Source: Arenicellales bacterium (GTDB lineage: Bacteria; Pseudomonadota; Gammaproteobacteria; Arenicellales; JAHEKD01). Taken from it: a stretch of DNA of 64,000 bases. The position numbers and the translations under genes were made by a program. Location of the stretch: contig JANQSD010000013.1 in assembly GCA_028284225.1 (NCBI GenBank), positions 136,422 through 200,421 on the forward strand. Direction: 5' to 3'. Each line of letters starts with the position of its first letter. Position 1 is the first letter of the stretch. The notes beneath the pieces are model-generated. The model was not told the DNA's origin. It was given only the letters and a program-made list of their open reading frames with translations, and did no database searches. Positions 1-64,000 of this stretch are shown here, piece by piece.

Positions 1-270
1 GCCTTGTATGCAACGACCAAAGTGTTTTTGGAATACTTCAATTTGAAGTCCATACGCGAATTACCACGTCTACAAGAGAAACGGGAACTGGACGAGATAG
101 CCAAGGATAATCAGATTCAATTGCCAATTGAAGAAACCGACGTCGAACCTGGCGAGCAATTGATTGAGACTTCCGATGATTCTGACCATAATAATGCTGA
201 TGGATTAGATGCCGTTGATAATACCGTAGACGATAATACAAATGAGACGCTGAAAGAAGCCACAGTTTGA
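1..270 (+). CDS. scpB: Segregation and condensation protein B (ScpB), C-terminal fragment; 5' end lies outside the window
   Basis: Frame is open from base 1 to TGA at 268-270. '...TTKVFLEYFNLKSIRELPRL' followed by an acidic tail resembles ScpB C-termini. scpB-rluB adjacency is typical of gammaproteobacteria. The TTG start at 4 in the ORF track is a window-edge artefact. Confidence 0.6.
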   Translation, partial: ALYATTKVFLEYFNLKSIRELPRLQEKRELDEIAKDNQIQLPIEETDVEPGEQLIETSDDSDHNNADGLDAVDNTVDDNTNETLKEATV

Positions 271-273
271 ATT

Positions 274-1020
274 GTGTCAAGGGACCTTCAACGTGTTCAG
301 AAAATTATTGCTGATTGTGGATTTACTTCACGCCGCCAGGCAGAACAATTAATTGAACAGGGACGGGTCACTGTTAACGATAAAAAAATAGCACTTGGCA
401 CTAAAGCGCTGGCGAGCGATGAAATTCGGATTGACAATAAGTTACTAAATTCTGCAGCTGCAACAACACAAGCTGAGGTTATTTTGCTCAATAAACCGGA
501 AGGCTACATTACCACTCGCAGTGATCCCAAAAACCGTAAAACAGTATTTCAGCTGTTATCCAAACCCAAACAAGGGCGCTGGATATCAATAGGCCGTCTG
601 GATATAAATACTTCAGGATTATTACTTTTTACCACAGACGGTCAGTTAGCAAACAAATTGATGCATCCATCTGCTCAAATAGAAAGGGAATATCTTTGCC
701 GTGTTTACGGTGATATAAACTCAAATAAAATCAATAAGTTAAAAAATGGAATTAAACTAAATACTGAAAATAATATATCGCTTTTTCATGCTATAAACAT
801 TACTGAAAGCAAAGGAAAAAATCATTGGGTCAGGGTGGTTTTGTTGCAAGGAAAATACCGGGAGGTACGCAGGCTTTGGCAGGCGGTAGGGTGCCAAGTC
901 AGTCGCCTCACCAGAATTCGCTACGGATCAATTAAACTACCGGACGACCTAAAGAAAGGTCACTACCAGGTTCTAAGTACAAAAAGAATTCAACAGCTCA
1001 TGCATGAGCCTACTGTGTAA
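274..1020 (+). CDS. rluB: 23S rRNA pseudouridine synthase, RluB/RsuA family (S4 domain plus PseudoU_synth_2)
   Basis: N-terminal S4 RNA-binding motif (LQKIIADCGFTSRRQAEQLIEQGRVTVN). Catalytic-loop-like 'GRLDINTSGLLLFTTDG' is present. GTG start lies 3 nt after the scpB stop. Confidence 0.85.
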   Translation: MSRDLQRVQKIIADCGFTSRRQAEQLIEQGRVTVNDKKIALGTKALASDEIRIDNKLLNSAAATTQAEVILLNKPEGYITTRSDPKNRKTVFQLLSKPKQGRWISIGRLDINTSGLLLFTTDGQLANKLMHPSAQIEREYLCRVYGDINSNKINKLKNGIKLNTENNISLFHAINITESKGKNHWVRVVLLQGKYREVRRLWQAVGCQVSRLTRIRYGSIKLPDDLKKGHYQVLSTKRIQQLMHEPTV

Positions 1021-1061
1021 TAATGTATTCAGCCGTAGGGCACTGAGGTACGAAGTAATTC

Positions 1062-1523
1062 TTACCCGTGGTTCAACATTTGCAAACAGGCCAAACCAGC
1101 TTCCTTCCCCTTGATGACAAAATGCTCTTTAAAAAATTGCTGATGAGTTTCATGTTCGTGAAAATGATGAGGCGTTAACACAACTGAAAGAATGGGTATA
1201 TGACACTCAAGTTGAACCTGCATCATACCTTGAATAACAGCATTTGCGACAAAATCATGTCGATAAATACCTCCGTTTACAATTAGACCGGTCGCAATGA
1301 TGATCGAATATATATCAGTTTTTTCACCCTTACAGCCTCCAGCCAACATTTTTGCCTTTAATGGAATTTCTAAACTTCCCGGCACTTTGTAGCGATCAAT
1401 CAAACTAATATCAAAATTATTCTGATTTAACACTTCTGTAAGACCAACATAACATTGATCAACTATTTCACTATGCCAACCGGCTTCGATTAGTGCAATT
1501 CGTTTGCTTGAGTTCATTGTCAT
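1062..1523 (-). CDS. ribH: 6,7-dimethyl-8-ribityllumazine synthase, type II (RibH2-like)
   Basis: 153 aa. The block 'GGIYRHDFVANAVIQGMMQVQLECHIPILSVVLTPHHFHEHETHQQFFKEHFVIKGKEA' matches type-II (Brucella RibH2-type) lumazine synthases as I recall them. The gene lies directly downstream of an FMN riboswitch. Confidence 0.85.
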   Translation of the reverse strand: MTMNSSKRIALIEAGWHSEIVDQCYVGLTEVLNQNNFDISLIDRYKVPGSLEIPLKAKMLAGGCKGEKTDIYSIIIATGLIVNGGIYRHDFVANAVIQGMMQVQLECHIPILSVVLTPHHFHEHETHQQFFKEHFVIKGKEAGLACLQMLNHG

Positions 1524-1572
1524 TTCCCTGTCTACTTCGTTAGCAAATATTCAGGGCGAGGCTTAACAGAAA

Positions 1573-1592
1573 GTACTCATGAAGATGAGTAC
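1573..1592 (-). terminator. Hairpin in the riboswitch expression platform (GTACTCAT-CTTC-ATGAGTAC followed by TTTCTGTT on the minus strand)
   Basis: Perfect 8-bp inverted repeat read directly from the sequence. It lies between the FMN aptamer and the ribH start. The stem is AT-rich, so its strength as a terminator is uncertain. Confidence 0.35.
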
Positions 1593-1596
1593 AATG

Positions 1597-1738
1597 CGCT
1601 CTCTTTCATCCGGACTTTAACCGTCGGCTTCGGAGTCACACCGAATCTGCTGACCCTGTTTAACAGGCGCTCGCGGGCTTATAAAGTCATAACTTCACTC
1701 ACCGCCGGTGGGGAATTTCGCCCCGCCCTGAGAACGTT
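1597..1738 (-). promoter_or_regulatory. FMN riboswitch (RFN element) aptamer
   Basis: The minus strand reads CGTTCTCAGGGCGGGGCGAAATTCCCCACCGGCGGTGAG...AAGCCCGCGAGCGCC...GGTCAGCAGATTCGGTGTGACTCCGAAGCCGACGGTTAAAGTCCGGATGAAAGAGAGCG. This is nearly block-for-block identical to the conserved RFN core as known from E. coli ribB. It sits in the 5' leader of the ribH2-like gene. Confidence 0.93.
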
Positions 1739-1760
1739 AGTCGTTTAACTACTAGGATTA

Positions 1761-1789
1761 ATTATAGTTTGCATACACGGCCATAACAA
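1761..1789 (-). promoter_or_regulatory. Putative sigma70 promoter for the riboswitch-ribH transcript
   Basis: The minus strand reads TTGTTA, then 17 nt, then TATAAT (perfect -10). The -10 ends about 20 nt upstream of the aptamer P1 strand. Confidence 0.45.
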
Positions 1790-1972
1790 TGTCTATAGCT
1801 TTGCCAATAATGGCCTAAGTATCAAAGTAATTATTGGTAAAATAGCTTAATGATGTGAGTTTTCTATAGTGGTAATGAACAAAAACCCTTTAGGTATCAC
1901 TCATCTTAATTTGAGAAGATCAGGCAGTTTAGTTATTATCCTTGCTTAATAAATATCTATTCGGAAAATCAA

Positions 1973-3766
1973 ATGTCAATTCCTTACAATGCACCTATTG
2001 AAGACATGTTATTCGCTTTAACTACGAATTCAAATTTAAGCCATTTGCAATCACTCTCAGCCTATGAAGAATGTTCAGATGACTTAGTTGAAGCCGTATT
2101 AACTGAGGCCGGAAAGTTAGCCAGTGAGGTGCTGGCACCAATAAACAGTTCAGGTAATGAGGCAGGGGTAGAATTACAGGACGACAAAGTTGTAACACCA
2201 GATGGCTGGCATGAGGCTTATCAGGCTTTTCAAACTGGTGGCTGGATGGGCCTGGGTTTTGATGTCAATCATGGTGGTCAAGGAATGCCTGCCGCTGTAT
2301 CAACGGCAACAAATGAAATCTGGCATGCTGCCAATATGGCATTTAGCCTTTGCCCTTTACTGACTCAGGGTGCTATTGAGGCGGTTATACAACATGGTAC
2401 GGATGAATTAAAAGAAAAATTCCTCGGCAAACTGATGGAAGGAGCCTGGTCAGGGACAATGAATTTAACAGAGCCTCAGGCAGGTTCGGATCTGGCATTA
2501 GTCAGGACATCAGCGACACCCAATGATGATCATTACCTTATTAAAGGCCAGAAAATATTTATCACTTATGGGGATCATGAGTTAACGGAAAACATTGCTC
2601 ATCTGGTTTTAGCCAGGTTGCCGGATGCTCCGGAAGGCGTTAAAGGAATTTCTTTATTTCTGGTGCCCAAGTTTTTAGTGGATGAAAATGGTCAACCAGG
2701 CGAACGTAACGATGTTAAATGCATAAAGGTTGAACATAAACTCGGCATTCACGCTAGTCCGACATGTGTTATGTCATACGGTGATCAGGGTGGGGCAGTC
2801 GGCTATTTGGTGGGTGAAGAAAATGCGGGACTTGCCTGCATGTTTACCATGATGAATAACGCCAGACATGGGGTTGGCCTGCAAGGTCTATCAATTTCAG
2901 AGCGAGCATATCAACAAGCACTGGCCTATGCGAATGAGCGTGTGCAAAGTAATCCGGCCGGATCGGATACAGCTCATGCAAAAATTATTAAGCACCCTGA
3001 TGTCAAACGCATGCTGCTTTTGGTCAAAACGAATAATGAGGCCATGCGCGGCCTGTGTTATTGGCATGCAAGCTGTATGGATTTAGCGAGCAAAGCGGAG
3101 GATGAAGAAGCTCGAAAGGAAAATTATAAAACACTGGAATTTCTCACGCCAATCGTAAAAGGTTGGTGCACAGAAATGGCAAATGAATTGACGTCCTACA
3201 GTGTTCAAGTACACGGAGGCATGGGCTATATTGAAGAAACCGGAGCTGCACAACATTACCGTGATGCTCGCATCACTGCCATCTATGAAGGCACCACAGC
3301 GATTCAAGCCAATGATCTGATGGGCAGAAAATTACTGCGTGATGAAGGTGTCGTTGCTCACCGTTTAATAGACTCTGCTTTAGAGTTTGTTGATCAGCTG
3401 GAGAAACTCGCCGGTCAACATTCATTTGCAATCATGAAAACAAAATTACGCGATGCCCTGGATGAGATGGCCCATGCAACAGAATGGATGCTTGAGAATG
3501 GCAAAAAAGATCCAGCATTAGTTGCGGCTGCCTCTGTTAATTATTTGATGCTATGTGGTTTAACCTTATCCGGCTTAAAACTGATTGAACAGGCGTTTTA
3601 CGCACAGCAATTACTTGATGCTGAAGAACCACCCGAAAATGAAGATTATTTAAAAAGCAAAATACTTAGTGCAGAATTCTATGCGTCACAAATGTTACCC
3701 AGAGGCGCAGCGTATGAGGATATGATATTACGCGGGTCGCAAAGTATCCTGAACGCAACATTATAA
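1973..3766 (+). CDS. Large acyl-CoA dehydrogenase (about 600 aa FadE/DmdC-like type with N- and C-terminal extensions)
   Basis: 597 aa. ACAD middle and C-terminal motifs are present (NLTEPQAGSDL, KIFITYGDH, GGMGYIEETGAAQHYRDARITAIYEGTTAIQANDL), plus a long helical C-terminal domain. Confidence 0.85.
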   Translation: MSIPYNAPIEDMLFALTTNSNLSHLQSLSAYEECSDDLVEAVLTEAGKLASEVLAPINSSGNEAGVELQDDKVVTPDGWHEAYQAFQTGGWMGLGFDVNHGGQGMPAAVSTATNEIWHAANMAFSLCPLLTQGAIEAVIQHGTDELKEKFLGKLMEGAWSGTMNLTEPQAGSDLALVRTSATPNDDHYLIKGQKIFITYGDHELTENIAHLVLARLPDAPEGVKGISLFLVPKFLVDENGQPGERNDVKCIKVEHKLGIHASPTCVMSYGDQGGAVGYLVGEENAGLACMFTMMNNARHGVGLQGLSISERAYQQALAYANERVQSNPAGSDTAHAKIIKHPDVKRMLLLVKTNNEAMRGLCYWHASCMDLASKAEDEEARKENYKTLEFLTPIVKGWCTEMANELTSYSVQVHGGMGYIEETGAAQHYRDARITAIYEGTTAIQANDLMGRKLLRDEGVVAHRLIDSALEFVDQLEKLAGQHSFAIMKTKLRDALDEMAHATEWMLENGKKDPALVAAASVNYLMLCGLTLSGLKLIEQAFYAQQLLDAEEPPENEDYLKSKILSAEFYASQMLPRGAAYEDMILRGSQSILNATL

Positions 3767-3873
3767 ACATTTATATTGGTGTTGGGTATAAATGGATATA
3801 GGTTATACTCTAGCACTGTTCACCAACATATATTACATGAAAATAATTTAAGCATAGTAAGGATATTGCAGGA

Positions 3874-4911
3874 GTGTTTCAAATTATAAAGCGGCTGATT
3901 ATTACAGCCTTTTGCATGTTCACCGGACTTGTTTATGCAGCCGGTGATTCTTCAGAGTCAGACAGTATTAAGCCCAAAGAAGATATATGCGTACAAGAAT
4001 ATGCTTCTGAACATTGGCTTGATAAAACGCAAGCAGCCACCTTTACCGGCATGTGCAAAACCGTGAGGTGGTTTGACCGGCTATTCGGTAAGGACAAGCC
4101 TTTTGATGATAAAAAGTTCGGTGGCAAAGTAGTGCTCGGTTTCAAAGATACAGAGCGTGATGGTTTTGACCCCAAACTCAGAGTGCGGATTAAATCCAAA
4201 CTACCCAATGCCAGCAAAAGAATGAATGCGTTTATCGGGCGGGTCGATGAAGATGAATTTATTAGTGATTCTAACCAGCGCCCGGATGCAGTCAGTGACT
4301 CTGCATCCGTCAGACGTAGTGATGATGAAGAATCTGAGTGGTTGATCGGTTTAGGTTACAGTAATCCAAAAAATGCAAAAAAAGGTTTTGATTATTCAAT
4401 AGGGGCAAAAATAAGTAGCGGCCTGAATCCTTATGCTAAAGTTCGTTACCGCTATAACTTTAAAATGCCCGAAACACATTTTCTGCGAGCTACCCAGACC
4501 TTATTCTGGCAAAACGATGATGGTTACGGGACTACTACTAATTTAAATTACACCTATGTTTACAGTTACACAGATATTTTGGAATTGGGTGCCAGTGCCA
4601 AGTTCACCGAAGATGAAAACCAATGGGAATGGGTAACCGGAGCCTCCTGGTTCCATCGCCTCCAGAATGGTCACGGTATTGCCGCACGTACCTATATCCG
4701 CGGAGAAGAAGAAAACTCTGAAAGTGTTCCGGAATATGGTGTTGTTTTGACCTATAGACGTCCTTTTTTACGCGACTGGCTATTTCTTGAAGCGGCAGTG
4801 CAACATCAATGGATTCAAGACAACGCAGGCGAACCACGGGATCAATCTTTTGGCTTCGGCTTGCAATTAGAAATGGAAGTAGGGGATTACCGCAAACGCC
4901 GAAAAGAATAA
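3874..4911 (+). CDS. Hypothetical exported protein, possibly an outer-membrane beta-barrel
   Basis: N-terminal signal-like sequence (LIITAFCMFTGLVYAAG). The C-terminal half has alternating aromatic/polar strands (YRYNF.., LNYTYVYSY.., WVTGASWFH..). No family was recognised. GTG start. Confidence 0.4.
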   Translation: MFQIIKRLIITAFCMFTGLVYAAGDSSESDSIKPKEDICVQEYASEHWLDKTQAATFTGMCKTVRWFDRLFGKDKPFDDKKFGGKVVLGFKDTERDGFDPKLRVRIKSKLPNASKRMNAFIGRVDEDEFISDSNQRPDAVSDSASVRRSDDEESEWLIGLGYSNPKNAKKGFDYSIGAKISSGLNPYAKVRYRYNFKMPETHFLRATQTLFWQNDDGYGTTTNLNYTYVYSYTDILELGASAKFTEDENQWEWVTGASWFHRLQNGHGIAARTYIRGEEENSESVPEYGVVLTYRRPFLRDWLFLEAAVQHQWIQDNAGEPRDQSFGFGLQLEMEVGDYRKRRKE

Positions 4912-5038
4912 ACGGTTTGATCACGATAGATATTCGAACTACTTGGAAAAATCATGATCAGAATACTCTATTACTAAAGCAAAATACTTTTTACTTTTTT
5001 GATAGAGCAATCAGTTTTAAGATCAATAAGAAATCTGC

Positions 5039-5647
5039 TCAATCAAAATGATCGGGAAAATTCAGTTTCAAATATGACTTGATGATTTTTCGATTTGTTT
5101 GATAACTGTATTGTTTCGGGTTAAGGTGTGCAGTCCACCAGAATCCCAGCAACATGGCGCTCAGTGCGGCACTAACATGCTTAACATTGACCGCTTGATA
5201 GTTTCCATTGTTAATAATCGATTCTATTAATCTGTAAGTATCCTGATCGTACTTTCTATCTCGATTAGCGTTAAACTGTTTATATAAACCTTTTGCCTCG
5301 CCCCAAAATGTATACCAAACTGAAATCAAATCCGGTTTTTCGATGGGTAATTTAAGATCATAGTCAACCAAGCGCATAAGTTTTTTTTCTGCACTAAGCG
5401 TTTTACTTGACTCTAAAATTTCATTCCATTGTTGATTGTATTCTGCGCCAATCTCACTAAGAACAATTTTCAGCATCTCGTTTTTTGATTTAAAATGGAA
5501 CACCACCAGCGTTCTAGATACACCAGCGATTTGTGCAATACGATCTAAAGTTGTATCGCATAGTCCGCGTGTCGCAATACATTTTATCGCAGCATCAAGA
5601 ATCACTTTACGCCTGGCTACACCTTTCTCTAGTCGTTTATCACTCAC
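5039..5647 (-). CDS. TetR/AcrR-family transcriptional regulator (BetI-like)
   Basis: N-terminal HTH 'ILDAAIKCIATRGLCDTTLDRIAQIAGVSRTLVVFHFKSKNEML'. It is divergent from the amine-dehydrogenase operon. Confidence 0.85.
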   Translation of the reverse strand: MSDKRLEKGVARRKVILDAAIKCIATRGLCDTTLDRIAQIAGVSRTLVVFHFKSKNEMLKIVLSEIGAEYNQQWNEILESSKTLSAEKKLMRLVDYDLKLPIEKPDLISVWYTFWGEAKGLYKQFNANRDRKYDQDTYRLIESIINNGNYQAVNVKHVSAALSAMLLGFWWTAHLNPKQYSYQTNRKIIKSYLKLNFPDHFD

Positions 5648-5669
5648 TACTGATTAACAAAATATTAAA

Positions 5670-5699
5670 TTGACTGACTTGTTAGTCAGTAATTATAAT
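5670..5699 (+). promoter_or_regulatory. Putative sigma70 promoter of the amine operon with an embedded palindromic operator
   Basis: TTGACT (5670-5675), an 18-nt spacer, then TATAAT (5694-5699). The perfect inverted repeat ACTGACT-TGTT-AGTCAGT (5673-5690) occupies the -35/spacer region. This is a typical TetR operator geometry, 46 nt upstream of the ATG at 5736. Confidence 0.55.
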
Positions 5700-5735
5700 A
5701 AGCAAATTCACCACGTGTAAAGAGCAACTTTATCT

Positions 5736-7808
5736 ATGACTGCGGTCAACACCAACTACGATATTTTATTTGAACCCATCGATATTGGTCCGGTGACGGC
5801 AAAAAATCGTTTTTATCAAGTTCCGCACTGTACCGGATTAGGTTGGATCAGACCACGAATGCTGACTGATTTACGGGTTGCTAAGGCAGAAGGCGGTTGG
5901 GGGGTGGTTTGCACTGAATATTGCTCAATCCACCCAAATTCTGATGATATGCCGTACCCATATCAGTCCTTATGGGATCAAAGAGATATAAAGTTCCATG
6001 CTTTAATGACAGAAAAAATACATGAGCATGGCGCCCTTGCGGGTGTAGAACTTTGGGCAGGGGGTCCGCGAGCGTCAAATTTCTTTTCCCGTGAAGTGCC
6101 CATCAGTGTCAGTAATCAACCCAATCTTGTCGGTCATCCACAACAAACTCGCAGAATGGACAAAAAGGACATCAGAGCGTTACGTCAATGGCACAAAGAC
6201 GCTGCAATACGCGCTAAACATGCTGATTTTGATATTGTCTATGTTTATGCTACCCATGATTATTTGCTCTCGCAATTTCTGTCATCCGCAACCAATACAC
6301 GTACAGATGAATATGGCGGCAATCTGGAAAATCAGGTTAGATTAGTAAAAGAGCTGATCGAAGAAACCAAGGATGCGGTCGGAGACCGCTGTGCGGTAGC
6401 AGTACGTTATGCTGTAGACGAACCCTGTGGACAAGATGGAATACCCTTATATGATGAAAAAAGGGAAATGTTTAATTTAATAGCCGAATTGCCGGATTTA
6501 TGGGATATAAACATTACTGATTATTCCTTTGAGATGGGGGCCTCCCGGTTTGTGAAAGAGGCGTCGCTTGAACCCTATATGGATTTTGTCAAATCAGCGA
6601 CGACCAAACCTGTGGTTTCAGTTGGCCGCTTTACCTCAGCTGATACAATGGCAGCTCAAATCAGGCGCGGCCTTGTTGACTTTATTGGTGCAGCGAGACC
6701 CTCCATCGCTGACCCCTTTCTCCCTAATAAGATTAAGCAAGGTCGCTATGACGAAATCCGTGAATGTATAGGTTGTAATATTTGTTATGCAGCTGATGCC
6801 TTGGCTGTACCCATTCGTTGTACACAAAATCCAACAATGGGTGAGGAGTGGCGGCGTGGCTGGCACCCAGAGAAAGTGCCTGCAAAAAGTTCTGATTCTG
6901 AAATACTCATTATCGGATCTGGGCCCTGTGGATTAGAAGCATGTAGAGTGTTAGGTCAACGGGGTTATAGAGTCATATTGGCTGAGGCCGATGACAACCT
7001 GGGGGGTAGGGTAAAAAAGGAAAGCCATTTGCCGGGATTAAGCGAATGGATACGCGTTGTTGATTACAGAGTGCAGCAAATCAACAAAATGGCTAATGTT
7101 CAGGTTTATCGCCATAGTCAATTAACGGCAGCAGATGTGATTGAATTAAATGTCGATCATGTGGCCATCGCGACTGGCGCCCGCTGGCGCAATGATGGAT
7201 TTGGTCGTCATCATCTTAAATCCCTTTCTAGACTAACGACTGATATACAGATATTTACCCCTGATGATATTATGGAGGGTAACTTACCGATGGGTAAAAC
7301 GGTTGTCTATGATGACGATGGATATTACATGGGCAGTGTGATAGCGGAAAAAATTATAGCTGCAGGCAATAAAGCGCTTAGCTTTGTTACTACTGACGAT
7401 AAGGTTTCAAGCTGGAGTGTTAATACAAGCGAGCAGCATCGTGTCCAAAGACGGTTAATTGAGATGGGCATATCGATTACTACAGCTCATTCGTTAATGT
7501 CTTTTGATGGCAATGTGGTCAGCTTCTGTTGTAACTACTCAGATCAAAAAAAATCAATTGATGCAGATTCTATTGTGCTGGTCACGGCACGTACACCTAA
7601 CGATACTTTATATTATGAGCTGGACGAATATTTAAATTCCGAACCGGAAGAAAAACTGTTTACTGTCAGCAAAATCGGTGACTGCGATGCACCGTCAATA
7701 ATTGCTGATGCTGTATTTGCAGGGCACAAATGGGCTCGTGAGTTAGACCAACCTGTCGATTCAAGCAATCCGTTTAAATACGATAGGGTAGAATTCCATG
7801 GGGTTTAG
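5736..7808 (+). CDS. Trimethylamine/dimethylamine/histamine-dehydrogenase-family amine dehydrogenase (FMN OYE-like domain, 4Fe-4S, ADP-binding domain)
   Basis: 690 aa. 'YDILFEPIDIGPVTAKNRFYQVPHC' matches the TMADH N-terminus, including the Cys that forms 6-S-cysteinyl-FMN. The 4Fe-4S ligands CIGCNIC...C and a second Rossmann motif 'ILIIGSGPCGLEA' are present. Confidence 0.85.
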   Translation: MTAVNTNYDILFEPIDIGPVTAKNRFYQVPHCTGLGWIRPRMLTDLRVAKAEGGWGVVCTEYCSIHPNSDDMPYPYQSLWDQRDIKFHALMTEKIHEHGALAGVELWAGGPRASNFFSREVPISVSNQPNLVGHPQQTRRMDKKDIRALRQWHKDAAIRAKHADFDIVYVYATHDYLLSQFLSSATNTRTDEYGGNLENQVRLVKELIEETKDAVGDRCAVAVRYAVDEPCGQDGIPLYDEKREMFNLIAELPDLWDINITDYSFEMGASRFVKEASLEPYMDFVKSATTKPVVSVGRFTSADTMAAQIRRGLVDFIGAARPSIADPFLPNKIKQGRYDEIRECIGCNICYAADALAVPIRCTQNPTMGEEWRRGWHPEKVPAKSSDSEILIIGSGPCGLEACRVLGQRGYRVILAEADDNLGGRVKKESHLPGLSEWIRVVDYRVQQINKMANVQVYRHSQLTAADVIELNVDHVAIATGARWRNDGFGRHHLKSLSRLTTDIQIFTPDDIMEGNLPMGKTVVYDDDGYYMGSVIAEKIIAAGNKALSFVTTDDKVSSWSVNTSEQHRVQRRLIEMGISITTAHSLMSFDGNVVSFCCNYSDQKKSIDADSIVLVTARTPNDTLYYELDEYLNSEPEEKLFTVSKIGDCDAPSIIADAVFAGHKWARELDQPVDSSNPFKYDRVEFHGV

Positions 7809-7844
7809 TATGACTGATAATGGCAAAATCATAGGCAGGTCAGC

Positions 7845-9434
7845 ATGAATAATTACGACGCTATTGTTATCGGTGCCGGTCATAATGGTTTGGTGAATGC
7901 GTGCTATTTGGCTCGTGCCGACTTAAAAACGCTGGTATTGGAACGTAATCCATATATTGGTGGCGCATCAGTTACGCGTGAATTATATCCGGGATTTAGC
8001 TATACAAATTGTTCTTATGTATGCAGCCTGTTTAGACCGGAAATATTCCGTCAGCTTGAACTTTCCAGGCACGGCTTACAAGTCATTCCTTATGATGGCG
8101 GTTGTACATTTACACAAGACGGAAATTACCTGGCCACTTATAATGATCATGAGGCGCAGCGCCGCGAGTTTGCCAGGTTTAGTGCGAGGGATGCCGAAGC
8201 CTATGATGATTATGCAACTGATGTAATGCGGCATTGTAGGTTCATCAAACCCTGGCTATTACGAACACCACCTGATCCTGTATCAAGAAAAGCTAAAGAC
8301 ATCAAAGGGCTTTGGCAACTTTACAAAGATTTACAAGTACTTACTGAGGCGCAAATCTACGATACGCTGGAGTTTTATACTATTAGCTGTGGTGATTATT
8401 TAAATCGCTACTTTGAATCGGACGTCATTAAGGGGCATATTTCCAATAGTTCAATCATCGGTACCGGGCTTGGTCCATATTCACCTGGATCAGCTTATGT
8501 TCTATTGCATCATTATATGGGTGAAGTCGATGGCCGCATAGGGTCGTGGGGGGTGGCACGTGGTGGTATGGGCGCGATAGCCAATGCACTGGCCAGTTCA
8601 TTCAAAGCCAGCCAGGGTGAAATTAAAACCGATTGTAGCGTGGAAAATCTAATCGTTAAGGAAGGTAAGGCTGTGGGTGTCGCCCTGGAAAATGGTGATG
8701 AATATTATGCAGATACTATTGTTTCAAATCTGGATGTTAAGCGTACCTTTCTTAAAGTCGTAGATAAGCAACACTTGCCGCAAGATTTTGTTACTCAGGT
8801 ACAGCAGTTTAAGATTCGTGGCTCTTCTGGAAAATTAAATATAGCACTGGATGGAATGCCGACATTTCCTGCTCTACCTGAAGGTTCAACCGCTATTCGC
8901 GGACATGTCAACATTATTGATAGTATGGAACGGCTGGAGCGGGGTTATGATGACTGGAAAAACGGAACCTGGTCTAAAGACCCTTTTGTTGATTTGCTCA
9001 TCCCCACCCAGACTGACCCGACAATGGTGCCTCCCGGCAAGCAAATGATGTCCGTTTTTGTGCAATATGCGCCGCCTGTTCTAAACACCGGTGAGTGGAC
9101 TGAAGAAGATAAACAGGCCTTTGGGCAAACTGTTATTGATGCGATTGCACAATATAGTCCCGACTTCAAAGATCTGATTTTGCATGCTGAAATCAGAACT
9201 CCTCAAGACATAGAAAACGAAGCAGGTTTGACTCAGGGCAACATATTTCACGGAGAGCTGACACTGGATCAGCTCCTGTTTAACCGTCCCATACCCGGCT
9301 ATGCACAGTATCGTTCTCCCATACCCGGATTTTATATGTGCGGTTCCAGCACCCACCCGGGAGGCGGGGTGATGGGCGCTCCAGGTGCTAATGCAGCGAG
9401 GGAAATATTGGCCGACAAGAGGATGACTGTATGA
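7845..9434 (+). CDS. FAD-dependent oxidoreductase, PYROXD2/phytoene-desaturase (CrtI)-like family, copy A
   Basis: 529 aa. Motifs seen: 'YDAIVIGAGHNGLV', 'GSAYVLLHHYMGEVDGRIGSWGVARGGMGA' and C-terminal 'GNIFHGELTLDQLLFNRP...YMCGSSTHPGGGVMGAPGANAA'. Its stop overlaps the next start (ATGA, 9431-9434). Confidence 0.8.
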   Translation: MNNYDAIVIGAGHNGLVNACYLARADLKTLVLERNPYIGGASVTRELYPGFSYTNCSYVCSLFRPEIFRQLELSRHGLQVIPYDGGCTFTQDGNYLATYNDHEAQRREFARFSARDAEAYDDYATDVMRHCRFIKPWLLRTPPDPVSRKAKDIKGLWQLYKDLQVLTEAQIYDTLEFYTISCGDYLNRYFESDVIKGHISNSSIIGTGLGPYSPGSAYVLLHHYMGEVDGRIGSWGVARGGMGAIANALASSFKASQGEIKTDCSVENLIVKEGKAVGVALENGDEYYADTIVSNLDVKRTFLKVVDKQHLPQDFVTQVQQFKIRGSSGKLNIALDGMPTFPALPEGSTAIRGHVNIIDSMERLERGYDDWKNGTWSKDPFVDLLIPTQTDPTMVPPGKQMMSVFVQYAPPVLNTGEWTEEDKQAFGQTVIDAIAQYSPDFKDLILHAEIRTPQDIENEAGLTQGNIFHGELTLDQLLFNRPIPGYAQYRSPIPGFYMCGSSTHPGGGVMGAPGANAAREILADKRMTV

Positions 9435-10999
9435 GCAATCAATACGACATCATTATCATCGGAGCAGGACTCAATGGATTAGTATGCGCCAATATTCTGG
9501 CTAAAAAAGGCCGCAAGGTGCTAGTGCTGGAAGCCAACAAACAAGTCGGAGGTCTGGCCAATACACGGGAATTTGCAAGCGGTTTTAAAGTTTCGGCGGG
9601 TGCTCATCTGCTCTATGGCTTGCACCCTGATATATACCGACTCTGTGACGTACAGGAATCAAAAATTGAATTTGCCGATAAAAATATTTCCACATTAGTC
9701 ATTAACCAAAACAAGGAATTTATTAATTATTCAAGCGGAGAGGATTCACAAATTATTTACAGTAGCTCATTGTCTGAACAACAAAATTCAGATTGGAGCA
9801 ACTTTCAAAACCGGATGAAAACCTTCAGCGATATTTTATTCGATCTCGCTAACAAAACGCCGCCCCGATTAAAGAATGGTTCAATACAGGATTATAAAAC
9901 CCTGTTCAACACCGGTTTAAAGCTTAAACGTCTTGATAAACAAAATTTGCGCCAATTCCTGAGAATAATTGGCATGAATATATATGATCTGGCAGATGAA
10001 AGTTTCACAGATAACTTACAAAAGGCTGCCATTTGTTTTGAATCAGCCCTTGGTACACGATTGGGGCCGAGAGCGCCGAATACCGTCTACAATTGGCTTA
10101 ATCGTTATTCAATCATTAACCGACAACCTGCGGGTTTAAGTGTGCCTAGAGGAGGTATAGGGAGCTTGTCTCAGGCATTTGCCAACGCCGCCTTGATCAA
10201 GGGTGTGGATATCAGTGTTTCCAGCCGAGTAGAAAAAATTCTGATTGCTGACAATCAAGTCAAAGGTGTGCAATTATCTGGCGGTGAAAAATTTGCTGCC
10301 CGGCAGGTTATTTCTAATGCAGACATTAAAAAAACCATGTTATCCATGGTTGGCCCCGAAAATATTGATACGGATGTAGTCAGGCGCGTTTCGTATATTC
10401 CTATGCAAGGCACCACAGCCAAAATGCATTTAGCGTTAAATCAGCTGCTTGAGCCCATAACTCATAACGTAAGCGATTTTCAATCAAGAATTATTTACGC
10501 GCCTGATGCAGATTTTATTGAGCGAGCCTCAAACTCGATCAAATACAACCAATACACTCATGAACCAACTTTTGAGATTACATTTCCATCGGTACAGGAT
10601 TCAAGTTTAGCGCCGGCAGGTAAACATGTAATGTCGGTTCTGATTCCGTATGTACCTTATGAACATAAAGAGGGTTGGGCCCAGCGCAAAGAGCGATTTG
10701 AAAACCATATTATCGAACAGCTTGAATATATTTTTCCGGGCATACATGCGGCAATAGAGCATGTTGAAACGCTAACACCTGCTGATATTGAACGGCAGTT
10801 TAATATTACCGGCGGGCACTGGCATCACGGTGAGATTGGCCTGGAGCGTTTTATGATGCTAAGGCCAACTGCTGGATTTGCCCAATACAAGACACCCATA
10901 GATGGATTATTTCTATGTGGGGCCGATTGCCACCCGGGTGGTGATTTAAGCGGTGCCCCGGGTATGAACGCAGCGAACACGGTGTTACAAAGCAAATGA
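9431..10999 (+). CDS. FAD-dependent oxidoreductase, PYROXD2/CrtI-like family, divergent copy B
   Basis: 522 aa. Motifs seen: 'YDIIIIGAGLNGLV' and C-terminal 'GGHWHHGEIGLERFMMLRP...LFLCGADCHPGGDLSGAPGMNAA'. It has 4-nt overlaps with both neighbours. Confidence 0.75.
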   Translation: MSNQYDIIIIGAGLNGLVCANILAKKGRKVLVLEANKQVGGLANTREFASGFKVSAGAHLLYGLHPDIYRLCDVQESKIEFADKNISTLVINQNKEFINYSSGEDSQIIYSSSLSEQQNSDWSNFQNRMKTFSDILFDLANKTPPRLKNGSIQDYKTLFNTGLKLKRLDKQNLRQFLRIIGMNIYDLADESFTDNLQKAAICFESALGTRLGPRAPNTVYNWLNRYSIINRQPAGLSVPRGGIGSLSQAFANAALIKGVDISVSSRVEKILIADNQVKGVQLSGGEKFAARQVISNADIKKTMLSMVGPENIDTDVVRRVSYIPMQGTTAKMHLALNQLLEPITHNVSDFQSRIIYAPDADFIERASNSIKYNQYTHEPTFEITFPSVQDSSLAPAGKHVMSVLIPYVPYEHKEGWAQRKERFENHIIEQLEYIFPGIHAAIEHVETLTPADIERQFNITGGHWHHGEIGLERFMMLRPTAGFAQYKTPIDGLFLCGADCHPGGDLSGAPGMNAANTVLQSK

Positions 11000-12192
11000 T
11001 TAATTTTTCACGCTCACTCGAACCGAACAATACCATGGTGATTCCAACACCATTTCATGAACGTAGTTTTGCTGCGAACAGGCGAGGGCATTGGACCAGC
11101 TGGGCCGGCTACACTATCGCCGATGAATATACACATGCAGATCTGGAATATTTTGCAGTACGCAATCAATGTGGTGTTTTTGATCTAACACCAATGATCA
11201 AGTACCACATTTCCGGGGTTGATGCCGAGGCTTATTTGAATAAATTATTTACCCGCGACATTAGAAAAATAAAAGCCTCGCAAGTTGCCTATGTACTATT
11301 TTGTAATGAATCCGGTTACACCCTGGATGACGGGACCTTATTTAAATTTTCAAACTCCGAGTATATTTTTTGCTCTCAGGACCGGCACCTGCCATGGCTG
11401 CTGGACAGCGCAATCGGTTTCGATGTCGAAATCAAAGACAGGACTGATAAAATCGCGGCATTAGCCGTGCAGGGTCCAACATCAGCTGCAATCTTGAAAC
11501 GAATGGGCTTAGACGGCATTGAAAATCTGCCTCCATTCCAGATGCAGTCATTCCAATATCAGCGTGATGACTTGATTGTTTCTCGAACTGGTTTTACCGG
11601 TGACTTAGGTTATGAATTATGGATTGATCCGTATCTTGCAATTAAGCTTTGGGATGATCTGTTTACCTGCGGACAAAACTACGGCATTGAACCCTTTGGC
11701 TCCAAAGCACTGGAAATGTTGCGTATTGAAGCCGGATTTATTTTGCCGCATAAAGATTTCCTGCCGGCAAATCATGTCATTCGCGTTAATCGAGGGCGTA
11801 CACCATTTGAATTGGGTTATGGCCGGCTGGTTGATTTCGACAAGGGATTTTTTAATGGCCGCCAGGCATTACTCAAAGCACAGCAAAATGGGCCACGTTA
11901 CCAACTGGTGGGATTAGAAATAGACGGTAACAAACCCGCTTACGACGCTTGGATTTATCAAAACAAGCGCAAAAATGTCGGTACGATTACTTCTGCCATG
12001 TGGTCACCTTCTTGTAAGACTAACATAGCCTTGGCCTGGTTAGATGCTAACGCTAAAACCGACAACCTTTGGGTTGATATTTACACCAATAAAGAACTTA
12101 AATGGCACAAGAACATGGTGTCATGCAAAGTTGTAAAGCGTCCTTTTTTTAACCCCGCCAGAAGAAATGCTGTACCAGCATTAGATTTTTAA
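10996..12192 (+). CDS. Aminomethyltransferase-family (GcvT-like, folate-binding) protein
   Basis: 398 aa. 'YFAVRNQCGVFDLTPMIKYHISGVDAEAYLNKLFTRD', 'ALAVQGP' and 'RTGFTGDLGYELW' are typical T-protein/DmdA-family motifs. Its start overlaps the stop of copy B (ATGA, 10996-10999). Confidence 0.8.
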   Translation: MINFSRSLEPNNTMVIPTPFHERSFAANRRGHWTSWAGYTIADEYTHADLEYFAVRNQCGVFDLTPMIKYHISGVDAEAYLNKLFTRDIRKIKASQVAYVLFCNESGYTLDDGTLFKFSNSEYIFCSQDRHLPWLLDSAIGFDVEIKDRTDKIAALAVQGPTSAAILKRMGLDGIENLPPFQMQSFQYQRDDLIVSRTGFTGDLGYELWIDPYLAIKLWDDLFTCGQNYGIEPFGSKALEMLRIEAGFILPHKDFLPANHVIRVNRGRTPFELGYGRLVDFDKGFFNGRQALLKAQQNGPRYQLVGLEIDGNKPAYDAWIYQNKRKNVGTITSAMWSPSCKTNIALAWLDANAKTDNLWVDIYTNKELKWHKNMVSCKVVKRPFFNPARRNAVPALDF

Positions 12193-12203
12193 GGGAAAAA
12201 CCC

Positions 12204-13652
12204 ATGATGAAAACTGAACAATTACAGCATCTCGATAATCAATTCGTGCACCCCTGGGAAGACGTTAAATCAATCGGTAAAAACAAACGCACCGTTATAA
12301 CCGGTGGAACAGGTATCTATGTAACCGATTCAGATGGCAATCGCTTAATCGATGGGCCTGCTGGTATGTGGTGTGTCAATATTGGGCACGGCCGTGAAGA
12401 AATGGCGCAAACTATCGCATCTCAATGTATGCAGCTTTCTTATGTTAGCCCCTGGAGTTTGGCTAATTCTCCAGCTGCCAAATTAGCAAATAAACTGGTT
12501 TCTATCGCGCCGGAGGGGATGAATCATGTGTTCTTTACTACCGGCGGCTCAACAGCAGTTGATTCAGCATTGCGATTTTTGATTTTCCGTAATAATTTTC
12601 TTGGCCAAACGGAGAAAAAACATTTTATCTCACGTGCCAATGCCTATCATGGCAGTACTTTTTTATCCTCTTCTGCTTGCGGCAAAACCCGGGATAAGAA
12701 CTTTAACGATTTTGATAAAGAACATTTTCACTTTCTAAGTGACCCTAATCCTTATCGTCGCAAACAAGGTCAATCTATTGAAGAATTTCGTCAATTGTTG
12801 GTCGACGAACTTGAGCAGAAAATTCTGGAGTTAGGCGCCAATAAAGTAGCTGCTTTTATTGCGGAACCGATTCTTGCCTCCGGTGGTGTAATCATTCCTC
12901 CAGACGGCTATCACAAAGCCTGTCATGAGATTTGTAGAAAGTATGATGTCGCCTATATATCTGATGAGGTTGTTACAGGATTTGGTCGCTTGGGCCATTT
13001 TTTCTCGAGTAAAGTGGTATTTGACATCGATGCGGATATTATTACTTGTGCAAAAGGTTTGACATCGGGCTATGTACCATTAGGCGCATTCCTGGTTTCA
13101 GACAGACTTTTGGACGATTTTAAAGATACCGATGAAAGCACCGGTGTTTTTTCAAACGGTTATACGTATTCAGGCCATCCTGTTTCATGTGCAGCAGCGT
13201 TAAAGAACATTGAAATTATTCAAGACGAAAAAATTTTAGAACATGTTCGTGAGGTTTCACCATATTTCCAGCAACGTTTGCATGGATTTATAGATTATCC
13301 AATCGTAGTCGATACACGTGGCATGGGGCTAATGGGTTGTATAGAATGTGAAATTAACCCTGAACAAAATGACCAGCAGCAAAGCACCGATCAGAAAGGT
13401 TATGCAGTGCCAAGGTCAAGCCCTCCACAAATATCAAAGGCAGATAAATTAGCCATTGATTACGATCTTGGCAATAGAATCGACAAACACTGTCAAGCGC
13501 TGGGTTTAATCGTCAGACCTATTATCAATATGTGTGTATTTTCACCACCATTGGTTATTACTAAAAAGCAAATCGATGAAATGTTTAATTTACTGGAAAA
13601 GGGCCTGCAACTGACCATGAAAGATTTATCAAGTGAAGGGCTGCTGGATTGA
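12204..13652 (+). CDS. Class-III (omega) aminotransferase, SpuC/putrescine-pyruvate-aminotransferase-like
   Basis: 482 aa. Motifs seen: 'GPAGMWCVNIGHGREEM', 'FFTTGGSTAVDSA', 'AEPILASGGVIIPP', 'ISDEVVTGFGRLG' and 'CAKGLTSGYVPLG' (PLP-lysine region). Confidence 0.85.
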   Translation: MMKTEQLQHLDNQFVHPWEDVKSIGKNKRTVITGGTGIYVTDSDGNRLIDGPAGMWCVNIGHGREEMAQTIASQCMQLSYVSPWSLANSPAAKLANKLVSIAPEGMNHVFFTTGGSTAVDSALRFLIFRNNFLGQTEKKHFISRANAYHGSTFLSSSACGKTRDKNFNDFDKEHFHFLSDPNPYRRKQGQSIEEFRQLLVDELEQKILELGANKVAAFIAEPILASGGVIIPPDGYHKACHEICRKYDVAYISDEVVTGFGRLGHFFSSKVVFDIDADIITCAKGLTSGYVPLGAFLVSDRLLDDFKDTDESTGVFSNGYTYSGHPVSCAAALKNIEIIQDEKILEHVREVSPYFQQRLHGFIDYPIVVDTRGMGLMGCIECEINPEQNDQQQSTDQKGYAVPRSSPPQISKADKLAIDYDLGNRIDKHCQALGLIVRPIINMCVFSPPLVITKKQIDEMFNLLEKGLQLTMKDLSSEGLLD

Positions 13653-13655
13653 AGT

Positions 13656-14873
13656 ATGAGTTCGCTCGCACCTGCATTGAGTTTTGACATTAAAAGCCTG
13701 GTTCACAGGCAAAAACCTGGGTATTCGCTCGAACAAATTTTCTATGTTGATCCGGAAATTTATAATCATGATTTGGAAAAAATTTTTTTCGCCGATTGGT
13801 TATACATCTGCCATAGCTCCCAAATTCCAGATCCGGGGGATAGCTATACCTACGATATTGATAAGGAATCGATTATTGTTAGTCGAAATCAATCTGGAAA
13901 TATAAATGCATTCGCTAACGTTTGCCGCCATCGTGGTTCCAGAATTTGTGAGTCCGGTAAAAGCACTCAAAAACGTTTTGTCTGCCCTTATCATGCCTGG
14001 ACTTATGACTTAGATGGTGAACTTTTGTCTGCCAGACAGATGGGAGAAGACTTTGATAAATCACAATTCAAGTTGAACAAATTACCTATTGAAGTGTTTT
14101 GCGGTTTTATATTTGTCAGTTTGTCCTCAAATCCGATACCCTTTGCAGAATTAAAGCAGAATCTTAAAGCGCCATTGTCTGTTTTCGATCTGGACAACAC
14201 TAAAGTTGTTGCGCATGAAGTTCATCCCATACATGCAAATTGGAAGCTGGTATTCGAAAATTTTGATGAATGCTATCACTGCGGCCCTGCACATAAGGAG
14301 TTTTCGGCCTCACACTCTCTCATGTTGAGTGATGAGCGGCGTACAGAATTTGATCAACAGATCACCCTGCGAGCACAGGAAATCGGCATATGTGCTGATG
14401 AAATTAAACTTGACCAGCCTGAAGCATTAATGAAACAACAAGCGCCGTATCATTATGATCGCTACGCGTTATTTGACGGATATTTAACCGGCAGTGAAGA
14501 TGGAAAGCCTGTTGCACAATTATTGGGCAATATTCAAGACTATGATAGCGGCGCCAGTAATGTTCAGCTTGGCAATTTAACATTCTTACTCGTCTATTGT
14601 GATCATGTGGTGCTGTATCGATTTACACCGCGTGCAGTAGATTTGACTGATGCGGAAATAATTTGGCTAGTTCGCAGTGACGCAAGTGAACATGATGTTG
14701 ATCTTGAGCGCATGAAATGGTTATGGAATGTCACCACAATTGCTGACAAGGACATCATTGAACGTAACCAAAAAGGTGTATTATCACGTTTCTATCAACC
14801 CGGGCCTTATGCACCTATGGAAATCTATACGATTAATTTTATACAATGGTATTTACAAGCAATCGTAACTTAA
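13656..14873 (+). CDS. Rieske [2Fe-2S] non-haem-iron oxygenase, alpha-subunit type (GbcA/CntA/Stc2-like)
   Basis: 405 aa. Rieske motif 'CRHRGSRIC...CPYHAWTY'. Mononuclear-iron region 'NWKLVFENFDECYHCGPAH'. Confidence 0.85.
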   Translation: MSSLAPALSFDIKSLVHRQKPGYSLEQIFYVDPEIYNHDLEKIFFADWLYICHSSQIPDPGDSYTYDIDKESIIVSRNQSGNINAFANVCRHRGSRICESGKSTQKRFVCPYHAWTYDLDGELLSARQMGEDFDKSQFKLNKLPIEVFCGFIFVSLSSNPIPFAELKQNLKAPLSVFDLDNTKVVAHEVHPIHANWKLVFENFDECYHCGPAHKEFSASHSLMLSDERRTEFDQQITLRAQEIGICADEIKLDQPEALMKQQAPYHYDRYALFDGYLTGSEDGKPVAQLLGNIQDYDSGASNVQLGNLTFLLVYCDHVVLYRFTPRAVDLTDAEIIWLVRSDASEHDVDLERMKWLWNVTTIADKDIIERNQKGVLSRFYQPGPYAPMEIYTINFIQWYLQAIVT

Positions 14874-14885
14874 CAGGGACCTACT

Positions 14886-15236
14886 ATGATCAAAACAGCA
14901 GCCGATTTAATCGCCGATGCACAAACCAAGATTAACTGCGTTAATGTAAAGCAGGCAAAAGAACTGTACCAGGCTTCTGATAATGCAGTCATTCTGGATG
15001 TGCGAGAAGCTGACACGGCGGAAAAATCAAAGCTAAAAGATTCAGTCAATATTTCACGGGGTCTGATCGAAATGAAGGTGCCCAACTTGTGCTCTGATCC
15101 TGACACACTGATTTTGACACACTGTGGTGGGGGAGGCAGGGCTTCATTGGCAGCAGCCACCTTAAAGGAAATGGGCTATAACAATGTTCATGCGGTTACT
15201 GCTACCTATGAAGATATTAAAAAAGAATTTGGCTGA
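14886..15236 (+). CDS. Single-domain rhodanese (sulfurtransferase-like) protein
   Basis: 116 aa. Active-site loop 'LTHCGGGGRAS'. It is the last gene of the plus-strand operon. Confidence 0.8.
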   Translation: MIKTAADLIADAQTKINCVNVKQAKELYQASDNAVILDVREADTAEKSKLKDSVNISRGLIEMKVPNLCSDPDTLILTHCGGGGRASLAAATLKEMGYNNVHAVTATYEDIKKEFG

Positions 15237-15319
15237 CCAGTTTATCTACAACTATAAACGCGTTTAACTTGGAATGATTAGCCAGAACCTGTTTTAAAAC
15301 AGCCCTGAGAAATGTAGAT

Positions 15320-16186
15320 TTAAGCCGTAGTTTCTGTATCGAAGTCGAGCTTGTCTGCAGCTGCCATTTGCTGATCACGCTGCCGTTGCTTTTCCTGGCG
15401 CCACATAATGTAGCCAGCCAGTATTACACCAATAGCCACCGTAACAATAATAATAGTCGCCAGTGCATTAATATCAGGCCTCAATCCCAGGCGAATTCGG
15501 GAGTAAATCAAAATGGGTAACGTATTCGACCCCGGACCTGTAACAAAGCTGGCAATTACCAAGTCATCCAGCGAAAGCGTAAATGCCAACAACCATCCCG
15601 CTAACATGCCCGGTGCAAGTATCGGCAGGGTAATATCAGTTAATACTCTTAACGGTTTCGCCCCTAAATCCTGGGCAGCTTCTTCCAATGATTCATCCAT
15701 ACCGGTTAAACGAGACTGAATAATCACAGCGACATAGGCCATTGAAAAGGTGATATGTGCAATGGTAATCGTGGTAAATCCACGTTCAGATGGCCAACCA
15801 ATGAATTGAGACAAAGTAATAAATAGCAATAGTAGTGACAGGCCAGTGATAACTTCCGGCATAACCAATGGAGCCGAAATCATCCCGGAAAACAGGGTTC
15901 TGCCCCTAAAACGACCAAAACGCACTAATGCCAAACCAGCAAGAGTACCCATTAATGTTGCAAAGGTTGCATTGACGACTGCGATTTTCAGGCTTAACAA
16001 CAGGGCTTGCCAGACTTCTGGGCTTTCAAACAACACCTTGTACCATCTAAAAGAAAAACCTCCCCAGATAGGCACAATTTTAGAATGGTTAAATGAATAA
16101 ACAATCAACAACACCATGGGGATATATAAAAACGCCAGCCCAAAGCAAAGCATTGAAAACATGAAGGTAGAGCGTTGCTTTTTCAT
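15320..16186 (-). CDS. potI: Polyamine (putrescine-type) ABC transporter permease
   Basis: 288 aa, multi-TM. Contains the EAA-type loop 'EEAAQDLGAKPLRVLTDITLPIL'. Its start overlaps the upstream permease stop by 1 nt. Confidence 0.8.
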   Translation of the reverse strand: MKKQRSTFMFSMLCFGLAFLYIPMVLLIVYSFNHSKIVPIWGGFSFRWYKVLFESPEVWQALLLSLKIAVVNATFATLMGTLAGLALVRFGRFRGRTLFSGMISAPLVMPEVITGLSLLLLFITLSQFIGWPSERGFTTITIAHITFSMAYVAVIIQSRLTGMDESLEEAAQDLGAKPLRVLTDITLPILAPGMLAGWLLAFTLSLDDLVIASFVTGPGSNTLPILIYSRIRLGLRPDINALATIIIVTVAIGVILAGYIMWRQEKQRQRDQQMAAADKLDFDTETTA

Positions 16187-17121
16187 TAAGATTCACTCTC
16201 CTTTGACTGAATATGTTGATACAACATCATTGGCGCTACCAGCACTATTAACAAAGCAATGGCTACTGCAGAGGCAACCGGCCAGTCATGGTTATTATTA
16301 AATTCATTGTAAAGCACTTTGCCTATCATCAAGGAGTTGCCGCCGCCAAGTAGATCTGGGATAACGTATTCACCTGTGGCAGGAATAAACACCAAGAGTG
16401 ACCCGGCAATTATTCCCGGCATGGTCATCGGCAATGTAACAGTCAAAAAAGTAGTGATCGGTTTTGCTCCAAGATCAGCCGCAGCTTCGTGCAAGGTTAT
16501 ATCCAGCTTTTCCATGTTGGCATAGAGCGGCAAGATCATAAAAGGCAAATAGGAGTAAACAATGCCTAAATAAACCGCAAACTGGGTATAAAGCATGCGT
16601 ATGGGTTGATCGATAATACCCAACCAGATAAGTAAATTATTAATCGTGCCCTGATCGGCTAATAGCCCCATCCAGGCATATACACGCAGTAAAAAAGAAG
16701 TCCAGAAGGGAAGAATAATCAACATGAGTAGAATATTCTTTTTGGTAGGACTAGAACGGACAATTGCATAAGCCATCGGATAACCGATAATTAAGCAAAT
16801 CAATGTTGATATAAATGCAACTTTAACTGAGTTTATATACGTCGTAATGTATAGTTCGTCTTCCCATAAATAAGCGAAGTTATCAAACAGCACTCTGATT
16901 TGTAATGCACCGTCTTCCGCCCATTGAAATAGAGATGAAAATGGAGGGCTGGCAATCAGAGATTCAGCAAAGCTTATTTTTAATACAATAAAAAATGGAA
17001 CCAGAAAGAAAATGAACAGCCAAATATATGGAATACCTACAACCAGAGTTTTCCAGCTGGACTGAAGTTTATAACTCAGGTTTTTTACCAATGAATTCGA
17101 GATTTGACTAGCTTCAGACAT
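16186..17121 (-). CDS. potH: Polyamine (putrescine-type) ABC transporter permease
   Basis: 311 aa, multi-TM. Contains 'HEAAADLGAKPITTFLTVTLPM'. It follows the ATPase gene with a 1-nt gap. Confidence 0.8.
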   Translation of the reverse strand: MSEASQISNSLVKNLSYKLQSSWKTLVVGIPYIWLFIFFLVPFFIVLKISFAESLIASPPFSSLFQWAEDGALQIRVLFDNFAYLWEDELYITTYINSVKVAFISTLICLIIGYPMAYAIVRSSPTKKNILLMLIILPFWTSFLLRVYAWMGLLADQGTINNLLIWLGIIDQPIRMLYTQFAVYLGIVYSYLPFMILPLYANMEKLDITLHEAAADLGAKPITTFLTVTLPMTMPGIIAGSLLVFIPATGEYVIPDLLGGGNSLMIGKVLYNEFNNNHDWPVASAVAIALLIVLVAPMMLYQHIQSKESES

Positions 17122-17122
17122 G

Positions 17123-18268
17123 TTAATGTGTCAATACAACTGCACTGGAAGCATCCCAGCTTAGATATACTTTTTCCTCCCAATCTACTAAATGATCACC
17201 GCTTTTAGGGCGCACTTGATTCGGGTAAGTAATATCAATGATCTTTCCATTGTCCAGTAAGACTTTATAGTTAGATAATTTGCCCAAATAACCGATATCA
17301 TCTACAGTTCCTATAAGCTGATTATGGTCACTTTGCTCCGGCGGTGATTTCGATATTTTGATTTTCTCAGGCCGAATAGCAACCCAGACTTTGGCATTTT
17401 CTTGTAAGTCTGAACCGTGATCGATATAAAACAAACTCTGATCTCGTGTAGAACGCACTAAAACATGCTCTTTACCACTTTCGACAACATGGCCCTCAAA
17501 AATATTAGCTGAACCAATAAAATTGGCAATAAACCGACTATCAGGGGTTTCATAAATTTCAGTTGGTGTGCCCGTTTGAATAAATTTACCTTTATCCATA
17601 ATTGCAATTCGTGTGGATAAAGTCATTGCTTCTTCTTGATCATGGGTCACAACTATAAATGTAACGCCAAGTTGATCCTGAATATTCATCAACTCATACT
17701 GGGTTTGCTCCCGTAGGCGTTTATCAAGCGCACCCAACGGCTCATCCAGCAATAAAACCTTTGGTTGTTTGACCAACGCTCGAGCTAACGCAACACGTTG
17801 GCGTTGACCACCCGACAGTTGATGTGGTTTGCGCTTACTAAACTGTGTCAATTCAACCATATCTATGATTTCTTCAACTTTAGACTGTATGGTAGCTTTA
17901 TCGAGACCGTCTCTGACCAGCCCATAAGCAATATTCTTTTCAACCGTCATGTGCGGAAATAACGCATAGGACTGAAACATCATATTTACAGGGCGTTCAT
18001 AAGCCGGAATGTCGTTCATTTCCACACCATCAATGAAAATTTTTCCAGCTGTAGGCGTCTCAAAACCGGCAAGCATCCGTAACAGGGTGCTTTTACCGCA
18101 ACCCGATCCACCTAGCCAGCAAAACAATTCACCCTTATAAATATCGAGATCAACATTATCAACAGCAGTAAAGTCACCAAAACGCTTGGTAATACCTTGA
18201 ATCTTTATATAGGGTTCAGCCTCCGGGTCCAACCAAGGACGGTGGGCAAGTTTTGGATCCTTCGACAT
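17123..18268 (-). CDS. potG: Polyamine ABC transporter ATP-binding protein
   Basis: 381 aa. Walker A 'GGSGCGKST', signature 'LSGGQRQRVALARAL', Walker B 'LLLDEP', and a PotA/PotG-type C-terminal regulatory domain. Confidence 0.9.
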   Translation of the reverse strand: MSKDPKLAHRPWLDPEAEPYIKIQGITKRFGDFTAVDNVDLDIYKGELFCWLGGSGCGKSTLLRMLAGFETPTAGKIFIDGVEMNDIPAYERPVNMMFQSYALFPHMTVEKNIAYGLVRDGLDKATIQSKVEEIIDMVELTQFSKRKPHQLSGGQRQRVALARALVKQPKVLLLDEPLGALDKRLREQTQYELMNIQDQLGVTFIVVTHDQEEAMTLSTRIAIMDKGKFIQTGTPTEIYETPDSRFIANFIGSANIFEGHVVESGKEHVLVRSTRDQSLFYIDHGSDLQENAKVWVAIRPEKIKISKSPPEQSDHNQLIGTVDDIGYLGKLSNYKVLLDNGKIIDITYPNQVRPKSGDHLVDWEEKVYLSWDASSAVVLTH

Positions 18269-18295
18269 CTACGAACTTCCTCTATGCTAAAAGTA

Positions 18296-18321
18296 AAAGT
18301 GCCATTTAGAAATGGCACTTT
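18296..18321 (-). terminator. Intercistronic hairpin between the binding-protein and ATPase genes (partial terminator or RNA-stabilising element)
   Basis: Palindrome AAAGTGCCATTT-AG-AAATGGCACTTT read from the sequence. On the minus strand it is followed by TTACTTTT. Confidence 0.5.
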
Positions 18322-18331
18322 ATTAGAACTA

Positions 18332-19432
18332 TTATCCGCCTGTTTTAAAGTTTGTCCAGGCTCTGGTTCTTGCCCGTTCAGCTTTTTTAGGCACTGGAAT
18401 GAGTGGATACATTTGGGTAACCTGTTCTTCAGAAGGATAGGCGGCTTTACTGCTGGTCACTTCTGTATCAACCAGATCGAATGCATCTTTGTTAGCATTG
18501 GCATACCAGGTGTAATTACTGTCACCAGCCGCAACTTCGGGGCGCATCATGTAATTAAGGAACAAGTGGGCATTTTCAACATTTTTAGCGTCGGCCGGAA
18601 TCGCCCAACCATCAGCCCAGAATTGTGCTTTGCCATCGCCTTCCGGTAAAAAGAAATCAAGCACAACACCGGTCTCGGCCTCAGCTGCACCTGCCATAGC
18701 CAATAGGCCATCAGGACCCCAAGTGATCGCAACACAAAATTCCCTTTCCGGCATACGTTGATAAGCATAGTTATCAAAAGTTTTGATATAAGGGCGAACT
18801 TTAGAAAGCATTTCTTCAGCTGCTTTATAGTCTTTTGGATTGGTAGAACTGGGGTCTAGACCCAGGTGCGCCAAAGCCATTGGCATAATATCTGTCGGCG
18901 AATCAAGGAACGAAACACCGCACTCGGCAATTTTCTCCATGTGCTCGGGATTAAACACTAAATCCATTGAACCTATAGGTGCATCAGGATGAACGCTTTT
19001 AACTAATTCTTCATTATAGGTCACGCCATGGGTTCCCCACATGTAAGGGATAATATGTTCATTGCCAGGGTCCCAGTTAGAATTCAATTGCTCCATAATA
19101 TCTGCGCGCATATGCTTCATATTCGGAAGCTTGTTTTTGTCCAGCTTTTGATAGATCCCGGCAGGAATCAAACGTGCATTCATTGAGCTTGCATGACTGA
19201 CCACATCATAGCCGGAATTACCGGCCAGTAATTTTGAGTCTATGGCTTCAACAGAATCGTATACATCATAAATTACCTTGATATTGAATTCCTTTTCAAA
19301 ATTTGCAATCGTCTCTTCGCCAATATATTCGGCCCAGTTAGTAACCCGTAGTTCACCCTCAGCAAATGTAGTTGTTGTAAACCCCAATATTGCAGGAATA
19401 ATCACTATGCCTGCGAATTTTTTAAAATTCAT
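18332..19432 (-). CDS. potF: Periplasmic putrescine/diamine-binding protein (PotF/SpuD-like)
   Basis: 366 aa with a signal peptide. 'RVTNWAEYIGEETIANFEKEFNIKVIYDVYDSVEAIDSKLLAGNSGYDVV' parallels the E. coli PotF N-terminal region as I recall it. Confidence 0.85.
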   Translation of the reverse strand: MNFKKFAGIVIIPAILGFTTTTFAEGELRVTNWAEYIGEETIANFEKEFNIKVIYDVYDSVEAIDSKLLAGNSGYDVVSHASSMNARLIPAGIYQKLDKNKLPNMKHMRADIMEQLNSNWDPGNEHIIPYMWGTHGVTYNEELVKSVHPDAPIGSMDLVFNPEHMEKIAECGVSFLDSPTDIMPMALAHLGLDPSSTNPKDYKAAEEMLSKVRPYIKTFDNYAYQRMPEREFCVAITWGPDGLLAMAGAAEAETGVVLDFFLPEGDGKAQFWADGWAIPADAKNVENAHLFLNYMMRPEVAAGDSNYTWYANANKDAFDLVDTEVTSSKAAYPSEEQVTQMYPLIPVPKKAERARTRAWTNFKTGG

Positions 19433-19526
19433 AGTTTGCTCCGTGTAGTAAGAATAGGATGGTTAAAAAGACTAAAATAATTTAGTTTGACAATCAAGTT
19501 ATAAATACTTAATTCATTACAGATAG

Positions 19527-20711
19527 TTAATGATGGCTAAGCATTAAATGGTTGATTTTAGTAACTTTTCCAGGCGCCGGTTCATTTGCCAAGGTAGCCA
19601 CCGGAATTCTTTGTTGTATCTGTTGATGCAAATGCTTTACACCCTGTTCAAGGGTTGATAGTTGCAGTTTTGGGAAAGCACTGGACTTGATGCCTTTTTG
19701 AATCCAACGGACAAAACTTTCATCCTCCTGTTCTGTTGACTGGTTAATTCGCTGGGTTAAATAGCGCGATAATTTGACTTCACGACGTACATCTGGCAAT
19801 GCGTATGCTGCCCCAATATATTCACTGCAGTCAGGTGAAATGGGAATAGACATGTAATATTCAACCATATCTGGATAAAACCCAATCACCATCGAAGGAA
19901 ATATTCCCGTGTAAAGCCAGAGGCGCTGATAGTCATCAGGCAAATGATCAAAACGTGGCAAAATTTTTTGGTAATGTCTGACACTCCATAGTTTTCCTGG
20001 CTTTTCGTTTATATACCCATAAGACACGGGGATACCATTTTCTATCTCATCGCTATATTGATTACCATAAAGTTGCTGCAACGACGGGTGACCAATTGGA
20101 ACATGATAACCCTCATTATCAATGTCATGAATAATCTTCCAGTTATAAGGGCGTTTCTGCCGATATTTTGTACCCGCAAGCGGCTGGATGTTTTCTAGTT
20201 GATAAGGTACTAATTTCTCTACTAAAGTCCGCATTTGACTTGCCAGACTTTCGCTATTTTCACTGAAATTTATAAATATGAATCCAAACCAGATTTCTAA
20301 CGACAGTTTAACTAAGCCACACTTTTCCTGTTGCAATCCTGGAAAAGTTTCGGCTCTTGGAATATAGCGCACTTGCCCATCTAAATGATAAGACCAACCG
20401 TGAAATGGGCAGACCAGCGCCCTGGGACAGTTTCCATAAGCACCTTCGACAACTTTTGCGCCGCGATGACGACATACATTATGGAAAGCATGAATCGTAA
20501 GGTTTTCATCCCTGATGATTAACGCCCGCTCACCCAGCGCATCAAAAGTCAAATAGTCACCACTGTTAGGAATATCGCTAATATGACCAACTAACAGCCA
20601 GTTCCTTTTGTAAATATATTCCTTTTCAAGTTCAAAGAATTCTTGGTTCCAATATGTCCAGGGCGCTAAGATATCAGTAGTTTCAGGCACAAACGAAGTA
20701 GAATCAGACAT
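19527..20711 (-). CDS. Rieske [2Fe-2S] non-haem-iron oxygenase, alpha-subunit type (second copy)
   Basis: 394 aa. Motifs 'CRHRGAKVVEG...CPFHGWSY' and 'NWKIIHDIDNEGYHVPIGH'. It heads the minus-strand pot operon. Confidence 0.85.
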   Translation of the reverse strand: MSDSTSFVPETTDILAPWTYWNQEFFELEKEYIYKRNWLLVGHISDIPNSGDYLTFDALGERALIIRDENLTIHAFHNVCRHRGAKVVEGAYGNCPRALVCPFHGWSYHLDGQVRYIPRAETFPGLQQEKCGLVKLSLEIWFGFIFINFSENSESLASQMRTLVEKLVPYQLENIQPLAGTKYRQKRPYNWKIIHDIDNEGYHVPIGHPSLQQLYGNQYSDEIENGIPVSYGYINEKPGKLWSVRHYQKILPRFDHLPDDYQRLWLYTGIFPSMVIGFYPDMVEYYMSIPISPDCSEYIGAAYALPDVRREVKLSRYLTQRINQSTEQEDESFVRWIQKGIKSSAFPKLQLSTLEQGVKHLHQQIQQRIPVATLANEPAPGKVTKINHLMLSHH

Positions 20712-20814
20712 AATAGAATATTATATTGAAGTAAATAACAAATAATCACAACTATCGGCAAAATACTGCTGTTTTTACTCAAAGCTGTGCATGTAACAAA
20801 AGCAACATGTTTTT

Positions 20815-21147
20815 GTCATCCTGCGCTCGACGCAGGATCTCCTTGATTCTGTTCGGACATCAAAAAATTGTTACTTTTACAAAGTTGATAATAAAGAGAA
20901 TCAACGGCTATTTTGTTACCCTATTTTCATCTGAAACAGGATTAGGGAAACCCTGAATCTACCGACGCAGTTCAGGATGACCATTTCCGGGTAAATATTG
21001 AATTCTGATCTCGTCATGCCGGACTTGATCCGGCATCCAGGGAGGACAGATTCAGTATACGGGGATGATAAAGGCAGTTTCAATATATAAGGCCTTATTA
21101 TGAGCCCGAACAGAATTATGGAGATCCTGAATCTAGTTCAGGATGAC
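20815..21147. repeat. Cluster of four REP-like hairpin units in alternating orientation (BIME/MITE-like composite)
   Basis: Units lie at 20815-20858, 20952-20982, 21013-21038 and 21104-21147. Each is GTCAT(C/G)C-stem-loop-stem-G(G/C)ATC or its reverse complement. The outer 44-nt arms are reverse complements of each other at 36 of 44 positions by manual alignment. Confidence 0.7.
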
Positions 21148-21172
21148 CAAGGCGTGTTACTTTTGCCCTTGG

Positions 21173-22837
21173 TCACATATTCGGATAATTAGGCCCGCCA
21201 CCGCCTTCTGGTGTAACCCAGTTGATATTCTGACTCACGTCTTTAATATCGCAAGTCTTACAATGCACGCAGTTCTGGGCATTGATTTGCAGGCGTGATT
21301 GTTCGTCTTCAGTCACTATTTCATATACACCGGCAGGGCAGTAGCGTTGTTCTGGTGCATCGTATTCAGCCAGATTAACCGTAATAGGAATAGCATCATC
21401 CTTTAATGTTAAATGAACCGGTTGATCTTCTTCGTGATTAGTGCTGGACAAAAAGACTGATGATAACTTGTCAAAGCTGACCACACCATCCGGTTTTGGA
21501 TACTCAATAGGGGTACATTCACTTTTAGGTTTCGTTTGAGCCCAGTCAGGTTTGGGATCAGATAATGTCCAGGGTAATTTGCCATTAAAGATATTGATAT
21601 CAATAAATGCATAAGCAGAGCCCCAAAAATTACCATATTTATGTTGGGCAGGGCCAAAATTACGTTGCGCGTGCAGCTCTTTATAAGCCCAACTGTTCTT
21701 ATAAGCCTCGGCAAACTCACTAATTTCATCATTGGCACGTTCTGCACCTAACGCCGAGGCTACGCATTCTGCAGCAATCATTCCTGATTTCATTGCAGTA
21801 TGTGAACCTTTAATCTTTGCAAAATTCAAGGTGCCGGCATCGTCACCAATTAGCAAGCCTCCGGCAAATGTCATTTTTGGTTGAGACTGTAAACCGCCTT
21901 TGACAATCGCTCTTGCACCATAAGAAATTCGTTTGCCGCCTTCAAGAAACTTTTTGATTTCGGGATGATGCTTATAACGTTGAAATTCATCAAATGGACT
22001 GACATAGGTATTGCTATAACTCAAATCAGTAATTAATCCTAGCGCAATCTGATTGTCTTCTATATGGTAAAGGAACCCGCCACCTGCTGATTTACTTTCC
22101 GCCAACGGCCAGCCTGCGCTATGTACTACCAGGCCTTGCTGATGTTTTTCGGCCGGAATTTCCCATAATTCTTTTATACCGATGCCGTAATGCTGTGGAT
22201 CTTTACCTTTATCCAGTTCAAATTTAGAGATCAGTTGTTTACCGAGATGCCCACGGCAACCTTCAGCAAACAGGGTGTATTTACCGCGTAATTCCATACC
22301 CGGCATATAGGAATCCTTTTCCTCGCCTTCTTTGGAAATCCCCATATCGCCCGTAATAATACCCATTACCTCGCCTGATTCACCATAAAGCACTTCAGCA
22401 GCAGTAAATCCGGGGAAAATTTCCGCACCCAGTTCTTCTGCCTGTTCTGCCAACCAGCGGCAAAGGTTGCCAAGACTGATAATATAATTACCTTCATTAT
22501 GCATGGTCTTGGGCACAGCAAAATTAGGTACTTTACTGGCCTTGTCCTTAGATTGCATGAGATAAATTTTATCTTCAGTCACTGCTGTATTAAGCGGCGC
22601 TCCTTTATCTTTCCAATCCGGAATCAATTCATTCAGTGCTGTGGGCTCAAATACGGCGCCTGAAAGAATATGGGCACCAACTTCTGATCCTTTTTCGACG
22701 ACAACAACTGATATGTCATTGCCCGATTGTTCCGCCAGTTGACGCAGTTTTATTGCAGCAGACAGACCGGAAGGACCTGCACCGACAATGACAACATCAT
22801 ATTCCATGTATTCACGTTCAATCTCGTGATCAGACAT
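21173..22837 (-). CDS. Electron-transfer flavoprotein:ubiquinone oxidoreductase (ETF-QO)
   Basis: 554 aa. Motifs 'YDVVIVGAGPSGLSAAI' and C-terminal ferredoxin-like 'CPAGVYE...NCVHCKTCDIKD...INWVTPEGGGGPNY'. Confidence 0.93.
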   Translation of the reverse strand: MSDHEIEREYMEYDVVIVGAGPSGLSAAIKLRQLAEQSGNDISVVVVEKGSEVGAHILSGAVFEPTALNELIPDWKDKGAPLNTAVTEDKIYLMQSKDKASKVPNFAVPKTMHNEGNYIISLGNLCRWLAEQAEELGAEIFPGFTAAEVLYGESGEVMGIITGDMGISKEGEEKDSYMPGMELRGKYTLFAEGCRGHLGKQLISKFELDKGKDPQHYGIGIKELWEIPAEKHQQGLVVHSAGWPLAESKSAGGGFLYHIEDNQIALGLITDLSYSNTYVSPFDEFQRYKHHPEIKKFLEGGKRISYGARAIVKGGLQSQPKMTFAGGLLIGDDAGTLNFAKIKGSHTAMKSGMIAAECVASALGAERANDEISEFAEAYKNSWAYKELHAQRNFGPAQHKYGNFWGSAYAFIDINIFNGKLPWTLSDPKPDWAQTKPKSECTPIEYPKPDGVVSFDKLSSVFLSSTNHEEDQPVHLTLKDDAIPITVNLAEYDAPEQRYCPAGVYEIVTEDEQSRLQINAQNCVHCKTCDIKDVSQNINWVTPEGGGGPNYPNM

Positions 22838-22873
22838 GATTTTTTCCTCTAATAAATGTGCTTAATAGCTTGA

Positions 22874-23335
22874 TTATGGATTAGCTGTAAACGTACCATC
22901 CAGGGAAATCGTACTGGAAACATTATTTTCCACACACATGGCAGATGGTGTGGACACGGTTCCCGTCAAAGCTGATCCAGAACTGGATCCATTAATAGTG
23001 GTGAATCCTGTACAAGTCTGAATACCCAGGTTAAAGCTTATCGTGCCTGAAGTTGAAAATGAGCCGCCTGATACCGACCCGGTTGTAGTCCCGGAATCAT
23101 TACTTGAAATTGTGACATTACCATTAGCATCAATATCGATAATAATTGTGGCGCTGCTGTTCAAGCCCGCAAAATCAATATTTCCGGTATAACGACCACT
23201 GTCAATCGTTGTCGCTCCACCGCCAGTTCCTTCAATTGTTGGATCAGCACCGCCGCTACCGGATGAACTGCCTGCATTACCGCCGCTACAACCCGCTAGA
23301 GTCATCGCTGCCATTAAAATGAGAATTCGATTCAT
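22874..23335 (-). CDS. Gly/Ser/Thr-rich hypothetical lipoprotein
   Basis: An internal ATG gives 'MNRILILMAAMTLAGC', a signal peptide plus lipobox. The 43-codon TTG-initiated extension in the ORF track (to 23464) lacks signal features. The start coordinate was derived by codon counting. Confidence 0.55.
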   Translation of the reverse strand: MNRILILMAAMTLAGCSGGNAGSSSGSGGADPTIEGTGGGATTIDSGRYTGNIDFAGLNSSATIIIDIDANGNVTISSNDSGTTTGSVSGGSFSTSGTISFNLGIQTCTGFTTINGSSSGSALTGTVSTPSAMCVENNVSSTISLDGTFTANP

Positions 23336-23491
23336 GGTTTTTTCCTGAAATTTTATTCGTCGGCTACCAGTAGCCTGGTGGTTTTCGAAGTAGATTATTT
23401 TACCTTTAGAATTCAGGATTCGCCATGCTTGTAATAAAGAAAATGCCCGGTAAATACCGGGCAAATTCTATATGACGAGAGAGGGATCTTG

Positions 23492-25255
23492 CTAACTTAC
23501 AGTTCCAGGTGAACGAATATCGTCAACCATAGCCTCAATATGATCTGGCACTGCCTGAGTCATACCTGAAACTACATAGGCTACGGTAAAGTTAATTACT
23601 GCTCCGATAGCACCAAACGCATTGGGTTCGATACCTAGGAACCAGCTGGGTTTCATATCACCCAAAAAGCTTGTACCGGGAATAAAGAACCAGCCTTTGT
23701 GCTGGAATACATAAAGCAGGGTAATAGTCAGACCTGCTATCATGCCGGCAATGGCGCCTTCCTTATTAACCTTTTTGGAAAATATTCCCATCATCAGGGC
23801 CGGGAATATCGACGATGCTGCCAAGCCGAAAGCTATTGCCACAGTACCGGCAGCAAAATCAGGCGGATTTAGCCCCAGATACCCGGCCAATAACACCGCA
23901 CCAACCATGGATATTCGACTCGCTGTTAATTCAGCTCGCTCTGAAATATCCGGTCTGAATACACCTTTGAGCAGATCATGCGAGATCGACGAGGCAATTG
24001 CCAGCAATAAACCGGCCGCTGTCGATAGTGCAGCTGCTAGGCCGCCGGCGACAACCAAAGCGATGACCCAGTTTGGCAGTTTGGCTATTTCAGGGTTTGC
24101 CAAGACCATAATGTCTCGATCAACCTTGGTCATTTCATTACCAGACCAACCAAAACCTTCTGCTTTAGCATTGAATTCTTCGCTTTTATCATTGTAGTAC
24201 TGGATTTTTCCATCGCCGTTTTTATCTTCATAGGCCAGTAAACCTGTAGACTCCCAGTTTTTGAACCACTGCGGCCTTTCTTCATAGGACAGATTGCCTT
24301 CCGGTGAACCCACTTCAGACGTTTGGATAGTGTTCATCAAGTTAAGGCGTGCCATTGCACCTACAGCCGGAGCTGTTGTGTAGAGCAAGGCGATAAAAAC
24401 CAGAGCCCAACCTGCTGAAGCTCGTGCATCCTTGACTTTGGGTACAGTAAAGAATCTAACAATAACGTGCGGTAATCCAGCCGTACCGATCATCAGCGAG
24501 AGGGTATAAACAAACATGTTAAATGTACCGCCTCGCTTGGATGTCGTGTATTCGGCAAATCCCAGGTCCTTCACCACCGCATCCAGTTTGTCTAACAGAT
24601 AAACTCCATCAGCCATTTGACTGCCTAATCCGATTTGCGGAATAGGGTTGCCTGTTAAATTCAAGGAGATGAAAATAGCCGGCACTGTGTAGGCAAAAAT
24701 CAGTACACAGTACTGAGCAATCTGCGTATAAGTAATACCTTTCATGCCGCCTAATACAGCATAAGTTAATACGATGCCCATACCAATCAACAGGCCAACA
24801 TCGTAAGGCACTTCCAAAAACCTTGAGAAGGCGACACCAACACCTTTCATTTGACCGATTACATATGTAATCGATGCAAACAATAGGCAGATAACCGCAA
24901 CAACTCGAGCAGAGTTTGAGTAATATCGATCACCAATAAATTCCGGAACAGTGAATTTATTAGATTTTCTTAAGTAGGGTGCGAGCAACATGGCTAATAA
25001 TACATAACCGCCAGTCCATCCCATTAAGAAAATAGAACCGCCATAACCTAAAAATGCGATCAAACCCGCCATCGAAATAAATGACGCTGCCGACATCCAG
25101 TCTGCAGCCGTAGCCATACCGTTTGCTACCGGATTAATGCCTTTTCCGGCCACATAAAATTCACTTGTACTACCGGCTTTGGCCCAGAAGGCAATGCCGA
25201 TATAAAGTGCAAATGTTAGTCCAACGACTATATAGGTAAGTGTTTTTAAATCCAT
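23492..25255 (-). CDS. Sodium:solute symporter (SSS/SLC5 family), acetate/monocarboxylate-permease-like large subunit
   Basis: 587 aa, multi-TM. N-terminal 'EFYVAGKGINPVANGMATAADWMSAASFISMAG'. It is paired with an upstream DUF4212-type small membrane protein. Confidence 0.85.
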   Translation of the reverse strand: MDLKTLTYIVVGLTFALYIGIAFWAKAGSTSEFYVAGKGINPVANGMATAADWMSAASFISMAGLIAFLGYGGSIFLMGWTGGYVLLAMLLAPYLRKSNKFTVPEFIGDRYYSNSARVVAVICLLFASITYVIGQMKGVGVAFSRFLEVPYDVGLLIGMGIVLTYAVLGGMKGITYTQIAQYCVLIFAYTVPAIFISLNLTGNPIPQIGLGSQMADGVYLLDKLDAVVKDLGFAEYTTSKRGGTFNMFVYTLSLMIGTAGLPHVIVRFFTVPKVKDARASAGWALVFIALLYTTAPAVGAMARLNLMNTIQTSEVGSPEGNLSYEERPQWFKNWESTGLLAYEDKNGDGKIQYYNDKSEEFNAKAEGFGWSGNEMTKVDRDIMVLANPEIAKLPNWVIALVVAGGLAAALSTAAGLLLAIASSISHDLLKGVFRPDISERAELTASRISMVGAVLLAGYLGLNPPDFAAGTVAIAFGLAASSIFPALMMGIFSKKVNKEGAIAGMIAGLTITLLYVFQHKGWFFIPGTSFLGDMKPSWFLGIEPNAFGAIGAVINFTVAYVVSGMTQAVPDHIEAMVDDIRSPGTVS

Positions 25256-25267
25256 TATTCGCTCTCC

Positions 25268-25519
25268 TTATTCTTCTGCACCAAACTCTTTATCTATTTT
25301 GCCCATTTGCTTGGCATAAAAATAAATAAGGAGTAAAAACACATAGATTGATCCTTGTTGGGCGAACCAAAAACCCAGCTTATAACCTCCAATCCTGATG
25401 TTATTTAACGAGTCAACAAGAATGATTCCAAATAAGTACGAAACGACAAACCAGACAACCAAACAAATGGTTAATAGTTTGACATTCGCCTTCCAATACT
25501 CTTCTTTACGATTTGACAT
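25268..25519 (-). CDS. Small membrane subunit of the solute symporter (DUF4212-like)
   Basis: 83 aa with two predicted TM helices. It lies 12 nt upstream of the SSS gene, which is the conserved pairing. Confidence 0.7.
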   Translation of the reverse strand: MSNRKEEYWKANVKLLTICLVVWFVVSYLFGIILVDSLNNIRIGGYKLGFWFAQQGSIYVFLLLIYFYAKQMGKIDKEFGAEE

Positions 25520-25714
25520 AAGATAGCCACCTTTTCCTCGTGATAAGATTAGTGTTTTGAGTATTCACGCAACACGCTTACAATTAAGCTAAACACAGAT
25601 ACTCACAGGCTATTATCAGCAAACTCGGTTTGGTTTTGTATTAGCCGAAAGTATAATTTGAGGACAAGTGAATAAATTTTAATAATTTCACAGAGGAAGG
25701 ACGATTCACTTAAC

Positions 25715-26386
25715 ATGTTTGCAATTAAAAAAATTGTAATCGCTGACGATCACCCGTTGTTTAGGGAAGCCCTGCAACAAGCTGTAATGAATTCGTTTGG
25801 TGAACTGGAAATTATCAGCAGCGGATCATTTTCAAGCTTACAAAGATCGCTAAACCGGCATTCAGATGCGGATCTGATTTTACTGGATTTACATATGCCG
25901 GGAGCAGTGGGCTTTTCCACTTTGCATTACTTGGGCATTAGCTACCCGCAATTACCTGTGATTATTATTTCTGCCAACGAAGAAAACGAAATTATTTCAC
26001 GTGCACTTAAACATGGTGCCAGCGGCTTCATTCCAAAATCATCATCTATCGAAACAATAGTATCGGCGATAAAACAGGTGATTGAAGGAGTAGTATGGGT
26101 TCCGCAGTATTTTCATGATTACTCAATTGATCAAGATAATGAGGATGAGGAGTTTGTTAGTCGTCTCAGTAGTCTGACCCCTAAACAGTTCAGGGTTCTG
26201 ATGATGTTGATAGAAGGCAGAACTAACAGTGAAATCGCAGCTGAGTCTCACGTTACTATTGCCACTATCAAAGCACATCTAAGTGAGATATTTAAAAAAC
26301 TGTCTGTTAACAATCGCACTCAGGCTGCAATGATTGCAGCCAATCATCTTGAAGTTGAAGATCCGAATACCTTAACTTTTCAATGA
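25715..26386 (+). CDS. crbR: NarL/FixJ-family response regulator (REC plus LuxR HTH), CrbR-like
   Basis: 223 aa. 'VIADDHPLFREAL...ILLDLHMPG' forms the receiver. 'LTPKQFRVLMMLIEGRTNSEIAAESHVTIATIKAHLSEIFKKL' forms the LuxR HTH. It lies beside a CrbS-type kinase, acs and the symporter. Confidence 0.7.
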   Translation: MFAIKKIVIADDHPLFREALQQAVMNSFGELEIISSGSFSSLQRSLNRHSDADLILLDLHMPGAVGFSTLHYLGISYPQLPVIIISANEENEIISRALKHGASGFIPKSSSIETIVSAIKQVIEGVVWVPQYFHDYSIDQDNEDEEFVSRLSSLTPKQFRVLMMLIEGRTNSEIAAESHVTIATIKAHLSEIFKKLSVNNRTQAAMIAANHLEVEDPNTLTFQ

Positions 26387-26399
26387 TAATTTATCTGCT

Positions 26400-29300
26400 T
26401 TATACGATTATTCTGCTGTGTTTTTTGACCATTCGGTAAATGAGGTTCCGCAAAGCTGCCGGGCTCACCGGTTTATGCAAATATTCAAAGCCATTAATTG
26501 ACGCACTGTGTTTCAATTCATCACTAATATCAGCCGAAATCAAAATAGTCGGCACCTTGGAATTCAAAACAGAATGCAGTGAATTTATCACATCAATTCC
26601 ATTTTCATTGTCCAGATGATAGTCAACTAATAAGATTTCAGCGGCAAACCCGCCCAGAATGATCTCTTGGGCCGGGGCAGAACCAGAAACACATCGACTA
26701 TCACATTGCCAGGCATCAAGTTGAGTCTGCATCGCTTCTAGTACATTTGCATCGTTATCAATACACAAAACCCTAATGCCCTCAAGATTCGAGGTGTGTC
26801 TAGGCGTTACAGTTTCAATTGGTTTAGGTTTTTGACTGGTAACAGGCTTTTCGGCTATTGGCAGCACCAAGCTAAAAATACTACCTTTCCCTGGCCAAGA
26901 CTTGACCTTAATTTTAGCCTCAATCAGATCAGCAATGCGTTTTGCAATGGCCAACCCAACTCCGAGGCGCTTTTGATTTTCATTGATCTGATTATCCAGG
27001 CGTTTAAATTCTTCAAAAATCAATTCGAGATTACTAGCATTAATACCTACACCGGTATCATGAACTTCAATTGACACCAACGGGTTTCCATTAATGCCTT
27101 TAGAGCGCCTGCAGCCTATGGTTACTCGGCCGCCACTACCGGTATAGCGTAAAGCATTAGAAATAAAATTTTGCAAAACACGTCTAACCAGGTGGGCATC
27201 ACTCTCAACATCGATACCTGAATGTATGTATTTCAATTTCAGATCTCTTTGCTCAGCGATGACGCTAAATTCAGCAGTTAATTTTTCTAATACATCATCA
27301 ATACTAAACACCGTTATATTTTTTGTAATACCACCGCTATCTAGCTTGGAAATATCCAATAAAGTATGAATAATTTCCTCAGCAGAACGAATCGAGCTAT
27401 TAATCTTGTCACTCAAGCCTGATTTATCATTGGTATGTTGTGCTAATGCTGAGGCAAATAGACGGGCAGCATTTAATGGTTGCATCACATCATGATTAAC
27501 CGCCGTAAGAAACTTGTTTTTGCTGTCAATCGCCTGTTCCAGTTCATTATTAACCTTTGATAATTCTTTTGTTCTACCTTCAACAATTTTTTCCAGATTC
27601 TCATTAGTTTTACGCAATTCCTGTTCAGCACGTTTTAACTCAGTAACATCAGTGAAACTGGTTACATAGCCGACACCCGGCATCGGCTTTCCCTGAATTT
27701 GTATAACCGTGCCGTCTTTACGGTAACGCAAATAAGAATGTTTTTTACCATCGCGCATATAATTAAGACGTTGCTCGATATTTAACTTCGAGCTGCCTGC
27801 TTCGACGTCACCTGAGGCCGCACTGTGTCTGAGAACCTCAGCGATAGGGCGCCCAACCTGAATCAGACTTTTGGGATACTGATGAATTTCAATATAGCGA
27901 CTGTTCCAGGCAATTAGTTTCAAATTTTCATCAACCACATTAATACCCTGGTCGATATGCTCAATAGTGTTATTTAAGAGTTCCTGATTAAACTGGACAG
28001 CTTGGGAAGCCTCATCAACAATACTAAACACATCTTCAATCGGCAAATCCTTATTACGTAATACCGAACTGATAATAAGCCGGGCAGAGGAAGCACCAAT
28101 CGCACCTGCCAATAACCGCTCAGTAAAACTGATTAATTCCGCATCTGCTTTTTCGCTTGGAAATAATTGTGTTGAACGCCGCTGAGCATACTCACTAAAA
28201 GCAATTTGGGTTGATCGTTCACCAATAAACTTCTCTGCCAATACTCGTAATTCACCTACTGCGACCGTGCTCCACCATGGCAGTCCATCGCTTGAATCTT
28301 TCTGCTGCGTTGTTTGAGTAAATTTAGCGGCCTGAATTCGGCCAAGTAAATCTGATTTTCTCGTTAACGAGAAATATATATAACAACCTATGTTTGCAGC
28401 CAGGCTTAAAATTAGCGCATGTGTAATAGGCGTCCACTGATCAAAACCGAACAAAGCATAGGATTTTAGATACTCAATCCCAAACAAGCCGGTTTCGATC
28501 AGTCCGCTCGGCAGCCACCCGGTACCAGCTAATGTAGGTAAAAACAGTGTATAAAACCAAACTGCAAATCCGGCGATAAGGCCGAATGTAGCGCCCTGGC
28601 GAGTAGCTTTCTTCCAATAAACACCACCAACGATTGCGGGTGCAAACTGTATAGCGGCAACGAAAGCGATTAAACCAATTGAAGCTAATGCCGTATAAGC
28701 ACTGATGTATTGATAATAAAAATAGCTGAGTAAAAGAATCGCAATAATTGCTAATCTGCGGATAAGCAACAGGATATTAGAAATATCTTTTCTATCCCTA
28801 AGCCTGAATTTAGAGATTTTAAACAGCACCGGCATAACGATATCGTTACAAATCATCGTACTGAGCGTGATAACGGCAACGATGACCATTCCTGTTGCAG
28901 CTGAAAACCCGCCTAAAAACACCAATAGTGTCATCATTTCATTTCCAGCAGTCATAGGAATCATCAACACAAACATATCGGGATTAACATCCTTGCCCTC
29001 AAATAAAAGCAATCCACTAATGGCAATAGGTATAACCACCAAGCTGGTGATAATGAGATACAGTGGAAACAGCCAGCGGGATTTTTTCATGTTTTCAGTA
29101 TTGTCCACTTCAACAAAGGCAACGTGGAATTGGCGCGGCAAACAAAAAATAGCAGCCATTGCAAGGATAGTGTTACCGATAAAAATAATTTGAAAAAAAT
29201 CTTCACCCAGAGTGGGTGCTAATAATTCACTGGCTGTTTGTGATGTTGAGCTGTTTGCCAAAATATCGCCTGGACCATCAAAAACGATATAAACCGCAAA

Positions 29301-29945
29301 TATGCATACTCCAATTAACGCCAACAACTTAACCACCGATTCAAAAGCAATCGCCAAGATAATGCCTTCGTGATGCTCAGACGCATTAACATAACGTGTA
29401 CCAAACAAAATACTGAATACAGCCATAATGACTGCGACCACTAAACCGGTATCACTTAGAAATGGTGCCGTCGCTTCAAAAGGAAGTGACTGTGATGAAA
29501 ACGATGCAATCACCTCATAACTTGAGGCAACTGCTTTTAACTGCAAAGCTATATAGGGAAGCGTGCCCATAATCGCAATAACAGTAACCAGGACGGCCAG
29601 GCTCTGAGCTTTGCCGTAACGTGATGCAACAAAGTCGGCTATGGTTGTAATATTGTTTTCAATACAAATTTTTGCAACACGTTTAAGAAACTGGTGACCG
29701 AAAATAACAAGCAATATAGGGCCTAAATAAATCGCAAAATATTCCCAACCTCGGGTACTGGCATTGCCTACAGCACCATAATAAGTCCAGGATGTGCAAT
29801 AGACCGCTAAAGAGAGGCTGTAAATTAAGGGACGGTAGGGTGCAAGACTGCGTTGATGCTTTTGCTTATCACCATAATGAGCGATGGCAAACAAAACCCC
29901 GATGTAGATGAGTGAAAAAAATATGAGTACCCAGGGCTGCAGCAT
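26400..29945 (-). CDS. crbS: Hybrid sensor histidine kinase with an N-terminal SLC5/SSS transporter-like domain (CrbS/CbrA-type)
   Basis: 1181 aa. About 13 TM segments resemble SSS transporters. These are followed by a PAS region, an H-box 'AVNHDVMQPLNA', an HATPase (GVGLAIAKR...) and a C-terminal receiver ('LLVDYHLDNENG'). Confidence 0.8.
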   Translation of the reverse strand: MLQPWVLIFFSLIYIGVLFAIAHYGDKQKHQRSLAPYRPLIYSLSLAVYCTSWTYYGAVGNASTRGWEYFAIYLGPILLVIFGHQFLKRVAKICIENNITTIADFVASRYGKAQSLAVLVTVIAIMGTLPYIALQLKAVASSYEVIASFSSQSLPFEATAPFLSDTGLVVAVIMAVFSILFGTRYVNASEHHEGIILAIAFESVVKLLALIGVCIFAVYIVFDGPGDILANSSTSQTASELLAPTLGEDFFQIIFIGNTILAMAAIFCLPRQFHVAFVEVDNTENMKKSRWLFPLYLIITSLVVIPIAISGLLLFEGKDVNPDMFVLMIPMTAGNEMMTLLVFLGGFSAATGMVIVAVITLSTMICNDIVMPVLFKISKFRLRDRKDISNILLLIRRLAIIAILLLSYFYYQYISAYTALASIGLIAFVAAIQFAPAIVGGVYWKKATRQGATFGLIAGFAVWFYTLFLPTLAGTGWLPSGLIETGLFGIEYLKSYALFGFDQWTPITHALILSLAANIGCYIYFSLTRKSDLLGRIQAAKFTQTTQQKDSSDGLPWWSTVAVGELRVLAEKFIGERSTQIAFSEYAQRRSTQLFPSEKADAELISFTERLLAGAIGASSARLIISSVLRNKDLPIEDVFSIVDEASQAVQFNQELLNNTIEHIDQGINVVDENLKLIAWNSRYIEIHQYPKSLIQVGRPIAEVLRHSAASGDVEAGSSKLNIEQRLNYMRDGKKHSYLRYRKDGTVIQIQGKPMPGVGYVTSFTDVTELKRAEQELRKTNENLEKIVEGRTKELSKVNNELEQAIDSKNKFLTAVNHDVMQPLNAARLFASALAQHTNDKSGLSDKINSSIRSAEEIIHTLLDISKLDSGGITKNITVFSIDDVLEKLTAEFSVIAEQRDLKLKYIHSGIDVESDAHLVRRVLQNFISNALRYTGSGGRVTIGCRRSKGINGNPLVSIEVHDTGVGINASNLELIFEEFKRLDNQINENQKRLGVGLAIAKRIADLIEAKIKVKSWPGKGSIFSLVLPIAEKPVTSQKPKPIETVTPRHTSNLEGIRVLCIDNDANVLEAMQTQLDAWQCDSRCVSGSAPAQEIILGGFAAEILLVDYHLDNENGIDVINSLHSVLNSKVPTILISADISDELKHSASINGFEYLHKPVSPAALRNLIYRMVKKHSRIIV

Positions 29946-30099
29946 ACTAATCGGAATCTGTAATTAAATTTTATACTTTAGGCTAGTAACAATTTGTCTG
30001 TAAATTGCATAATATCAGATTATTCAATGCTATAGTTTTGGACCACGTGAAAAGTAAAGTTTCACATGGCTGAATATTAACCCGTTCAGGAGGCACATC

Positions 30100-32037
30100 A
30101 TGAGTGAAGACAAGATATATGACGTAAGCAGTGAATTAAGCCAAAACGCTCATATTAACAAGGAAACTTATCAATCGCTGTACAAGCAGTCTATAGAAGA
30201 TCCTCAGACATTTTGGGCAGATCGTGCAAATGAGTTTGTTGACTGGTTCAAACCCTGGAACGAGGTTTTAGACTGGAACTATCGTGAAGGACATATCAGA
30301 TGGTTTGAGGGGGCCACTCTAAATATCAGCTACAACTGCCTTGATCGCCACCTCGAAAACCGCGGCGATCAAACCGCCATAATTTGGGAATCTGATGATC
30401 CTGATGTTGATGAAAACATCACCTACAAAGATTTACATGAACGTGTTTGCCGCTTTGCCAACGTCTTAAAGCAACGAGGAGTAAACAAAGGCGACAGAGT
30501 ATCGATCTATATGCCGATGATTCCGGAGGCTGCGGTTGCCATGCTGGCTTGTACCCGCATCGGTGCAGTACATTCCATCGTCTTCGGGGGCTTTTCACCA
30601 GATGCGCTACGTGATCGGATTTTGGATTCTGATTGCCGAGTCGTCATCACCGCAGACGAAGGACCGCGTGGTGGTAAAAATGTACCACTAAAAGCCAATG
30701 TCGATAAAGCCTTGGCAGAATGTCCTAATGTACATACGGTTATTGTTGTTAAAAGGACTGGAAACGCAATCGACTGGGACGATAACAGGGATTGCTGGTG
30801 TCATGAGGCCTGTGCTGCAGTTTCAGCTGAATGCGAACTTGAACATATGGATGCCGAAGATCCGCTATTCATACTTTATACCTCTGGGTCAACAGGAAAG
30901 CCTAAGGGGGTGTTACATACTACTGGTGGTTATTTGCTTTATGCTGCAATGACACACAAGTATATCTTTGATTACCACGACGGTGATGTATATTGGTGTA
31001 CTGCCGACGTGGGTTGGATTACCGGACACAGCTACATTGTCTATGGGCCTCTGGCTAATGGTGCAACATCTTTAATGTTTGAAGGCGTACCCACTTATCC
31101 TGACGGCAGCCGTTTTTGGCAAGTGATTGACAAACATAAGGTCAATATTTTTTACACCGCACCAACGGCAATCCGCGCTTTAATGCGATTAGGCAATGAA
31201 CTGGTTGAACAAACATCACGCAGCTCACTCAAATTACTGGGCTCTGTTGGTGAGCCGATCAACCCAGAAGCCTGGGAGTGGTACTACCATGTGGTTGGCA
31301 ACGAAAAATGTCCGATAGTTGACACTTGGTGGCAAACCGAAACCGGGGGCATCTTGATCACACCATTACCGGGCGCAATCGATTTGAAACCCGGCTCCGC
31401 AACCTTGCCATTTTTTGGCGTTCAACCCGTACTTTTAGATAACGACGGCAATGAAGTTACTGGAGAAGGGGAAGGCAATCTAGTCATCAAGCACCCCTGG
31501 CCAGGACAAATGCGAACTGTATTTGGTGATCATAAGCGCTTTATCGAAACCTATTTCAGCGGCTTTGATAATGTTTATGTTACCGGTGACGGAGCCAAAC
31601 GTGATGCTGACGGTTACTATTGGATAACAGGCCGGGTTGATGATGTGATTAATGTATCCGGGCATCGTATGGGCACCGCTGAAGTTGAAAGCGCATTAGT
31701 TCTACATGATACAGTTGCCGAGGCGGCGGTAATTGGCTATCCACACGACATTAAAGGGCAGGGTATTTATGCTTATGTCACGTTAATGAAAGGCATCGAG
31801 CCCAGTGACGAATTGAAAAAAGAACTGGTTACCCTGGTACGCAAAGAGATAGGTCCAATCGCATCACCGGATATTATTCAGTGGGCACCAGGGTTGCCCA
31901 AGACCCGATCAGGCAAAATCATGCGGCGTATTTTACGCAAAATAGCCGCCAATGAAATTGACAGCCTGGGAGATACGTCAACATTAGCCGAACCGGCGGT
32001 TGTCGATGATTTGATCGCTAATCGGCAAAATGTTTAA
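30100..32037 (+). CDS. acs: Acetyl-CoA synthetase (AMP-forming)
   Basis: 645 aa. Motifs '[11 protein letters not shown]', 'WWQTETGG', '[31 protein letters not shown]' and '[11 protein letters not shown]'. Confidence 0.95.
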
Positions 32038-32057
32038 ACCACTTAAACTATTTTCAC

Positions 32058-32084
32058 AAAAGGCTCATTTAATGGGCCTTTTTT
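32058..32084 (+). terminator. Rho-independent terminator after acs
   Basis: AAAAGGCTCA-TTTAA-TGGGCCTTTT followed by TT. The 10-bp stem has one G-U pair. It starts 21 nt after the acs stop. Confidence 0.6.
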
Positions 32085-32105
32085 GATTAAAGACGCTGAC
32101 AAACC

Positions 32106-33977
32106 ATGCACGGTGAACTAGAAGAAATTTATGAGTTTGTAAGAACTGTCCGGCCTTTTGACGAGTTAGCGGATGATGAATTACGAAAACTCAGCAAGCA
32201 GTTGACAATTCGATATTTCAAGCGTCAGCAGAAAATTCTAAAAACAGGCCAGGAAACAGATTCACTATTTATTATTCGAACCGGAGCAGCCGATATTTTT
32301 AATGCTGACGGTAACTTTATCATCCGGGTGAACGAAAAAGGTTGTTTTGGTTTTGTATCGATAATTAATCAAAAGCCCAGTTCCAGTGATGTAATTGCTC
32401 ATGAAGACAGTCTGGTTTATATACTGTCTGGTGATCTCTTCAGGAGGCTTTGTGAGCAGCATTCTGACTTCAAGGATCACTTCGTGATGGCGGAATCGCA
32501 GCGCTTGCGCAAAGCACTGTCTCAGTTAAGAAATAGTCATTTCCAATTTAGTGCACGACTGGCAGCACCCGTGACAGGCATTATCCGGCGGGAGCCGGTT
32601 ATGTCAGCTGATAACTTATCGATTCATCAGGCTGCGGCAAAAATGGCCACCGAAAATGTATCGACACTCATGATCGTTGACGCTAATGAAAATCTTATCG
32701 GCCTGATCACAGATAGAGATATCCGTAATAGAGTGGTAGCTGCAAATATCAATATTAATGACCCTGTAAAATCGGTGATGACTCAACAATTGGTCACCAT
32801 TAGTCCCGATACAATGGCCTTTGAAGCCGGTTTACTAATGATGCGGCACAATGTCCATCACTTGCCCGTAGTATCTGAGAACAAACCTATAGGTCTGATA
32901 TCGACAACTGATTTGCTTAAACTTTCTAACCAAAGTCCGGTTTACACCATCTCGGAGGTGGCCAAAGCAACAAGCATTTCTCAACTCAGCAATATTAGCC
33001 AGACTATCCCTGAAATCCTGAGTCAGTTGGTTAACAGTGGCTTACCGGCATACCAGGTCGGACAAATGGTCAGCACGCTTGGTGAAAACATCAATATCCG
33101 TTTACTGCAACTTGCCGAGCAGAAACTCGGTTCGGCGCCTATTGATTATTGCTGGCTGGCTGCCGGCTCATTAGGCCGTCGTGAACAACTTTTACATTCT
33201 GATCAGGATAACGCTCTACTGCTGAGTAATGACTTTGATAAACCCAGTCATGAAGAATACTTCCTCTTATTGACTCGATATGTAAGCGATGGATTGAATG
33301 AATGCGGCTATGTATATTGTCCAGGAGAAGTCATGGCCACTAATCCAAAATGGCGCCAGCCGCTAAATGAGTGGAAGAACTACTTTACCAATTGGGTAAC
33401 CAAGCCAGAGCCTAAGGCACTTATGTACTGCAGTATATTTTTTGACATGCGCTCTATATATGGAAACAACGAACTGTTTGATAATCTTAAAGCCCATTAT
33501 CTTAACTTAGCTAAAGATAACAACTTATTCTTGAGCCACCTGTCGGTCAATGCATTACAAAACACACCACCATTAGGATTTTTTAGACAATTTGTACTGG
33601 TCAACGATAAGGAGCATAAAAATCAACTTAATTTAAAGAAACGGGGTACCGCGCCCATAGTTGATTTGGCCCGGGTTTATGCGCTTGCTGATGGACTAAA
33701 CAGTATTAACACCCATAATCGTATACTGGACGCCAAAGCTTATGCTGTTATCAGCGATGAAGCAGCAGACAATTTGCTGGATGCTTATGAATTTATTAAT
33801 CATTTTCGTATGCAACATCAGGCTAACCAAATCAGCAACAAACTTGAACCTGATAATTTTGCCAATCCAGATGAATTATCAGCGTTTGAACGTGATCACC
33901 TGCATGATGCATTTAAAATTGTAGCCGAAATGCAAAAATACCTTGCCCAGCGCTATACTGCCAGCCATATGAGGTAG
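32106..33977 (+). CDS. Cyclic-nucleotide-binding / tandem-CBS / DUF294 putative nucleotidyltransferase
   Basis: 623 aa. An N-terminal cNMP-binding fold, two CBS domains ('VSTLMIVDANENLIGLITDRDI', 'VHHLPVVSENKPIGLISTTDL'), then a nucleotidyltransferase-like 'GSLGRREQLLHSDQDNALL'. Confidence 0.8.
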   Translation: MHGELEEIYEFVRTVRPFDELADDELRKLSKQLTIRYFKRQQKILKTGQETDSLFIIRTGAADIFNADGNFIIRVNEKGCFGFVSIINQKPSSSDVIAHEDSLVYILSGDLFRRLCEQHSDFKDHFVMAESQRLRKALSQLRNSHFQFSARLAAPVTGIIRREPVMSADNLSIHQAAAKMATENVSTLMIVDANENLIGLITDRDIRNRVVAANININDPVKSVMTQQLVTISPDTMAFEAGLLMMRHNVHHLPVVSENKPIGLISTTDLLKLSNQSPVYTISEVAKATSISQLSNISQTIPEILSQLVNSGLPAYQVGQMVSTLGENINIRLLQLAEQKLGSAPIDYCWLAAGSLGRREQLLHSDQDNALLLSNDFDKPSHEEYFLLLTRYVSDGLNECGYVYCPGEVMATNPKWRQPLNEWKNYFTNWVTKPEPKALMYCSIFFDMRSIYGNNELFDNLKAHYLNLAKDNNLFLSHLSVNALQNTPPLGFFRQFVLVNDKEHKNQLNLKKRGTAPIVDLARVYALADGLNSINTHNRILDAKAYAVISDEAADNLLDAYEFINHFRMQHQANQISNKLEPDNFANPDELSAFERDHLHDAFKIVAEMQKYLAQRYTASHMR

Positions 33978-33983
33978 GACTTT

Positions 33984-34664
33984 ATGTTTAAGTTTTTTGG
34001 CGCAGATGCAAAGCAATCCCGACTGCTTAAAGCCGCACCGGAAGGTCCATTAAAAAACTTTCTTGGTCATAATCTGCCGGATAAAAATCAACTGCTTGAG
34101 GATGCTAATTTACTGGCTGTCGATTTTGAAACTACGGGCCTCGATAGCAATAATGATGAGTTATTAAGCATAGGATTTGTGCAAATTAATAACTTGGAAA
34201 TCGATCTGTCTACTGCGGCGCATTATTTAATTAAAACCAATAATGACCTAGTTGAAGAAACTGTCGTAATCCATAAAATCACTGACGATCAGATTTCCAC
34301 TGGTCTGGCATTAAAAGATGCTGTCGCTCACTTTCTTCAGGCCCTAAAAGGCAGGGTAATGGTCGCTCACCATGCCAAAATTGAAAGCGGGTTTACCCAA
34401 CAAGCCTGCAGGAATATTTACGGCTGTGGGATAATAATTCCGGTGATTGATACCCTCGCGATAGAGGCAAGCAGGCTACCTAAAGAGCAACATGCTAACA
34501 ATAATCTAAATCTGAATATGTGCTGCAAACGCTACAACCTGCCACGCTACAGATTACACGATGCACTAAGTGATGCCTTGTCCTGTGCTGAGCTGTTATT
34601 GGCACAGATTAGTCATTGCAGCACTGCGCCCAGATTAAATCGATTTATCGGTTATTTGCCGTAG
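33984..34664 (+). CDS. DEDDh 3'-5' exonuclease (DNA polymerase III epsilon-like)
   Basis: 226 aa. Exo I 'AVDFETTGL', Exo II-like 'MVAHHAKIESGF' and Exo III 'HDALSDALSCAEL'. It starts 6 nt after the DUF294 gene. Confidence 0.8.
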   Translation: MFKFFGADAKQSRLLKAAPEGPLKNFLGHNLPDKNQLLEDANLLAVDFETTGLDSNNDELLSIGFVQINNLEIDLSTAAHYLIKTNNDLVEETVVIHKITDDQISTGLALKDAVAHFLQALKGRVMVAHHAKIESGFTQQACRNIYGCGIIIPVIDTLAIEASRLPKEQHANNNLNLNMCCKRYNLPRYRLHDALSDALSCAELLLAQISHCSTAPRLNRFIGYLP

Positions 34665-34917
34665 AAAACCTTTTCTTAATAAGAAGAGTTAGCTAGATTC
34701 AAAATATAGGTTTAGTTATATCAAAATTTAAGCGAATCATGCATTAAAGACGTCCTTTTAGTGACCCATCAATGTGCGGCTGCTGATGGATAAGAATCTC
34801 ACGAAGAATGTAGTTCTCCAGTAAACATTGAGCAGATCGCTTAAGATGATTTTTAAATCATAGGACAACTTAAGGACTATGCTACCGGCTAAAAATCGAT
34901 ACTTGTGCATCAATATT

Positions 34918-35742
34918 TTAATAACGTTTTGATACGAATTCTGTTTTCTCAATAGTTTCTGTTGATGCGAAAAGCTTATTATTGTTTCGCTTAAATTTAA
35001 AGTACCTGTTAAGTCCCTCAAGTTCCTTTATTGTTTTCAAGGTCTTTTTTTGACAGTGTTTTCTCTTTTTCTTGTTATTGATAATTTCACTTAGAAACAT
35101 GCCTCTGCCAACTCTTGAGTATGAATGTTTGTGCACTATGTTTTCCAAAGGCCAGACCTTTGCGCATATCGCATAGTTTTCAAGTTCAGAAGACTTAATC
35201 AGTGGATTAATTTGATATGTTGAAACAGCATAATCAATGGTTTCCCCGCCTAATTGCTCAGACGTAAATGAATCAATCATCCAGCAACCCAAGGGTAGAA
35301 ATTTTGTACCGCTCAGATCTTCTGTTTTTACCAGATCTGTAAACGCTGGTGTATTGGAAATACTTGAGACATGAATTATTCCCGCATTAATCCCTGCATT
35401 TATAATTCCGTTCGATAACGAATGATCAGGGTATGTAAGAAATTGTGAAGATATAAAATCACACGATATAGCCGCGCCTATCCTATCATCACTTGCGTTG
35501 CTTTTTCTACCAGAAAATGGAGATGGGTCATTTGCATATTTTATTGCCGCACTAGGGTTTATATCACTTCCTTTCAATCCACCTCTTGTGTTGGTGTTCC
35601 CGCCAGTGTCTCTTATATCACCTATTGTTTGAGATACAGTTTTCTCAACATTTTTGGCAATTTCACTAATGGGTTTTTGTATTTCTGTACAGCTGCTAAG
35701 AAAAAAAGATGCGAAGATTAAAATTAATAGAATTTTTTTCAT
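34918..35742 (-). CDS. Hypothetical lipoprotein with a highly basic C-terminal tail
   Basis: 274 aa. 'MKKILLILIFASFFLSSC' is a signal peptide plus lipobox. No family was recognised. The gene is AT-rich and flanked by AT-rich spacers. Confidence 0.5.
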   Translation of the reverse strand: MKKILLILIFASFFLSSCTEIQKPISEIAKNVEKTVSQTIGDIRDTGGNTNTRGGLKGSDINPSAAIKYANDPSPFSGRKSNASDDRIGAAISCDFISSQFLTYPDHSLSNGIINAGINAGIIHVSSISNTPAFTDLVKTEDLSGTKFLPLGCWMIDSFTSEQLGGETIDYAVSTYQINPLIKSSELENYAICAKVWPLENIVHKHSYSRVGRGMFLSEIINNKKKRKHCQKKTLKTIKELEGLNRYFKFKRNNNKLFASTETIEKTEFVSKRY

Positions 35743-35879
35743 AACTATCGTCCCTGATTGTTTATATAGATGGTAAGAATTTAATAATAATATAATTTAG
35801 GTTTAATGAGAACCCAATACCAAGAATTTTTTATAACTCCGATTAAAATTATTCCGCAGTTTAATTTAGTAGCCTTAAA

Positions 35880-36869
35880 ATGTTTGCTATTATTCGCGCT
35901 TTGATTATGTACATATGGAGAACTTTGCAAACGACCGCCATTACAGCAGTTGTTTTAACCTACAACGAAGAAAAAAATTTGCCTGCATGCCTGGGAAGCC
36001 TTGCGGACTTTTGTCCCGTATTTGTGCTTGATTCAGGCAGCACTGACTCCACATTGAGCATCGCAGAGCAATATAATGCCGAGGTTTTTCATCATGATTT
36101 TACCAATCATGCTGAACACTGGAGCTGGGCAATTGAAAACTTGCCTTTTGAATCTGAATGGATGCTTGCACTGGACGCGGATTATGTCGTCAGTGATGAA
36201 CTGAAGCAGAAAATCAGCAACGAAATTCAAACGGTCCCCGACCACATAAATGGAATATATGTCAAATATCGTTATACCTTTGGCGGCAGTCCTATCCGTT
36301 TTGGCGGCACTCGTCATGACCGATTACAAATAATCCGATTAGGCCATGCAAAACTTGATTCCAGTGACTTGGTTGATAATCGCTTTGTTGTAGACGGTGA
36401 AACTATTCATTGGAATAAACATATCTATGAATCAAATTATTACGATCAAGATATTTCAATCTGGATGGCCAAACAGGACAAATATGCTATTCGGTTAGCT
36501 GTCGAAGAGGAGCTTAGAAAGCAAGGACACATTTCATGGCAGGGGAATCCATCTTTGTTCGGCACGCCTGATCAGCGTGTAACCTGGCTGCGTCAACAAT
36601 GGATGCGTTTGCCTTTATTTATTCGCCCGCTTTTTTATTTTTTATTCCGCTACGTATTTGCTCTGGGTTTCCTGGACGGGAAGGGTGGCTTTCTCTATCA
36701 TTTTCTCCAGGGCTTTGTGTTGAGAGTAATGATAGATTGGAAGATTGGGCAGTTACGCAGAGCTAAACTCTCAGGTGAAAAACTACTTCAATTCAAGCAA
36801 AAAATGCTGGAAACAGGTGACGCCTCCGTCGAGAGAGTCTTACAAATGATTGAACCAAATAATGGATAG
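35880..36869 (+). CDS. Family-2 glycosyltransferase
   Basis: 329 aa. Motifs 'AVVLTYNEEKNLPACLGSL...FVLDSGSTDST' and 'LALDADY' (DxD). The start is uncertain, with an alternative ATG at 35907. The stop lies 2 nt before gltX. Confidence 0.7.
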   Translation: MFAIIRALIMYIWRTLQTTAITAVVLTYNEEKNLPACLGSLADFCPVFVLDSGSTDSTLSIAEQYNAEVFHHDFTNHAEHWSWAIENLPFESEWMLALDADYVVSDELKQKISNEIQTVPDHINGIYVKYRYTFGGSPIRFGGTRHDRLQIIRLGHAKLDSSDLVDNRFVVDGETIHWNKHIYESNYYDQDISIWMAKQDKYAIRLAVEEELRKQGHISWQGNPSLFGTPDQRVTWLRQQWMRLPLFIRPLFYFLFRYVFALGFLDGKGGFLYHFLQGFVLRVMIDWKIGQLRRAKLSGEKLLQFKQKMLETGDASVERVLQMIEPNNG

Positions 36870-36871
36870 TA

Positions 36872-38275
36872 ATGAAACAAGTTAGAACACGTTTTGCACC
36901 TTCTCCCACAGGTTATTTACATATCGGTGGTGTGCGAACTGCATTATTCTGTTGGCTTTATGCCCGTAAATATAACGGCCAATATATTTTACGTATTGAA
37001 GATACTGATAGAGAGAGATCAACACAGGCAGCAACCGATGCAATTATTGACGGCCTGGCCTGGTTAGGCCTAGATGCCGATGAAGGCCCTTTCTTTCAAT
37101 CGCAACGATTTGATCGTTATCGTGAGGTTGCCCAGCAACTCCTTGAGGCAGGACATGCCTATCATTGTTATTGCACCAAGGAAGAACTTGAAGCTATACG
37201 AGAACAACAGCAAAAAAACGGCGAAAAACCTCGTTATAACCGTTGTTGCCGCGAATTAACCACGCCCAAGCACAAAAATGTAAAGCCTGTTTTACGCTTT
37301 AAAACGCCTGTTGATGGCGAAGTGATTATTGACGACTTGGTGCATGGTCGGATCAAAGTTAGCAACCAGGAACTGGATGATTTCATCATTTTACGTAGCG
37401 ACAATACACCTACATATAATTTCACAGTCGTTGTCGATGATGCTGACATGGAAATTACGCATGTTATTCGTGGCGATGATCATATTAATAACACCCCCAA
37501 GCAGATTCATATTTTTAATGCGCTGGGTGTGAATATTCCTAAGTTTGCACATTTGCCCATGATCAATGGGCAAGATGGGCGCAAACTCTCAAAACGTCAC
37601 GGTGCTGTGAGCGTGCTTGAATATGAGCAAGAAGGGTACTTGCCGGAAGCCCTGTTAAATTATTTAGCCAGATTAGGCTGGTCGCATGGCGACCAGGAGT
37701 TATTCACTATAGAAGAAATGATTGAATACTTTGATATAACCAATGTCAACAAATCATCAGCTTCCTTTGATGTCGATAAATTACAATGGACTAATCAACA
37801 TCATCTAAAAAAAGCAGATTCATCGCGCCTGGCAAAGCTAATTGCAAAACGACTAAGCAATCAGAATATCAATATTGATACTAATGTTAACTTAAACAAT
37901 GTAGTAGATGTCTATCGAGAGAAAGTAAAGACATTGAAGGAACTGGCGGACTCAATTAGTTATTTATTCATGGATAAAGTTGTCTATGATCCACAAAGTG
38001 CTGATAAGTTTCTTAATGCTGAGAGTGTAACTACATTGGAGTCGGCCAGAGAAAAGCTGCTCTCTCATGAGCAGTGGCAGGTTGAACCTCTTGGCCAAAT
38101 GATCAAATCATTAGTCAAACAAACAGGCCTTAAATTTCCGTTGGTAGCACAACCACTTCGAGTAGCACTCACGGGTAGTACAAATTCACCTTCAATTGAT
38201 CAAACATTATGGTTAGTAGGTAAAGATAAAAGTCTGCAAAGACTAAGTGACGCCATTGACCATATAAACAAATAG
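36872..38275 (+). CDS. gltX: Glutamyl-tRNA synthetase
   Basis: 467 aa. Motifs 'RFAPSPTGYLHIGG' (HIGH) and 'KLSKRHG' (KMSKS). Confidence 0.95.
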   Translation: MKQVRTRFAPSPTGYLHIGGVRTALFCWLYARKYNGQYILRIEDTDRERSTQAATDAIIDGLAWLGLDADEGPFFQSQRFDRYREVAQQLLEAGHAYHCYCTKEELEAIREQQQKNGEKPRYNRCCRELTTPKHKNVKPVLRFKTPVDGEVIIDDLVHGRIKVSNQELDDFIILRSDNTPTYNFTVVVDDADMEITHVIRGDDHINNTPKQIHIFNALGVNIPKFAHLPMINGQDGRKLSKRHGAVSVLEYEQEGYLPEALLNYLARLGWSHGDQELFTIEEMIEYFDITNVNKSSASFDVDKLQWTNQHHLKKADSSRLAKLIAKRLSNQNINIDTNVNLNNVVDVYREKVKTLKELADSISYLFMDKVVYDPQSADKFLNAESVTTLESAREKLLSHEQWQVEPLGQMIKSLVKQTGLKFPLVAQPLRVALTGSTNSPSIDQTLWLVGKDKSLQRLSDAIDHINK

Positions 38276-38284
38276 AGGAAAACC

Positions 38285-40699
38285 ATGAAATCACACGCTC
38301 AGGTTGTTGTAATTGGTGGCGGTGTAGTCGGCTGCAGCGTTCTCTATCATTTGACCAAGTTTGGCTGGACAGATGTGCTGTTGCTCGAACGTTCAGAATT
38401 AACATCTGGCTCAACCTGGCATGCAGCAGGTGGATTCCATACTCTGAATGCGGATACCAATATGGCCGCACTTCAAGGCTACACCATTAAACTCTACAAA
38501 GAATTAGAGGAAATCTCGGGCCAAAGCTGTGGTTTACATCATGTAGGAGGACTGACTTTGGCCACCACTCCCGAGCGCATGGATTTTCTCAAAGCCGAAC
38601 GAGCCAAACATCGTTATATGGGATTGGAAACAGAAATTGTCGGACCGCAGGAAATTTCAAAGCTTTCGCCAATCACTAATACAGAGGGTGTAATCGGTGC
38701 GCTTTACGATCCACTAGACGGTCATCTGGACCCTTACGGCACCACGCATGCTTATGCCAAGGCAGCCAAACTGAATGGCGCTGAGATTCAACTTCGAACA
38801 AAAGTTGAGGCACTCGATCCAAAACCAGACGGAAGCTGGGAAATCGTCACCGACCAGGGCAATATCATAGCTGAATATGTAGTCAATGCGGCTGGTCTTT
38901 GGGCTAGAGAAATTGGTGAAATGGCTGGTGTTTATCTGCCTCTACACCCGATGGAGCACCAATATTTAGTCACAGATGAGATCGATATTATCATCAATCG
39001 TGAGCATGAATTACCACATGTGATGGACCCGACAGGGGAAAGTTATTTACGACAGGAAGGTAATGGATTGGTGATCGGTTTCTATGAACAGGCCTGTGTA
39101 CCTTGGGCGGTTGATGGTACGGATTGGAACTTCGGGCATGAATTATTAGAAGATGATTTAGATCGTATCGGTGATTCGCTGACAATTGCTTATCATCGCT
39201 TTCCGGTGTTAGAAACTGCAGGCTTAAAGCGTGTTATCAATGGCCCGTTTACCTTTGCACCGGATGGTAATCCGTTGGTTGGTCCGGTACCGGGGCTAAC
39301 AAATTTCTGGTCAGCGTGTGCCGTGATGGCAGGGTTTAGCCAGGGAGGTGGTGTTGGATTAACGCTTGCAGAATGGATGGTAGAAGGGCAGCCGTCACGT
39401 GATGTCTTCGCCATGGATGTGGCCCGGTTTGGCGACTATTGCACCAAGGACTACACCCGAATTAAAGTAACTGAGAACTATCAACGTCGTTTTGCCGTTT
39501 CTTACCCCAATGAGGAATTGCCGGCAGGCCGACCATTACATACCACACCTGCGTACGATATCTGGAAACAGCAAAACGCCGTTTTTGGCCAGGGATATGG
39601 CCTAGAGCATGTAAATTACTTTGCGCCAGCCGGCGAAGAACCGTATGAAATTCCCAGCTTTAGACGTTCTAATGCATTTGCCACTGTCAGCGAAGAGTGC
39701 AGAACCGTCAGAGAGGCAGTCGGCTTAAATGAAATCCATAATTTCAGCAAATTCAAAATCACCGGGGGAAATGCCCGGGCCTGGCTGGATAAAATCATGG
39801 CCGGACGAATTCCAAAACCAGGAAGAATTGCCTTAACGCCCATGTTAAACCATAAAGGTTTTTTGATAGGTGATTTCACCATCATGAATCTAGGTGATGG
39901 TGGCTTTCAACTGACAGCTTCTTATTCAGCTCAGGCCTTTCATCAGCGTTGGTTTGAGCAACATATGCAAGAGGGTGTTGAAATTGAAAATATTTCGCTG
40001 AATAAAATCGGCTTTCAAATTGCCGGACCTAAGGCAAGGGAATTATTATCTCGGATAACCGACTATGACGTATCACATGACAATTTCAAATTTTTGTCGG
40101 TTAAAGAAATTAACCTTGGGGATATAAGTGCTTTAGTTGCCCGAGTCAGCTATACCGGCGATCTTGGTTATGAAATCTATGTAGATGCAGAGCAACAACC
40201 AAAGCTATATGAACTTTTAACGACGGCAGGGCAGAATTTAGGACTTAAACCTTTTGGTATGCGGGCAATGATGAGCCTGCGCCTGGAAAAATCATTTGGC
40301 TCCTGGATGAATGAATTCAAGCCTGACTATACAGCCGCGGAGACAGGGCTAGATCGCTTTATCGATTTTGACAAGCCTGTGGCATTTATAGGTAAACAGG
40401 TTGCTACCGCTGAAAGGAATAACCCGCCGGCAAGACGGTTATGTACCATGATTGTTGAAGCCGATGATGCGGATGTCTGGGGTTATGAACCGGTCTGGAA
40501 AAATAACAAAGTCATTGGTTTTGTCACTTCAGGTGGCTACGCACACTATTCACAACAAAGTGTGGCTTTTGCACTGTTACCCAGAGAATTGATTAGCGAT
40601 GGAGAAGAATTTGAAATCGAAATCCTGGGCGAGCTCAAAAAAGCCCGGGTTTTTACTGAAACACTGTTTGATCCGCAATCATTAAGGCTTCGTAGTTAA
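38285..40699 (+). CDS. Dimethylglycine/sarcosine-dehydrogenase-family protein (DAO flavin domain fused to a GcvT-like folate domain)
   Basis: 804 aa. Motifs 'VVVIGGGVVGCSVLYHL' and 'SGSTWHAAGG' (position of the covalent-FAD His in DMGDH). The C-terminal half has 'SYTGDLGYEIY'. Confidence 0.85.
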   Translation: MKSHAQVVVIGGGVVGCSVLYHLTKFGWTDVLLLERSELTSGSTWHAAGGFHTLNADTNMAALQGYTIKLYKELEEISGQSCGLHHVGGLTLATTPERMDFLKAERAKHRYMGLETEIVGPQEISKLSPITNTEGVIGALYDPLDGHLDPYGTTHAYAKAAKLNGAEIQLRTKVEALDPKPDGSWEIVTDQGNIIAEYVVNAAGLWAREIGEMAGVYLPLHPMEHQYLVTDEIDIIINREHELPHVMDPTGESYLRQEGNGLVIGFYEQACVPWAVDGTDWNFGHELLEDDLDRIGDSLTIAYHRFPVLETAGLKRVINGPFTFAPDGNPLVGPVPGLTNFWSACAVMAGFSQGGGVGLTLAEWMVEGQPSRDVFAMDVARFGDYCTKDYTRIKVTENYQRRFAVSYPNEELPAGRPLHTTPAYDIWKQQNAVFGQGYGLEHVNYFAPAGEEPYEIPSFRRSNAFATVSEECRTVREAVGLNEIHNFSKFKITGGNARAWLDKIMAGRIPKPGRIALTPMLNHKGFLIGDFTIMNLGDGGFQLTASYSAQAFHQRWFEQHMQEGVEIENISLNKIGFQIAGPKARELLSRITDYDVSHDNFKFLSVKEINLGDISALVARVSYTGDLGYEIYVDAEQQPKLYELLTTAGQNLGLKPFGMRAMMSLRLEKSFGSWMNEFKPDYTAAETGLDRFIDFDKPVAFIGKQVATAERNNPPARRLCTMIVEADDADVWGYEPVWKNNKVIGFVTSGGYAHYSQQSVAFALLPRELISDGEEFEIEILGELKKARVFTETLFDPQSLRLRS

Positions 40700-40781
40700 T
40701 TGATTTTGAGCTCAACAATTTGGATTTATTCTGATTCCATTCATTAGGAAATGAAATGGGCATTAAAAAACACCCCTCCTG

Positions 40782-40937
40782 ACCTCCCCTGATAGGGGAG
40801 GAATTAATTCTCCCCTATTAGGGAAAGTTAGAGGGAGCAGTATAGACAAAAAAACTAATATAGCAATCTCGCGACAAATCCAATTTAAAACTATAAATCA
40901 TCCATTCTCCCCCTCTTAGGGGGAGTTAGAGGGGGTT
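40782..40937. repeat. Three CCCCT/AGGGG hairpin repeats
   Basis: CCTCCCCT-GAT-AGGGGAGG (40782-40800). TCTCCCCTATTAGGGAAAGTTAGAGGGAG (about 40808-40836). CTCCCCCT-CTT-AGGGGGAG-TTAGAGGGGG (about 40906-40935). The last two share the tail GTTAGAGGG. Confidence 0.6.
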
Positions 40938-40967
40938 AAAAATCATAAGCTTTAAATTATGCGTTAA

Positions 40968-41705
40968 TCATCTTGTAGACCACATTCGATTTTTCCTGTT
41001 TTTTAATCGATCACTTTTTTCACCTTTAAGCCTATCCCAGATTTGTAAACCGGCGTGCTTTTCTACATCAACTGTTGGTACAAGAAAGTCTTTCAATTGC
41101 TTATTATCAGCTTTGTGATTTGGGATAATGAATGACCACATTTCCAGCTGACCGGTAGCTTTTGGCTTAGCCCTTTCTGCCAGTATAGATTTAAAATAGG
41201 CATCCGGCACGACAACATTATTGGCGCCTATAACTTCAATTTTGTCACCGATTTTAAACAATGGGCCACAAATACTATAGACTTCATGATATTGATCCTT
41301 TTCTGAAAGAGTTCGTACCGCTTTTTCTAAATCCAGCCAGATTTTGCGATTAAAATTTGGTTTTTGCGGACTCATATTACTTAACAGAAAGGTTTCGCTA
41401 TTTATTATTTTTGAATTACGTTTATCGGCGCTGTTAATTAAATGACCCCGGTCATAACCGGAACCGCGATAATCCTCAAGAGTTGAGCGAAACTTTTCAG
41501 GAATTCTCAAATCTTCACGGAAATTGTCAAGTCGATCAAAATCGTCTTCCATATCTTTGGTTTGATCATCAATTAATTGCATTGCCCAACGAGGCTGACG
41601 AAAAAGAAAAGAATAGCCAACTACATACTGACGGTTAAACAAAAATAAATCTGCGGTAGGTAGACCATACCTGGTCTCTGGCCTAAGACTGGGTAACTCC
41701 AGCAT
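40968..41705 (-). CDS. DNA/RNA non-specific endonuclease (Endonuclease_NS / NucA-EndoG family)
   Basis: 245 aa. Motifs 'GYDRGHL' (DRGH) and 'LLSNMSPQ' (metal-binding Asn region). No N-terminal signal peptide is visible. Confidence 0.8.
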   Translation of the reverse strand: MLELPSLRPETRYGLPTADLFLFNRQYVVGYSFLFRQPRWAMQLIDDQTKDMEDDFDRLDNFREDLRIPEKFRSTLEDYRGSGYDRGHLINSADKRNSKIINSETFLLSNMSPQKPNFNRKIWLDLEKAVRTLSEKDQYHEVYSICGPLFKIGDKIEVIGANNVVVPDAYFKSILAERAKPKATGQLEMWSFIIPNHKADNKQLKDFLVPTVDVEKHAGLQIWDRLKGEKSDRLKNRKNRMWSTR

Positions 41706-41767
41706 TTTGATCCTCCAACTTTAGTTATATATTTTTATAACCGCCTCATTATACTTCGGTTAAAACA

Positions 41768-41798
41768 TAAAAAAAGCGCCGTTAAAACGGCGCTTTTC
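41768..41798 (-). terminator. Rho-independent (bidirectional-looking) terminator after the antiporter gene
   Basis: AGCGCCG-TTAAAA-CGGCGCT is flanked by a 7-A run on one side and TTTT on the other. It lies 16 nt downstream of the stop at 41814. Confidence 0.75.
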
Positions 41799-41813
41799 TC
41801 AGAATGCAGTTAC

Positions 41814-43289
41814 CTAATGCGTGTCGTCATCAGGTACATAGCGTTTACGCTCCTCATCCATTCTGGCTTTATGTTCCGCCATATCAGCAGGGACATGAGC
41901 CACTTCCGGACGCGATAACTCAATACCAAACAGCTTAAATTGCTTAAAGCCCAGGTAATAAGGTTTCCACCATTTAAGTACTATCGGAACGGTAATATTA
42001 AGCATAAAGCATGCAAACATCAGAGTATAAAATTCTTCAACGCCAATGATCTTCTCCTGAACAAAGGCGATGTTAATGACAATGAAAGCGAGTTCGGCCC
42101 TCCCTAACATACCGAATCCGATCATGACACTTTCATGCCATTTGTAATTACCCGTGAACCTGGCTGAGATGGATGCGGACACCACCTGAAAAACCACCAC
42201 TGTAACAAATAACAGAAATGCCACAGGCAAGACCTTAAGCATTACCTCAAGGTCAAAGATCAACTTGCCACCTAAGTTAACAAAAAAGATTGGGCCAAAA
42301 ATGGTAAATGCCAAATGCTCAATCACATGGTTAGCGTCATGAAAGTGATCATCTTCTTCGATATATTTTTCACCTTGCTCGTTAGTTTTTTCCTTGCTAA
42401 ATATAAAATACTCACGATGAAAAAACAGACCGGCAAAATAAGCGCCGATAGCTGGATGAAATCCTAATTCATAAGCGGTAACACCGGCTATCATTCCGAA
42501 AAACAACATAATAAGCGGTGTGAATTCACCTTGATGGACGAGTAAAATTTTTCGAACACCAATCTTGGCTATGAAACGAGAGAAAGCATGTGAAATACGC
42601 TGAAAAATATTAGCATCTGCTGGTAGTTCCCTCGGTGCACGCTCTGGAAATGCAATCAAACCAAGAAACAATGTGATCGCGAAAAATATGATGACTTTAA
42701 AAATTATCCAGGATATCTCAGCAAAGCCAACACCACCTTCAACACCACCTGCTGAACTAGCCACGATCAGTGGAATCAAAATTGCCACACCAACCAAAGA
42801 GGCTACATCGTCAATAATTGCAGCAGTCATAATACCTGTTGCAGCCGTTGATTTATGCATTAGATCGCCACGCAAACTCATCATAGTCAGACTCACTGCA
42901 GTAGCAGTCATGGTCAAACCCCAGAGCATACAAATGTTATGCTCGTATCCCATAAGAGTGGCTACACCATAGCCGGCAAGAAAAGGAAACAGGGCACCAA
43001 AGAACGCAACACCGATAGAACGCCTTAAGCCTTGCGTAAAGCGATTGAGATCCTCCTCAAGTCCCAAAGCGAACATAATAAACAGAATTCCCCACTCACC
43101 AATGGTTTCCAAGGATTCGTTATGTTCAGGTAATAAACCGAGATTTGTCAGAATAGATCCGAAAACGATCAACCACAATACATCTACGGTCTTGGTTGTT
43201 TTACTGATCAGTTTGGAAACAACGACAACAATAAATACAATTGCTGAATATTCCCAAATAGTAAAACCAGTGCTATCTCCTGTTGTCAT
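41814..43289 (-). CDS. Cation:proton antiporter (Na+/H+ exchanger family, CPA)
   Basis: 491 aa with about 12 TM segments and a short charged cytoplasmic tail. Confidence 0.75.
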   Translation of the reverse strand: MTTGDSTGFTIWEYSAIVFIVVVVSKLISKTTKTVDVLWLIVFGSILTNLGLLPEHNESLETIGEWGILFIMFALGLEEDLNRFTQGLRRSIGVAFFGALFPFLAGYGVATLMGYEHNICMLWGLTMTATAVSLTMMSLRGDLMHKSTAATGIMTAAIIDDVASLVGVAILIPLIVASSAGGVEGGVGFAEISWIIFKVIIFFAITLFLGLIAFPERAPRELPADANIFQRISHAFSRFIAKIGVRKILLVHQGEFTPLIMLFFGMIAGVTAYELGFHPAIGAYFAGLFFHREYFIFSKEKTNEQGEKYIEEDDHFHDANHVIEHLAFTIFGPIFFVNLGGKLIFDLEVMLKVLPVAFLLFVTVVVFQVVSASISARFTGNYKWHESVMIGFGMLGRAELAFIVINIAFVQEKIIGVEEFYTLMFACFMLNITVPIVLKWWKPYYLGFKQFKLFGIELSRPEVAHVPADMAEHKARMDEERKRYVPDDDTH

Positions 43290-43427
43290 GCTAATTCCTC
43301 TGCTCGTTAATTTTTTACATCTTAAAAACTCTCAATGTAATTCTAACATTTGAGATTCCTCGATGTTGGTTAACCATATAAACTTTTTTACTTATCTGCA
43401 AGCCTGCAAACGGCATGCATATTCTCA

Positions 43428-44285
43428 TCAAATCAATGATTGACGAACTGTCTGTAAATAGATTTCTCTTAGTTTTAAAGTCAGTTCACCCGGCTTGCCG
43501 TCAGTGATAGTTTGATCATCGACTCTGGTCACCGGAATGATATAGCTTGAGGCACCGGTAATGAATGCTTCATCAGCATCATATACATGCTCCAGTTTGA
43601 ATTTGCACTCAGAAATTTCAAGCTTGTTTTGTTCAGCCAAAGTGACCACAGCTTTCCTTGTCACTCCAGGTAAAATTTTATTTGAGAGGGGACGAGTCAT
43701 AATCATCTTATTCTTAATCATAAAAAAACTGGTAGCACCACCTTCTGTAACAAAACCATCTTCGTCAATTAACAGCGCCTCATAGGCACCTGATTCACAG
43801 GCTTGTTGCTTGGCCAAAACCTGACCAAGGAGATTGACAGATTTAATATCACGCCTAGCCCAACGCAGATCTTTGCAGCTGGATAACTTAACACCGTGAT
43901 TTTCATATTTATGCTCTGTATTAGGTTTGGCTTGAGTAAACATAAAGACAGTAGGCGTTAACCCTTGTTGCCAGACAAAATCACGTTCTGCTTCACCTCT
44001 GGTGATCTGCATATAGACCAAGCCTTCTTGGAGCGTGTTTAATGAAACCAGTTTTCTATAAGCAACCAAAATTTCATCTTCAGTCAACGGTGATTCGATA
44101 GACAATGCCGCTAACGAATTTTTAAGTCGAGCCATATGATTAGAAAAATCAATCAATTTACCGTCTAAAACACCAGCCACTTCATAGACAGCGTCGCCAA
44201 ATAATAGCCCCCGATCAAAAATTGATACCTTTGCCCGCTGCGGAGCTAAATATTCACCATTTAAATATACTGTACGCGTCGCCAT
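43428..44285 (-). CDS. Class-IV aminotransferase, D-amino-acid aminotransferase-like
   Basis: 285 aa. Motifs 'VYLNGEYL...AKVSIFDRGLLFGDAVYEV', 'RWARRDIKSVNLL' and 'EGGATSFF'. Confidence 0.8.
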   Translation of the reverse strand: MATRTVYLNGEYLAPQRAKVSIFDRGLLFGDAVYEVAGVLDGKLIDFSNHMARLKNSLAALSIESPLTEDEILVAYRKLVSLNTLQEGLVYMQITRGEAERDFVWQQGLTPTVFMFTQAKPNTEHKYENHGVKLSSCKDLRWARRDIKSVNLLGQVLAKQQACESGAYEALLIDEDGFVTEGGATSFFMIKNKMIMTRPLSNKILPGVTRKAVVTLAEQNKLEISECKFKLEHVYDADEAFITGASSYIIPVTRVDDQTITDGKPGELTLKLREIYLQTVRQSLI

Positions 44286-44287
44286 CT

Positions 44288-45730
44288 TTAGTGCCTTAAA
44301 AACTGTCCAGGACGGTGTTCAGTTGAGGCGCCGTGCTGCCATACAGGTTTACCATTTACAAATACACTATGAATACCCTTGGTTGGCTGTTCCGGATCAT
44401 CAAAATCGGCCAAATCTTCAATGGTTTGTGAATCGAAAATAACCATGTCAGCATAATATCCGGGTTTGAGTAAACCGCGATCTTTGAGCGTAAATGTTTG
44501 AGCGCTTAGCCCGGTCATTTTATGTATTGCCTGCTCAAGTGTTAACAGTTTTTGCTCACGTACATAGCGTTTCAAAACCCTTGGAAATGTTGCCCAAAGC
44601 CGGGGATGCGGTTTTTCATGGCCAGGTAATCCATCAGAACCGATCATGGTGCTTGGATAACTCATAATTCGTTTTAAATCTTCTTCATCCATTTGAAAAT
44701 AAATGGCGCCGGCTGGATAAAGCTTCTGTGCTGCCTGCTTTTGACTGCAATTCCAAGCTAAAGCTATTTCACCCAATAGACGGCCGTTCTGTTCCGGATG
44801 AGGCTTGGACCAGCTTACAATCACTTTTTCAGCATTATCAATAAAGCGTGGTAGCAGCGTTGTCGAGCTAGCGATATACGGATAAACATCCAGAGCGACG
44901 TCTTGACCGTTTTCCTGGGCAAGCCTGATTTTTGCTAATGTCTCAACGCTACGACCATAATTTTTGGGACCCGCACACTTGTGATGAGAAATAACAATAG
45001 CTGTCTTTGACTTCTTACCAATGACTAATGCTTCTTCAACAGCCTCAAGCACACCATCACATTCATCGCGTATGTGCGAGGTATAGATCGCCGACTCAAA
45101 CTCATTCAAAACCTTGGCTAATTCAATAATTTCGTCAGTAGATGATTGCAGGGCAGGTGGGTAATCCAGTCCAGTACTTAAACCTATACAGCCTTGTTGC
45201 AACGCCAGCTTCAGGTCTGCTTTCATTTGGTTGAGTTCAGATTCTTCAGCTGTTCGCTCAAATCCACTATTCATGGCCTTAACACGCAATGAACTATGAC
45301 CCGCTAACAGGGCAACATTGGTAGCGGCCGGGGACGTTTCAAATTTATCGCGATAATCCGAGACACGGGGAAAAACGAAATCCTTTTGTTCACCCAGCAA
45401 CGGAAAAGGAGCTGGAAATTCTCCTTGAGCTTGAAATGGAGCCAGGCTAATACCACAATTACCGGCCACTACTGTAGTGACACCCTGCGAAACCTTGAAG
45501 GGCATAGCAGGTGTTTTTAATAATGCTGAATCATCATGGGTATGAACATCGATAAAACCCGGTGAAACACACCAGCCGTTGGCGTCAATTTTCTCATCCG
45601 CCTGATAGTGATTTAGCGCTCCGATTTCGATAATTCGATCTGTTTCTATAGCAATATCAGCTTGGTAGGCTGCATTACCGCTGCCATCAATAATAGTGGC
45701 GTTAGTAATCTTAAGGTGGCAGCGGGGCAT
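44288..45730 (-). CDS. N-acyl-D-amino-acid deacylase (D-aminoacylase) family amidohydrolase
   Basis: 480 aa. Motifs 'ATIIDGSGNAAYQADIAIETDRIIEIG...VSPGFIDVHTHDD' and 'QGVTTVVAGNCGISLAP'. Confidence 0.8.
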   Translation of the reverse strand: MPRCHLKITNATIIDGSGNAAYQADIAIETDRIIEIGALNHYQADEKIDANGWCVSPGFIDVHTHDDSALLKTPAMPFKVSQGVTTVVAGNCGISLAPFQAQGEFPAPFPLLGEQKDFVFPRVSDYRDKFETSPAATNVALLAGHSSLRVKAMNSGFERTAEESELNQMKADLKLALQQGCIGLSTGLDYPPALQSSTDEIIELAKVLNEFESAIYTSHIRDECDGVLEAVEEALVIGKKSKTAIVISHHKCAGPKNYGRSVETLAKIRLAQENGQDVALDVYPYIASSTTLLPRFIDNAEKVIVSWSKPHPEQNGRLLGEIALAWNCSQKQAAQKLYPAGAIYFQMDEEDLKRIMSYPSTMIGSDGLPGHEKPHPRLWATFPRVLKRYVREQKLLTLEQAIHKMTGLSAQTFTLKDRGLLKPGYYADMVIFDSQTIEDLADFDDPEQPTKGIHSVFVNGKPVWQHGASTEHRPGQFLRH

Positions 45731-47031
45731 TAACCCAAAACCGAAAAACTGCTATCCGGGTTAATTTCACGATTACGAGAGAAAAAACCCAGGTTTAAAT
45801 CAAAACCAATATGCTTGAGGCGAAAATGTACCGGGTTCGAATCATGGTCACGACCGTTTTCACATTCTGAAATTAGCTTAGCCATCATTTCACCGGCAAT
45901 TGGTGCATTTTTGTATTGGTTACCACTGGTACCACAGGCCATGTAAAAGCCCTTAACAAAACTTTTATCATAGATCGGTATCCAGTCCTCAGTCACATCA
46001 TAAAGCTCAACCACACCTTTTGCCTGCCCGGGAATTTCCATATCCGTAACCCGTTGTGCAGCACGCATTGCTAAGGTATTCCAGTGTGAACTAAAGTTAC
46101 GATCAAAATCATCCGGATCTACCCATTCTTTGTTATCACAATCTGGGTCTTCACTACCAACCAGAATATGATTGCCAATTTCCGGTCTTAGATAAGCACC
46201 GATATCATTATCGGACACCACACAACCATCATGTTCAAAATCATAAGCTTTAGGCGCAGGGACATGGGCAACCTCATGACGCAAGGCTCGAGTAGAAATT
46301 TTCATGTCAGCGGTAACACCGGCCATTTCATTAATAATTGAAGAATGGGGGCCAGCAACATTAACAAGGACGCTAGTACTAATAATTTGCTCAGCGTTTA
46401 ATATCACAGCGGTAATTTGGTTACTTGTTATCTGGATATCAGTAACAGCAGTATTAAATCTGAACTCGACACCTGCAGCTTCGGCTGCACATTGAACATT
46501 ATGTGCCGATAATTGCGGGTCACTAACGTAACCACCGTGCGGGAAAAATACAGCACCTGTAACCGTGCTGCCATTGGAAGTACCGAAATCCGGGTGCTCG
46601 GGGGGCTTGGCTGGTGTATAGGATTTCATGTTGATTAAGGGCAAACGTTCCTGCACCTGGTCAGTGGTTAATTCTTCATAAGGACAACCGATCTCATCCA
46701 TGATTTTTATAGTCGGTTTTAGATGCCCGTTTTCTTCGGTTTTCATCACCAGGCAACCACAATCATGATAGATTACATTGCCTTTTTCATCCTCTAAACC
46801 TAGATATTGGTCCCAGTTTTTCCAGTAAAAATGACTTTCATAGGCTAAGGCTGAACCTTCTACAGTTGAATAATAGGGTCTAATAATGGCACATGAACCA
46901 CTGGTCGAACCATAACCTGCAGCCGGCAGTTTATCGACACAGAGTGTTTTGTAACCTGACATAGCTAATTGGTAAGCTGTTGATGTACCAATAATTCCTG
47001 CACCGATGACTACAGCATCGTAATTACTCAT
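45730..47031 (-). CDS. DAO-family FAD-dependent oxidoreductase (sarcosine-oxidase-beta / D-amino-acid-dehydrogenase-like)
   Basis: 433 aa. 'YDAVVIGAGIIGTSTAYQLA' is present. Its stop shares 1 nt with the D-aminoacylase start (TAATG). Confidence 0.8.
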   Translation of the reverse strand: MSNYDAVVIGAGIIGTSTAYQLAMSGYKTLCVDKLPAAGYGSTSGSCAIIRPYYSTVEGSALAYESHFYWKNWDQYLGLEDEKGNVIYHDCGCLVMKTEENGHLKPTIKIMDEIGCPYEELTTDQVQERLPLINMKSYTPAKPPEHPDFGTSNGSTVTGAVFFPHGGYVSDPQLSAHNVQCAAEAAGVEFRFNTAVTDIQITSNQITAVILNAEQIISTSVLVNVAGPHSSIINEMAGVTADMKISTRALRHEVAHVPAPKAYDFEHDGCVVSDNDIGAYLRPEIGNHILVGSEDPDCDNKEWVDPDDFDRNFSSHWNTLAMRAAQRVTDMEIPGQAKGVVELYDVTEDWIPIYDKSFVKGFYMACGTSGNQYKNAPIAGEMMAKLISECENGRDHDSNPVHFRLKHIGFDLNLGFFSRNREINPDSSFSVLG

Positions 47032-47045
47032 AATAACTCCATTAT

Positions 47046-48566
47046 TTACAAGCTGGGTGCACCGCCCTCAGCTTTGCGCTTTTGAACAAATTCATCTAAC
47101 TGCTCAGCACAATCTTGTTCCAGCAAAGGCTCGTTATATTCGGCAAGCAATTGTTTCCAGATTTTGTTTGCTTTTTGTGTTGCTGTGACTTCGCCATTCT
47201 CCTGCCAGGTTTCGAAGTTACTCCAATCTGAAACCAGGGGGCTATAAAATGCATGCTCATAACGCTCGATAGTATGAGCCGATTGAAAAAAGTGGTTACC
47301 CGGGCCGACTTCATCGATGGCTTTTACTGCTAGCTCATCCTCAGCAAATGATAACGGCTGCAAATATTCTGACATCATTTGTAGCATCTCAGCATCCAGA
47401 ATTACTTTCTCATAGTTAGCACAAAGCCCGCCTTCCAGCCATCCCAGGCCATGCATGATTAAATTAATATGACCGTTAATACATGACCATAAAGACATTT
47501 GCGATTCGTAAACAGATTGCGCATCAGGTGCGTTGGATGCATTCGCATTCGACGCACGCAGAGGTATCTGATATTTGCGTGCCAATTGTCCACTGATAAC
47601 AGTGGCCTTAGCGTATTCAGGTGTCCCGAACGCGGGTGAACCCGACTTCATATCTACGTTTGAAGTAAAACTGCCATACATAACCGGACAACCAGGATTG
47701 ACTGCCTGGGCAAAGGCTATACCGGCCAGGGCTTCAGCATTCTGTTGTACTAATGCACCTACCACAGTTACGGGGGCCATTGCCCCGGCCAGGGTAAACG
47801 GTGTAAAGGCCACAGGTTGACCGCGTCTCACCATTGATAACACCCCTTGCAACATTGGAATATCATATTGAAGCGGTGAATTAGCATTAACAATTGTGAT
47901 CAACGAGGGTTGTTCTTGTAACGTTTGTTCATCAATGCCGCGAATGATTTTTGCGATTTCAAGACCATCATTAATACGAACATCACCCAGGGCATAGGCG
48001 TATAAAGGTTTATCTGTCAGTGTTGCCAAGGCTGCAATTGCATCCAGATGGCGTGTGGTCGGCGGCAAGTCAATCGGCTCTACAGGATAGCCGGCAATCA
48101 AATGAGTTGTATTTAAACTTTGCCCAAGCTTGAGCAAATTACAATAATCATGAAAATTTCCAGTTCGCCGGCCTTTATCCAGACAAGAAACATTCGGAGT
48201 GCTTGCGACCATAGAGAAGTTAACTGCATTTTCACCAAAGAACAGGTTATGACCAGCATTTCTTGCATGCAGCGTAAAACTTGGAGGCGCTTTACTGACC
48301 AACTCTATTAATAGATCCGGGTCAAATCTAACCCGCTCACTACCGGTTTCTGTTTGTGCACCGGCTTGTTTCAAAATCTCGCGTGCTTCAGGTAGCAAAA
48401 ACCGCATGCCTGTATCACGTAAAAGCGCTAAAGAAGCATGATGAATCGCCTCTATTTCATCTTCAGAAGCAATCGCTAAGGCGGGATAGGGATTACGTAA
48501 ATGCCGATAAGGAAGCTGCTTTATTGAGTTTGATTCTCTGGGGTTTCTGCGTGCTCGGCGTACCAT
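47046..48566 (-). CDS. Trimethylamine-methyltransferase (MttB) superfamily protein, non-pyrrolysine type
   Basis: 506 aa with an uninterrupted frame (no in-frame UAG). 'SEDEIEAIHHASLALLRDTGMRFLLPEAREILKQAGAQ...RVRFDPDLL' matches the MttB-family N-terminus. Length is typical. Confidence 0.8.
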   Translation of the reverse strand: MVRRARRNPRESNSIKQLPYRHLRNPYPALAIASEDEIEAIHHASLALLRDTGMRFLLPEAREILKQAGAQTETGSERVRFDPDLLIELVSKAPPSFTLHARNAGHNLFFGENAVNFSMVASTPNVSCLDKGRRTGNFHDYCNLLKLGQSLNTTHLIAGYPVEPIDLPPTTRHLDAIAALATLTDKPLYAYALGDVRINDGLEIAKIIRGIDEQTLQEQPSLITIVNANSPLQYDIPMLQGVLSMVRRGQPVAFTPFTLAGAMAPVTVVGALVQQNAEALAGIAFAQAVNPGCPVMYGSFTSNVDMKSGSPAFGTPEYAKATVISGQLARKYQIPLRASNANASNAPDAQSVYESQMSLWSCINGHINLIMHGLGWLEGGLCANYEKVILDAEMLQMMSEYLQPLSFAEDELAVKAIDEVGPGNHFFQSAHTIERYEHAFYSPLVSDWSNFETWQENGEVTATQKANKIWKQLLAEYNEPLLEQDCAEQLDEFVQKRKAEGGAPSL

Positions 48567-48667
48567 TAAGAACCTTTAAAAAATTGATTTAGATGCTGCA
48601 ATATTAGCTTTTTGTTTTGAAAATATCGATAACAAAATGACAGAATTTATGCGTATTTTTTACCCAC

Positions 48668-48701
48668 AAATAAAAAGAGGGCTTTCATATAGAAAGCCCT
48701 C
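48668..48701 (-). terminator. Rho-independent terminator after the usp gene
   Basis: GAGGGCTTTC-ATATA-GAAAGCCCTC is a perfect 10-bp stem. On the minus strand it is followed by TTTTTATTT. It starts 20 nt after the stop at 48722. Confidence 0.75.
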
Positions 48702-48721
48702 GATATTAGTGAAAAATCAGA

Positions 48722-49171
48722 TTATCTTACAACGGTAACAGAACACTCAGCATGGCGAGCTACACGAGCTGAGTTAGGACCAAGCAAAAAGTCTGCCAGT
48801 GAAGGCCGATGCGCACCCATGACGATTTGATCAATATTCAAATCTTTGGCTGCTTCTACAATTTCACGATAGACCGTGCCATTTTCAACAATAACACCAG
48901 CTTGCAACTCAGTAGGAATATGCTCATTAGCAATTTCTCTAAGCTTTTCTGCAGCTTCATCTTTCCATTGTTGCATAGGGTATTCGGTTGATCCATGCAT
49001 CTCACCGCGTATTGCGTAACGTTGGTCAATCCCAGTTGTAATTCCTGAAATTACAGTCATCAGATAGATTTTGGCACCTTCATTGCCAGTTGCCATAGCA
49101 ACTGTCTTACCAATCACATCTTTCCAGGACTCCTCATCAGCAAGATCGATGGCTGCTAAATAATTAGACAT
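48722..49171 (-). CDS. Universal stress protein (UspA family)
   Basis: 149 aa. C-terminal 'IVMGAHRPSLADFLLGPNSARVARHAECSVTVV' is typical of Usp. Confidence 0.85.
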   Translation of the reverse strand: MSNYLAAIDLADEESWKDVIGKTVAMATGNEGAKIYLMTVISGITTGIDQRYAIRGEMHGSTEYPMQQWKDEAAEKLREIANEHIPTELQAGVIVENGTVYREIVEAAKDLNIDQIVMGAHRPSLADFLLGPNSARVARHAECSVTVVR

Positions 49172-49195
49172 AATATTTCTCCTTAAATGTAAGAT

Positions 49196-51097
49196 TTAAT
49201 CGCCATCTTCAGGCATGGTGAATTTACGCGGACTAGGCAGCATGCATATATAAATCATCCAAATGGCAAATGCTATAGCCAGGATATTCATGATTGAAAT
49301 ATCAATACTAAACGGCAATGATTTATCTGCCACTTCAATAGTTGGAATTAAGGAAGCATGTTTCGGTAAAGCTGGATCAATAACATCGCTGGCACCGATT
49401 GCTTCACGTATAGAAGATACTTCACCCGCACTAACCGGCACTACTCCTGCTTCACTCGTGCCAGCTGTGCCAGGGCCAACTTCACCGGCATCTTGAACAC
49501 GCTCGACTGGACCAGCCAATACAACCTGTGTACTAACACTGGAGACAGGTTGATATTGAGCGTTATAGGTACGTGCAGGGATTGTAGCCGGACGGATAAA
49601 ACTGAAATTTGCTGTATGACCGCCTTCAGCCCACTCGTCCAGGCTGACTAAGCCAATGGCTGCATTGACCAAAGCACCGCTCACTTCACGATCTCCCTGA
49701 GGAGCCATGACGAATACACCATCGCCGTCACCATTAACTAAACTAGCAACTTGATCTGCAACACCTGCATCAGAGTTTACAACTTCAACACTTTCAGATG
49801 AACCTAGTGAGCTAAGAATCATGGCTAAAACATTTGCGGAGCTTGAACCAACAGGGCCTGTAATGATTTTACTCATATCCCCAATAGATTTAGCACCTCC
49901 ACGAAGGGCGATCAAATGCGCAGATTTATAACCTAAGACGGCAAACGCCTCAGCATTATTCTTGGCAACAGGGCCGCTATCTCCCAAAGCATAGAAAGTT
50001 TCAGCACCTACCATAGCTACTCGGGCACTCCCATCCGATAAGGCAGCTAATGGTGTAGCAGTATTTGATAACTCAAGATCATTGCCTGAAAATCCGGCTC
50101 GAATCGCTCTTAGAGCCTTAGCTGTAGTGCTACTCGCACCAACGCTTGGGTCTGCTGCTACAAGTAATTTGTCAGCACCGCCACCGCCAGCACCCTCAGG
50201 CAGTAAACCTTTAGACACAAGGTAGTTTGTTGCCACAGACGCGGGTGTTTGAGCATCCAGGTCTACAGCCTTATTCATCGCCTGCATATCAGCTGCGCTG
50301 ATTGCACCGGCGAGTTTCTCTAATACAGTTGATAATCCTGGCACCGCAGAAAGCGCATCAGAACGCACTAACGGTGCAGCCTCGTAAATGGGGAAAAAAC
50401 GTTTATCATCTTCCAACACGATCAAGTCGTACTCGGCAATCTGACCATCAGTTGCAAAAAGTTCAGCCACATCGGCAGAGCCATCAAGCAATGCGGAAAT
50501 TTGCTGATCTTTACCTTCCGTGCCAGTTGGAAATGGCAGTGAACTGCTACCGGAAATACCATAATGACGGTTCATTTGCTGTAATCCATCAGCGGGACGT
50601 TCAAGAAAGTCCTGCTCAACAGCGAAGGTTACAGGGTCAGTCAGTCCAGCCAGGTCACTGATCTTGGTAACACCTAGTTCTTGTGCCCGATCAGCACTCA
50701 TGGTCATGACATAGTCATTAGAAAAACCGAAACTGCCAGCTAATTGAAGTCCCTGGGACTCAAATAACTTATTAACAGTTTCTGTAGTTTTAGCGCTATC
50801 ACTACTTGGTGCCTGACCAAGAAAAGTTAGGCTTGTACCATTATATTCTGGATAAACATCGACAATACCTTGTTTAGCAGCTTCCATGACGGTTGACGTA
50901 AAACCGTAAGACAGATTACGTGTTACGTCTATGCCTTCGTTCTCTGCTAATTGAGCAATCATTTCAGCTAATACTTCGCTTTCAGTGAACGGTTTAGAAC
51001 CGACACTTAAACTTGGTTTTTCTTCAGCACAACCAATCAGAACAACTGAAAACAGGGCAATTGTGAAATATTTAAAGTATTTATTTAACATTATCAT
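49196..51097 (-). CDS. Membrane-anchored double substrate-binding protein: OpuCC/OsmF-type quaternary-amine SBP domain, TAXI-like SBP domain, C-terminal TM helix
   Basis: 633 aa with lipobox 'VVLIGC'. Residues about 30-300 resemble the YehZ/OpuCC family (VGSKPFTESEVLAEMIAQL, DVYPEYNGTS, FFPIYEAAPLVR). Residues about 310-560 resemble TAXI-type receptors (ATIPARTYNAQ...). The C-terminal hydrophobic stretch is 'IMNILAIAFAIWMIYICML'. Confidence 0.65.
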   Translation of the reverse strand: MIMLNKYFKYFTIALFSVVLIGCAEEKPSLSVGSKPFTESEVLAEMIAQLAENEGIDVTRNLSYGFTSTVMEAAKQGIVDVYPEYNGTSLTFLGQAPSSDSAKTTETVNKLFESQGLQLAGSFGFSNDYVMTMSADRAQELGVTKISDLAGLTDPVTFAVEQDFLERPADGLQQMNRHYGISGSSSLPFPTGTEGKDQQISALLDGSADVAELFATDGQIAEYDLIVLEDDKRFFPIYEAAPLVRSDALSAVPGLSTVLEKLAGAISAADMQAMNKAVDLDAQTPASVATNYLVSKGLLPEGAGGGGADKLLVAADPSVGASSTTAKALRAIRAGFSGNDLELSNTATPLAALSDGSARVAMVGAETFYALGDSGPVAKNNAEAFAVLGYKSAHLIALRGGAKSIGDMSKIITGPVGSSSANVLAMILSSLGSSESVEVVNSDAGVADQVASLVNGDGDGVFVMAPQGDREVSGALVNAAIGLVSLDEWAEGGHTANFSFIRPATIPARTYNAQYQPVSSVSTQVVLAGPVERVQDAGEVGPGTAGTSEAGVVPVSAGEVSSIREAIGASDVIDPALPKHASLIPTIEVADKSLPFSIDISIMNILAIAFAIWMIYICMLPSPRKFTMPEDGD

Positions 51098-51103
51098 TTC
51101 TCC

Positions 51104-52663
51104 TTATGCTGTTTCTTCAGGTGTATGTCCAACCGGCATGACCTCACGCACTTTAGTGCTGGACTCTTTAACCATATGATCATCACGCACAATTCTAAAG
51201 AAAGCGATCAGCTGCATAATAATGATGATCGTAAACGGAATTGCTCCGGTAATAGCCATGGCTTTGGCCACCGTGACGCTCTCTGTAACAATTGTAGAGA
51301 CTGTCAATGCAGTAATTATCAATCCCCATGTAAGCTTTAACTTAGTTGGTGGATTCAAGCTACCATTGCTTGTCATCATACTAATTACGAATGTACCCGA
51401 ATCAGCACTTGTTACCAGAAAGATAAATATTAAACATACTGATAAGAAGTTAAGAATTGTAGTGCCGGGGAAATATTCAAAAAAGCCGAATAGTGCCGCT
51501 GACACATCCGCGAAAACTAAAGGTGCAACACCTCCATCACCAAACATTTGGATATGAATGGCTGCGCCACCGAAACATGCAAACCAAAGCATTGAAGCAA
51601 TAGTTGGCACGCCTACAACGAAAGTCACAAACTCTCTGATGGTTCGGCCGCGACTAATTCTTGCCACGAAAATTCCCACAAACGGACCCCAGGCTAACCA
51701 CCAGATTAAATAAGTTAATGTCCAACCATGAAACCAGTTCCAACTACCAAAATCAGTATAGCTATAGGTCTTAAACGACAGTGGTATTAATGCAAACAGA
51801 TAATCACCGATTGAATAAATAAAAACTTGCAGCAAGTATGCTGTGGGGCCACCAAACAATACCACAAGCATGATCGCCACAGCTGTCAACATGTTGATGT
51901 TACTTAAAATCTTGATGCCTTTATCCACACCTGTGCAAGCTGACAATAAGAAACAAACGGTCATCACAACTATTATGATCATACTCATGGTAACACTTTG
52001 ATCTGTCCCAAACACTGAGTGCATACCAGATCTAACCATTAAAGTGCCCATTGCTAAGGAACCTGCCAACCCAAAAATAACGGACAATACAGCTAGAATA
52101 TCAGCAGTGCTACCCAAAGCATTCAAGGTACCGCGGCTGAATACATTTTTGAAACCAACCAAGATGGGTGTTGATACCATAGAGGGAAGGTTGAGCCTAA
52201 AAGTGAAGTAAGCAATTACCAAGGCACAACAACCGTAGATTGACCAAGCATGAAAACCCCAGTGCAAATTAGTCAACACAAATGCATTTCTGGCAGCAGA
52301 GGCTGTTTCACCTGGTTCATCGGGTGGTGTCATGAAATGATAGATGGGTTCTGCCACTCCCCAGAACAACAGACCTGAGCCCATCCCTGCAGCAAATAAC
52401 ATTGCCACCCAGGAACCAGTGCTAAATTCAGGCACTTCATCATCACCGCCCAATTTGATCTTGCCGTACTTACTAAATCCCATATATCCCATGATTACAA
52501 GGAAAGCTGTACAGAGAAATAAGTAAAACCAATCTAATGATGTTAGAACATAGTTCACTAAACCTTGTGCAGAACCGGTCATTGAGTCGGGGTCTATTAA
52601 GCCCCAGGCACCAATGCCGCCGCATAAAATCAGTGAAATTAACATGGTCTTGTTCATAGGCAA
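51104..52663 (-). CDS. BCCT-family (betaine/carnitine/choline) transporter
   Basis: 519 aa with 12 TM segments. 'GFHAWSIY' and the Trp-rich 'WNWFHGWTLTYLIWWLAWGPFVGIFVARISRGRTIREF' are BCCT signature regions. Confidence 0.9.
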   Translation of the reverse strand: MPMNKTMLISLILCGGIGAWGLIDPDSMTGSAQGLVNYVLTSLDWFYLFLCTAFLVIMGYMGFSKYGKIKLGGDDEVPEFSTGSWVAMLFAAGMGSGLLFWGVAEPIYHFMTPPDEPGETASAARNAFVLTNLHWGFHAWSIYGCCALVIAYFTFRLNLPSMVSTPILVGFKNVFSRGTLNALGSTADILAVLSVIFGLAGSLAMGTLMVRSGMHSVFGTDQSVTMSMIIIVVMTVCFLLSACTGVDKGIKILSNINMLTAVAIMLVVLFGGPTAYLLQVFIYSIGDYLFALIPLSFKTYSYTDFGSWNWFHGWTLTYLIWWLAWGPFVGIFVARISRGRTIREFVTFVVGVPTIASMLWFACFGGAAIHIQMFGDGGVAPLVFADVSAALFGFFEYFPGTTILNFLSVCLIFIFLVTSADSGTFVISMMTSNGSLNPPTKLKLTWGLIITALTVSTIVTESVTVAKAMAITGAIPFTIIIIMQLIAFFRIVRDDHMVKESSTKVREVMPVGHTPEETA

Positions 52664-53111
52664 TATCTCCTTTTATTTTGAAATCTGTGAATAGCCGCAA
52701 TACAGACGATTGCCAAGGGCATGGTGAACAGCCTTAAAGTTAAAGCCATTGATGCTATCAATAGCAATAAAATTGGGGAGTAATAGCATTATTCTCCTCT
52801 GTGTTTCTCGTCTGTGTTATATGACTAGTTAAAAAATAACTAAGGTAATCGTACCTTACCATTTTTTTAGTTTGCAAATCAAAACTAAAAGCGACCTCAA
52901 TATAATTCCGAAAAATGATTATTCCGGTTTTACCGCAGTTAGGATTTGCTTGATTCACTTACAATAACTAATCAAACCTACTCATAATTCTCGACTACTT
53001 ATGAGTGAGATTGAGGATATATCTATTCATCAGATTAGTAAAATGAATATATTTGTAGTTATAATTCGAAATATTCGATATTAAAGTACCCGTAAGCATA
53101 CAAAATAAGTC

Positions 53112-53966
53112 ATGAATGTTGAAAACATTAAAGCCTTTCTGGAAGTCGCATCAACCGGAAGCTTCCAACAGGCCGCCGAGAACATGCACATCACACAATC
53201 CACCATGAGTGCAAGAATAAAAAGTCTCGAAGAGTCTATCAATAGGCAATTATTTATACGCAAGCGCACTGGCGCTGTTTTAACTCCAGGAGGAAAGAAT
53301 TTTTTTCGCTATGCGGTTACTGTAGTCAAAACTTGGGAAAGGGCACGTACAGAAGCTTCGTTACCGGAAAATATTGAATCTATTGTCGGTCTGGGATTAC
53401 AGCTGAATCATTTAGAGGACGTTGGTCAAAAATGGACACAGTGGATCAGTAATGAGGCACCTAATGTCGCCACACAAATTAAATCTGATTATTCAGATCG
53501 ATTAATGAATCAATTGCGCAACGGGTTCTTAGATATTGCAATTGTCTATGATCCGCAAAAAAGCCCGGAAGTCGAAATTCAACGATATAAAACTGAGAAG
53601 CTGGTTTTGGTTTCAACCGAACCGAGATTATTTCAACAGGGCAAAGTGGATGATTATATATTTGTAGATTGGGGAGAAAGTTACAGAGCGGATCATAATC
53701 GCATATTCGTAGAAGGTTCGTACCAGACCATGGAAATTTCAATCGCATCTGTGGCTCTAAACTACATCCTGGGACACGGAGGTTCCGGATATTTTCTAGA
53801 AAGCCAGGTATTGCCATTAATACAACAGCAAAAATTGTTTCGAGTCGATGACTCTGTAGCCATGTACATCAATTTATTCATGGTATTTAATGTTGACCGG
53901 AAAAACGATTACTCAGTAAAAATTGCTATAGATGGATTAAATGCGATTAAAGAGATGCGGGAGTAA
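53112..53966 (+). CDS. LysR-family transcriptional regulator
   Basis: 284 aa. N-terminal HTH 'IKAFLEVASTGSFQQAAENMHITQSTMSARIKSLEE'. It is divergent from the BCCT cluster. Confidence 0.9.
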   Translation: MNVENIKAFLEVASTGSFQQAAENMHITQSTMSARIKSLEESINRQLFIRKRTGAVLTPGGKNFFRYAVTVVKTWERARTEASLPENIESIVGLGLQLNHLEDVGQKWTQWISNEAPNVATQIKSDYSDRLMNQLRNGFLDIAIVYDPQKSPEVEIQRYKTEKLVLVSTEPRLFQQGKVDDYIFVDWGESYRADHNRIFVEGSYQTMEISIASVALNYILGHGGSGYFLESQVLPLIQQQKLFRVDDSVAMYINLFMVFNVDRKNDYSVKIAIDGLNAIKEMRE

Positions 53967-53978
53967 AACTTGCGCTTG

Positions 53979-55421
53979 TTAAAGATTATTTTCTGCTAAT
54001 TTATAAGCAATATAGTATTTATTGACATTAGCCACATATTGTACAGTTTCACGGCCAATTTCACGTGCTGCCATACGTTCGACATTGAAAAACCATTTAT
54101 TAGGGTCATAACCGTTTTCAGCTGCCAATTCTCGAAGCCGGTTAATTCGAGCAGGTCCGGCATTATAGGCAGCCCAGGTAAAGTCTATTTGATCCTCCGG
54201 CGCAATGTCGTCTGATGAAAAGTAGCGATCACGCAAATAGGCCAAATATTTAACTCCGGCATTAATATTATTCTCGCCATTATCAATATCAGGTATGCCC
54301 ACCTCATGAGACGCTGCCGTATCGGGTTTAATTTGCATAATGCCTACGGCTCCACGCGGGCTAACTTTACTTTGATCAATCCTGGATTCCTGATACGCCA
54401 TGGCGGCGACAGAAAGCCAATCAAAATTATGCTCGGCCGCATATTTTTGAAATAGAGATTTATATTTTTCCAACCTAGACGCTTGCTCAGGGGCTGTAGG
54501 GTCATCTATCCACTTCGAATTTTCATAATAGCGTTTAAAAAAAATATTGCCGAGCAAGGTACCTTTACGGATATCCGCAATGAATTGATTTAAACTATCC
54601 AATAATTCATTTGAATCTTTGCGCACTGCCCAGGCAATTTCACCGCCGGCATTAATTTTCAAATCTTCACGCACAACAATATTGGGCAACACATCCTGCC
54701 AGGCTTTGGCAGTAAAATCATCAGCCACAGTCAACGTGTAGATACCGGCATTAATTAATTCAAAAATATCTTCGGAGGTTAAATTTGGTGGAGCTTCAAG
54801 TATCTTTGCTGGTTTCAAACCTTGTTCAGTAAGCTGCTCATTTAATTCTTCCGCATGCTGAATAAAGCTGCTCCCCGCCAACAGATACAGCGACTTACCG
54901 GATAAATCATCCAGGGAATTTAAACCCGTAGTCGATTTATTTTGCACAATGACTTCACTGACTTTAGAAAAGTAGGGTTCAGTGAATTCGACTAACTTTT
55001 GTCGTTCTGGCGTAATCGTAAAATTCGCAACAGCGATATCTCCACGACCTTCAACCAGGTCCGCAAGAATATCGGCAAATGGCCTGACAATAAACGTCGC
55101 AACGGTTTTGTTGGCTTCATTCGAAATATTTTGATTCAAGAGCTTTTCATACTCACGCATGATTTCATAATCGAAACCTTTAATTTCAGGGCCATCGAAA
55201 AAAAAGTTGGTTTTGCTGTATGACACTAATACTCTTAACAGTCGCCGCTCTTTTATTTCTGCCAAATCCCCGAATTCAGGTGTCGAAACCCGGTCTATTA
55301 GTGCTTGTTCAGCATTGCTCGCAGGTGTGTCGACTTCTTCTGGTTTGTCTTCAACAATTAATAGCAAGGCAGCAGCGATAAGGATCACCGCAATCAAACT
55401 GAATATAATTGTATTTTTCAT
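53979..55421 (-). CDS. mltF: Membrane-bound lytic murein transglycosylase F (SBP_bac_3 domain plus SLT domain)
   Basis: 480 aa. The N-terminal half is amino-acid-SBP-like. The SLT catalytic region is 'AAMAYQESRID...SPRGAVGIMQI'. Confidence 0.85.
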   Translation of the reverse strand: MKNTIIFSLIAVILIAAALLLIVEDKPEEVDTPASNAEQALIDRVSTPEFGDLAEIKERRLLRVLVSYSKTNFFFDGPEIKGFDYEIMREYEKLLNQNISNEANKTVATFIVRPFADILADLVEGRGDIAVANFTITPERQKLVEFTEPYFSKVSEVIVQNKSTTGLNSLDDLSGKSLYLLAGSSFIQHAEELNEQLTEQGLKPAKILEAPPNLTSEDIFELINAGIYTLTVADDFTAKAWQDVLPNIVVREDLKINAGGEIAWAVRKDSNELLDSLNQFIADIRKGTLLGNIFFKRYYENSKWIDDPTAPEQASRLEKYKSLFQKYAAEHNFDWLSVAAMAYQESRIDQSKVSPRGAVGIMQIKPDTAASHEVGIPDIDNGENNINAGVKYLAYLRDRYFSSDDIAPEDQIDFTWAAYNAGPARINRLRELAAENGYDPNKWFFNVERMAAREIGRETVQYVANVNKYYIAYKLAENNL

Positions 55422-55572
55422 CAGCGACTATTGACTAAAAACAACTCCGTTGTCCTTACTTATAGCAGACAAACCAACTCTTTGCATTTAAGATCTAGAT
55501 CTTTGGAAGAATAAAACCTGCCGATGATTGAAGGCTAGTTGGTAATATGATAATGTCCGATTCCTTTTTCAC

Positions 55573-55647
55573 AGGCGCGTAGCTCAGTGGTAGAGCACCA
55601 CCTTGACATGGTGGTGGTCGGTGGTTCGATCCCACTCGCGCCTACCA
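55573..55647 (+). tRNA. tRNA-Val (anticodon GAC), with encoded CCA
   Basis: Manual cloverleaf: acceptor AGGCGCG/CGCGCCT, D arm GCTC-AGTGGTA-GAGC, anticodon arm CCACC-TTGACAT-GGTGG, variable TGGTC, T arm GGTGG-TTCGATC-CCACT, then ACCA. It closely resembles E. coli tRNA-Val(GAC). Confidence 0.9.
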
Positions 55648-55810
55648 TTTTCACATTATCAAATCTGAGAAAGTCCAAGTAAACCAGTAAATAATGGGGG
55701 TTTCAGCTTTTTATGGGTCCGAGGCTATTCGTTATTATTTGTTGTAATTCAGGGGTCGGATTATGGGGTAACCCCGTCACAAAAATGTGACAGGGTTGAA
55801 TCATTCAAAT

Positions 55811-57421
55811 TTATAAATTGGGAAAGGCTCTGTCTATAAATGCTGCAGTTTGAGCGTTTGTTAAATTATCATTGGGACAGAATTTTTTTGGTAAAGAAGT
55901 AGTGCAACCTCCAATAATACCATCATTGTAGAGTCTTTCTACATATCCAGCCCAAGGATGATCGATCAAGTCAGAAAAAACACCAACCGAAGTAGGTGCC
56001 GAAGTGATTCCATACTTTACCCTATATAAGAAAAGAGCCCAATGTAACCTAGAAACCGTTGTATACGGACAATACTTTCCGCCTCCACAACCACCTGTTA
56101 TGCCATCGCGTTTTAGTTGCTCAATCCAAGAAGCAAGCGGGAGTGTTTTAGGCACATCTGAAAATACATTACCTGTGGCTGGAGGAGGAGTAAAATACCT
56201 ACCATGCTTAGCTCTAACTAGATAAACAGCCATATAATCTCTACGTGTAGAATTTTCAGGCAGGAAAATTCGAGGGCTGCTACCATGCCCATTCATAACA
56301 TTTTTTCGATCTAAATTATTTATGCTATTTCTTGCCCAATGATTATACGGCACATCATCAAAAGATGGCCAAACTGTTTGAACATAATGAGTGTTGTACC
56401 AATATCGAATTGAAAATGCTGCACCAAGTGTGATTAAGTTATTTTGATGTGTAAAAATTCTTTCACGTTTTATGATTTCTTTAGGGGAAGCATTTAGACA
56501 ACACCCTTCATTATTGGGAATGGGATTTGCGGGATGGTTGGGGTGCTTGGTGAAATGTTCAATATTAACTCGAACTGTTGACACATTTGTAGTATTTCTA
56601 ACAGGGTATAATATGTTCTTTATGTAATTTATCGTATCAGTTGTAGTAAGGCGTTTATAATTGACCTTGTCAATATATTGATTTTTAGTTTCACAACTTT
56701 TCCCGGTCTCGCTGTTAGGATCATCCTTTGCAATGCATCTATATTTCCATGTCCCACCAAGACCGTCTTGCAAATCAATCTTTCGAATTTTGTTTGCTGA
56801 CAGAAATGTGTTTATAAGGCCATTTTTAATTTGTGTTCTAGCCGATGGGTTCAGTTCTCCATACGGTTTTTTTATCCAAGGAGAGATCATAATTTCAGCA
56901 TTTTTAACTGCTGTTAAATCATTAGAAAGCTTTGTATAAATCTGTTTCACATTATTCTGGTAGGTACTATTGCCCATATGTTCTAATCCAAATTCTTGGG
57001 TGATATACCAACCAAATTTAGCTCCCAAATATCCATATTCATTATGTATGTAATTTGCAACTGCCTTATGCTTCTCATAATTAGGCCTGGAAGAGTTATC
57101 ATATAGATGAATATTGGATTCAAGAATGGTTCCGAAGTAAATTTTTTTGAAACAATAAAACAATGGTTCGATTTTTGCATCTACTTCAGAATAATATTGG
57201 CTAAAATTATTCCCTTCGAGTTTCGCGTGATTAACGACTACTAGATCTTGGTATTTATTGGTACTGCATTTACTTTTCAGTTTGTTAATTCCTGCTTTAG
57301 CCATAGTATTTAGTGGCGTGGTGATCATAATGCTTTTTATTGAACTGCCAGTCACAAAAGCATGGCTATATTGAATAAACCCCAAAAACAATACTACAAT
57401 GGAAATTAATATTCTGATCAT
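55811..57421 (-). CDS. Secreted protein with an unknown (possibly glycoside-hydrolase-like) N-terminal domain and three C-terminal SLH-like repeats
   Basis: 536 aa with signal peptide 'ILISIVVLFLGFIQYSHA'. Three repeats start FDDVPYNHWA..., FSDVPKTLPLASWIEQLKRDGITGGC...YCP... and FSDLIDHPWAGYVERLYNDGIIGGC...FCP.... All fit the S-layer-homology pattern. Confidence 0.6.
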   Translation of the reverse strand: MIRILISIVVLFLGFIQYSHAFVTGSSIKSIMITTPLNTMAKAGINKLKSKCSTNKYQDLVVVNHAKLEGNNFSQYYSEVDAKIEPLFYCFKKIYFGTILESNIHLYDNSSRPNYEKHKAVANYIHNEYGYLGAKFGWYITQEFGLEHMGNSTYQNNVKQIYTKLSNDLTAVKNAEIMISPWIKKPYGELNPSARTQIKNGLINTFLSANKIRKIDLQDGLGGTWKYRCIAKDDPNSETGKSCETKNQYIDKVNYKRLTTTDTINYIKNILYPVRNTTNVSTVRVNIEHFTKHPNHPANPIPNNEGCCLNASPKEIIKRERIFTHQNNLITLGAAFSIRYWYNTHYVQTVWPSFDDVPYNHWARNSINNLDRKNVMNGHGSSPRIFLPENSTRRDYMAVYLVRAKHGRYFTPPPATGNVFSDVPKTLPLASWIEQLKRDGITGGCGGGKYCPYTTVSRLHWALFLYRVKYGITSAPTSVGVFSDLIDHPWAGYVERLYNDGIIGGCTTSLPKKFCPNDNLTNAQTAAFIDRAFPNL

Positions 57422-57548
57422 ATTTTACCTCTTGCCTGTAATTAAAAAAGCAGAATTATATCTTATATTTTCTTCATGCCTAATGTGTTTCTGAAATTTA
57501 GTATTAACCGGTGGTGCATTTAGGCTTAAATATCTATTTAATCGATAA

Positions 57549-57966
57549 TTATTGTTCTGTCTTAGTGGAAATTCCGGAGGAATTATCCGCAATCCAGATC
57601 ATATTTGGCATTTCTCCTGGATTCCGTATCAGCATGGAATGACCGGAGTTAAAAAATCGGTGATTCCCATAAGACTAATTCTCTAAATGCACTACGGGTT
57701 AGCGTTATTTTCACTTAGAATCTTACGTTTGCTAATCGATTTAATTGCAATCTGCACTAAGGCCAGTAATTTCCTTTATTTTAAGGTCAACACTCTCACC
57801 ATCAATCAAGATGCAGATAGTTGACTCTAGATTAGAAAGAATATAACCGAATTTTGATTAAGTTCTGTGTTTTGGATTTTTTAAGAATTGCATTCCAATA
57901 TGACAAATTCTAAAAGCATGAATATTGTCCTGTAATTTGATGAAATTTATGATAGATTGCGCTTCC
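57549..57966 (-). pseudogene. Decayed alpha/beta-hydrolase gene remnant
   Basis: Manual minus-strand translation gives four fragments in different frames separated by stops. They are 'EAQSIINFIKLQDNIHAFRICHIGMQFLKNPKHRT*' (degenerate nucleophile elbow), 'ILIDGESVDLKIKEITGLSADCN*', '..SENNANP*' and 'YGNHRFFNSGHSMLIRNPGEMPNMIWIAD...*' (catalytic-His region). Confidence 0.4.
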
Positions 57967-58118
57967 TTAATCCCATAGTTACTTTGCATAATTAAGGGGA
58001 ATTTATGGGGTATGTTTTATATAATCACAATAATGTATTTATATAGAACAATATCTTGGGTGCTTGAGCATATATAACTCTCACCTACCATTAACTATAG
58101 TTTAATTATTCAGTATTA

Positions 58119-60032
58119 ATGCCTGCAATTACCTTACCAGATGGCTCGGTACGCGAGTTTGATCAGCCCGTGCGAGTGGCCGATGTTGCTGCTGCGATTG
58201 GTCCCGGCTTGGCCAAAGCCGCTCTGGGGGGTATTGCTAATGGTAAACAGGTCGATATTAGTTATCTGATTGATGATGATATAGAACTGAGTATTATCAC
58301 GGCCAAAGACCAAAAGGGTCTTGAGATCATTCGCCACTCAACTGCGCACTTAATGGCGCAAGCGGTCAAGCAACTTTACCCTGATGCCCAAGTCACTATC
58401 GGGCCGGTCGTTGAAAACGGTTTTTACTACGATTTTGCTTACCCACCGGGATTTAGTGAAGATGATTTTGGCAAAATCGAACAGCGCATGAGCGAATTGG
58501 TTAAACAGGATATTCCTGTTGAGCGTTTCGTGCTGAATCGTGAACAAGCCAAAGATCTAGTAACACAACGGGGTGAATCGTATAAAGTTGAATTAATCGA
58601 TGATATTCCCGAAGACGAAGAAATCTCGTTTTACCGACAGGATGATTTCACCGATTTATGCCGCGGCACTCATGTGCCATCAACCGGGCACTTGAAAGCC
58701 TTCAAATTAATGAAGGTCGCCGGTGCTTATTGGCGCGGCGATGCCGATAATGAAATGCTGCAACGCATTTACGGTACTGCCTGGGCCTCAAAAAAAGACC
58801 TGGATGCTTATTTATTTCAACTTGAAGAAGCTGAAAAACGCGATCATCGCAAACTTGGTAAAGCCATGGATTTATTCCATTTCCAAGAGCAAGCACCGGG
58901 CATGGTCTTCTGGCACGAAAAAGGCTGGACAATAAACCGTGTTATTCGCAACTATATACGCGCACGCCTGGAAAAAACCGGGTATAAAGAAATCAATACT
59001 CCTCAATTAGTAGATCGTTCTCTTTGGGAACAATCCGGTCACTGGGACAAATTCGGGGACGACATGTTTACATCCTCATCGGAGAATCGTGATTATGCAA
59101 TCAAGCCGATGAATTGCCCTTGCCATGTACAAGTATTTAATCAAGGTCTAAAAAGCTACCGTGATTTACCGCTACGATTAGCTGAGTTTGGCTCCTGTCA
59201 CCGTAATGAACCCTCAGGCACATTGCATGGACTTATGCGAGTACGTGGATTTGTCCAGGATGATGCTCATATTTTTTGTACTGAAGACCAAATCCAGGAT
59301 GAAGTATCAGACTTCAATGATTTGTTGTATAGCATTTATAAAGATTTTGGCTTTGAAAATATAGAACTGGCACTGTCAACCCGGCCTGAGAAGCGTGTGG
59401 GTGGTGATCAAGCCTGGGATCAGGCTGAGTCGGCTCTGGAAGCCGCACTGAACAAAACCGGTCATCCTTGGACACTGAATCCGGGTGAAGGTGCATTTTA
59501 TGGCCCCAAAATAGAATATTCACTACGGGATAGCCTGGGCCGTGTCTGGCAATGCGGCACTATGCAAGTTGATTTCCAATTACCTGACCGGCTTGAAGCC
59601 AGTTATATTGCCGAAGACGGTAGTAAGCAGATCCCTGTTATGTTGCATCGGGCAATACTGGGTTCGATGGAGCGTTTTATTGGTATTCTGATTGAACATT
59701 ACGCCGGTAAACTACCTACCTGGTTAGCGCCAACCCAGGCTGTTTTACTAACGATTACTGGCAAACATGACGAATATGCACAAAAATTGGAAAAAATCCT
59801 GAAAAATCAGCATATTCGGGCCGAATCCGACTTGAGAAACGAGAAAATCGGCTTTAAAATCCGCGAACATACTTTGGCGCGTGTACCCTACTTGCTGGTT
59901 ATAGGCGACAAAGAAATGGAAAATAATACCGTTTCAGTTCGAACCCGTGATGGCGAGGACAAAGGGGTATTTGCTATAGATACTTTAATCACTGAATTGA
60001 AAAAAGAAATGATTTTTTCAAACGTGATTTGA
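58119..60032 (+). CDS. thrS: Threonyl-tRNA synthetase
   Basis: 637 aa. '[34 protein letters not shown]' parallels the E. coli ThrS N-terminus. Class-II motifs are present. Confidence 0.97.
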
Positions 60033-60059
60033 TTTTTTTAATTATTTGGAGGACTTAGC

Positions 60060-60578
60060 ATAGTCAAAGAAAAGGATACGCGTGTCAATGATGATATCGA
60101 TGCAGGCGAGGTTCGCTTGATTGATGATGAAGGCACGCAAGTTGGGGTTGTCTCATTGGTCAGGGCCAAAGAGCTGGCGGAAGAAGCAGGCTTGGATTTA
60201 GTGGAAATCGCCCCCAATGCACAGCCGCCTGTATGTAAAATAATGGATTATGGCAAGTATCTTTATGGTCAGAGCAAGAAAAAGCAGGAAGCTAAGAAAA
60301 AGCAAAAACAGATAACGGTTAAGGAAGTTAAATTTAGACCGGTTACCGATATCGGTGACTATAAGGTCAAAGTTAACCGCCTGACTCAGTTTTTGAATGA
60401 AGGCAATAAGACCAAAGTTACTATGCGTTTTAGAGGGCGAGAGATGGCATTTCCCGAACAGGGAATGGATATGCTTAAACGTGTTGCAGCAGACCTGGAT
60501 GAAATCAGTGATGTTGAACAACACCCAAAAATGGAAGGTCGCCAGATGGTGATGGTTCTGGCACCTAAGAAAACTTAA
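60060..60578 (+). CDS. infC: Translation initiation factor IF-3, probably initiated at a non-canonical ATA codon
   Basis: The conserved IF-3 N-terminal segment '[13 protein letters not shown]' lies upstream of the TTG at 60117 used in the ORF track. No ATG, GTG or TTG occurs in frame between the stop at 60039-60041 and that segment. ATA at 60060 lies 7 nt after GGAGG (60048-60052). Confidence 0.85.
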
Positions 60579-60599
60579 AGAGATACAAAGGCTAAAATT

Positions 60600-60797
60600 A
60601 TGCCCAAGATTAAAACCAACAGCGGCGCTGCCAAGCGTTTTAAAAAGACCGGCAGCGGGCGGTTCAAGCGTAGCCAATCGCATTTGAACCACATTTTGAC
60701 GAAAAAATCGACAAAGCGTAAACGCCATTTGCGTGCAGATGCAGTGGTCGACGAAGCCGATCACACGATGATCGCACGCTTGTTGCCTTATTCTTAA
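60600..60797 (+). CDS. rpmI: 50S ribosomal protein L35
   Basis: 65 aa. '[37 protein letters not shown]'. Confidence 0.95.
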
Positions 60798-60809
60798 GGA
60801 GAAAATCAT

Positions 60810-62287
<1,478 letters not shown>

Positions 62288-62299
62288 AGGTAGAGAGTT

Positions 62300-64000
62300 A
62301 TGTTATTTAGTGAAAATTGGTTGCGAGAATGGACTAATCCGCAAATCATATCCCAGGAACTGGCTAACACCTTAACCATGGCTGGATTAGAAGTTGATAG
62401 CGTTGAAAAGCAAACCGCTGAATTCTCCAAGGTTGTGGTTGGTGAAATCCTTGAGATTAAACCTCATCCTGACTCCAAAAAACTATCATTATGCCGTGTT
62501 GGCTACAGTAAAACCAAAACCGTTAATGTGGTCTGCGGTGCCCAAAATATAGCCGTTACCATGAAAGTACCATTGGCCATGGTGGGTGCAAAATTGCCTA
62601 ATGGCCTGATTATCAAGCAGACAGAAATCCGGGGCTGTACATCACAGGGTATGCTGTGTTCGGCGGCAGAATTAGGGTTGTCTGAAAAGTCAGAAGGAAT
62701 TATGCAGCTTGATCCGCTGGCAAAGCTGGGAACCTCTGTAGCCACCCATCTGAATTTGAACGACAATATCGTTGAACTTGAATTAACACCTAACCGGGGA
62801 GATTGTTTAAGCATTGCAGGCATTGCCAGAGAGGTCGCCGCATTAACCAATACCAAACTTAAACCGGCAAAAATTCCCCCGGTTGCTGCAACCAGTAAAA
62901 TACGAATCCCGATCAAAATTGAAAATTACCAGGGTTGTCCGCGTTATGTCGGCCGGGTAATTGAAAATATTAACCCACAAGCAATCACGCCTGACTGGAT
63001 GAAAGAAAAGCTCAGGCGCTGCGGCGTCAGGCCGATCAGTGCAGTGGTCGACATTACTAACTATGTCATGCTGGAACTTGGGCAACCCATGCATGCGTTT
63101 GATTTAAAAAATATCGATACCGGCATTATTGTGCGCAATGCCCAAAAGAATGAAAAACTAACATTACTCGATGAGCGACAACTTAAACTTAAATCCGATG
63201 ATTTATTAATCTGTGATCATTCGGGGCCCGTTGCATTAGCAGGTATTATGGGCGGCCTGGGTTCAGGCATCAATGATCAGACACAATCTGTTTTGTTGGA
63301 ATCGGCTTATTTTGCCCAATCTGAAATCATAGGTAAAGCCAGGCGCATCAGCATGCAAACAGACGCGTCTTACCGCTTTGAACGTGGTGTCGACCCGTTA
63401 GGACAACAAAAAGCTGTTGAACGTGCAACTGCCTTATTGCTTGAAATCTGCGGTGGCAGAGCCGGACCGGTACTGGAAGCTGTAAATAAAAAATTTATAC
63501 CTGCAAAAGCACCAATCAAGGTTCGTTATCAACGAATCAATAAAGTACTCGGGGTTGACGTTAAACCGGCTAAAGTGACTCAATACCTTAACCGACTAGG
63601 ATGCAAAGTTGAGCAATTAAAAAATTCGGTTAAAGCCATTCCCCCCAGTTACCGCTTTGACTTGGAAAAGGAATATGACCTGGTAGAAGAAGTGGCCCGA
63701 CTTTATGGATACAACAACATTCCCGAGGCTCCACCGGCAGCCACAATCACCAGCACCGCAACTAGCGAATCAATCATTGCTTTGAATCGTTTTCGTAACT
63801 TGATGATAGACCGGGGCTATCATGAAGCGATTACGTATAGTTTTGTAGATCCAACATTACAAAAGAAATTCCACCAAAATAAAAACTCAGCAGAGCATGT
63901 AATAGAACTCAAAAATCCTATCGCCGAAAATTTATCGCAAATGCGCTTGTCATTGACCCCAGGTCTATTGCAGGCATTAGCAAATAATTATCATCGTCAA
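62300..64000 (+). CDS. pheT: Phenylalanyl-tRNA synthetase beta subunit, N-terminal 567 codons; 3' end lies outside the window
   Basis: ATG at 62300 gives 'MLFSENWLREWTNPQI...LTMAGLEVDSVE', matching the PheT N-terminus. The frame is open to the window end. It is absent from the ORF track because it has no stop in the window. Confidence 0.9.
   Translation, partial: MLFSENWLREWTNPQIISQELANTLTMAGLEVDSVEKQTAEFSKVVVGEILEIKPHPDSKKLSLCRVGYSKTKTVNVVCGAQNIAVTMKVPLAMVGAKLPNGLIIKQTEIRGCTSQGMLCSAAELGLSEKSEGIMQLDPLAKLGTSVATHLNLNDNIVELELTPNRGDCLSIAGIAREVAALTNTKLKPAKIPPVAATSKIRIPIKIENYQGCPRYVGRVIENINPQAITPDWMKEKLRRCGVRPISAVVDITNYVMLELGQPMHAFDLKNIDTGIIVRNAQKNEKLTLLDERQLKLKSDDLLICDHSGPVALAGIMGGLGSGINDQTQSVLLESAYFAQSEIIGKARRISMQTDASYRFERGVDPLGQQKAVERATALLLEICGGRAGPVLEAVNKKFIPAKAPIKVRYQRINKVLGVDVKPAKVTQYLNRLGCKVEQLKNSVKAIPPSYRFDLEKEYDLVEEVARLYGYNNIPEAPPAATITSTATSESIIALNRFRNLMIDRGYHEAITYSFVDPTLQKKFHQNKNSAEHVIELKNPIAENLSQMRLSLTPGLLQALANNYHRQ

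Follow-up and report, generated by a model that had tools for sequence, protein, structure and literature searches.

Genomic coupling of a BCCT-family carrier with a membrane-tethered, two-domain binding protein in Gammaproteobacteria and Alphaproteobacteria

A BCCT-family secondary transporter in the genome of an Arenicellales bacterium is encoded directly upstream of a protein that joins two different substrate-binding domains, and this arrangement recurs across two proteobacterial classes. We analyzed a 64,000-nucleotide stretch of contig JANQSD010000013.1 (hereafter, the window) together with related loci from other genomes. On balance, we favor with moderate confidence the reading that the BCCT, the tethered two-domain protein and, usually, a universal stress protein (Usp) form one conserved transport module in which the first domain hands substrate to the BCCT. 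The BCCT family is thought to work without binding proteins, and the module points to an undescribed, binding-protein-coupled version of this family. The first-pass annotation of the window had named no described precedent for such a combination; our literature search likewise found no published pairing of a BCCT with a substrate-binding protein (SBP).

The same annotation had described a BCCT gene followed 6 nt later by a four-part gene for a 633-aa protein. The open reading frames and the junction sequence, TAA-GGAGAA-ATG-ATA-ATG with 6 nt before the first ATG, agreed with this layout. Each proposed part of the protein, namely a lipobox, a complete quaternary-amine SBP domain, a Gly-rich linker, a TAXI-like domain and a C-terminal hydrophobic anchor, was recovered by domain searches, alignments, hydropathy or AF2 modeling (Table 1). 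By its spacing, the GGAG Shine-Dalgarno sequence suits the second ATG (51091) better; a start there yields 631 aa, as in the database protein P0001, which is 100% identical to the fusion protein. The Usp gene follows the stop codon of the fusion gene after 24 nt and has an AAGGAG ribosome-binding site.

Table 1. Features of the BCCT module and its surroundings, in window coordinates
Feature	Position	Strand	Details
BCCT-family secondary transporter	51104..52663	-	519 aa from TTG (ORF list); ATG at 52657 is the likelier start
Fusion-protein gene	49196..51097	-	633 aa (ORF list)
Lipoprotein-type signal peptide, fusion residues 1-23	51029..51097	-	Regex and hydropathy; lipobox L-I-G-C
Domain 1, OpuAC/OpuBC/OpuCC/archaeal-ProX-type quaternary-amine binding domain, residues 29-293	50219..51013	-	PF04069
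Gly-rich interdomain linker, ~residues 300-309, PEGAGGGGAD	50171..50200	-	Alignments A1 and A2; short, sequence-variable
Domain 2, predicted divergent TAXI-fold periplasmic-binding-protein domain, ~residues 310-530	49508..50170	-	PF16868, PDB profile, AF2, Foldseek
Post-TAXI extension, residues 531-593	49319..49507	-	Conserved; G(E/D)xGP and DPxLP motifs, one helix
Predicted C-terminal TM helix, fusion residues 594-622	49232..49318	-	Kyte-Doolittle, AF2
Short cytoplasmic tail, fusion residues 623-633, PRKFTMPEDGD	49199..49231	-	Alignments
UspF-like Usp gene, third in the unit	48722..49171	-	PF00582
Terminator-like hairpin, 10-bp stem then TTTTTATTTG	48677..48701	-	Directly after the Usp stop codon; consensus scan only
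LysR-type regulator, divergently transcribed	53112..53966	+	PF00126 and PF03466

Sequence comparison places the carrier in the BCCT family (TC 2.A.15). It matched PF02028 with an E-value of 1.9e-156 (521.8 bits, model positions 2-484 of 485), scored 413.2 bits against TIGR00842 (cut-off 407.55), and matched the solved BCCTs 8YBQ, 8ZW8, 9VBP and BetP at E 1e-81 to 1e-93. The Gly stretch AAGMGSG, the segment HWGFHAWSIY, the Trp box GWTLTYLIWWLAWGPFVG and FLVTSADSGTFV were near-invariant across 48 module BCCTs, and the first three, which we take from BetP to be substrate-site motifs, aligned with 8YBQ. The carrier is thus predicted to retain a complete Trp-box substrate site and the Na+-site motifs. 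Its scores fell below the cut-offs of both the glycine betaine BCCT equivalog NF047988 (486.4 bits, cut-off 650) and BetT NF007399 (376.6 bits, cut-off 695), so that its substrate is not assignable by orthology. Because genes for an MttB-family methyltransferase, a DAO and a dimethylglycine-dehydrogenase-like protein lie near the module, its cargo probably feeds betaine catabolism in this genome.

The fusion protein is a predicted lipoprotein: its LIGC lipobox (residues 20-23) fits the pattern [LVI][ASTVI][GAS]C, the lipobox Cys (C23) never varied in alignment A1 and was kept in at least 90% of the 91 sequences of alignment A3, and an Ala occupies position +2 after it. Domain 1 matched PF04069 (OpuAC) across model positions 2-255 of 257 (E = 1.7e-48), and its PDB matches (E 3.5e-37 to 1e-30) comprised OpuBC-derived sensors, OpuCC 3PPN, Archaeoglobus fulgidus ProX 1SW2 and EgtUC. 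Four aromatic residues (Y85, Y129, F214, which is F/Y in the alignment, and Y238) aligned with the Y/Y/W/Y of a solved OpuBC-derived homologue, and K35, T88 and R167 were invariant, identifying domain 1 as an OpuAC-type betaine SBP domain with a predicted aromatic cage. It scored 109.8 bits against the OsmF equivalog NF049931, below the cut-off of 400.

The second half of the fusion protein is predicted to adopt the two-lobe SBP fold of the TAXI type. The TAXI Pfam family PF16868 (NMT1_3) gave a partial match at residues 398-528 (31.5 bits, cut-off 27; model positions 99-230 of 289), and the TAXI model TIGR02122 scored 28.9 bits, far under its cut-off of 84.35. The AF2 model of residues 300-633 had a pLDDT of 89.7 and a pTM of 0.81, with pLDDT below 50 at its start, in the linker. 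When this model was searched against the PDB with Foldseek, the top seven matches were all TAXI SBPs (E 2.5e-13 to 4.6e-12; target-normalised TM-scores 0.56-0.66), and a domain-2 profile matched 1US4 at E 3.3e-8 and 8S4J at E 0.0058.

Residues F368, H394, W489, R502, Y511 and Q524 of domain 2 were invariant across the gamma- and alphaproteobacterial types. In the glutamate-binding TAXI protein VcGluP, the ligand residues are Y45, Q93, H123 and E125 (PMC11574862). These VcGluP/TtGluBP determinants were not kept in domain 2, as mapped by hand on the HMM alignment of the 1US4 search and on alignment A2: a Gly occupies the Q93 position, the YY (Y45-type) loop is absent, and the H123 and E125 positions are not conserved, while a G-S-x-S/D loop is retained. 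Since the TAXI ligand determinants are absent, "second substrate-binding domain" is here a label for the fold. Among the 150 best domain-2 matches (50%-identity representatives), 145 of them at E ≤ 1e-30, the domain occurred only behind OpuAC, and no free-standing domain-2 SBP was found; nearly all were 600-650 aa long with the same architecture, and the short matches that we inspected start inside the OpuAC tail.

Domain 2 is followed by an extension in which G541, P542, D574, P575 and P585 were invariant in 91 sequences and AF2 placed a helix at model positions 258-268 (pLDDT ~90). The C-terminal segment exceeds 1.6 on the Kyte-Doolittle scale and was modeled as a helix at domain-2 positions 299-319. 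This TM helix is common to the gamma, alpha and covalently fused forms; in the 91 sequences it has an invariant Ser (S601) and a Trp (W613) conserved in at least 90%, a pattern more suggestive of helix packing than of simple anchoring.

Homologues of the fusion protein were abundant: hundreds of full-length copies occur in Gamma- and Alphaproteobacteria, some of them in cultured strains or on plasmids. The best 120 matches of each homologue search (240 clusters at 90% identity) were full-length, at ~610-640 aa, and came from many sources; some other database entries are fragments that result from frameshifts and begin within the OpuAC tail. The module was found in Arenicellales, Poriferihabitaceae and the Olavius Gamma 3 symbiont among Gammaproteobacteria, and in Mesorhizobium, Roseobacteraceae and Rhodospirillales among Alphaproteobacteria, whose fusion proteins are only 36-39% identical. 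A BCCT gene lay directly upstream on the same strand in all 57 loci with upstream sequence, with gaps of -4 to ~+15 nt, and it encodes the only polytopic membrane protein that always adjoins the fusion gene; in one plasmid copy, the BCCT gene carries a frameshift. Because the flanking genes vary between genomes and the unit is carried by IS fragments or plasmids, this coupling reflects more than inherited synteny. The first-pass annotation had left three ways for its proposal to fail: a second half without an SBP fold, a gene created by a sequencing or assembly frameshift, and a pairing with BCCT conserved nowhere else. The TAXI-type fold speaks against the first, the conserved full-length family against the second, and recurrence in two classes and on plasmids against the third. 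Overall, a physical and functional coupling of the BCCT and the accessory protein is strongly supported by these genomic patterns.

The pairing also exists within single polypeptides. P0371 and P0318, which are only 53% identical to each other, are natural BCCT-OpuAC-TAXI-TM chains; P0371 is present on two contigs from two metagenome samples, and P0318 comes from a third. In P0371 (1125 aa), the BCCT part spans residues 20-502 and OpuAC residues 539-801, with a lipobox-bearing hydrophobic segment (509-538) between them; domain 2 follows and then, near the end of the chain, a TM helix (1093-1114). In the covalent fusions, the signal-peptide segment is retained as a hydrophobic stretch between TM12 of the BCCT and the OpuAC domain. 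Translational coupling and rare gene fusions are also the type of evidence behind the accepted TAXI-GltS proposal (PMC12344293).

The third gene is less strictly retained. The Usp of the window matched PF00582 (E = 1.9e-19) and the UspF structure 4R2L (E = 5.4e-16), and a UspF-like gene lay directly downstream of the fusion gene in ~55 loci (~95%). It is truly absent from loci L008, L038 and L040 and from the covalent fusions, and Usp is therefore dispensable in some lineages. A LysR gene also adjoins the module in L042 and Roseobacteraceae and is not universal; the divergent LysR gene of the window is a possible regulator of the module.

Based on these features, the accessory protein would sit on the periplasmic side of the inner membrane, fixed at both ends by an N-terminal lipid anchor and the C-terminal TM helix, and may dock on the BCCT as one of its subunits. 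In the periplasm, domain 1, with its aromatic cage and Lys/Thr/Arg residues, would bind a betaine-like quaternary amine and pass it to the outward-open BCCT, improving capture when external substrate is scarce. The divergent TAXI domain, the extension and the TM helix would serve as a docking or positioning element, possibly with a ligand of its own, and Usp could tune activity from the cytoplasmic side, as TeaD does with TeaABC. The conservation of all the binding residues of domain 1 and of the substrate motifs of the BCCT also counts in favor of this reading. A stronger version, which we put forward tentatively as a possibility, is that the BCCT is obligatorily fed its quaternary amine by the doubly anchored tandem SBP, with the repurposed TAXI domain and TM helix as the docking and coupling device; the carrier would then be the first SBP-dependent LeuT-fold (rocking-bundle) carrier.

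From the evidence of coupling, we infer that the accessory protein either delivers substrate to the carrier or regulates it. Characterised BCCTs transport with high affinity alone and the binding site of this BCCT is complete, so an SBP is not obviously needed. Moreover, the known SBP-dependent secondary carriers are all elevator-type (PMC12344293), a point against hand-over to a LeuT-fold BCCT. The tethered protein might instead sense periplasmic solutes (betaine through domain 1, another ligand through domain 2) and, acting with Usp through its TM helix and juxtamembrane segment, switch the BCCT on or off allosterically, without hand-over. This sensor role, which we regard as rather unlikely, draws on the same coupling and fusion evidence. 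The intact substrate site would suit it, as would the short C-terminal tail of the BCCT, whose Pfam domain ends at residue 494 and which, we assume from BetP, possibly lacks a BetP-type C-terminal sensor. The conserved TM helix, the cytoplasmic tail conserved within the gamma type, and the co-inherited Usp hint at regulation as well, and SBPs are known as inputs to signalling proteins (PMC8050422). However, the alpha type has a tail of only ~5 residues, so that signalling into the cytoplasm is not shared by the whole family, and Usp is missing from some lineages. In addition, an SBP that is translationally coupled 1:1, anchored at both ends and equipped with an intact cage of the high-affinity type resembles the tethered transport domains of OpuA and GlnPQ, which speaks against this role.

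It is far less probable that the protein is an orphan SBP for an ABC (OpuC/Cbc-type) or TRAP carrier encoded elsewhere, sharing an operon with the BCCT merely because both handle betaines. PGAP calls it "glycine betaine ABC transporter substrate-binding protein"; its two domains stem from families that serve ABC or TRAP carriers, and some ABC systems are known to use several SBPs from unlinked genes (Cbc paper, as cited in PMC12478193). Nevertheless, no ABC or TRAP membrane gene recurred near the module in 63 loci, and the database label was rejected given that ABC permease and ATPase genes were likewise not recurrent: ABC-ATPase-like ORFs (LSGGQ/Walker-A) occurred in 5 of the 63 loci, none adjacent to the module. 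An orphan SBP is also hard to reconcile with the covalent BCCT fusions and with a spacing kept strictly at -4 to +15 nt in both classes and on plasmids, and the double membrane anchor would limit diffusion to a distant partner. As a separate observation, DctPQM genes lie in L064 and L065, on the opposite strand and five genes away, in one lineage only. Finally, an assembly or annotation artefact, in which two SBP genes or an SBP and a BCCT gene were joined by a frameshift, can be set aside with near certainty: frameshifted entries do exist among the homologues and in one plasmid BCCT, but the reading frame in the window is uninterrupted, the 240 clusters are full-length, nearly all of the 150 best domain-2 matches share one architecture, and the BCCT fusion recurs in divergent sequences from three samples.

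If hand-over by domain 1 is correct, SBP-dependent secondary transport would no longer be restricted to elevator-type carriers. A 2025 paper recognizes only TRAP, TTT and TAXI-GltS systems, all elevator-type, and asks whether the elevator mechanism is a prerequisite for such transport (PMC12344293). With a tethered SBP of its own, a BCCT would represent a fourth class with another transport mechanism, making this question directly testable, and cultured carriers of the module, among them Pseudosulfitobacter pseudonitzschiae and Mesorhizobium xinjiangense, and the natural single-chain P0371 make biochemical and cryo-EM tests practical. The uniform ABC-transporter label would meanwhile hide the real partner. 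Bacteria with the module include Gammaproteobacteria of marine sediments, symbionts of sponges and gutless worms, roseobacters and rhizobia. Scavenging of betaine, choline and related methylated osmolytes is a major nutrient route in those habitats.

Several known systems share parts of this design. In TAXI-GltS (BP0403/BP0402, Bordetella pertussis; PMC12344293), a multi-domain lipoprotein with a TAXI-fold SBP is likewise translationally coupled to a non-TRAP, Na+-coupled secondary carrier, and rare natural SBP-carrier fusions back a function argued on the same genomic grounds. The carrier here is a LeuT-fold BCCT, whereas GltS is elevator-type. The accessory protein further differs in having a full OpuAC-type SBP as its extra N-terminal domain, a TM helix at its C-terminus and a TAXI domain without the glutamate determinants, and a Usp is co-inherited. 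The TAXI-TRAP systems (VcGluP-VcGluQM, TtGluBP) share the TAXI fold of domain 2, and TAXI SBPs are often lipoproteins (PMC12344293). A TAXI-TRAP assignment was rejected, as no DctM/QM-like gene adjoined the fusion gene recurrently in the 63 loci and no locus had an adjacent TRAP QM gene; domain 2 also differs in missing the TIGR02122 cut-off, in its key ligand residues, and in never being free-standing among the matches listed.

OpuA of Lactococcus lactis also tethers an OpuAC-family betaine-binding domain to its translocator, and GlnPQ, whose structures were among the weaker Foldseek matches of the domain-2 model, places two tandem domains (SBD1-SBD2) at the membrane beside the translocator. 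Both are ATP-driven ABC systems, in contrast to the ion-coupled BCCT partner and the two domains from different SBP families found here. The ectoine TRAP system TeaABC-TeaD of Halomonas elongata likewise moves an osmolyte by SBP-dependent secondary transport, and the last gene of its operon encodes a Usp, TeaD, that regulates the carrier (Schweikhard 2010, as cited in PMC3673472). TeaABC is of the DctP type, whereas the Usp of our module is UspF-like and its regulatory role putative. Descriptions of the characterised BCCT systems that we considered include no binding protein, and a structural paper on DddT nowhere mentions one. Like the stand-alone BCCTs (BetP, BetT, OpuD, CaiT and DddT), the carrier described here is a typical full-length BCCT with predicted substrate- and Na+-site motifs; unlike them, its clade is always paired with, or fused to, a binding protein.

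Our analysis shows that the BCCT gene and the gene for a tethered OpuAC-TAXI lipoprotein (the accessory protein) form an obligate genetic pair. The carrier was assigned to the BCCT family from its sequence; it scored 413.2 bits against TIGR00842 (cut-off 407.55) in family-model scoring and matched the solved BCCTs 8YBQ, 8ZW8 (a TMA transporter), 9VBP (BetT-like) and BetP with E-values of 1e-81 to 1e-93. The 6-nt gap that the first-pass annotation had placed between the two genes is real, and the junction reads TAA-GGAGAA-ATG-ATA-ATG. Because the spacing of the GGAG is better for the second ATG (51091), the accessory protein probably starts there, giving 631 aa, as in the identical database entry P0001. 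For both genes, the real start is probably further in than that of the longest ORF (51091-51097 and 52657-52663); BCCT homologues, such as that of locus L001, begin with MNK..., corresponding to the ATG at 52657 and not the TTG at 52663. The Usp gene begins 24 nt after the accessory gene, is led by the ribosome-binding site AAGGAG and is directly followed by a hairpin, so the unit comprises three genes.

Features of the BCCT unit and its surroundings (window coordinates unless a locus is named)
Feature	Coordinates	Strand	Basis or remark
BCCT carrier ORF, 519 aa	51104-52663	-	PF02028, E 1.9e-156, model positions 2-484/485
Accessory protein ORF, 633 aa	49196-51097	-	ORF and domain searches
UspF-like universal stress protein	48722-49171	-	domain and structure matches
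Terminator-like hairpin with T-run	48701-48677	-	directly after Usp gene
LysR gene, divergent	53112-53966	+	upstream of unit; gene position
MltF-like protein, SBP_bac_3 and SLT lytic transglycosylase	53979-55421	-	adjoins LysR gene
Non-pyrrolysine MttB-family methyltransferase	47046-48566	-	directly downstream of module
DAO-type FAD oxidoreductase	45730-47031	-	downstream of module
D-aminoacylase-like amidohydrolase	44288-45730	-	downstream of module
D-amino-acid transaminase	43428-44285	-	downstream of module
DAO+FAO_M+GCV_T dimethylglycine/sarcosine-dehydrogenase-like gene	38285-40699	+	domain content
cNMP-binding, two CBS and DUF294 nucleotidyltransferase protein	32106-33977	+	unrelated to module
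EamA permease examples	L010:3137-4021; L030:3788-4669	same as Usp	PF00892

The accessory protein carries a lipobox (LIGC, residues 20-23), followed by an OpuAC domain that is complete, as first proposed (domain 1; residues 29-293, PF04069, E = 1.7e-48), and by the expected glycine-rich interdomain linker, which is variable in sequence. In the PDB, domain 1 matched OpuBC-derived sensor scaffolds, OpuCC (3PPN), Archaeoglobus ProX (1SW2) and EgtUC, with E-values of 1e-37 to 1e-30. Where a solved homologue has Tyr/Tyr/Trp/Tyr, domain 1 has the aligned residues Y85, Y129, F214 (F/Y across the family) and Y238, and K35, T88 and R167 are invariant in the alignment. The A. fulgidus ProX cage is formed by Tyr63/111/190/214, and the carboxylate ligands are Lys13/Thr66/Arg149. 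Numbering is offset by about 22 residues from ProX in the PDB alignment, and the cage and Lys/Thr/Arg residues of domain 1 presumably match these ProX residues. If this mapping holds, it would favour a carboxylate-bearing betaine as the ligand. Domain 1 looks ligand-competent. It is an OpuAC-family SBP, and is neither an OsmF orthologue nor demonstrably an ABC component.

The second half of the protein had been proposed to be a TAXI-like SBP, and profile searches, an AF2 model and Foldseek agree on an SBP fold of the TAXI type. PF16868, the TAXI Pfam family, matched domain 2 only partly (residues 398-528, 31.5 bits, cut-off 27), and a single-sequence PDB search with the whole protein returned OpuAC-type matches only. 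TAXI structures were reached by a domain-2 profile of gamma and alpha homologues (1US4/1US5, E = 3.3e-8, and 8U79; VcGluP 8S4J/9IBO, E = 0.0058). A full-length AF2 model based on 12 sequences had a pLDDT of 53.7 and was set aside for a model of residues 300-633, built on an alignment of 91 diverse gamma and alpha homologues (pLDDT 89.7, pTM 0.81). The best seven Foldseek matches of this model in the PDB were all TAXI SBPs (E = 2.5e-13 to 4.6e-12), namely VCA0144, VcGluP, TtGluBP and 4DDD.

Judged by TIGR02122, against which it reached 28.9 bits with a cut-off of 84.35, domain 2 is strongly diverged from the TAXI family. We placed the ligand residues of VcGluP, which include Tyr45, Gln93, His123 and Glu125 (PMC11574862), on domain 2 through the HMM alignment and the domain alignment A2. 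At the Gln93 position, Gly is conserved; the Tyr45 loop is missing and variable, the His123 and Glu125 positions are unconserved, and only a G-S-x-(S/D) loop is left. Domain 2 has invariant residues of its own (F368, H394, W489, R502, Y511 and Q524), shared by Gamma- and Alphaproteobacteria, and is therefore a TAXI fold under strong constraint, for which any ligand binding would be putative. The following extension and TM helix likewise contain invariant residues (G541, P542, D574, P575, P585 and S601), and the hydrophobic anchor predicted at the C-terminus is a single strongly hydrophobic segment (residues 594-622). Domain 2 is not classed as a TAXI-TRAP SBP, because it fails the TIGR02122 cut-off, has no TRAP QM partner and has lost the known ligand residues.

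The two-SBP fusion belongs to a real protein family. The best 120 matches to the window protein were all 606-682 aa long and at least 60% identical, and the best 120 matches to a Mesorhizobium homologue were 609-628 aa long. Full-length homologues of the same architecture occur in isolates (Mesorhizobium xinjiangense, Sedimentitalea todarodis, Thalassococcus, Denitrobaculum, Pelagibius, Chelativorans and Pseudosulfitobacter pseudonitzschiae, WP_089419582.1), which answers the earlier concern that a frameshift or misassembly had joined two genes. With the domain-2 profile, HMMER was run exhaustively against 1.84 billion cluster representatives and yielded 145 of them at E <= 1e-30; nearly all of the best 150 matches listed measured 600-650 aa and had domain 2 near residues 260-620, and among the matches listed domain 2 was seen only behind an OpuAC domain. 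A word-indexed search with the same profile gave 31 matches, mostly fragments. The short proteins inspected, apparently free-standing copies of domain 2, have their first residues within the OpuAC C-terminal tail (MNKAVDLDAQ...) and represent split or partial genes. Database names of accessory proteins are uniform ("glycine betaine ABC transporter substrate-binding protein"), and the family-model search of the window proteins found no model dedicated to this fusion.

The pairing was then assessed at 63 retrieved genome loci, 57 of which were scorable for the upstream gene (the other 6 had <170 nt upstream). Because the two peptide patterns used in the genome scan favour the gamma type, the scan underestimates how widely the module is distributed in Alphaproteobacteria. 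In 57 of 57 loci, a BCCT gene lay immediately upstream on the same strand, establishing that the pairing is conserved, with gaps from -4 (overlapping ATGA) to about +15 nt. It is kept in the alpha group, where the accessory protein is 36-39% and the BCCT 59-63% identical to that of the window. At one seemingly BCCT-less locus, on the 740-kb plasmid IV of Paracoccus aminovorans (L070), a frameshifted BCCT, missing from the gene table because of the frameshift, sits in an unannotated gap. A Usp gene follows the accessory gene in about 55 loci and is truly absent from three (L008, L038 and L040). The genes flanking the unit vary, and all-against-all clustering of neighbouring ORFs across the 63 loci found no other universal partner; the BCCT was the sole polytopic membrane protein always present. 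In about 24 gamma loci, the gene 3' of Usp, in the same orientation, encodes an EamA/DMT-family permease (PF00892). This possible fourth gene occurs in the Olavius algarvensis Gamma 3 symbiont; the window lacks it. In Martelella sp. NC18, a mobilizable MOBQ plasmid (L071) carries the BCCT and accessory genes without Usp. Transposase genes or remnants of IS630, IS5 or IS240 flank the module in plasmid and Roseobacteraceae loci (L064, L066, L070 and L071), including an IS240 remnant close to the unit in the Roseobacteraceae loci L064/L066. This location on plasmids and beside IS elements suggests that the module is horizontally mobile.

In one lineage, the carrier and the SBPs are a single chain. 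The database protein P0371 (1125 aa), also returned by the HMMER search of cluster representatives, runs from a BCCT (Pfam, 20-502) through a hydrophobic segment (509-538) that keeps the lipobox (...ALSGCGGG...) and OpuAC (539-801) to domain 2 and a TM helix at the C-terminus (1093-1114). Two JGI samples each yielded a contig with the identical, intact gene. A third sample gave P0318, a fragment cut off at a contig edge, which is only 53% identical to P0371 and has the same in-frame architecture; covalent fusion is therefore the natural, conserved form in this lineage and not a sequencing error. The topology makes sense, as the BCCT ends in the cytoplasm and what was the signal peptide forms a 13th TM segment that takes the SBP domains outward. 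These fusions also show that in unfused systems the N-terminus of domain 1 is positioned beside BCCT TM12. The lipobox is intact mid-polypeptide (L068:5001-8378; P0371 residues 509-541, LSGC; P0318 residues 240-265, LQGC), raising the question of whether lipidation and cleavage into two proteins follow insertion.

Genetic and physical coupling of the BCCT and the accessory protein is thus strongly supported. The substrate motifs AAGMGSG, HWGFHAWSIY, GWTLTYLIWWLAWGPFVG and FLVTSADSGT are conserved in 48 module BCCTs; conservation in this set, which holds module BCCTs only, was high throughout, and a periplasmic interface signature did not stand out. From the obligate pairing, the single-chain lineage, the absence of another co-inherited membrane partner and the conserved cage and BCCT motifs, we infer physical association of the accessory protein with the BCCT as its subunit. 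SBP-assisted uptake by the BCCT is the mechanism that we prefer; this putative transport role appears somewhat probable. Domain 1 would pick up a betaine-type substrate and hand it over to the outward-facing BCCT, while placing the accessory protein on the carrier would fall to domain 2, its conserved extension and the TM helix, in which Ser601 is invariant and Trp613 conserved. Usp may adjust activity from the cytoplasmic side, by analogy with TeaD, a Usp that regulates the ectoine TRAP system TeaABC, as related in a passage of PMC3673472 citing Schweikhard 2010.

In the main alternative, less probable but a real possibility, the accessory protein would not donate substrate and would instead act in the periplasm as a sensor for the BCCT or as its regulator. 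An orphan SBP serving a distant ABC or TRAP system is poorly supported and very unlikely: ABC-ATPase-like ORFs appeared at 5 of the 63 loci, never adjacent to the unit, and gene context, with no ABC or TRAP partner as a recurrent neighbour, argues against it. An assembly or annotation artefact, likewise poorly supported, has practically no chance of explaining a full-length family that is conserved.

The surroundings of the unit in this genome fit nutrient acquisition, because MttB-family, DAO and DAO+GCV_T dimethylglycine/sarcosine-dehydrogenase-like genes lie nearby. In combination with these, the D-amino-acid enzymes hint that an unusual betaine may be catabolised; the stretch examined showed no corrinoid-binding protein. 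At another locus (L042), MttB, amidohydrolase and transaminase genes likewise lie downstream of the module. On the other side of the unit, an MltF-like protein is encoded beside LysR; MltF structures were also among the weaker Foldseek matches of domain 2, simply because of the class II binding-protein fold that they have in common. Further out, past about 56500, GC content drops from about 0.41 to 0.33, and a 536-aa ORF (55811-57421) has a weak SLH-domain match only; the region 55811-58000 may be foreign or surface-protein DNA.

The first-pass annotation knew of no precedent for a BCCT-SBP module. Although the proteins are already in databases, the full-text literature searched, with most subscription-journal papers outside its coverage, contained no report of such a pairing and no description of the module. 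BCCTs are LeuT-fold carriers, and the module would extend SBP-coupled secondary transport to a carrier family and a fold in which such coupling is undescribed. Conceptually related to it are OpuA and GlnPQ, whose tethered or tandem SBDs serve ABC importers, TeaABC-TeaD, and the TAXI-TRAP systems, whose TRAP QM partner the module lacks. Among published systems, TAXI-GltS of Bordetella comes closest; in it, a multi-domain lipoprotein with a TAXI SBP is translationally coupled to a non-TRAP Na+ symporter (PMC12344293). Before that system, the use of soluble SBPs was known only for TRAP and TTT carriers; TRAP, TTT and GltS are all elevator-type, and an elevator mechanism is perhaps required (PMC12344293). 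Rare SBP-carrier fusions were the key argument for TAXI-GltS (PMC12344293), and the module shares with it a TAXI-containing lipoprotein, a non-TRAP carrier and natural fusions of the two.
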